Below are positions 1-20,000 of a stretch of 20,000 nucleotides of DNA, piece after piece. The notes under the pieces are model-generated. The model was not told the origin of the DNA. It was given only the letters and a program-made list of their open reading frames with translations, and ran no database searches. Numbering within the stretch: the first letter of the stretch is position 1; the number at the start of each line of letters is the position of its first letter. The stretch lies in the IMG/VR virus record IMGVR_UViG_3300007734_000750. One strand, given 5' to 3'. The position numbers and the translations under genes are program-made. The stretch comes from an uncultured virus (IMG/VR IMGVR_UViG_3300007734_000750) (lineage: Duplodnaviria > Heunggongvirae > Uroviricota > Caudoviricetes).

Positions 1-72
1 ACAAACTTTGATTATTAAGTTCAAATTAGTTATATTTTGAGCCAAATAACAAAGTGAAATGAGCTCAATATT

Positions 73-144
73 GACCTCGTAACTCAGCGGTAGAGTACCA
101 AGCTTTTAACTTGGGAGTCGAGATTTCGAAATTCTCCGGGGTCA
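73..144 (+). tRNA. trnK: tRNA-Lys(UUU)
   Basis: Acceptor GACCTCG/CGGGGTC, anticodon arm CCAAG-CTTTTAA-CTTGG, T-loop TTCGAAA with T53.T61 mismatch; no encoded CCA. Confidence 0.9.
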
Positions 145-177
145 CAAAAAGAATGTTTAATTAAAAAATCAAAAGTC

Positions 178-687
178 GTGAGTAAGTACCAAAAAACTTT
201 GGTTTTGGATTCAAGTTTTATGGCAAGGAGTATTATATCCACAGAGAGGGCTTTCGTCATTTCTTATAAAGGTAATGCCGACATCGTCCACGAACATCCG
301 GAATCATTTAAATTAGTGAATCCTGAATTGGATATTAAAAAACCATCAATTATCCGGGTCTACAAATATGTAAATCAGGTAATCCAAAAAGTTCCTTTAA
401 GTAGAGAGAATGTTTATCGTAGAGATAACTATGAGTGTGTGTATTGTGGTGATAGTAATAGAAAGACATTGACATTAGACCACGTAATTCCCCAATCTAA
501 GGGGGGGAAAGATTCTTGGGACAACTTGGTTACCGCTTGTAGAAGATGTAACGGTGAGAAGTCCAATTTAACTTTGGAAGAATATGGTAAGGAAATACCT
601 CAACCAAGACGACCACACTATTTGATGTTGATGAAACAGGTTCACCACGAAATTCCAAAAGAGTGGGAACCATATTTATTTTTTTAA
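178..687 (+). CDS. HNH endonuclease (McrA/COG1403-like)
   Basis: RD..C.YCG, TLDHVIPQSKGG..SWDNLVTACRRCN..K motif; GTG start. Confidence 0.9.
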   Translation: MSKYQKTLVLDSSFMARSIISTERAFVISYKGNADIVHEHPESFKLVNPELDIKKPSIIRVYKYVNQVIQKVPLSRENVYRRDNYECVYCGDSNRKTLTLDHVIPQSKGGKDSWDNLVTACRRCNGEKSNLTLEEYGKEIPQPRRPHYLMLMKQVHHEIPKEWEPYLFF

Positions 688-691
688 AAAT

Positions 692-722
692 TTTGGCAGA
701 ATAAAAAATAGTTGTATCTTTG
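692..722 (+). promoter_or_regulatory. Bacteroidota sigma70-type promoter
   Basis: TTTG (692-695), 19-nt spacer, TATCTTTG (715-722) matching TAnnTTTG. Confidence 0.75.
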
Positions 723-744
723 TTGAAATAAAAACAGAGAAACT

Positions 745-888
745 ATGTCATTAGAAAAAGAAATTTTGGGATTCACAAATTGGTTATACACTAACAATTG
801 GAAACTAATTGGTGATGGAATGTGTTTGAATACTGAAACAAAGGCGATTGGTCGTATTGACGAACTGATGGTTGAATATAATAAATAG
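745..888 (+). CDS. Hypothetical protein, 47 aa (MSLEKEILGFTNWLY...)
   Basis: Manually translated ORF directly after a promoter; not in ORF track. Confidence 0.65.
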   Translation: MSLEKEILGFTNWLYTNNWKLIGDGMCLNTETKAIGRIDELMVEYNK

Positions 889-893
889 AAATA

Positions 894-1136
894 ATGATAC
901 CAAAAAATGAAATGGTTGAAGGGTGGTATAATGGTTTCTGTAGAAACAACCACGTTGCTTATTGGGATGGTGAAAAGTTCCAATATGTAAGATATAGTTT
1001 CAATTTTTACTTGGAGACAATTCAACATTTTGAAGATGTTAAAGAAAGTGGATTTGATGGGTTTGTTCCGGTGGAAAAGATTGAAAGAATCCCTATTGAT
1101 AAACAATGGGAACTTAAAGATAAAATAGGTTATTAA
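894..1136 (+). CDS. Hypothetical protein, 80 aa
   Basis: ORF packed behind 745-888, A-rich start context. Confidence 0.7.
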   Translation: MIPKNEMVEGWYNGFCRNNHVAYWDGEKFQYVRYSFNFYLETIQHFEDVKESGFDGFVPVEKIERIPIDKQWELKDKIGY

Positions 1137-1139
1137 ATT

Positions 1140-1209
1140 GGTCTTGATGGTCGTGGCGACCGGTAGGTCTGCAAAATCTACAGAGTGAGTTCGATTCTCA
1201 CCGAGACCT
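1140..1209 (+). tRNA. trnC: tRNA-Cys(GCA), short D-loop
   Basis: Acceptor GGTCTTG/CGAGACC, U73, loop CTGCAAA, T-arm GTGAG-TTCGATT-CTCAC, D-arm GGTC-GTGGC-GACC. Confidence 0.85.
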
Positions 1210-1217
1210 CAATAAAT

Positions 1218-1289
1218 GCGTCATTGGTGAAATGGTTATCATTTTAGTCTCCAAAACTAAAGTTTCAGATTCGAGTTCTGAATGGCGTG
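1218..1289 (+). tRNA. trnW: tRNA-Trp(CCA)
   Basis: Acceptor GCGTCAT/ATGGCGT, G73, arm TTAGT-CTCCAAA-ACTAA, T-arm TCAGA-TTCGAGT-TCTGA. Confidence 0.88.
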
Positions 1290-1295
1290 CAACAT

Positions 1296-1402
1296 CCTTC
1301 TGTAGTTTAACAAGAGCAAAACACAGAGACGAATACATCTCCCTCCGGTAACCATCCCAAGAATGTATTAAGAGTATGTGGGTTCGATTCCCACTGGAAG
1401 GG
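1296..1402 (+). ncRNA. tRNA-like RNA with expanded anticodon region
   Basis: Acceptor CCTTCTG/TGGAAGG, D-stem GTTT/AAAC, T-arm GTGGG-TTCGATT-CCCAC; about 55-nt insert with AATACAT/ATGTATT stem replaces anticodon arm. Confidence 0.65.
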
Positions 1403-1472
1403 CAAGAAGACGGAGAGTGAGTCAAGGGTAATTCCGTTATGGTTATCCCTTGGGGGTCTCTCCTGAAGAATT

Positions 1473-1672
1473 AAAAAGTTTAACAACCGGGGTGTCCATA
1501 CTCTAAAAAACTAATGGACTAGTCGTGTTGATAGGGGTGACCTCCCAACAGTAGCACCGTAGAAATACGGTAAAGGATAGATAAGGACTGGTACGCCGGT
1601 GAGGAACACGACCAATTCCGGAATTCCCATTGTAGCCCGCTACGACCCAAGGGCGGGGTTGTTAAACTTTTT
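1473..1672 (+). ncRNA. Candidate 200-nt structured RNA
   Basis: 16-bp perfect closing stem AAAAAGTTTAACAACC/GGTTGTTAAACTTTTT; internal GTCCAT/ATGGAC, GTCGTGTT/AACACGAC, ACCGTA-GAAA-TACGGT. Confidence 0.6.
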
Positions 1673-1689
1673 TCTTTATATTTATCAAT

Positions 1690-2034
1690 ATGAAAAACTT
1701 TAAATTTTTAATGGATAAACTCAAGGACTATAACTTAGATTCTGAGGATTATGCGGTTTTTGGTTCCGCACCATTAGTAATTACCGGTATGATTGATGAT
1801 GTTAATGACTTAGATGTGATTATACGACCATCAAAATGGGAATTTAATGATGAAGGTGAATATAGAACCAAAGATATTGAATTTTTCAATAATTGGCCCG
1901 AATACGATATTGATGACTTAATTGATAATCATTCATTCGTTTATAATGGGGTTCGATTCATAAATCCAAAGAAAGTTATTGAATATAAAAAATCCCTTAA
2001 AAGGAATAAAGATAAAAATATTTGGGATAATTAA
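1690..2034 (+). CDS. Minimal nucleotidyltransferase (pol-beta superfamily-like)
   Basis: YAVFGSAPL...DVNDLDVII: GS plus DxD motif. Confidence 0.65.
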   Translation: MKNFKFLMDKLKDYNLDSEDYAVFGSAPLVITGMIDDVNDLDVIIRPSKWEFNDEGEYRTKDIEFFNNWPEYDIDDLIDNHSFVYNGVRFINPKKVIEYKKSLKRNKDKNIWDN

Positions 2035-2107
2035 AAATAAATCTTACCAATAATTGACTTTTTACAAAACTAACGTATATTTATTAGAAATTACAATAAC
2101 ACAACAA

Positions 2108-2182
2108 ATGCAAACTTTAAACATATTACTTACGATAGCGGGAACTGAGGGTAGAGATACAACTTGGAAGCAGATGGTATGA
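2108..2182 (+). CDS. Putative 24-aa leader peptide (MQTLNILLTIAGTEGRDTTWKQMV)
   Basis: Short ORF between a TATTTAT motif (2078) and a terminator. Confidence 0.4.
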   Translation: MQTLNILLTIAGTEGRDTTWKQMV

Positions 2183-2208
2183 TATATATTTAAGTAAAAA
2201 AAATATTC

Positions 2209-2244
2209 AAAAATCCATCTTCAAAAAAGGTGGATTTTTTTTTT
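2209..2244 (+). terminator. Rho-independent terminator
   Basis: AAAAATCCATCTT-CAAAA-AAGGTGGATTTTT followed by T run. Confidence 0.8.
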
Positions 2245-2253
2245 GTAAAAAAG

Positions 2254-2319
2254 TTTGGTATAATGAAATAAAGTATTATCTTTGTACCATCAAACTGAAA
2301 CAAGTTAATTGACATATTG
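2254..2319 (+). promoter_or_regulatory. Bacteroidota-type promoter plus boxA-like element upstream of main tRNA block
   Basis: TTTG 2254, TATCTTTG 2277-2284, GTTAATTGACATATTG 2304-2319. Confidence 0.7.
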
Positions 2320-2331
2320 GTAATATAAAAT

Positions 2332-2402
2332 GGCCCGTTAGTTTAGTAGTAGAACCTATCCCTTTCACGGATAAGAGGACGGAGCGTAACCGTTACGGGC
2401 TA
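2332..2402 (+). tRNA. trnE: tRNA-Glu(UUC), non-canonical T-loop
   Basis: Acceptor GGCCCGT/ACGGGCT, arm TATCC-CTTTCAC-GGATA, T-arm GACGG-AGCGTAA-CCGTT. Confidence 0.85.
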
Positions 2403-2407
2403 CAATT

Positions 2408-2479
2408 GGGGATATAGTATAACGGCTATTACAATGGTTTTGCAAATCGTAAATTAGGGTTCAATTCCCTATATCTCCA
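2408..2479 (+). tRNA. trnA: tRNA-Ala(UGC)
   Basis: Acceptor GGGGATA/TATCTCC with G3.U70, loop TTTGCAA, T-arm TAGGG-TTCAATT-CCCTA. Confidence 0.9.
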
Positions 2480-2578
2480 CAAAAAACAGAAAGACAGAAT
2501 ACGGGAAGTCACTACCCGGGAAACACGGTTCTTTCTCCTTCAATTGTTATAGGATTGTCACCTTTGAATTGAAATTTT

Positions 2579-2653
2579 GGTCTCATAGTTAAACGGCTAT
2601 AATATATCCCTGTCACGGATAAGTTCGGGGTTCGATTCCCCGTGGGACCGCCA
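2579..2653 (+). tRNA. trnD: tRNA-Asp(GUC)
   Basis: Acceptor GGTCTCA/TGGGACC, G73 plus encoded CCA, arm TATCC-CTGTCAC-GGATA. Confidence 0.93.
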
Positions 2654-2727
2654 TAAACAATACATTCGTGAAGTATATTTTCGGGTTGTGAAGTGGTTTT
2701 TCGGATTTTCTGTGATATTTATATTAT

Positions 2728-3273
2728 ATGGAAGAATTAAATAGATATCAGAAAGCGGCTTTAGTTAGTAATACAAGAAGTCGAGAAAAATCGTTAAATA
2801 ATTATTACGAAAACCCAAAAATTTGTAAATGTTGTAATAATCCAATTCAGGTTGGTGAAAATCAAAAAGTGAGTGATATTAGGAAGAAAGTTTTTTGTAA
2901 TAGTAGTTGTTCGGCAACATTTAATAATTTACAAAGAGAAAGTAAATTAAAAAATAAAATCAAAACACCAAAAAAAGAAAAATTTGAATATATTTTAAGT
3001 TTATCAAAAAAATTTTTAATTGAAAAACATCAAACATATCATAAATATAGGTCAGTAATTAGAAGACACGCACATTATGTCTTTAACACACATCACGAAC
3101 ATCAAGAATGTAAAGTTTGTGGATACGACACTCACATAGAAGTTTGCCACATTAAATCAGTTTCATCGTTTAGTGATGATACGTTAATAAGTGAAATAAA
3201 TTCTATTGATAATTTAATTGGGTTATGTCCTAATCACCATTGGGAATTTGATAATGATATAATAAAAATATAA
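2728..3273 (+). CDS. HNH endonuclease (free-standing homing type) with N-terminal Cys motifs
   Basis: CKCC..FCNSSCSA; CKVCGY..IEVCHIK..NLIGLCPNHHWEFD; located between tRNAs. Confidence 0.85.
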   Translation: MEELNRYQKAALVSNTRSREKSLNNYYENPKICKCCNNPIQVGENQKVSDIRKKVFCNSSCSATFNNLQRESKLKNKIKTPKKEKFEYILSLSKKFLIEKHQTYHKYRSVIRRHAHYVFNTHHEHQECKVCGYDTHIEVCHIKSVSSFSDDTLISEINSIDNLIGLCPNHHWEFDNDIIKI

Positions 3274-3277
3274 ATAT

Positions 3278-3351
3278 GGCGGGCGGACCGGTTGGTATCG
3301 GGGGTAGTCTCATAAGCTTCATAAATCAGGTTCGATTCCTGAGCGTCGCAA
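3278..3351 (+). tRNA. tRNA(CAU), degenerate Met/Ile2
   Basis: Loop CTCATAA and T-arm TCAGG-TTCGATT-CCTGA; acceptor and anticodon stems imperfect. Confidence 0.6.
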
Positions 3352-3365
3352 CTAAGAATAAACAT

Positions 3366-3438
3366 CGCAGGATAGAGCAGTTGGCAGCTCGTGTGGCTCA
3401 TAACCATAAGGTCGGAGGTTCGAGTCCTTCTCCTGCTA
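3366..3438 (+). tRNA. trnM: tRNA-Met(CAU), initiator-like
   Basis: C1.T72 mismatch, D-stem GAGC/GCTC, arm TGTGG-CTCATAA-CCATA (only two of the three G-C pairs). Confidence 0.88.
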
Positions 3439-3460
3439 CTAATTTAATAACTAAATCCGT

Positions 3461-3634
3461 ATGGCTACAGTAGCAAAAAGGTCAAGACAACAAAGAGTTC
3501 TTGAAATGTTGGAGAAACAATTGAAAAATGGTGTAAAAACCGAAAAAGGAACACGAGATGTGAAAGTTCCATTAACTGATTCTGATAAGAAGAGAATCAA
3601 CAAAGAGATTGAAACTCTTAAAACAAAAGTATAA
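3461..3634 (+). CDS. Small basic hypothetical protein, 57 aa (MATVAKRSRQQRVLEML...)
   Basis: Manually translated ORF with phage-like codon usage; not in ORF track. Confidence 0.7.
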   Translation: MATVAKRSRQQRVLEMLEKQLKNGVKTEKGTRDVKVPLTDSDKKRINKEIETLKTKV

Positions 3635-3683
3635 ACTTATAGATTTAAAATTTAAATTTATTTTCAAGGTATAAGTTTAATTT

Positions 3684-3755
3684 GCGAATGTCGTATAATG
3701 GTCATTACTCTTGACTTCCAATCAAGGGATGAGGGTTCGATTCCCTCCATTCGCT
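3684..3755 (+). tRNA. trnG: tRNA-Gly(UCC)
   Basis: Acceptor GCGAATG/CATTCGC, U73, arm CTTGA-CTTCCAA-TCAAG. Confidence 0.93.
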
Positions 3756-3756
3756 C

Positions 3757-3957
3757 AAAAATAGGGAAAAAGTAATTATATGAAGTAACCTTCGGGGACA
3801 CTGCCGGAACCCTCTAACACATAGGTTGGTGAAAAGTATGATGAAAGACAACGGCGCACCGGTCATCCATCTGGGAGTAATTACCCATAACGGACGTGGA
3901 GATGAAGTCACAACTCCTTAAGACCGCAATGGTGAAAAATTTGGTCGAACTATTTTA
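3757..3957 (+). ncRNA. Candidate 200-nt structured RNA
   Basis: GC-enriched spacer closed by AAAATAG/CTATTTT; hairpins CC-TTCG-GG, TGGG..CCCA, GGAG..CTCC, GACC..GGTC. Confidence 0.4.
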
Positions 3958-3960
3958 ATT

Positions 3961-4033
3961 GCCTCCATAGCATAAATGGAAATGCCACATCCTTCTAAGA
4001 TGTCCAATATTGGTTCAAATCCAGTTGGGGGTA
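3961..4033 (+). tRNA. trnR: tRNA-Arg(UCU)
   Basis: Acceptor GCCTCCA/TGGGGGT, arm ACATC-CTTCTAA-GATGT, T-arm ATTGG-TTCAAAT-CCAGT. Confidence 0.9.
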
Positions 4034-4038
4034 CAAAT

Positions 4039-4160
4039 GGTGTAAAAGGGTTGAGTGATGGTGATTTGTAGGTAACACTCCTTAATACTAGGATTGGAGA
4101 GAAGAGTTGGTGCATATCACAAGTAATTCATCGAGGTAGGTTCGATTCCTATCTACACTA
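4039..4160 (+). ncRNA. tRNA-like RNA (acceptor plus T-arm, no recognisable anticodon arm)
   Basis: GGTGTA/TACACT stem and T-arm GTAGG-TTCGATT-CCTAT enclosing about 90 nt. Confidence 0.55.
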
Positions 4161-4168
4161 CAAATAAC

Positions 4169-4243
4169 ACCCTCGTGGGCAAACGGGAAAGCCGTCTGAT
4201 TTAGGCTCAGAAGATTTTGTGAGTTCGACTCTCACCGTGGGTA
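4169..4243 (+). tRNA. trnL: tRNA-Leu(UAG), short variable region
   Basis: Acceptor ACCCTCG/CGTGGGT, A73, arm TCTGA-TTTAGGC-TCAGA, T-arm GTGAG-TTCGACT-CTCAC. Confidence 0.85.
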
Positions 4244-4248
4244 CAATA

Positions 4249-4339
4249 CATTATCATAACTCGGTGTGATACACCGCCAACTACCTCCTTAAACTACGTG
4301 GGAACTGCGGTTCTCCCAATGTGGCCGAAGTGATAATGT
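4249..4339 (+). ncRNA. Candidate 90-nt structured RNA
   Basis: Closing stem ACATTATCA/TGATAATGT; internal CGGTGT/ACACCG and TGGGA..TCCCA hairpins. Confidence 0.45.
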
Positions 4340-4398
4340 TAAAATAGTAGTTTAAGAGACAGAGTTGACTTCTACTTAAAAAAAATACTCTGCGACAG

Positions 4399-4481
4399 GC
4401 TTCCGTCGCATAGAGGTTGATTGCACCTGATTTGTAATCAGGAACCGAAAGGTCACGTTGGTTCGAATCCAACCGGAAGCT
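4399..4481 (+). tRNA. trnT: tRNA-Thr(UGU) with long variable arm
   Basis: Acceptor GCTTCCG/CGGAAGC, arm CCTGA-TTTGTAA-TCAGG, extra arm ACC-GAAA-GGT. Confidence 0.88.
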
Positions 4482-4483
4482 CA

Positions 4484-4689
4484 ATTGAGATAGAGATACT
4501 CAATAGATTTGGCATCGTTACTTAAATAATGATGTAGCTGGTGCTCCAAACGGTTTTATAGAGGGAGTCGTCGGGAAAACGGCAAGAGAACCATCTTGAC
4601 CTCCGAGTATATGGTTGACTTTTAAGCGGTAAGACGCGTTGGGTTTTGAAGAGAAAAACTGTGAATATCTACACCAAAATAATCTCATT
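4484..4689 (+). ncRNA. Candidate 200-nt structured RNA
   Basis: TGAGAT/ATCTCA and TAGAT/ATCTA long-range pairs; hairpins GCATCGTTA/TAATGATGT, CAAGA/TCTTG, GTTTT/AAAAC. Confidence 0.4.
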
Positions 4690-4700
4690 GGTGGAAACAC

Positions 4701-4785
4701 ATCCGGGTGGTGGAATGGTATACACGCTAGACTTAAAATCTAGTTTTCTGAAGAGAAATTGAGGGTTCAAGTCCCTTTCCGGATA
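4701..4785 (+). tRNA. trnL: tRNA-Leu(UAA)
   Basis: Acceptor ATCCGGG/TCCGGAT, arm CTAGA-CTTAAAA-TCTAG, long variable arm. Confidence 0.92.
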
Positions 4786-4856
4786 CTGAGTAATATTTAC
4801 AATTATGAAAAACAACCAACCCAACTCCACATAGTTTTAGCTATTAGCTAAAATTT

Positions 4857-5087
4857 ATGACTCAGAAATTGAGAATTTGGAGAGTAGTTCCCGTTAATAA
4901 CGGTGTTCAGGCTCCCACGTTTTTCGTAGAAACTACGGAAGACGGACGTGAGAAGGCAGAAGAATCTGCAATGAGACAAGCAAGATTAAAATCAGGTTTG
5001 TCTAAGTTTAAGGAATGGAAATTCCGATTGGAGAAACTCTCTGTGAGGGTTGATAAATTTGGTAGGTATGTGAAACACCACCAATAA
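4857..5087 (+). CDS. Hypothetical protein, 76 aa
   Basis: ORF on array strand filling inter-tRNA gap. Confidence 0.7.
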   Translation: MTQKLRIWRVVPVNNGVQAPTFFVETTEDGREKAEESAMRQARLKSGLSKFKEWKFRLEKLSVRVDKFGRYVKHHQ

Positions 5088-5126
5088 GTTGACATATGTT
5101 TGTGGGTTCATTAAAAACCCATAATT

Positions 5127-5198
5127 GGTCTCGTAGCTCAAAGGTGGAGCAGTTCGCTCATAACGAAAAGGATGGGATATCGTGATTCCCCGAGACCA
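5127..5198 (+). tRNA. tRNA(CAU), Ile2 or elongator Met, non-canonical T-loop
   Basis: Acceptor GGTCTCG/CGAGACC, loop CTCATAA, T-arm GGGAT-ATCGTGA-TTCCC. Confidence 0.85.
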
Positions 5199-5203
5199 CA
5201 ACA

Positions 5204-5233
5204 ACATCCAATGAAAGTTGGGGGTTTTTATTT
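5204..5233 (+). terminator. Probable terminator ending tRNA array
   Basis: TCCAAT-GAAA-GTTGGG hairpin followed by T-rich tract. Confidence 0.55.
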
Positions 5234-5265
5234 ACAACAAAATAAATCATCCTTATATTTATAAC

Positions 5266-6267
5266 TGAAACCTTGTTGCTGAGGTTCTCGTGTCCACAGA
5301 GGCATTTGAGTTGGAATTGATACCAACGAAGAGAAGTTCAATAAACATAAAAAATAAAATAAGGAAATTATGTATTACCAAACAAAAACAGGTACGCCTT
5401 GTGCGTACATCTCAAAAGACAGAAAACGTCTTAAACAATTTGGACAAACTGTCTATCTAAACAACGGGGACGAATTCCAATTGGAATTATTCAACCCATC
5501 ATCAACCACAGTATTAGCGAAAATCAAACTTGACGGAAGTTATATCTCCGGAGGAGGAATTGTTCTTAAACCGGGACAAAGAGTATTTCTTGAGAGATAC
5601 CTTGACGACCCACGTAAATTTAAGTTTGAAACTTATGAGGTTGACGGAACATCAAATGAGGTATTGGATGCCATCGCCGGAAATGGGGATGTTGTTATTG
5701 ACTTCTTTGATGAATATAAACAACCGGTGTGGAATAACCCTATAACTTATGTTGGTGGTTCATTTGGTGGGTCAATTCATACATACTACAATAACCCGTT
5801 TAACATAAATGGTTCAACAACAACCACAAATGGTAATGTATCATTTACATCGTCAAATAATACTGCGGGTGTTAATTTTAATACTACATCAATAAGTAAT
5901 ACTTTTGAGGGACCAAACAAAAGAGATTTTTTAAGAAGTGAAACATCAAGATTAAAAAAATCTAAACCTCGTAGTGAAGTTACTATGGATTCTTTAATAG
6001 AAAATAGTGAAAATTCTATTGAAACCGGTAGAGTTGAAAAAGGTGGTTCATCTGACCAATCATTTAAAACTGTTGATAAAACTTTTAACCATTACACTTG
6101 TTCAACATCTATATGGAAAATTCTTCCGGTATCACAACAAGTTTTTGAGAAACAGGATTTAAAAGTGTATTGTTCTAACTGTGGAAAAAAAAGAAAAAAA
6201 GATTCCGATAAATTTTGTTCTTCTTGTGGGAACAAATTCTAAAAAATAAACAAATAACAAGGTTTCA
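5266..6267. repeat. 12-bp inverted repeat flanking CDS 5370-6242
   Basis: TGAAACCTTGTT (5266-5277) and AACAAGGTTTCA (6256-6267). Confidence 0.8.
5370..6242 (+). CDS. Hypothetical protein with C-terminal zinc ribbon
   Basis: YCSNCG..KFCSSCG at C-terminus; beta-rich N-domain; low-complexity T/N/S linker. Confidence 0.85.
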   Translation: MYYQTKTGTPCAYISKDRKRLKQFGQTVYLNNGDEFQLELFNPSSTTVLAKIKLDGSYISGGGIVLKPGQRVFLERYLDDPRKFKFETYEVDGTSNEVLDAIAGNGDVVIDFFDEYKQPVWNNPITYVGGSFGGSIHTYYNNPFNINGSTTTTNGNVSFTSSNNTAGVNFNTTSISNTFEGPNKRDFLRSETSRLKKSKPRSEVTMDSLIENSENSIETGRVEKGGSSDQSFKTVDKTFNHYTCSTSIWKILPVSQQVFEKQDLKVYCSNCGKKRKKDSDKFCSSCGNKF

Positions 6268-6271
6268 AAAT

Positions 6272-6303
6272 AAATCCATCATTTTTTTCGTGATGGATTT
6301 TTT
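6272..6303 (+). terminator. Rho-independent terminator
   Basis: AAATCCATCA..TGATGGATTT followed by T run. Confidence 0.8.
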
Positions 6304-6344
6304 TATTCCAATAATTTGTTTATCTTTGTATAAAATTAAATAAA

Positions 6345-6815
6345 ATGGAAAATAATATGAAACCCCCCTGTAGAATATATCTTGATGATGTAAGAACTCC
6401 GACTGGCGATAATTGGATTGTTGTAAGAAATTACGATGAATTTGTTGTGGAAGTTAATAAAATTGGGTTGGAGAATATTGATATAATTTCTTTGGACCAC
6501 GATTTAGGTGATACTGCAATGAAAGAATATTTTGATAATGTTTCACCAAATTATACTTTGGATTACAGTAATATTCACGAAAAAACCGGTTATGATGCTA
6601 TTAAATTTTTGGTATCATTATTTCACAATACAAATGAAGAGAGATTTAATATGACAAGAAGTGAGAGAAAGGCTAATAAATTTGTGTTCCCAATTGTGTA
6701 TGTTCATTCTGCCAATCCAATCGGGGCGGGAAATATAATGGGTTTTTGTAACAATTTTTTAATGAACGAGGGTCAAGCGCAAACTTGTGTAAGAGTCCGA
6801 ATACCACACGTATAA
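6345..6815 (+). CDS. Cyclic-phosphate-processing receiver-domain protein
   Basis: IYLDDVR, ISLDHDLG, TGYD, VHSANP.G motifs; TATCTTTG element at 6321-6328. Confidence 0.8.
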   Translation: MENNMKPPCRIYLDDVRTPTGDNWIVVRNYDEFVVEVNKIGLENIDIISLDHDLGDTAMKEYFDNVSPNYTLDYSNIHEKTGYDAIKFLVSLFHNTNEERFNMTRSERKANKFVFPIVYVHSANPIGAGNIMGFCNNFLMNEGQAQTCVRVRIPHV

Positions 6816-7324
6816 TGAATATATTTTTCTTAGATGAGAATCCGACTTTGTCGGCAAAATACCACGTAGATAAACACGTAGTTAAAATGATTTTGGAAAC
6901 GGCTCAGTTATTGTGTTCGGTTCATCACACGACCCCCCAAGTTGGCACCCAAGTTACCCCCCAAGTACCCTACAAGTTGTCACATAAAAATCATCCTTGT
7001 GCGGTGTGGGCTCGTCAGAGTTTATCAAATTATTTGTATTTGTGTGAGTTGGGATTGGAATTGGGTAAAGAATATACCCACAGGTATGGTAAGAAACATA
7101 AATCAATTGAGGTGATTGAATGGTGTATTGTAAATAGACCTAACATTCCGGACATTGGTTTTACCACTCCGGCGAGAGCGATGCCGGATGAGTTTAAGGT
7201 AGATTCTGTTGTGGAATCTTATAGAAATTATTATATGGGGGCTAAAATTAATTTAGCTTCTTGGAAAAACAGAGAAAAACCTTTTTGGTTTGGAAAAAAA
7301 GAATTAGATTTGCAGTATGATTAA
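6815..7324 (+). CDS. Pyrimidine-dimer DNA glycosylase (DenV)-like protein
   Basis: MNIFFLD..DKHVVKMILETAQLL, H.NHPC..W, YRNYY; start reassigned to ATG 6815. Confidence 0.75.
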   Translation: MNIFFLDENPTLSAKYHVDKHVVKMILETAQLLCSVHHTTPQVGTQVTPQVPYKLSHKNHPCAVWARQSLSNYLYLCELGLELGKEYTHRYGKKHKSIEVIEWCIVNRPNIPDIGFTTPARAMPDEFKVDSVVESYRNYYMGAKINLASWKNREKPFWFGKKELDLQYD

Positions 7325-7967
7325 GATAGATAAAGATAGAAAGGTATGGATTATATCCGACACTCACTTTGGACATAAGAATATATGTAGAGGAGTGACC
7401 GAATGGCGTCTTCCTGATGGAAGTGTTCCAATATCTCAAACAAGAGATTTTAATACAATAGAACAGATGAACGAAACAATCGTCAATAACATTAATAGTG
7501 TTGTTGGGCAAGACGATGTGTTAATTCATCTTGGGGATTTTAGCTTCGGGGGTTTTGAAAACATCCAAAAGTTCAGAGATAGAATTTTGTGTAAAGAGAT
7601 TCACCTTATATTGGGAAATCACGATACAAGCATAGAAAAAAATAGAGAGAATGTACAAGAATTATTTACAAGTGTTAGTCACTACACAAAATTGATGTAT
7701 AAATTTAAAACATTTGTTTTATTTCACTATCCTGTAACGAGTTGGGATGGATTAAATAAAGGACATATCCAACTTCACGGGCACGTACATCTCCCAACAA
7801 ATTTAAGGTTTGGTAAAGGTAAAAAAATGGACGTTGGTATGGATGGTCACCCAACATTTGGCGTGTATGATATTGATGATATTATACGAATAATGGATAA
7901 ACGTGAGATTGCGTCGGATATGTTATTTGACCACCATACGGATGAATTAAAGGGTGTTGTTGGGTAA
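7317..7967 (+). CDS. Calcineurin-like metallophosphoesterase
   Basis: SDTH, LGD, GNHD, HYP, HGHVH motifs. Confidence 0.92.
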   Translation: MIKIDKDRKVWIISDTHFGHKNICRGVTEWRLPDGSVPISQTRDFNTIEQMNETIVNNINSVVGQDDVLIHLGDFSFGGFENIQKFRDRILCKEIHLILGNHDTSIEKNRENVQELFTSVSHYTKLMYKFKTFVLFHYPVTSWDGLNKGHIQLHGHVHLPTNLRFGKGKKMDVGMDGHPTFGVYDIDDIIRIMDKREIASDMLFDHHTDELKGVVG

Positions 7968-8576
7968 AAGGGGGATTTTATCCCTCTTTTCTAAATTGTC
8001 CCACCACCATAATGGTTGTAAATTAGTATAATGACAAAGTTTTTTTAATTCTTCATCATTTTTTGCGGAAGATAGGGGGGTAATATGGTCAATATGCCAA
8101 CCAAATTGTCCGTGATTTTCCCAAGACATTTCACCGGTAAATTTATTTTCTAAATGTAATTTTAATTCTATTGGAGAACAACCAATTAAATCAAAAGTTT
8201 TTTCTTTTTTTGTTTTTAAAATTTTATGTATTTTTGACCTATAAAGAGTTTTTAATTTAAATACTGGGTCATTTTTTTTTCTTTCACGAAGAGCTTTATT
8301 TAATCTATCTTTATTTTTTCTAACCCACTCTAATTTTCTTAAACTAATTCTTTCTTTGTTTTCAGTCGCATATTTGGAGGTTCTTTTTGATATTTTTGTT
8401 TTATTATCCTCTCTATATTTTTTATCGTATTCTTTTCTAATATCTTTTCTATTGTTTTGATATAATTTAACACAAATTTTACAATTAGATACTTTACCTA
8501 ATTTACCCTTACTTGAGTTATGAAATTCACATAATTCTTTTTCAATTTTACACTTAGTACAAATCTTTGATTCCAT
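7947..8576 (-). CDS. HNH-type endonuclease with N-terminal Zn motif (copy 1)
   Basis: CTKC..CKIC; WHIDHITPLSSA..LCHYTNLQPLW..DNL.K. Confidence 0.85.
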   Translation of the reverse strand: MESKICTKCKIEKELCEFHNSSKGKLGKVSNCKICVKLYQNNRKDIRKEYDKKYREDNKTKISKRTSKYATENKERISLRKLEWVRKNKDRLNKALRERKKNDPVFKLKTLYRSKIHKILKTKKEKTFDLIGCSPIELKLHLENKFTGEMSWENHGQFGWHIDHITPLSSAKNDEELKKLCHYTNLQPLWWWDNLEKRDKIPLLPNNTL

Positions 8577-8709
8577 AATATTTTCTTAATAATTTTTCAA
8601 TTAATTTTGATTTATTGGTTAAATCATCTTCCATTTTTTTGTTAATTTCCGGAGTTAAAGTTATGGATACTTTAACACGCTTGTCTTCTTCTTTTAATGT
8701 TGGTCTCAT
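8554..8709 (-). CDS. 51-aa ribbon-helix-helix-like protein (MRPTLKEEDKRVKVSITL...)
   Basis: Manually translated; alternating beta strand then NKSKLIEKLL helix; paralog at 19425-19577. Confidence 0.75.
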   Translation of the reverse strand: MRPTLKEEDKRVKVSITLTPEINKKMEDDLTNKSKLIEKLLRKYYGIKDLY

Positions 8710-8784
8710 ATATATAAATATACGGAAAAAATGTAAAATACTATTTTTATTAAAAAAAAATGTTTATCTTTGTAAAAAAATAAT

Positions 8785-9048
8785 ATGTTAAACACAAGAG
8801 TAGAAGACAACCACTTTAATGAAGATGATTCATTAATATCGTCACGGATTATAATTGAGGTTCCATTATCTCACGAAATGTTACAAGATTGTTATTCGTA
8901 TGCAGCAATGGATGCACCATCTGAAATTAAAAGAATGTTGATGGAATTTCTTGGTGATACAATTGATGAAATCATTTTAGGTAAAAGACCTGATAATGTT
9001 GATGAACAATGGTTAAGAAGAAAACTAATAGAAGTAAAAGTAATATGA
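8785..9048 (+). CDS. Hypothetical protein, 87 aa
   Basis: ORF after TATCTTTG (8765-8772). Confidence 0.75.
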   Translation: MLNTRVEDNHFNEDDSLISSRIIIEVPLSHEMLQDCYSYAAMDAPSEIKRMLMEFLGDTIDEIILGKRPDNVDEQWLRRKLIEVKVI

Positions 9049-9335
9049 GAATTAAACAAACAAAAAAAGATTTATTTGTGTGTTCCTGTCATAACACGGA
9101 ACATCAAATGGTTGTCCTATATGATGAGGACGATATTGATGGTGTAAGATTTCCAATGGTTTATATTCACACACATTTGGTTAAACGCCCATTTTGGCAA
9201 AGAGTTGGTTATGGATTGAAATATATTTTTGGACATCAATCAAGATACGGAGCGTTTGATGAGTTCATCATTAATCCTGATGACGTTGAAGGTATTGAAA
9301 AAATTGTTAAATATTTAAAAGAATGTGAATTATGA
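9045..9335 (+). CDS. Hypothetical protein (start likely MRIKQ)
   Basis: ATGA overlap coupling with both neighbours. Confidence 0.75.
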   Translation: MRIKQTKKDLFVCSCHNTEHQMVVLYDEDDIDGVRFPMVYIHTHLVKRPFWQRVGYGLKYIFGHQSRYGAFDEFIINPDDVEGIEKIVKYLKECEL

Positions 9336-9727
9336 AAGAGTTATTTTTATTGAGAGGATTACCGGGAAGTGGTAAATCAACATTGGCAAAAATGTTAGTT
9401 GGTGATAAAGATTATTGTCACAAAGAGGCGGATATGTATTTTGTCGATAGGGATGGTAACTACAAATTTGATGTTACATCATTAAGAGATGCTCACGCTT
9501 GGTGTCAAGAAGAAGTTGAGTTCCTTATGAAATACGAACATAAAGTTGTAGTATCAAATACATTCACCCAAGAGTGGGAAATGACACCTTATTTTGAATT
9601 AGCGGAAAAATATGGTTACAGAGTTCATTCACTTATTGTAGAGAATAGACACGGAGGTGTTAATGTACACGGGGTTCCGGAAGATAAATTGGAAATAATG
9701 AAAAATCGTTTTGAAACGAAACTTTAA
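9332..9727 (+). CDS. P-loop kinase (polynucleotide-kinase/AAA_33-like)
   Basis: LRGLPGSGKST Walker A, EAD, VVVSNTF, HGVP motifs. Confidence 0.85.
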   Translation: MKELFLLRGLPGSGKSTLAKMLVGDKDYCHKEADMYFVDRDGNYKFDVTSLRDAHAWCQEEVEFLMKYEHKVVVSNTFTQEWEMTPYFELAEKYGYRVHSLIVENRHGGVNVHGVPEDKLEIMKNRFETKL

Positions 9728-9760
9728 TTCCATATCTTTGTCCCCTAAAATTATTTAACT

Positions 9761-10090
9761 ATGAGCGGAGGAGCATTTGATTACAACCAATATAAGATTG
9801 GTTACATCGCAGACCAAATAGAGCAAACAATTATTAAGAATGGTCTTGAGAAAACACAAGAAGAACTTAAAAACGAAAGTTGGAGAGACGATTCTTGGTA
9901 TGAAAAATACCCTGAGGACTTCTTCCATTACAAATACCCGGATGAGGTTATTGAGAAGATGAAAGAGGCGGTTAAAGCTCTTCATATTGCTCAAGAATAC
10001 GCTCAACGAGTGGATTGGTTATTATCAGGTGATGATGGTGAGGAATCATTCTTAAGTAGATTGGAAGAAAATTTGAAAAAAATAGAATAA
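9761..10090 (+). CDS. Hypothetical protein, 109 aa
   Basis: ORF after promoter TTTG 9710 / TATCTTTG 9733; MSGGAFDY..DWLLSGDDGE. Confidence 0.8.
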   Translation: MSGGAFDYNQYKIGYIADQIEQTIIKNGLEKTQEELKNESWRDDSWYEKYPEDFFHYKYPDEVIEKMKEAVKALHIAQEYAQRVDWLLSGDDGEESFLSRLEENLKKIE

Positions 10091-10091
10091 G

Positions 10092-11117
10092 ATGTTAGAA
10101 AAACTAAACAAATATTACGAAGACGGGTTACTTTACAAACAAGTACATCCATACCTCCCATTAACCATATGGAACTATTCAGAAAAGTGCCAATATGAAA
10201 ATCTTTGGGACGAAACTCTTTTGATGTGTAGAGGTTTAGTTACCGACCATACCGGAGACATTGTTGCAAAACCTTTTGATAAATTCTTCAACATAGAGGA
10301 AGGAAAATTTGAACCAACTGAAAAGTTTGAGGTTTATGAAAAAATGGATGGCTCACTTTTAATAGTTTTTTGGTATGAGGGTCAATGGGTGGTTGCCACT
10401 CGTGGGTCATTTGGTTCAGACCAAGCAATTAAGGGTAGAGAATTACTTAAAAAATATAACACCGACATAATGTTCAGACATCAGACTTTCTGCTTTGAAG
10501 TTCTCTATAAAAATAATCGTATAGTGGTAGATTACGGTGATTATGAAGGGTTAGTCCTATTAGGAACCTTTGATAAGAATGGTAAAGAATATGATGTGGA
10601 AATGTGGAGAGAATACGGGTTTGATGTGGTTAAAAAATACGATGGTATCAATGACTACAAACAACTAAAAGAAATGGTTAAAAACGACCAAGAGGGGTTC
10701 GTAGTGAAGTTCTCCAATGGGGATAGAGTCAAAGTTAAAGGTGCCGAGTATCTTCGTCTTCACAAAATAATGACCAACGTCACTACAACCGGAGTTTGGG
10801 AGTATTTAAAAAATGGTGAAGATGTTTTGGAATTATTAAAAGATGTTCCGGACGAATTTTATAAAAAAATTCAAAACTATGTTAAAGAATTAAGATATGG
10901 TTATTTTCAAATATCTGAAGATGCGGGTAAAAAGTTTGACGGTAAAATGTATGGTAAATACAACGACAAAGAACCTATTGAAGATAGAAAAGAGTTTGCT
11001 GAGTGGGTATTAACCCAACCTAAACATATGTCAGGGATTCTATTCAGAATGTTTGATAAAAAAGATTACTCTGAAATCATATGGAACCTAATCAGACCGG
11101 AATTTAAAAAACTATAA
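10092..11117 (+). CDS. T4 Rnl1-like RNA ligase
   Basis: CRGLV, KFFN, EKMDGS (motif I), TRGSF, EGFVV, VKVK..EY. Confidence 0.9.
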   Translation: MLEKLNKYYEDGLLYKQVHPYLPLTIWNYSEKCQYENLWDETLLMCRGLVTDHTGDIVAKPFDKFFNIEEGKFEPTEKFEVYEKMDGSLLIVFWYEGQWVVATRGSFGSDQAIKGRELLKKYNTDIMFRHQTFCFEVLYKNNRIVVDYGDYEGLVLLGTFDKNGKEYDVEMWREYGFDVVKKYDGINDYKQLKEMVKNDQEGFVVKFSNGDRVKVKGAEYLRLHKIMTNVTTTGVWEYLKNGEDVLELLKDVPDEFYKKIQNYVKELRYGYFQISEDAGKKFDGKMYGKYNDKEPIEDRKEFAEWVLTQPKHMSGILFRMFDKKDYSEIIWNLIRPEFKKL

Positions 11118-11118
11118 T

Positions 11119-11146
11119 AAAGTGGGGGTAACACCTCACTTTTTTT
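11119..11146. terminator. Terminator between convergent genes
   Basis: AAGTGGGG-GTAACA-CCTCACTT followed by T run. Confidence 0.75.
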
Positions 11147-11148
11147 AT

Positions 11149-11901
11149 TTAGTTATATACTCTTATTTCTATTGGAGTGTTTAGTAATATATCATTACTG
11201 AAAGTCCAAGTATATCCATCACCAGTACTTTGTGTATTTATTCTTAAACTTGAATCACCAGTATAATAAAAACTATTTCTAAATGTTCCTTGACCATCTA
11301 AACTACCAAAATATAATTCAATAGTTAAATATGTTTTATTCCCAATAAATAATCCATTTGATGATACTACATAATTTCCAACATCATTATAACTAAACCA
11401 AATATTACCAATAGTGTTCTCTAATACAGTTGCTATTGGAGCACCTGTGTTGTAGGAAACTTGATTTGGACCAGTATTAGATTTATCCCATTTTACAACA
11501 GAACTAGTTGCTATAAAACTAGTACCAACATTATTGTTTGGAGCTCCATTTGGAATAAAATCGGTTGCTGTATTTTCTGTTATAGTATAGGTAACTCCAA
11601 TAGTTAATGTATTCGGATTGTCATCCCAGTTTATATATTGAATGTTATCCCCCCCACTTTGTGTTAATAAGGCTGTGAATACTTTGTAAGCTGTGGTTGC
11701 TGACGGAACATAAAATCCTGTAACATTAAATGTTCCTCCTGTATTATTTGTGAATACTGTGGTTCCGGAAGAATAAGTTCCACCTGTAACAAATATATCA
11801 GTTATTTCGGTGGTTTCATTAACTAAAATAAATAAATCATTTGTTGTTAATGCCGATGTATTACCTTTTCCGCTAAGGACTTCAAGTACTTGTCTTTTCA
11901 T
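11149..11901 (-). CDS. Putative virion structural protein
   Basis: T/G/N-rich beta-type composition (VTGGTYSSGT..TGGTF). Confidence 0.6.
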   Translation of the reverse strand: MKRQVLEVLSGKGNTSALTTNDLFILVNETTEITDIFVTGGTYSSGTTVFTNNTGGTFNVTGFYVPSATTAYKVFTALLTQSGGDNIQYINWDDNPNTLTIGVTYTITENTATDFIPNGAPNNNVGTSFIATSSVVKWDKSNTGPNQVSYNTGAPIATVLENTIGNIWFSYNDVGNYVVSSNGLFIGNKTYLTIELYFGSLDGQGTFRNSFYYTGDSSLRINTQSTGDGYTWTFSNDILLNTPIEIRVYN

Positions 11902-11904
11902 TTT

Positions 11905-13890
11905 TTATATTCCTCCATCTGTTATTGTCCAACCGTAACCACCACTTAATGTTGAACCTGTTAATATTGCTTTTCCGGCAGAACCTTCTGATGTATATTT
12001 AATTGAACCAAAGTTAATTGTTAGTCCGGTTTTTGGGTTTTTGGTTGACCAACCATTATATATTAAATTTAAATTAGTTGATGAATAATTTAAATTAGTT
12101 TTATTAATCATAAAATAATTAAAATCAGTTACTCCGGATATATTCCAACTTCCAATAGGTTGATTAAATGATGTTGCATTTGCAAACATAGCGTTCATAT
12201 TTGTAACACCAGAAACATTCCAATTATTAATTGATGATGAACCACCATTATTAAACGACGTGGCGTTTGAAAACATAGCAAGAGTAAATGTGTTTTTTGA
12301 TAAATCCCAATTCCCAATATTTTGATTAAATACCGTCGCACCCGCAAACATTTGTTGTGTATTTGTTACTTTTGACGTATCCCAACTTCCAATAGGTTGG
12401 TTAAATGACGATGTTAAAAACATATTTGCCATACTAAGAACATTTGAAGTTGTCCAACCACTTATTGATGGAGACCCTTCATTATTAAAAGATGATGAAG
12501 AGAACATACTTGTCATACCAGTAACACTTGAAACATTCCAATTCCCAATATTTTTGTTAAAATTTGTTGCCGATTGAAACATACTACTCATATTAGTGAC
12601 ATTTGAAACATTCCATCCCGATAATGGTTGATTAAAAATTGTTGCATTTCTAAACATATTCTCCATTCTAGTGACCCCTGAAACATTCCAATTTCCAATT
12701 GGTTGGTTAAAATTTGAGTTACCATAGAACATATAATCCATTCTAGTGACCTTTGAAACATTCCACCCTGATAATGGTTGATTAAAATTTGATGCTAATT
12801 GGAACATACCATCCATTCTAGTGACCCCTGAAACATTCCAAGAACTAATTGATTGATTAAAATTTGTACAACCAGCAAACATATTAAACATAGTAGTCAC
12901 TTTTGAAACATTCCAAGAACCAATTGGTTGATTAAAATTTACGCAATTAGAAAACATACCTGTCATACCAGTAACATTAGATACGTCCCAACTATTTCCG
13001 TTATTAATAGTTGTTAACGACGTACACTGATAAAACATATAAGTTAAATCTGGTGTGTTTGATAAATTTAGTGTATCAGTAACACCTGTTAAAACTAAAT
13101 TAGTACATTGATTAAAATAATAACCTGGATAAGTGTTAACATTATTTGATAATATTATATTACCCCACTGTTTAATCTCAAGAATATTACTTGCGTTGGG
13201 TAGTGATAAAAATCTAAATCCTATAATGGTTCCGGTAATTTTAATGGTGTATATTCCGGCATTTGTATAAATGTGTTGTCTATTACTATATGAATTAGTT
13301 GATTGACTACCATCACCCCAATCAATGACCCCGGTATATGTTCCGTCGGGTAAGTAAGGTAACGAGATTGTTTGATTAGTATTTGCTGACCAAGTTGAAA
13401 TGAATGAATATGTTGGTGTTGTTCCTGACCCCTCCGTTATTTCTAATTGATATAATGTATCGTAAGGAATATTTTGATTTAATGAATTTAAATAAAGTTT
13501 TGATAATAACAACATTGTTGTATCATCGGAAAATTGTGAAAGACCTAAATTACCTAACGTAACTTTAATAACATTAACTTTAGAATTTTGACTAATAACA
13601 GGGTTTAATGGGTCGGTATTATTAACACCATCACCGGTTACACTTTGAACCCCACTACCACCAGAAACAGGCCCCCAACTTGCATTACCTGAACCATCTG
13701 ATGTTAATACATATCCTGCTTGTTCAGAACCATTCGAAAATTTAAAACTTGAGATAATTGTTAATCCGGATAAAAATATTGGATTAACGGGAATACCCCC
13801 ACCAATACGGTAAATATTACCGGTTGATAGGTCAGATTGGAGAACATAATTATAAGAATCCTTAATTAATTGATTAGAAATATCAGACAT
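11905..13890 (-). CDS. DUF285/BspA-type repeat protein with PKD-like domain, putative virion adhesin
   Basis: About 12 repeats FNQPIGxWNVSxVTxMxxMF; IDWGDG..H.Y...G.Y; N-terminal GYVLTSDGSGNASW fibre-like motif. Confidence 0.85.
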   Translation of the reverse strand: MSDISNQLIKDSYNYVLQSDLSTGNIYRIGGGIPVNPIFLSGLTIISSFKFSNGSEQAGYVLTSDGSGNASWGPVSGGSGVQSVTGDGVNNTDPLNPVISQNSKVNVIKVTLGNLGLSQFSDDTTMLLLSKLYLNSLNQNIPYDTLYQLEITEGSGTTPTYSFISTWSANTNQTISLPYLPDGTYTGVIDWGDGSQSTNSYSNRQHIYTNAGIYTIKITGTIIGFRFLSLPNASNILEIKQWGNIILSNNVNTYPGYYFNQCTNLVLTGVTDTLNLSNTPDLTYMFYQCTSLTTINNGNSWDVSNVTGMTGMFSNCVNFNQPIGSWNVSKVTTMFNMFAGCTNFNQSISSWNVSGVTRMDGMFQLASNFNQPLSGWNVSKVTRMDYMFYGNSNFNQPIGNWNVSGVTRMENMFRNATIFNQPLSGWNVSNVTNMSSMFQSATNFNKNIGNWNVSSVTGMTSMFSSSSFNNEGSPSISGWTTSNVLSMANMFLTSSFNQPIGSWDTSKVTNTQQMFAGATVFNQNIGNWDLSKNTFTLAMFSNATSFNNGGSSSINNWNVSGVTNMNAMFANATSFNQPIGSWNISGVTDFNYFMINKTNLNYSSTNLNLIYNGWSTKNPKTGLTINFGSIKYTSEGSAGKAILTGSTLSGGYGWTITDGGI

Positions 13891-13914
13891 ACTACAATTT
13901 TACAAATTTTTAGT

Positions 13915-13926
13915 TATTTATAAATA
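13915..13926. promoter_or_regulatory. Palindromic double TATTTAT motif between divergent genes
   Basis: TATTTATAAATA is self-complementary; the same motif precedes many other ORFs. Confidence 0.5.
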
Positions 13927-13928
13927 GT

Positions 13929-14255
13929 ATGGGAAGCATTTGTTATTCTTGGGATGATACACCTTTCGCGTGGATGGAGACACCATTTACGTGGAAAGAG
14001 GCCTGCGTAATTCAGAAAATTGTTGGTGCAGGAGGTATTGGACCAAGAATCCGTAAAAAAATGAAAGAATTAAGGCAAGACGAAGTCGCAACCTTAATTG
14101 GATTATTTGTGAGATTAGATGTTGATGAGATTGAATTTGAGACAAGAGTTAATAAAACTAAGAACAATAAAGTCACCGTAAAGTTAAAAGATGTTGAAAT
14201 TTTAATGAAAGAACAAAAATATATTAAGGTTAATGTGTCAATTATAAAAGATTAA
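13929..14255 (+). CDS. Hypothetical protein, 108 aa
   Basis: ORF with W-rich N-terminus. Confidence 0.75.
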   Translation: MGSICYSWDDTPFAWMETPFTWKEACVIQKIVGAGGIGPRIRKKMKELRQDEVATLIGLFVRLDVDEIEFETRVNKTKNNKVTVKLKDVEILMKEQKYIKVNVSIIKD

Positions 14256-14269
14256 GATATTTATTTGTT

Positions 14270-14818
14270 ATGAGTTACTTATTATATACAGACAAGGCAA
14301 ATAAATTCAATTGTAATATACAAATTGAAGGAACTTCTTTAGCGAAATCTAAAGTAAGATTAGTAATTGAGACAGATGAAATGTCTTATATGTTTAATGG
14401 TGCTATCGAAAACACTGGAGTGTGTGAGGTAAATATTCCAAAAACTAAACATTTTTTACCTGAAGGAACAAAAGGTAATATGAGATTAGAGGTTATTGCC
14501 GATGATGTCTATTTTGAGCCTTGGAGTTCTGACTTTGGTGTAAAAACAAATAAAAAAGTTAATGTTGTTGTTTCAGAACAAGAAGAAGAAAAACCAAGAT
14601 TAACAGTTGAGGTTTTCCAACAAGAGGAACCAATTATTGAAGAACCAAAAGTTAAAGTGGTTGAAAACCATAAACCTAAAGTTGCGGAACTTCCAAAGAA
14701 AAAAATTGTAGAATCCATAGTTAAAAAACCTGAAATGATGGTGGTTAGAACTAAAAGCGGTCAAAAATTACAAATTACAAAGGAACAATTCTTAAAAAAC
14801 TTTGGTAATTTAAAATAA
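14270..14818 (+). CDS. Hypothetical protein, 182 aa
   Basis: Beta-rich N-domain and charged tail; TATTTAT at 14258. Confidence 0.8.
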   Translation: MSYLLYTDKANKFNCNIQIEGTSLAKSKVRLVIETDEMSYMFNGAIENTGVCEVNIPKTKHFLPEGTKGNMRLEVIADDVYFEPWSSDFGVKTNKKVNVVVSEQEEEKPRLTVEVFQQEEPIIEEPKVKVVENHKPKVAELPKKKIVESIVKKPEMMVVRTKSGQKLQITKEQFLKNFGNLK

Positions 14819-14823
14819 AATTT

Positions 14824-15429
14824 ATGAGTGTGTCTATAATAGTAGCGTTTATCACGGGGGTTTTAGGTCCTCTTCTATTATTATTCATTAAGAATAAATT
14901 AGATAAAAAGGTTGAAAAACCTGATATGGTATTGGAAACATTAAAAGTTAGCGAACTTATAATGACCAAAATGGAACATATCAAAGAAGAATTTAAATCT
15001 GATAGAGTTTGGATTACCCAATTCCATAATGGTGGTAATTTTTACCCAACAGGAAAATCAATGGCAAAATTCAGTATTATGTATGAAGTTGTTGGTCCCG
15101 GAATACAATCAGTTCAAACAAATTTCCACAATATCCCTGTTAATTTATTTAGCCGTTCAATCAATCAATTATTGGAAAACGATGTAATTGAAATCTCCGA
15201 CTTTAAAGATGAAACTGTTGCAACATTTGGTTTAAAATATATTGCCGAAGACACAGGATGTAAATCAGGTTATTTATTCGCAATTAAAACTTTAGATGGT
15301 AAATTTATTGGAACATTAGGTTTAGATTATACCAGAAGAAAAACAAAATTAGATATTGAATCTATAAGTCATTTACAACAACATTCCGCATCCATTGGTG
15401 GTGTTCTAATGACACATTTAACTCAATAA
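14824..15429 (+). CDS. N-terminal TM plus GAF-like domain protein, possible T4 T-type holin
   Basis: Hydrophobic residues 4-22; DRVWITQFHNGG..IGTLGLDY. Confidence 0.55.
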   Translation: MSVSIIVAFITGVLGPLLLLFIKNKLDKKVEKPDMVLETLKVSELIMTKMEHIKEEFKSDRVWITQFHNGGNFYPTGKSMAKFSIMYEVVGPGIQSVQTNFHNIPVNLFSRSINQLLENDVIEISDFKDETVATFGLKYIAEDTGCKSGYLFAIKTLDGKFIGTLGLDYTRRKTKLDIESISHLQQHSASIGGVLMTHLTQ

Positions 15430-15430
15430 T

Positions 15431-16042
15431 ATGAAAAAATTAATAACACTAATCGAGGCGGTTGAGGCAGTTGATACTTCAAAATATTCTAATATAAAGT
15501 GGGAAGGTTCTGCGGCGTCAGATAAAATAAATTCATCATTATTAGCTGAAATTAATGCTGCAGCCAATTCAGCGGATATTATTGTTACCGTTTCAACGGC
15601 AAATTCAGGACATAAAACTCACACCTCTTCAGGTAATGTAAGTAGACATAAAACCGGTGAGGCTGTTGATATTTCAAGAATAAATGGAACGGGTTGGTCA
15701 AGTAAAAAAGATGCTCAATCAAAAAACATATTAAGTCAAATTGAAAGTTTTGTTGGTAAATTATCAAGTGCGGGGTATAAAGTTAATAGTGAATCAGGTA
15801 ATCTTAAATCTGTGTTGTATTTTGGGTTTCCGGAACACGATGACCATATTCACGTTTCAAGTCAATCTGATGACATATCAACTGATTTAAACACAGATGA
15901 CGTAGATAGTTCAGATGACCCAGGAAAAAATTTTATGATTGATTTAATTTCAGGAGCGGCTAAAACATTAGGATTAACAAATGAAAGTAAGCAAAATAGG
16001 ATAATAAATAATATAGATAGAATCAAACAATTATTAAAATAA
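15431..16042 (+). CDS. Zn-peptidase M15/LAS-type protein, possible peptidoglycan hydrolase
   Basis: SRH..GEAVDI (H-x6-D) and HDDHIHVS (HxH). Confidence 0.65.
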   Translation: MKKLITLIEAVEAVDTSKYSNIKWEGSAASDKINSSLLAEINAAANSADIIVTVSTANSGHKTHTSSGNVSRHKTGEAVDISRINGTGWSSKKDAQSKNILSQIESFVGKLSSAGYKVNSESGNLKSVLYFGFPEHDDHIHVSSQSDDISTDLNTDDVDSSDDPGKNFMIDLISGAAKTLGLTNESKQNRIINNIDRIKQLLK

Positions 16043-16071
16043 AAAACCCCTCCGAAGAGGGGTTATTTGTT
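16041..16071. terminator. Bidirectional terminator
   Basis: AACCCCTC-CGAA-GAGGGGTT flanked by A and T tracts. Confidence 0.85.
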
Positions 16072-16236
16072 TTACTTCACTTCAGTAGTATCTACTTGAG
16101 TGGTATCAACTGATGTAGAATCTACAGATGTTGAATCAGCAACAACTTCAGTTGCTTCGTCTTGTTTTACTTCGTTTTTACAAGATGTTAAAGATAACGT
16201 TGCAATTACTGCAAGGGCTAAAAATACTTTTTTCAT
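16072..16236 (-). CDS. 54-aa lipoprotein (MKKVFLALAVIATLSLTSC-KNEVKQDE...)
   Basis: Manually translated; SPII signal with lipobox LTSC; D-S/T-T repeats. Confidence 0.8.
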   Translation of the reverse strand: MKKVFLALAVIATLSLTSCKNEVKQDEATEVVADSTSVDSTSVDTTQVDTTEVK

Positions 16237-16368
16237 AATAATTTGTTTTTAATGTTAATTTTAAGTTCGTTAAAATTATAGTTTATTACTTTCATCATAT
16301 CAAGTTCTATGCCAAAAAAATTTACGGAATCGTTGTAGTAAAAAAAATAAAAAAATTTTTAAAAAAAG

Positions 16369-16399
16369 TTTGGCAGTTTGAATTTAAGGCTTATCTTTG
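16369..16399 (+). promoter_or_regulatory. Bacteroidota-type promoter
   Basis: TTTG 16369, 19-nt spacer, TATCTTTG 16392-16399. Confidence 0.75.
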
Positions 16400-16422
16400 T
16401 ATCGGATTTAAAACTAATCATT

Positions 16423-16677
16423 ATGGCTAAAGAGAAATTGTATAGAAGTGTTAAAGGTGAATACCTATATTTGTTTAATTGGATTGGTGGTGGATTTAAT
16501 GATGTGTGGGCACCAAGTAAAAGAGAGGCGTATGCTCGTGTTATGAGAGAACAGAAAGAACACGAGAAAAAATACCCAACTCACTCTAAGTTGAGACCGG
16601 ATTATAAGACAATGAGAAAATGTACTTATTCTCAGTATCAAGAACAGAACCGAATGGGTTGGATGATGAGTATGTAA
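16423..16677 (+). CDS. Hypothetical protein, 84 aa (MAKEKLYRS...)
   Basis: Start reassigned to ATG downstream of promoter. Confidence 0.75.
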   Translation: MAKEKLYRSVKGEYLYLFNWIGGGFNDVWAPSKREAYARVMREQKEHEKKYPTHSKLRPDYKTMRKCTYSQYQEQNRMGWMMSM

Positions 16678-16832
16678 AAACTACTTGAGTAAGTGGGAGT
16701 GGTCAATCAACAACCCAAAGAAGTTTCAGGTAAAACTATATTTAAAAGAGGACGGCCGAGCCTATAATAGAGTAAGTAGGAAGTTAGTGTTTTTTAAGAA
16801 GATTGAGTCAGTTTTTAACATTAGCGAAACAT

Positions 16833-16934
16833 AGTCAGGAGACCATTGGTTGGTATCACCTCCCCAAGGTTGAGTAGCGGTAAGGCCGACTCTTTATGGC
16901 AAAGACGGAACAGGTTCGAATCCTGTCCTGACTA
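16833..16934 (+). ncRNA. tRNA-like RNA with multiple hairpins in place of anticodon arm
   Basis: Acceptor AGTCAGG/CCTGACT, T-arm ACAGG-TTCGAAT-CCTGT; internal ACCA/TGGT, ACCT/AGGT, GAGT/ACTC stems. Confidence 0.65.
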
Positions 16935-16948
16935 CTAAATTAAATTAT

Positions 16949-17086
16949 ATGGCAACATTAGAAACACAATACAAGAATTATATGAGAATTCACCCGGAAT
17001 CAAAATTTACGTTTGATGAATGGAAAGAGGCGTGGGGTAAAGAACTTAAAGAAGCATTAACAGAACTTGAAAAAAAACAAAAATAA
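16949..17086 (+). CDS. Hypothetical protein, 45 aa (MATLETQYKNY...)
   Basis: Manually translated ORF. Confidence 0.65.
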   Translation: MATLETQYKNYMRIHPESKFTFDEWKEAWGKELKEALTELEKKQK

Positions 17087-17088
17087 TT

Positions 17089-17247
17089 ATGGAAACAGTT
17101 ATATTACAATTTGGATTGATGGTATTAAACCTATTCTCCGCAAAAACACAAAAAGAAAATGGTAAAAATCCTGCATTCAGTTATTTTGTATCCGGAATGT
17201 GTTTTAGTTTTGGTTTAATAAAATTAATAGAATTATTTTTAAAATAA
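17089..17247 (+). CDS. Small membrane protein, 52 aa (METVILQFGL...)
   Basis: Manually translated; two hydrophobic segments. Confidence 0.6.
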   Translation: METVILQFGLMVLNLFSAKTQKENGKNPAFSYFVSGMCFSFGLIKLIELFLK

Positions 17248-17308
17248 TTTGACAGATTAAAATAAAAGTATTATCTTTGTAGAAGAAATAAAGTTCTTAA
17301 AATTATTG
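17248..17308 (+). promoter_or_regulatory. Bacteroidota-type promoter plus boxA-like element
   Basis: TTTG 17248, TATCTTTG 17272-17279, GTTCTTAAAATTATTG 17293-17308. Confidence 0.7.
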
Positions 17309-17316
17309 AAAAAATA

Positions 17317-17391
17317 GGTGGACGTTGTGTCGAGGATTCAAATCCCTCCGGTCTTAACCCCGTAGCTCAGATGGTAGAGCATACGTCCACT
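17317..17391 (+). ncRNA. Circularly permuted tRNA-like RNA 1
   Basis: Terminal stem GGTGGACGT/ACGTCCACT; order GTC, T-arm (GAGGA-TTCAAAT-CCCTC), looped acceptor, D-arm (TA-GCTC-AGATGGTA-GAGC). Confidence 0.8.
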
Positions 17392-17401
17392 AACTTATAA
17401 T

Positions 17402-17492
17402 GACACTGTAGCTCAGTGGGAGATTTATTTCCCTTGGTAGAGCAGGAGTAACGAAAGACTCTGTGCCATAGGTTCGAAGCCTGTCGGTGTCA
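17402..17492 (+). ncRNA. Deviant tRNA-like RNA (D-loop hairpin insert, 8-nt anticodon loop)
   Basis: Acceptor GACACTG/CGGTGTC, D-stem GCTC/GAGC with GGGAGA..TTTCCC insert, GGAGT-AACGAAAG-ACTCT, T-arm ATAGG-TTCGAAG-CCTGT. Confidence 0.75.
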
Positions 17493-17496
17493 CAAA

Positions 17497-17585
17497 ATGT
17501 GTAGTGTAATGTCGTTGGTTCGATTCCAACAACCGTAATCGTGATGACCAAGGTTTAGCTATAATGGTAGAGCGTACACACACAT
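17497..17585 (+). ncRNA. Circularly permuted tRNA-like RNA 2
   Basis: Terminal stem ATGTGT-A-GTGTA/TACAC-ACACAT; GTC, T-arm GTTGG-TTCGATT-CCAAC, AACC..GGTT looped acceptor, D-arm TA-GCTA-TAATGGTA-GAGC. Confidence 0.8.
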
Positions 17586-17592
17586 AATTTAT

Positions 17593-17822
17593 TCTGTGAT
17601 AAGATAGCAGATAGACCTATTACAGCAGAACCCCATAGGGAGTCAGAAATGACGAGCAATATGGAGCCCCTATCAGATTACAGTTGAGGAGGTACTCAAA
17701 GATAACCGTGAGGTTAACAAGAAATAAACGATGGTTTGGGTAGAACAGATGTTAAAGGCGAGTTTTAGGTAGTACAGAATGGGTGACCTACGAATGAGTA
17801 AATCTTAAGGTCTTATCACAGA
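17593..17822 (+). ncRNA. Candidate 230-nt structured RNA
   Basis: 12-bp closing stem TCTGTGATAAGA/TCTTATCACAGA; GTCA-GAAA-TGAC, TAACC-GTGA-GGTTA, TTGAG/CTCAA, TAGGT/ACCTA. Confidence 0.7.
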
Positions 17823-17857
17823 TTAAAAAAAAAATAAAAAAAAACTTTACAAAAGTG

Positions 17858-17930
17858 TTTGACAAATGAAAAAAATCACTTACCTTTGTAAAACAAATGA
17901 GGAAAACCTCAAGACGTTCTTAGAAATTTT
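17858..17930 (+). promoter_or_regulatory. Bacteroidota-type promoter plus boxA-like element
   Basis: TTTG 17858, 19-nt spacer, TACCTTTG 17881-17888, GTTCTTAGAAA from 17916. Confidence 0.7.
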
Positions 17931-17931
17931 A

Positions 17932-18772
17932 GATTATCCTTTACCCACTTCGGTGGAGTAAAAAACGATAATTGGCTGTGTATAGTCATCAAATAAACTC
18001 AGAAATGAGGATTAAAGTGGAACCATCAGTGTTATTGGTTCTGCGGCTTCTGAAAGGGAGCTCGAGTACACAAGTGGGATATCAGTGAGCCTGTAGTACC
18101 GAGGATAACTTCGTAGGGAAATGGAAAACTGAATGGGCAATGTGGATTGTCTGTTTGAGGTGGGAACACCAAAAAAAATAACCCATAGGGATTATGTGAG
18201 AAGTAAAGTTATCCGACTTTATAATTGCGGGTTCCAACTTAATAGGTATCTTAAAATCGAAAGGTAAGATGAGTAACAGGTGGTGCTGTCATCATCCTTA
18301 TCAATCACCCACCAAGGTGATGGTATGAAGATGTCTTGAAAAGTGGAGATAGGGATATCTCATCGAGAAGTTTAGTATTTTGTCTCTCAAAAGGAGACGA
18401 AGCTTATGGTAGACTACTTCTTGAACACATCCACAACACAATTACTATTTTCAATATGGTGAAAAACTAAAAGAAACATAGCAAAAATGTCTACCCGATG
18501 TCATTGACAAGTTGCCTACTTAGTTATGGGATGTCCATAGCACACAAAGACCGCAAGTTAATGTGTATTCTTACCAAAAACCTCTACGGAGTCGAATCCG
18601 GAGTCAGGTCGCAAGCTTGAAGAGAGTTGAATAATGAGAGAGTAAATGATATCGTAAGGAGTGATTAGTCTAACTAATCGGCAATGAGGATTACATCCCA
18701 AAAGGGTGTGGAAAAGAAGTCAAACAATAAAACTTCTAAAGATTCTCAATAAGACGAGTATTCTCATCGTAT
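17932..18772 (+). ncRNA. Large (about 840 nt) ornate RNA, GOLLD-like
   Basis: No ORF of 60 aa or more; dedicated promoter and terminator; many GNRA/UUCG hairpins; size and tRNA-rich phage context fit GOLLD. Confidence 0.65.
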
Positions 18773-18778
18773 TAAGCC

Positions 18779-18812
18779 AAAAAGGTGTTACAGTAATGTG
18801 ACACCTTTTTTT
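18779..18812. terminator. Bidirectional terminator
   Basis: AAAAAGGTGTTACA-GTAA-TGTGACACCTTTTT. Confidence 0.88.
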
Positions 18813-18814
18813 GT

Positions 18815-19444
18815 TTATAATATTTTATCACCTTTACTTAAATTATCAAATGCCCATAGTGGTTGTAAATTTGTGTAATGACATAACTGATAAATTTCTT
18901 CATCAGTTTTTGCCGAAGATAAAGGAATTTTATGGTCAATATGAATATGTTGACCTAATAATTCCCAAGACATACCTTCAGTAAATTGATTCTCAATGTG
19001 AATCTTAAGAAATTCCGGTGAACAACCCACAATATTTATAGTGTTATTTCTTTTGGTTATTTTTCTAATTCGTAAAAATTCATTCAGACGACATCTTACT
19101 AGTGTTATTAAATGATATTGTGAATCATTTTTTCGTTTATTTTTCATATAATTATTAATATATTCCTTATTGTTCTGTCTCCACTTACGATTGTTATTTT
19201 CAATTTTTTCTTTGTTATTTTCTTTATATTTTTTAATTATTGTTTTATGTATTTCAGGATTATTTATCTTAAATTGTTTGTTATAAACAGGATATTTATT
19301 TGGATTTTGAGTTCTCCAAACTTTGTGGTAAAACTTAATACAACTTTTACATTCACTTCGCAGACCATCATTAGAATCTTTCCGTTTTTGAAACTCACAA
19401 AGTTCTTTTTCTTCTTTACATTTACTACAAACTTTTTTTTCCAT
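18815..19444 (-). CDS. HNH-type endonuclease with N-terminal Zn motif (copy 2)
   Basis: CSKC..CKSC; HIDHKIPLSSA..LCHYTNLQPLW..DNLSK; paralog of 7947-8576. Confidence 0.85.
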   Translation of the reverse strand: MEKKVCSKCKEEKELCEFQKRKDSNDGLRSECKSCIKFYHKVWRTQNPNKYPVYNKQFKINNPEIHKTIIKKYKENNKEKIENNNRKWRQNNKEYINNYMKNKRKNDSQYHLITLVRCRLNEFLRIRKITKRNNTINIVGCSPEFLKIHIENQFTEGMSWELLGQHIHIDHKIPLSSAKTDEEIYQLCHYTNLQPLWAFDNLSKGDKIL

Positions 19445-19577
19445 AATGTTCTTTTAATAGTGTTTCAATCAGACGAGATTTGTTAATCATCTCATCTTCC
19501 ATTTTTTTGTAAATAACCGGGTCAACACAGATTCCAAACTTTACTTTTTTATCTTCTTCTTTTTTTCTTGGGTTCAT
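19425..19577 (-). CDS. 50-aa ribbon-helix-helix-like protein (MNPRKKEEDKKVKFGICVD...)
   Basis: Manually translated; paralog of 8554-8709 with the same overlap onto the HNH start. Confidence 0.75.
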   Translation of the reverse strand: MNPRKKEEDKKVKFGICVDPVIYKKMEDEMINKSRLIETLLKEHYGKKSL

Positions 19578-19666
19578 AATATCTCTTTATTATAAATATC
19601 TCAAAAAGTATAAAAAGTCATAATTATTAGAAAAAAATTATTTATTTTTTTCATATATTTATTGGT

Positions 19667-20000
19667 ATGAAAATTATAATAACAGAAAGTAGATTAGAGA
19701 GACTTGCCATTAATTGGTTGAACGATAACTATGGTGATTTGAAATCATTTAAAACGGAAAAATATCCTTGTTGTATTTATTACTTAAAAAATAAAAAGGT
19801 GATTCTTGAATATAATAAAAAAGATAAGGATGTTTTTATTGATTATGAAATTTCGTCATTTTTAAAATATATGTTAAGTATGGATTCTTCGGAAATTCAA
19901 GAATTAACAAAGAAATGGTTAAAGGAACGTTACAACTTAAAAATAAGAACCATTTATAGCGGTGATATAGATGGGTTTAATGATAGTGAAATAGTTGAGG
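19667..20000 (+). CDS. Partial hypothetical protein (MKIIITESRL...), runs off window
   Basis: Open frame to window end; TATTTAT at 19656. Confidence 0.75.
   Translation, partial: MKIIITESRLERLAINWLNDNYGDLKSFKTEKYPCCIYYLKNKKVILEYNKKDKDVFIDYEISSFLKYMLSMDSSEIQELTKKWLKERYNLKIRTIYSGDIDGFNDSEIVE

Follow-up and report, generated by a model that had tools for sequence, protein, structure and literature searches.

A protein-free locus of a lake phage combines leaders of the rRNA-operon type with tRNA-shaped RNAs and a member of the GOLLD family

What does a phage keep in a stretch of some 1.5 kb that encodes no protein? The question is raised by a locus of a lake phage, of which we analysed 20,000 nt (the window, meaning this whole stretch of DNA). 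A sequence-only reading of the window had seen in this locus the organisation of a stable-RNA operon and had suggested that its RNAs may act together. The answer that we regard as probable is that the locus constitutes a non-coding RNA island of a ~300 kb Bacteroidota lake phage. Its two units would be modelled on the leaders of host rRNA operons, and the island would combine antitermination, processing at one of its small RNAs (el2), a GOLLD cage and tRNA-shaped decoys. Statements about the whole genome rest on relatives of the window's phage, viral contigs from IMG/VR that reach 309 kb in length.

On both strands, the longest open reading frame within the locus is at most 53 aa, and its description as protein-free holds. 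Every feature that the sequence-only reading had listed was found in its place (Table 1). The five consecutive structured RNAs are el1, el2, el3 and el4, followed by a large RNA upstream of the terminator, and the short A/T spacers prove to be A/T-rich gaps of 5-11 nt between el1 and el4. The interval between el4 and the second promoter, P2, is 35 nt long and A-rich. The claim of one strong terminator is likewise borne out, as the site at 18779 is the sole terminator-like site of the + strand within 16800-19000. These elements form two units. The first comprises promoter P1 and the boxA-like element GTTCTTAAAAT and encodes the four abutting RNAs el1-el4; the second comprises P2, a small hairpin and the boxA-like element GTTCTTAGAAA and encodes a GOLLD-family RNA of ~830 nt. 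The locus stands beyond chance, since compensatory changes maintain the stem pairing of el1 and el2 and the large RNA falls into a curated family. Elsewhere in the window there are 13 tRNA genes (73-5199), two HNH endonucleases and an RNA-repair set consisting of cREC_REC, a phosphoesterase, an AAA_33 kinase-like protein and a T4 Rnl1-type ligase.

Table 1. Positions of the locus and its elements in the window.
Feature	Position	Strand	Remarks
Protein-free RNA locus	17248-18812	+	lake phage window, 20,000 nt
Promoter P1, Bacteroidota type	17248-17279	+	-33 TTTGACA, -7 TATCTTTG
boxA-like element 1, GTTCTTAAAAT	17293-17303	+	13 nt past the -7 box of P1; no preceding hairpin; 3/11 positions differ from GTTCTTTGAAA
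el1, permuted tRNA-like RNA with YrlA-like layout	17305-17398 (core 17317-17391)	+	
el2, tRNA-shaped RNA without anticodon loop	17402-17492	+	
el3, second permuted tRNA-like RNA	17498-17584	+	10-bp terminal stem with bulged A; acceptor-like hairpin longer than in el1
el4, ~230-nt structured RNA	17593-17822	+	13-bp closing stem, conserved core, variable apical insert of ~112 nt
Promoter P2, Bacteroidota type	17858-17888	+	-33 TTTGACA, -7 TACCTTTG
boxB-like hairpin GAGGAAAACCTC	17899-17910	+	P2 leader
boxA-like element 2, GTTCTTAGAAA	17916-17926	+	one mismatch (1/11) to GTTCTTTGAAA
GOLLD RNA	17948-18777	+	variable 5' domain 17948-18362; conserved 3' domain 18363-18770
Intrinsic terminator	~18779-18817	+	14-pair stem, then T run; 80-100% identity in 15 loci

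The two promoters had been called host-type, and both match the Bacteroidota-type pattern. This pattern, TTTG-N19-23-TANNTTTG, has six occurrences in the window where 1.37 are expected, and none of 200 shuffles yields six; a scan for sigma-70-type promoters was uninformative (9 sites against 8.0 expected). P1, a promoter predicted by pattern match, shows the architecture of Bacteroidota rrn promoters, and relatives with the small-RNA cluster retain its site at 87-100% identity across 55-57 nt. By blastn, 78 of 85 GOLLD loci conserve the P2 region on the 5' side of that RNA. The boxA-like element reported after each promoter was recovered as well: GTTCTT follows P1 and P2 (at 17293 and 17916) and is absent behind the other four of the six promoter-like sites in the window. 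The sequence GTTCTTTGAAA lies behind a TAnnTTTG box and 72-164 nt ahead of the 16S 5' motif in 8 of the 80 genome loci retrieved, all but one of the eight being from Bacteroidota, and an exact copy precedes GOLLD in 32 of 49 loci. In 39 of these 49, GOLLD is preceded by the full module of promoter, hairpin and GTTCTT. The boxB-like hairpin of the P2 leader covaries, being retained in relatives despite changed stem letters (TCGGAAACGTCCGA, CAGGAAAAGTCCTG, TTAGGGAAACCTAA), and Bacteroidota rrn leaders hold a hairpin at the equivalent position. In these respects the leaders resemble those of genuine rRNA operons, and the proposed organisation as a stable-RNA operon is upheld. By virtue of this resemblance, the boxA-like leaders may recruit the NusB/NusE antitermination machinery of the host, which would allow long, untranslated and highly folded transcripts to evade Rho and to fold during their synthesis. 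An rRNA-operon-type leader ahead of GOLLD may be new to print; in the passages of one paper that a full-text literature search for GOLLD and antitermination covered, the latter appears just in the title of a reference.

The product of the second unit had been described as an 840-nt RNA; it is present where it had been placed, and it belongs to a known family that the sequence-only reading had missed. Its 3' domain scores 287.9 bits with Rfam RF02032 against a cut-off of 150 and covers the model from 1 to 416 of 416 (E 1e-81), and 81 of 85 GOLLD loci have a homologue (68-83%) of the stretch 17926-18362. The GOLLD family reportedly goes back to Weinberg et al. in 2009, and we know of no function established for it since its discovery, though its cage structure has now been solved. 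According to passages of the structural account, cryo-EM reveals that GOLLD RNAs self-assemble into multimeric cages (10.1101/2024.12.08.627333). The earlier idea of a scaffold is therefore apt for the large RNA, and as a member of the family the GOLLD of the window would assemble into a multimeric cage like its solved homologues. Passages of the same account and of a further one also describe the cages together with their tRNA-island context, mention that the linker of certain GOLLD RNAs harbours tRNAs and speculate that the cages may contain phage tRNAs (10.1101/2024.12.08.627333; PMC12990946). Hence the family itself and its closeness to tRNA genes are the known and ordinary part of the locus. 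Among the phage records of GenBank only two match, both from huge phages (635 and 642 kb), and the similarity is confined to the GOLLD part; these two GOLLD loci hold ordinary tRNAs and no YrlA-like match.

Evidence from RNA libraries consists of assembled contigs from four runs chosen for holding this stretch; strand and level are not derivable from it. The contigs cover 17511-18777 and bridge el3 to el4, and one of 830 nt spans 17948-18758. Two of them (17511-17759 and 17594-17752) lie over el4, and starts at 17511 and 17514 fall within el3. In two studies, sequencing-adapter letters directly adjoin position 17948, and in one they do so at 18777. In the four runs, no RNA contig lies on el1, el2 or most flanking protein genes, which is uninformative on their absence or level. 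The RNA-library contigs and their bridging of el3 and el4 speak for the proposed co-expression; an obligate five-part unit is not supported.

Can the small RNAs of the first unit be regarded as tRNA mimics, as had been suggested? In shape they can: el1, el2 and el3 are all tRNA-shaped, and the folds of el1 and el2 are supported by covariation. The first of them is composed of a 9-bp terminal stem, a T arm, a loop-closed acceptor-like hairpin and a D arm. On alignment A4 its fold comprises 22 pairs with 92.5% of the cells paired and five pairs changed on both sides, and its covariation score was reached by none of 500 shuffles; the terminal stem is 100% paired over its 9 bp, three of which have changed on both sides. 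The el1 model R1, with which el1 scores 108.6 bits, also recovers el3 (39.1 bits, E 3.6e-07). By this model el3 is present in 4 of 11 cluster-bearing loci, and it occurs in 6 of the 21 distinct loci that were found through el2. A loose el1 pattern hits at least 112 stretches in IMG/VR, most of them ordinary tRNAs. When R1 was run on 61 such stretches and 10 other loci, new strong matches appeared at two loci only (L164 and L179), each with an el1-like copy and the latter also with an el3-like one. The best of the weak matches (L153, L088 and L137, 21-32 bits) were rejected as tandem tRNAs with unpaired ends, and five others scored below 20 bits.

The layout of el1 and el3 brings to mind true Y RNAs, which would bind Ro60/Rsr of the host, redirect or block RNA surveillance (e.g. 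by Rsr with PNPase) and shield structured phage RNAs. YrlA (RF02553) is indeed the best Rfam match of both, but their scores of 34.5 bits (el1) and 26.4 bits (el3) stay far under the cut-off of 69; the el1 copies of relatives reach 37-42 bits. The arms follow each other on the terminal stem as in YrlA, for which the relevant passages of Chen et al. (2014, PMC4201824) describe a T arm, a closed acceptor stem and a D arm; however, the motif GNCGAAN0-1G, located near the 5' end of YrlA and named there as the likely Rsr contact, is absent from 17305-17602. RNA-repair genes lie nearby, and Salmonella Y RNAs are located within an RNA-repair operon as stated in parts of one report (PMC7790460). A gene for YrlA is expected within ~4 kb of one for Ro60/Rsr (TROVE) and on its strand. 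Yet no TROVE domain was found among the 25 likely genes of the window, nor any Ro60/TROVE gene in six related viral records, two of which are estimated to be 100% complete. TROVE proteins do occur in Bacteroidota, but in just 13 of 201 sampled genomes, so that most candidate hosts would be devoid of a Y-RNA partner. Altogether, el1 and el3 share the YrlA/Y-RNA layout and miss every other YrlA feature that was tested, and we consider it unlikely that they serve as Y RNAs.

The fourth small RNA is of a different kind. It is conserved and stands outside known families, matching no Rfam family at E up to 5. Its fold reaches -57.1 kcal/mol (z -2.92), a short form in relatives keeps the same scaffold (z -2.99), and 12 distinct variants occur across loci. 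The extra cassettes of relatives also match no Rfam family, here at E up to 0.001.

How tightly the elements belong together can be read from their order in relatives. Synteny had been named as a check on joint action, and it holds for one pair: el1 lies upstream of el2 in all 21 distinct loci (found through el2), and GOLLD lies downstream of both in 19 of them, with the elements kept at 70-100% identity. It does not hold for el3 and el4, which are optional, the latter being long in seven of these loci, short in six and absent in eight. Moreover, of the 49 distinct GOLLD loci whose upstream DNA is long enough, 38 contain none of el1-el4, and one relative has ~68 kb between its small-RNA cluster and its GOLLD. 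Between the window and its relative L059, el4 is 99.6% identical and the 5' domain of GOLLD 78%, mosaic identities which indicate that parts have been exchanged independently. The cluster-bearing loci all come from one phage clade, and the conserved order may therefore mark shared descent and not selection. Relatives can do without el3 and el4, and a joint role, if there is one, is therefore optional. The small RNAs are thus exchangeable cassettes and not fixed subunits of one machine, and the suggestion that the RNAs may act together is not supported for an obligate five-part unit.

The same figures weigh on the idea that GOLLD and the small RNAs are assembled into a single physical complex, in which the tRNA-shaped RNAs are cage cargo or are docked, e.g. 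through the GAAA loop in el2 or through GNRA hairpins in el4. It would agree with the adjoining positions of el1, el2 and GOLLD, with the GNRA-type loops conserved in el2 and el4 and with the tRNAs placed in linkers and, by speculation, in cages (passages of 10.1101/2024.12.08.627333 and PMC12990946). We nevertheless find it quite unlikely in view of the many GOLLD loci devoid of the cluster, the 68-kb separation, the variable presence of el3 and el4 and the independent swapping of parts. Complementarity points the same way: the longest run that the small RNAs could pair with GOLLD measures 8 nt, and 199 of 200 mononucleotide shuffles reach at least 8 nt, which places it within chance and rules out base pairing as evidence for contact. 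In a broader form, cages and anticodon-less mimics could be parts of one strategy, with mimics that show an intact elbow and carry GNRA-type loops where a tRNA has its anticodon docking on or in the cage or loading it with host tRNA-binding factors; this would amount to an RNA-only compartment that, during infection, captures part of the tRNA or translation machinery of the host. We regard this as a decidedly improbable speculation; if true, it would make the repeated association between GOLLD and permuted tRNA modules functional, not accidental. The array of tRNA mimics upstream of GOLLD may itself be new to print; in a literature search for GOLLD and Y RNA, the two are not connected in PMC9569102.

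In el2, a 7-bp acceptor stem, a discriminator A and a normal T arm are joined to an 8-nt loop, AACGAAAG. It scores 35 bits with the Rfam tRNA model (RF00005, cut-off 29), and the 8-nt loop occupies the place where the model has a 7-nt anticodon loop. Its D loop carries an insert of ~20 nt with a 6-bp hairpin, 98.3% paired across 10 relatives. On alignment A3 the fold comprises 28 pairs with 95.7% of the cells paired and 12 pairs changed on both sides, a result seen in none of 500 shuffles. The tRNA-Pro(tgg) named here by ARAGORN was rejected: its stems are mismatched, and the name shifts in relatives to Thr(ggt) or undetermined. The claim that none of the RNAs is a canonical tRNA therefore stands. 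Loop variants (CTCGAAAG, TTTGAAAG, AACGAAAT) differ in the 5' half (AAC, CTC, TTT) and keep GAAA constant, and in one relative (L063) a 4-nt GGAA loop sits on a lengthened stem. Twelve of the 13 true tRNAs of the window end like el2, in the discriminator followed by CAA or CTA, with CCA not encoded, and a complete relative encodes a nucleotidyltransferase of the CCA-adding type. With such ends, el2 might be the site at which tRNA-processing enzymes cut the P1 transcript into units: RNase P would act at its 5' end, and RNase Z or exonucleases together with CCA addition at its 3' end.

The phage is rich in tRNA genes, and the small elements might be functionless remnants of a decaying tRNA array, whether as pseudogenes or as tandem tRNAs whose halves have fused. 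Passages of PMC4201824 note that the YrlA model is known to pick up tandem tRNAs falsely, and the weak R1 matches inspected elsewhere are of this very type. Decay is difficult to reconcile, however, with compensatory changes that hold the terminal, T and acceptor stems paired, with the retention of the elements in 21 distinct loci or with the conserved promoter and leader ahead of them. In el1, furthermore, the gap between T stem and D arm measures 12-25 nt. Most variants have 12-14 nt, which leaves no room for a discriminator and a pair of 7-nt acceptor strands; the L024 group has 25. We hold this origin to be highly improbable. Least probable of all is that el2 works as an unusual decoder, either a four-base (frameshift-suppressing) one whose anticodon loop has 8 nt or a tRNA interrupted by small introns, to which its score above the tRNA cut-off, the tRNA-Pro label and its full acceptor stem, discriminator and tRNA-like 3' context would be suited, but not the lack of a U ahead of the would-be anticodon, the freely varying 5' half of the loop beside a fixed GAAA, the reduction to GGAA in one relative or the mismatched stems and changing anticodon call of the ARAGORN fold.

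We thus return to the RNA island with two rRNA-type units. The tRNA elbow is kept in el1, el2 and el3, and none of them has an anticodon; without decoding, they could act as decoys or sponges that bind host factors with a preference for the shape of tRNA. Such a role would fit a wider take-over of tRNAs and translation, for which the 13 tRNA genes and the RNA-repair set in the same 20 kb could stand. The locus makes the function of GOLLD testable, as it offers a natural, expressed GOLLD with likely ends. Its leader points to the antitermination and folding machinery of host rRNA as a handle on GOLLD, and the conserved tRNA mimics next to it are candidate partners or cargo. In addition, the locus enlarges the set of phage-borne, Ro60-less "inside-out tRNA" RNAs, which suggest that YrlA-like tRNA mimicry reaches beyond the binding of Ro60.

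Several known systems can be set beside this locus. In rRNA operons, leaders carry boxB-boxA antitermination signals that depend on NusB/NusE, as with the boxA sequences of E. coli and B. subtilis. The window shares with them the order of Bacteroidota promoter, small hairpin and GTTCTT(T/A)(G/A)AAA; in contrast to rRNA-operon leaders, its signals precede phage non-coding RNAs, its copies deviate by one letter (P2) or three (P1), and P1 has no hairpin. tRNA-like processing signals within longer transcripts are familiar from mitochondrial tRNA punctuation, MALAT1 mascRNA and the spacer tRNAs of rRNA operons. Similarly, el2 is a cloverleaf with intact acceptor stem and elbow placed between RNAs, with spacers of 5-11 nt; it differs in that its D-loop hairpin is kept with covariation and its GAAA loop is conserved, features that would be superfluous for mere cutting, and cleavage here is a prediction. 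The tRNA gene cluster of phage T4 encodes the small stable RNAs species 1 and species 2 (rnaC and rnaD). Likened by description, these are also phage stable RNAs without assigned function that are encoded and processed with phage tRNAs.

With YrlA, el1 and el3 share the order of the tRNA-like domain, in which the RNA ends pair where the anticodon stem would be, as well as conserved tRNA-elbow letters in the T and D loops. They depart from YrlA, as far as the relevant passages of PMC4201824 describe it, in their scores under the cut-off, in the missing GNCGAAN0-1G and in forming an array beside GOLLD instead of rsr. The closest agreement is that with the GOLLD family. The RNA of the window agrees with it in the match of the 3' domain to the model, the variable 5' domain and the total length of ~830 nt, and also in its phage context, its adjoining tRNA island and HNH endonuclease genes and its presence in lake RNA libraries, and it shows no essential difference from the family.

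The locus at 17248-18812 looks like a pair of plus-strand transcription units: a row of four small RNAs (el1 to el4) behind promoter P1, and a large RNA behind promoter P2. The longest ORF has at most 53 aa on either strand. The Bacteroidota-type promoter pattern (TTTG, 19-23 nt, TAnnTTTG) occurs six times in the window, always on the plus strand, against 1.37 expected, and none of 200 shuffles reached six; GTTCTT follows the promoter motif at P1 (17293) and P2 (17916) only. The hairpin before the T run is the sole plus-strand terminator-like site within 16800-19000. A protein-free locus with two promoters, each followed by GTTCTT, and a single terminator had been proposed by the sequence-only reading, and the ORF, pattern and terminator scans bear this anatomy out, since all of these signals were found where it had placed them.

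Features of the RNA locus and the RNA-repair set
Feature	Position	Strand	Description
RNA-repair set	6345-11117		cREC_REC (cyclic-phosphate processing), calcineurin-like phosphoesterase, AAA_33 kinase-like, T4 Rnl1-type RNA ligase
P1 promoter	17248-17279	+	Bacteroidota-type pattern
el1	17305-17398	+	best Rfam match YrlA, 34.5 bits
el2	17402-17492	+	full cloverleaf with covariation
el3	17498-17584 (core)	+	best Rfam match YrlA, 26.4 bits
el4	17593-17822	+	long closed fold, z -2.9
P2 promoter	17858-17888	+	Bacteroidota-type pattern
GOLLD conserved 3' domain	18363-18770	+	Rfam RF02032
Terminator-like site	18779-18810	+	14-pair hairpin, then T run

Judged by its match to Rfam RF02032, which models the conserved 3' domain of GOLLD only, the large RNA is GOLLD, a known family (287.9 bits, cut-off 150, whole model covered). 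In 81 of the 85 GOLLD loci retrieved from IMG/VR the preceding stretch (17926-18362) has a homologous counterpart, as expected of the variable 5' domain. GOLLD is described as a phage and prophage RNA that often adjoins tRNA islands, and its cryo-EM structures as multimeric cages (10.1101/2024.12.08.627333; PMC12990946). Approximately half of the locus's sampled words are present in six lake or freshwater metatranscriptome runs, and RNA-library contigs from four of these runs, belonging to four studies, align to the locus and span 17511-18777; these are assembled contigs and no proof of transcription, strand or level. A single 830-nt contig covers 17948-18758 with one letter different. At 17948 in two studies, and at 18777 in one, the contig sequence runs straight into adapter letters, which suggests RNA ends at both positions. 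In relatives, a phage tmRNA gene is found some 2 kb away from GOLLD (G001:C1:51497-51893 and loci L019, L027, L029, L044, L049 and L052); the match in the nearest relative reaches 74.9 bits, and the window stops short of the corresponding place.

The module preceding GOLLD, made up of a TTG..TAnnTTTG promoter, a small hairpin with a stem sequence that varies between relatives, and GTTCTTnnAA, recurs in 39 of the 49 distinct loci with enough upstream DNA, and the exact GTTCTTTGAA stands before GOLLD in 32 of them. In several loci two to four copies of the module follow one another (as promoter-hairpin-GTTCTTTGAAA, 100-320 nt apart, in L007, L012, L027 and L044 of other clades). Such repeated leaders suggest further unnamed small RNAs with the same kind of leader. 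A search of bacterial and archaeal genomes for TAnnTTTG followed after 15-45 nt by GTTCTTTGAAA gave at least 120 stretches, and among the 80 fetched a 16S 5' motif lies 72-164 nt downstream in eight, seven from Bacteroidota (including Sediminibacterium and Chitinophagaceae) and one from Bacillaceae. At least six additional matches with Bacteroidota-type promoters lie less than 200 nt from a contig end, and rRNA operons often sit near contig ends. The earlier label of "boxA-like" is supported because real rRNA leaders, which also carry a hairpin ahead of the motif, show the promoter-hairpin-motif order seen before GOLLD; the window's copies of the motif differ from GTTCTTTGAAA by one letter at P2 and three at P1, and P1 has no hairpin. 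This comparison supports the view that the GOLLD and small-RNA leaders copy those of rRNA operons. By analogy with the established role of boxA in NusB/NusE recruitment and Rho protection, the signals would recruit NusB/NusE and shield the long untranslated RNA from Rho.

Synteny was assessed in two independently retrieved sets. The GOLLD motif gave 59 distinct loci, 49 with at least 1500 nt upstream; el1/el2-type RNAs occur in 11 of these 49 (on ten contigs) and none of el1-el4 in the other 38, and in many cluster-less loci a tRNA-Met gene adjoins GOLLD. The el2 motif gave 31 stretches, 21 of them distinct, with el1 upstream in all 21 and GOLLD downstream in 19; one of the remaining two is a contig that ends too early. 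In the other, locus L090 on the 145.5-kb contig G007, the el1-el4 cluster occupies roughly 13-15 kb while GOLLD is found at 82306-82711, leaving some 68 kb between them. Across the 21 loci el3 is present in six, and el4 is long in seven, short in six and absent in eight. Identity between the window and L059 is mosaic (el4 99.6%, GOLLD 3' domain 99%, 5' domain 78%). Synteny of the five elements, named earlier as a check, holds for the constant el1-el2 pair and mostly for GOLLD downstream, but el3 and el4 are optional and most GOLLD loci lack the cluster. For these reasons the RNA island is not a fixed five-part unit; it is a set of exchangeable cassettes around a constant el1-el2 core, within one phage clade.

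In relatives el4 takes either the window's long closed form or a 121-nt form without about 112 nt at the apex; Rfam offers no family for it at E values up to 5. Across 17629-17758, one RNA-library contig (run X18) lacks 128 nt and carries 16 different letters instead, as in the short el4 of L099 and L142; therefore both forms occur in lake samples. Further cassettes between P1 and P2 of relatives lie between el1 and el2 (L011, L052) or before P2 (L024, L049, L052, L059). They include a 170-nt RNA closed by TTCTAA/TTAGAA, a 70-nt RNA preceded by a Bacteroidota-type promoter of its own and an 80-nt element beginning TTAGTTAATAGGG, and match nothing in Rfam at E up to 0.001. A sixth tRNA-shaped element (16833-16929, plus strand) combines an acceptor stem of 8 bp (TAGTCAGG/CCTGACTA) with a T arm and an odd body, reaches just 19.7 bits with Rfam tRNA, and has nine variants in relatives that keep the acceptor and T stems. 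It directly precedes P1 in L003, L063, L094 and L059, which makes the pair of small ORFs at 16949-17247 an optional insert.

The fold of el2 comprises 28 pairs, with 95.7% of cells paired and 12 pairs changed on both sides, which none of 500 shuffles equalled. Its D loop holds an inserted 6-bp hairpin, and an 8-nt loop (AACGAAAG) without U33 takes the anticodon position; among relatives the GAAA of this loop is kept while its 5' half varies, and in one of them the loop is just 4 nt long, GGAA. The hairpin, the 8-nt loop lacking U33 and the GAAA conservation set el2 apart from a decoding tRNA. The ARAGORN assignment, tRNA-Pro(tgg), was rejected as a poor alternative fold whose name shifts between relatives. 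Twelve of the window's 13 ordinary tRNA genes lack an encoded CCA and end, like el2, in a discriminator followed by CAA or CTA; one complete relative encodes a CCA-adding-type nucleotidyltransferase.

The tRNA array also contains two HNH endonuclease genes (178-687 and 2728-3273) among its tRNAs, and a grouping of HNH, tRNA cluster and GOLLD is likewise described for mycobacterial tRNA arrays (PMC9569102). The RNA-repair set lies between array and RNA island. At 11905-13890, on the minus strand and opposite to most window genes, lies a gene whose 661-aa product contains four DUF285 repeats (E 1e-101) and matches PKD weakly. In our best reading, rRNA-style leaders would drive two stable-RNA units, the first cut at el2 by tRNA-processing enzymes; GOLLD may assemble into a cage, and the elbow-bearing, anticodon-less el1, el2 and el3 could serve as non-decoding decoys for factors recognising tRNA shape. 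A complementarity test gave no sequence evidence for contact of the small RNAs with GOLLD. Both GOLLD and its proximity to tRNAs are already known; open-access text yielded no link of GOLLD with Y-RNA-like RNAs or with antitermination signals. PMC9569102 does not connect GOLLD with Y RNAs, and in a further GOLLD paper antitermination occurs solely in the title of a reference; the titles and abstract openings of the open-access matches listed for permuted tRNA and phage held nothing pertinent.

In both el1 and el3 the T arm is followed by a short acceptor-like hairpin closed by a loop and then by the D arm, and the two ends pair into a stem of 9-10 bp. On ten homologues 92.5% of el1 cells are paired; pairing in the terminal stem is complete (100%), and three of its pairs have changed on both sides (GGACG/CGTCC, GGGTG/CACCC, GAGTG/CACTC), as has one pair in the T stem and one in the acceptor-like stem, and none of 500 shuffles matched the covariation score. 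The covariance model built from el1 also recovers el3 (36-41 bits). Tandem tRNAs are false positives to beware of for YrlA-like RNAs (Chen et al., PMC4201824), and are ruled out here because just 12-25 nt, mostly 12-14 nt across variants, separate the el1 T stem from the D arm; the weak el1-model matches inspected elsewhere were tandem tRNAs with unpaired ends. Membership of the YrlA family of Y RNAs fits the layout, but both elements score below the Rfam cut-off of 69 bits and a pattern search found no GNCGAAN0-1G motif in them. No TROVE protein was found among the window's 25 likely genes or in six related viral records, two estimated complete (304 and 309 kb), and of 201 Bacteroidota genomes sampled only 13 have one. 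Because every defining feature tested except the layout fails, el1 and el3 are described here as RNAs that, outside the family, would work like the tRNA-mimic module of YrlA, whose layout they share.

What the first reader, a model, noticed from the sequence alone, without database searches (positions are those of the whole stretch)
17932..18772. About 840-nt ornate non-coding RNA with its own promoter and terminator (GOLLD-like)
Seen: ORF-free region with hairpins CCAC-TTCG-GTGG, CTCA-GAAA-TGAG, GCTTCT-GAAA-GGGAGC, GGTG-GGAA-CACC, GAGATA-GGGA-TATCTC, GATTAGT/ACTAATC, two GCAA-capped stems, and a possible pseudoknot ATGAGAG (18634) with TTCTCAT (18761). An AT-rich linker near 18440-18490 splits it into two domains. 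Known: GOLLD RNAs are about 800 nt, often tRNA-adjacent in phages, and of unknown function. The class assignment is inference.
Basis: partly seen in the sequence, partly recalled or inferred. Interest (0 to 1): 0.8.

Follow-up and report, generated by a model that had tools for sequence, protein, structure and literature searches.

The report
Lake-phage GOLLD cage RNA gene
This stretch is an intact, full-length copy of a known giant phage RNA (GOLLD) that builds hollow RNA-only cages; it sits in a large lake phage behind a start signal like the one its likely hosts use for their ribosomal RNA, and related phages appear to swap its halves.

Summary
Confirmed: a full-length lake-type GOLLD RNA at 17932-18770. 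Rfam GOLLD matches 18363-18770 over the whole model (287.9 bits, cut-off 150). The 5' half, outside that model, matches the env-38 cryo-EM RNA by eye and covaries in 33 homologs. Counterparts of the base-paired inter-chain contacts are kept, so a 14-mer-type cage is likely. Exact contigs occur in lake metatranscriptomes.

Two first-reader details fail. The proposed pseudoknot is unsupported (64% paired, shuffle level); the last loop pairs with 18710-18713 instead. The AT-rich linker lies inside the 3' domain, not between the domains.

Extras: a Bacteroidota-type promoter, hairpin and boxA-like motif precede the RNA (52 of 53 lake-type loci versus 7 of 779 controls). The same pattern precedes 16S genes in Bacteroidota genomes (29 of 121 hits). 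Relatives show mosaic GOLLD alleles, one switching at the domain border.

This scan already reported GOLLD with a boxA leader on other DNA. Verdict: new member of a known family; biological role still inferred.

The parts
17858..17888 (+). Bacteroidota sigma-A-type promoter (TTTG element 17858-17861, TAnnTTTG box 17881-17888); predicted start about 17893
   Evidence: Motif scan; box placed at -12 to -5 in PMC9723704 (passages); the start site is inferred, not measured
17898..17911 (+). Small 5' hairpin (boxB-like position)
   Evidence: Fold; role inferred from rRNA-leader layout (PMC13753749 passages)
17916..17926 (+). boxA-like motif GTTCTTAGAAA, one base off the commonest form GTTCTTTGAAA
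   Evidence: 52 of 53 lake-type loci versus 7 of 779 control windows; the commonest form precedes 16S genes in Bacteroidota genomes
17932..17973 (+). First, length-variable hairpin of GOLLD (P1; helix names are my mapping)
   Evidence: Fold; variable between conserved ends in alignment A1
17974..18362 (+). GOLLD 5' (cap) domain, env-38/lake type, including long-range helix 17978-83/18066-71 and kissing elements 18212-14/18353-55 and 18281-84/18311-14
   Evidence: 75 of 101 predicted pairs in this domain have double-sided changes (my count); helices tested; by-eye match to env-38
18363..18770 (+). GOLLD 3' (ring) domain
   Evidence: Rfam RF02032, 287.9 bits, full model; covariation
18425..18488 (+). 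AT-rich variable linker inside the 3' domain, no tRNA inserted; ends in the GC dinucleotide 18481-82 that pairs with loop 18553-54
   Evidence: GC content; enclosing helix and pair; ARAGORN finds no tRNA here
18710..18764 (+). Supported pseudoknot of the last loop: 18710-13 with 18761-64
   Evidence: 132 of 132 cells paired; 18713/18761 switches UA 18 / AU 15; agrees with the env-38 text that L27 pairs with J24/26
18779..18813 (+). Intrinsic terminator, probably shared with the convergent ORF 18815-19444 (-)
   Evidence: ORF; an RNA contig ends in adapter at 18777 (weak hint)
17272..17822 (+). Neighbouring small-RNA unit with its own promoter box and boxA-like motif (17272-17301): two YrlA-like tRNA mimics (17305-17404, 17490-17602), an atypical tRNA-like gene (17402-17493) and an unclassified 229-nt RNA (17594-17822)
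   Evidence: (YrlA 34.5 and 26.4 bits, both below cut-off 69)

Best explanation
A stable non-coding GOLLD RNA gene of a jumbo lake phage (relatives about 320 kb) that probably infects Bacteroidota. Step 1 (inferred, about 0.85): host sigma-A RNA polymerase starts near 17893. Step 2 (inferred, about 0.6): the 5' hairpin and boxA load the host's rRNA-type NusB-S10/NusG elongation complex, which protects the long untranslated transcript from Rho and helps it fold. Step 3 (inferred): transcription ends at the 18779-18813 terminator. Step 4 (shown by Rfam and covariation, about 0.98): the RNA folds into the two-domain GOLLD structure. Step 5 (inferred from env-38, about 0.8): copies assemble through loop-loop and A-minor bridges into a closed, protein-free cage of the 14-mer type, with the AT-rich linker inside. 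Biological role (inferred, about 0.35, my leading guess): an abundant, stable RNA container or scaffold that holds translation-related cargo (ribosomal subunits, tRNAs or tRNA-like RNAs) and supports phage protein synthesis during infection. The confidence given is for steps 1-5 as a whole, not for the role.
For: Rfam. Covariation: 136 of 183 pairs with double-sided changes; 40 long-range pairs 99.5% paired, 0 of 500 shuffles as high, slid controls 33-51%. Bridge counterparts in 33 sequences: B2 33/33; B4 core 32, 33 and 30 of 33; B5 132/132 cells; B7 33 and 32 of 33 with compensation; B8 loop CG in 24 and GC in 9; B9 GC 33/33. The extra helices that separate env-38 (14-mer) from the Streptococcus dodecamer, P11a-c and P21b per PMC12990946 section 6, have counterparts by my mapping. 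RNA contigs with 0-1 differences cross the domain border in 4 of 4 runs laid. Leader: (the promoter-plus-boxA pattern occurs exactly twice in each of G001-G003; in G002 and G003 these two sites fall in the stretches matching the small-RNA unit and GOLLD). No NusB gene in 5 of 5 virus records, 2 of them complete, so the factor would be the host's. Context: 13 further tRNA calls in the window, an RNA ligase, bS21 in 3 of 5 relatives. Ribosome pull-down and linker tRNAs are cited in PMC12286853 section 9.
Against: No cage, start site, strand or level was measured: all runs are contigs, and RNA libraries can hold DNA. This copy's boxA differs from the commonest form at one base (5 of 33 homologs share that variant). 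81 of 121 genome hits of the promoter-boxA pattern have no stable-RNA gene that I could detect. The pattern is absent from G004 and G005. One of the five env-38 B4 pairs is a G-G mismatch here. A-minor bridges B1, B3, B6 and B10 could only be checked as loop sequences. The linker here carries no tRNA. Nothing here tests cargo or role.
Confidence: 0.7

Rival explanations
1. Same RNA and cage, but it works as a decoy or sink against host anti-phage RNases or RNA-sensing defences, together with the neighbouring tRNA mimics and RNA-repair enzymes.
For: Lies beside two YrlA-like mimics and an atypical tRNA. RNA ligase and phosphoesterase genes in the window. GOLLD alleles differ much more than the adjacent small RNAs among close relatives (L235: 95-100% upstream, 56-88% in GOLLD blocks), which could reflect diversifying pressure.
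Against: No target identified. The loops used for cage contacts are conserved, and most variation is compensated in stems, which does not need an arms race.
Confidence: 0.25
2. The boxA-like motif is not an antitermination signal here but a processing or leader remnant copied from a host stable-RNA promoter; GOLLD is made by ordinary elongation.
For: One-base departure in this copy. No such motif 700-830 nt upstream in 21 of 21 loci with other 5' ends (these GOLLDs are shorter, so the window may miss their leader). No functional data.
Against: Kept in 52 of 53 lake-type loci whose neighbouring P1 is highly variable. In the window it follows the two non-coding-RNA promoters but none of the other 41 TAnnTTTG matches.
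Confidence: 0.3
3. In the cell the RNA acts as a monomer or protein-bound particle, and the cage forms only in vitro.
For: All cage data seen are in vitro (PMC12286853 passages). Most of my covarying pairs cannot tell intra- from inter-molecular pairing.
Against: The self-complementary loop dinucleotide switches between CG (24) and GC (9) in 33 homologs; adjacent bases cannot pair within one chain, the argument made in PMC12286853. env-38 stays 14-meric at nanomolar levels.
Confidence: 0.15
4. Not an RNA gene or not GOLLD (chance hairpins, a new class, or ROOL/OLE/HEARO).
For: None found.
Against: GOLLD is the only non-tRNA family above cut-off in the window; covariation.
Confidence: 0.01

Closest known systems
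GOLLD RNA, Rfam RF02032; env-38 14-mer cage (Kretsch et al. 2025, PMC12286853)
   Same: Full-model Rfam match; about 840 nt; same two-domain plan; linker inside the 3' domain; loop motifs and base-paired bridge sites have counterparts.
   Different: Different stem sequences. B7 uses GC/GC where env-38 uses GA/UC, B8 uses CG where env-38 uses GC, and one B4 pair is a mismatch. It has an upstream P1 hairpin and its own promoter-boxA leader, whereas env-38 was described as downstream of a Met-tRNA.
Streptococcus agalactiae GOLLD (dodecamer; review PMC12990946 section 6)
   Same: Conserved 3' domain and family.
   Different: That RNA lacks P9, P11a-c and P21b. This copy has counterparts of P11a-c and P21b by my mapping, so it is the env-38 type.
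Bacterial rRNA-operon leader (5' hairpin plus boxA; rrn antitermination complex)
   Same: Promoter, small hairpin, then boxA-like motif. The same pattern precedes 16S genes in 29 of 121 genome hits; all 21 of those with a visible name are Bacteroidota.
   Different: Downstream is a phage cage RNA, not rRNA; one base differs from the commonest form; Nus binding is untested.
bS21-encoding freshwater jumbo phages of Bacteroidetes (Chen et al. 2022, PMC9723584)
   Same: Syntenic relatives G002 and G003 are 318-322 kb, encode bS21 and carry the tRNA cluster; the paper gives 293-331 kb.
   Different: The window's own genome is not held, so clade membership was not tested. The passages read do not mention non-coding RNAs.

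Membership tests
GOLLD RNA (RF02032) | Covariance-model match of the conserved 3' domain above the curated cut-off | tested here: met
   287.9 bits versus 150, model positions 1-416 of 416
GOLLD RNA (RF02032) | Structured 5' domain, total length about 800 nt or more | tested here: met
   17932-18770 = 839 nt; 75 of 101 5'-domain pairs compensated (my count); by-eye match to env-38
GOLLD RNA (RF02032) | Known pseudoknots (L27 with J24/26, L22, linker-closing helix) | tested here: met
   Helices 4, 6, 8 and 9 are 100% paired; helix 8 never varies, so it carries no covariation
GOLLD RNA (RF02032) | Phage or prophage location near tRNA genes | tested here: met
   14 tRNA calls in the window; synteny with complete 318-322 kb virus records
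GOLLD RNA (RF02032) | Expressed as an abundant discrete RNA during infection | tested here: inconclusive
   21 RNA runs hold part of the stretch; exact contigs in 4 of 4 runs laid; contigs give no strand, ends or level
env-38-type 14-mer cage | Base-paired inter-chain bridges B2, B4, B5, B7, B8, B9 | tested here: met
   Counterparts paired or palindromic in 30-33 of 33 homologs; B4 has 4 of 5 env-38 pairs possible here; mapping by eye from supplement tables
env-38-type 14-mer cage | A-minor bridges B1, B3, B6, B10 | tested here: inconclusive
   Donor loops (GAAA, GGAA, CAAAA types) are conserved; receptor geometry not testable
env-38-type 14-mer cage | Actual assembly and stoichiometry | not testable with these tools
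   Needs mass photometry or cryo-EM
rrn-type antitermination leader | boxA-like motif shortly after the promoter and a 5' hairpin, like the host group's rRNA leader | tested here: met
   one mismatch to the commonest form
rrn-type antitermination leader | NusB-S10 binding and antitermination | not testable with these tools
   No experiment; no phage NusB in 5 records
ROOL / OLE / HEARO | Rfam match | tested here: not met
   No hit at cut-off in the window or at E up to 10 in 16600-18400

The most novel reading that the evidence does not exclude
Lake jumbo phages make GOLLD the way their Bacteroidota hosts make ribosomal RNA, by loading the host rRNA antitermination and folding complex at a copied boxA leader. 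They also exchange GOLLD as modules, including whole 5' cap versus 3' ring domains with crossovers at the P11/P12 border, so natural chimeric cages exist and show which inter-domain contacts matter.
Probability: 0.5. Interest if true: 0.5.

Novelty: new member of a known kind. Interest (0 to 1): 0.3.

Why it matters
GOLLD's function is an open question, and its cage structure was solved only in 2025. This copy adds no new class. It does offer testable handles: a defined host-type promoter and boxA leader (how a phage makes a long untranslated RNA), a probable host group with laboratory models, presence in lake RNA libraries, and natural allele pairs that share one domain but not the other, useful for asking what sets cage assembly and size.

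Tried and rejected
An alternative register 18638-44/18759-65 pairs in 203 of 231 cells, but the one variable loop base breaks it in 18 of 33 sequences, so it was rejected in favour of 18710-13/18761-64.

Sigma-70 promoter scan: no enrichment and the site is not listed.

Own genome not held, so host and completeness rest on relatives. The GenBank phage search gave only two unannotated 630-640 kb records at 67-70%.

In one search the flanking protein genes (14000-16600, 18824-20000) had almost no contig cover. The runs were chosen for holding the RNA region and contigs do not show absence, so this is not used as evidence of expression level.

Ro60/TROVE as partner of the neighbouring mimics: found in 1 of 5 records (G004), not in the closest three.

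The 229-nt upstream RNA: no Rfam family at E up to 10 in long or short form. RNase P, 6S and group I intron were considered from recalled motifs only and not supported. Homologs are too alike to test covariation.

In one search the rows L211, L215, L216 and L228 were mis-oriented and dropped; one search repeats the comparison correctly. One search left out 10 of 85 loci with under 830 nt upstream. A1 was selected on having boxA (53 of 85 loci, reduced to 32 plus the window at under 95% identity), so boxA invariance in A1 is not evidence; the count was selected on a 5'-domain motif instead and includes near-duplicates. One search missed L211 and its copies.

Literature: GOLLD plus boxA returned 4 papers and GOLLD plus Bacteroid 11, all unrelated by title; searches listed none on this either. 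The library lacks most subscription papers; I did not see Weinberg 2009 or its supplement, which may already note the leader.

Full report
Identity. A scan of the whole window against Rfam gave 14 matches at cut-off: 13 tRNAs and GOLLD RF02032 at 18363-18770 (+), 287.9 bits against a cut-off of 150, E 1e-81, model positions 1-416 of 416. The Rfam model covers only the 3' half, so the 5' half (17932-18362) was tested separately. It folds better than all 100 shuffles (z -4.1). By eye it follows the env-38 GOLLD sequence and residue tables in supplementary file 1, part 2 of Kretsch et al. 2025 (PMC12286853). I did not see the paper's figures, so my helix numbers are a mapping from its text and tables and from section 6 of the review PMC12990946.

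Homologs and covariation. Of these, 53 had the lake-type leader and full length; they were reduced to 32 at under 95% identity plus the window and aligned as A1 (mean column identity 66%). RNAalifold predicts 183 pairs, 136 with a double-sided change; by my count from that table 75 of the 101 pairs inside the 5' domain have one. Nine long-range helices (40 pairs) are paired in 99.5% of cells, with 21 compensated pairs, no shuffle of 500 as high, and slid controls at 33-51%. These sequences are related, so cell counts overstate independent events, and several of the helices were chosen from this same alignment.

The proposed pseudoknot 18634-40/18761-67 pairs in 148 of 231 cells, and 319 of 500 shuffles do as well. 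Its 5' strand belongs to helix 18569-73/18635-39 (164 of 165 cells). An unbiased mutual-information scan instead links 18761 to 18713; the helix 18710-13/18761-64 is paired in all 33 sequences, with UA in 18 and AU in 15. This agrees with the cryo-EM text that loop L27 pairs with linker J24/26. The AT-rich linker is closed by helix 18408-14/18489-95, so it lies within the 3' domain, as in env-38, where the domains are residues 1-420 and 421-833 and the linker is 497-538.

Cage contacts. Counterparts of the base-paired env-38 bridges are kept in A1: B2 33 of 33; B4 three core pairs 32, 33 and 30 of 33 (a fifth env-38 pair is G-G in the window, and the first is poorly aligned); B5 132 of 132 cells; B7 33 and 32 of 33 with compensatory changes; the B8 loop has CG in 24 and GC in 9; B9 has GC in 33. 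Donor loops of the A-minor bridges are conserved, but their receptors cannot be tested by pairing. Counterparts of P11a-c and P21b, which the streptococcal dodecamer lacks, are present. A 14-mer-type cage is therefore inferred, not shown.

Presence in RNA libraries. Of 24 listed runs holding part of 17300-18800, 21 are on record as RNA, from lake or freshwater metatranscriptomes; the 24 rows span 20 studies, some possibly one campaign. Four were laid. One 742-nt contig matches 17948-18689 with no difference, and contigs with 0-1 differences cross position 18344 in all four. Contigs show presence only: not strand, ends or level, and such libraries can hold DNA.

Phage and host. The window's genome is not held. 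It is syntenic with two complete virus records of 318 and 322 kb. Both encode bS21 (3 of 5 records tested), like the freshwater Bacteroidetes phages of Chen et al. 2022 (PMC9723584, passages). The promoter has the TAnnTTTG box described for Flavobacterium sigma-A at -12 to -5 (PMC9723704, passages), giving a predicted start at 17893. A Bacteroidota host is inferred.

Leader. After the promoter come a small hairpin (17898-17911) and GTTCTTAGAAA (17916-17926). A motif of this kind lies 700-830 nt upstream of the anchor in 52 of 53 loci chosen by a 5'-domain motif, against 7 of 779 control windows, and in 1 of 22 other loci (that one is lake-type; 10 of 85 loci were too short; near-duplicates are included). 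In 29 a 16S start motif lies 70-212 nt downstream, never upstream or on the other strand; all 21 of these with a visible name are Bacteroidota. Eight more lead into a tRNA-Thr gene, 3 carry a tmRNA-like start (label recalled), and 81 are unexplained. PMC13753749 (passages) gives the E. coli and B. subtilis boxA consensus and the hairpin-then-boxA layout. In G001-G003 the pattern occurs exactly twice per record, in G004 and G005 not at all. No NusB is encoded in those 5 records. Against: this copy has a one-base variant shared by 5 of 33 homologs, and nothing tests binding. I saw the motif, before one search showed that this scan had reported GOLLD behind an rRNA-style leader on other DNA (e1-8125475, e1-5812679); those notes are not independent evidence. 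Searches for GOLLD with boxA or Bacteroid found only unrelated papers; Weinberg 2009 and its supplement were not available.

Mosaic alleles. L227 has 4 mismatches to the window over 18344-18772 but is 64-86% identical per 50-nt bin over 17950-18349; L211 also switches to 90-100% near 18350. Among 44 distinct sequences, 4 of 946 pairs share one whole domain at 93% or more and the other at 85% or less. 25 of 946 pairs have an internal switch; the switches fall near 18160 (3 pairs), 18334-18344 (3) and 18475-18512 (16), with single ones at 18249, 18605 and 18619 (pairs are not independent). This fits the separate cap and ring domains of the cryo-EM model. The window's own junction is bridged by RNA contigs, but L227 and L041 are single assemblies and could be chimeras.

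Mechanism and verdict. Shown: a GOLLD gene with intact, covarying structure. Inferred: host sigma-A start, Nus-assisted elongation, intrinsic termination at 18779-18813, cage assembly. The role is least certain. I favour a stable container or scaffold for translation-related cargo (about 0.35), given the tRNA cluster, tRNA mimics, RNA ligase and bS21 context and the ribosome pull-down cited in PMC12286853 section 9. A decoy against RNA-targeting defence is next (about 0.25). The finding is real but a new member of a known, structurally solved family; interest 0.3.

Papers seen: PMC12286853 (abstract, passages, sections 7 and 9, supplement file 1 passages and part 2; file 3 searched with no hit; the zip with alignments not opened, one spreadsheet too large). 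PMC12990946 (abstract, section 6). PMC13753749, PMC9723584, PMC9723704, PMC6582537 (passages). All others as search listings only.

Noticed in passing
window 17594-17822 (+); L207-L236: Unclassified structured RNA closed by a long helix (z -3.1), no Rfam match. 23 of 30 pattern hits are homologs: 10 long and 13 short forms of about 117 nt in which a multi-stem insert of about 128 nt is replaced by one hairpin; 20 have GOLLD within 1.2 kb downstream. Both forms occur in RNA contigs. Core nearly invariant; function unknown.
   Followed up: partly
window 17305-17404 and 17490-17602 (+): Two YrlA-like permuted tRNA mimics (T arm before D arm), below the Rfam cut-off. No TROVE/Ro60 in the three closest records, present in G004. 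Already noted by this scan on other DNA.
   Followed up: partly
window 17402-17493 (+): Atypical tRNA-like gene with a hairpin inserted in the D loop and an 8-nt anticodon loop. ARAGORN calls it Pro here, and Thr, Pro or undetermined in relatives, so the call is unreliable.
   Followed up: partly
L212, L215, L216, L221, L225, L041 (upstream of the 229-nt element or of GOLLD): A further element of about 190 nt closed by a terminal helix, absent from the window, sits in the same small-RNA unit of relatives; the unit looks like an exchangeable cassette array. No Rfam match in L215.
   Followed up: no
L011, L025, L047, L050 and others: Stacks of two to four tandem Bacteroidota-type promoter boxes precede GOLLD in many relatives.
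   Followed up: no
window 16868-16934 (+): Weak tRNA-like element with a clear T arm (19.7 bits, E 0.61), conserved in relatives.
   Followed up: no
window 7947-8576 (-) and 18815-19444 (-): Two similar 209-aa ORFs with Cys-pair and HIDH motifs (look like homing endonucleases, recalled; no Pfam hit). The second converges on the GOLLD terminator.
   Followed up: no
window 6345-11117 (+): Cluster with a cREC receiver, a metallophosphoesterase, an AAA_33 kinase-like protein and a T4-type RNA ligase: a probable RNA-repair set between the tRNA array and the non-coding RNA cluster.
   Followed up: no
window 11905-13890 (-): 661-aa protein with DUF285 repeats.
   Followed up: no
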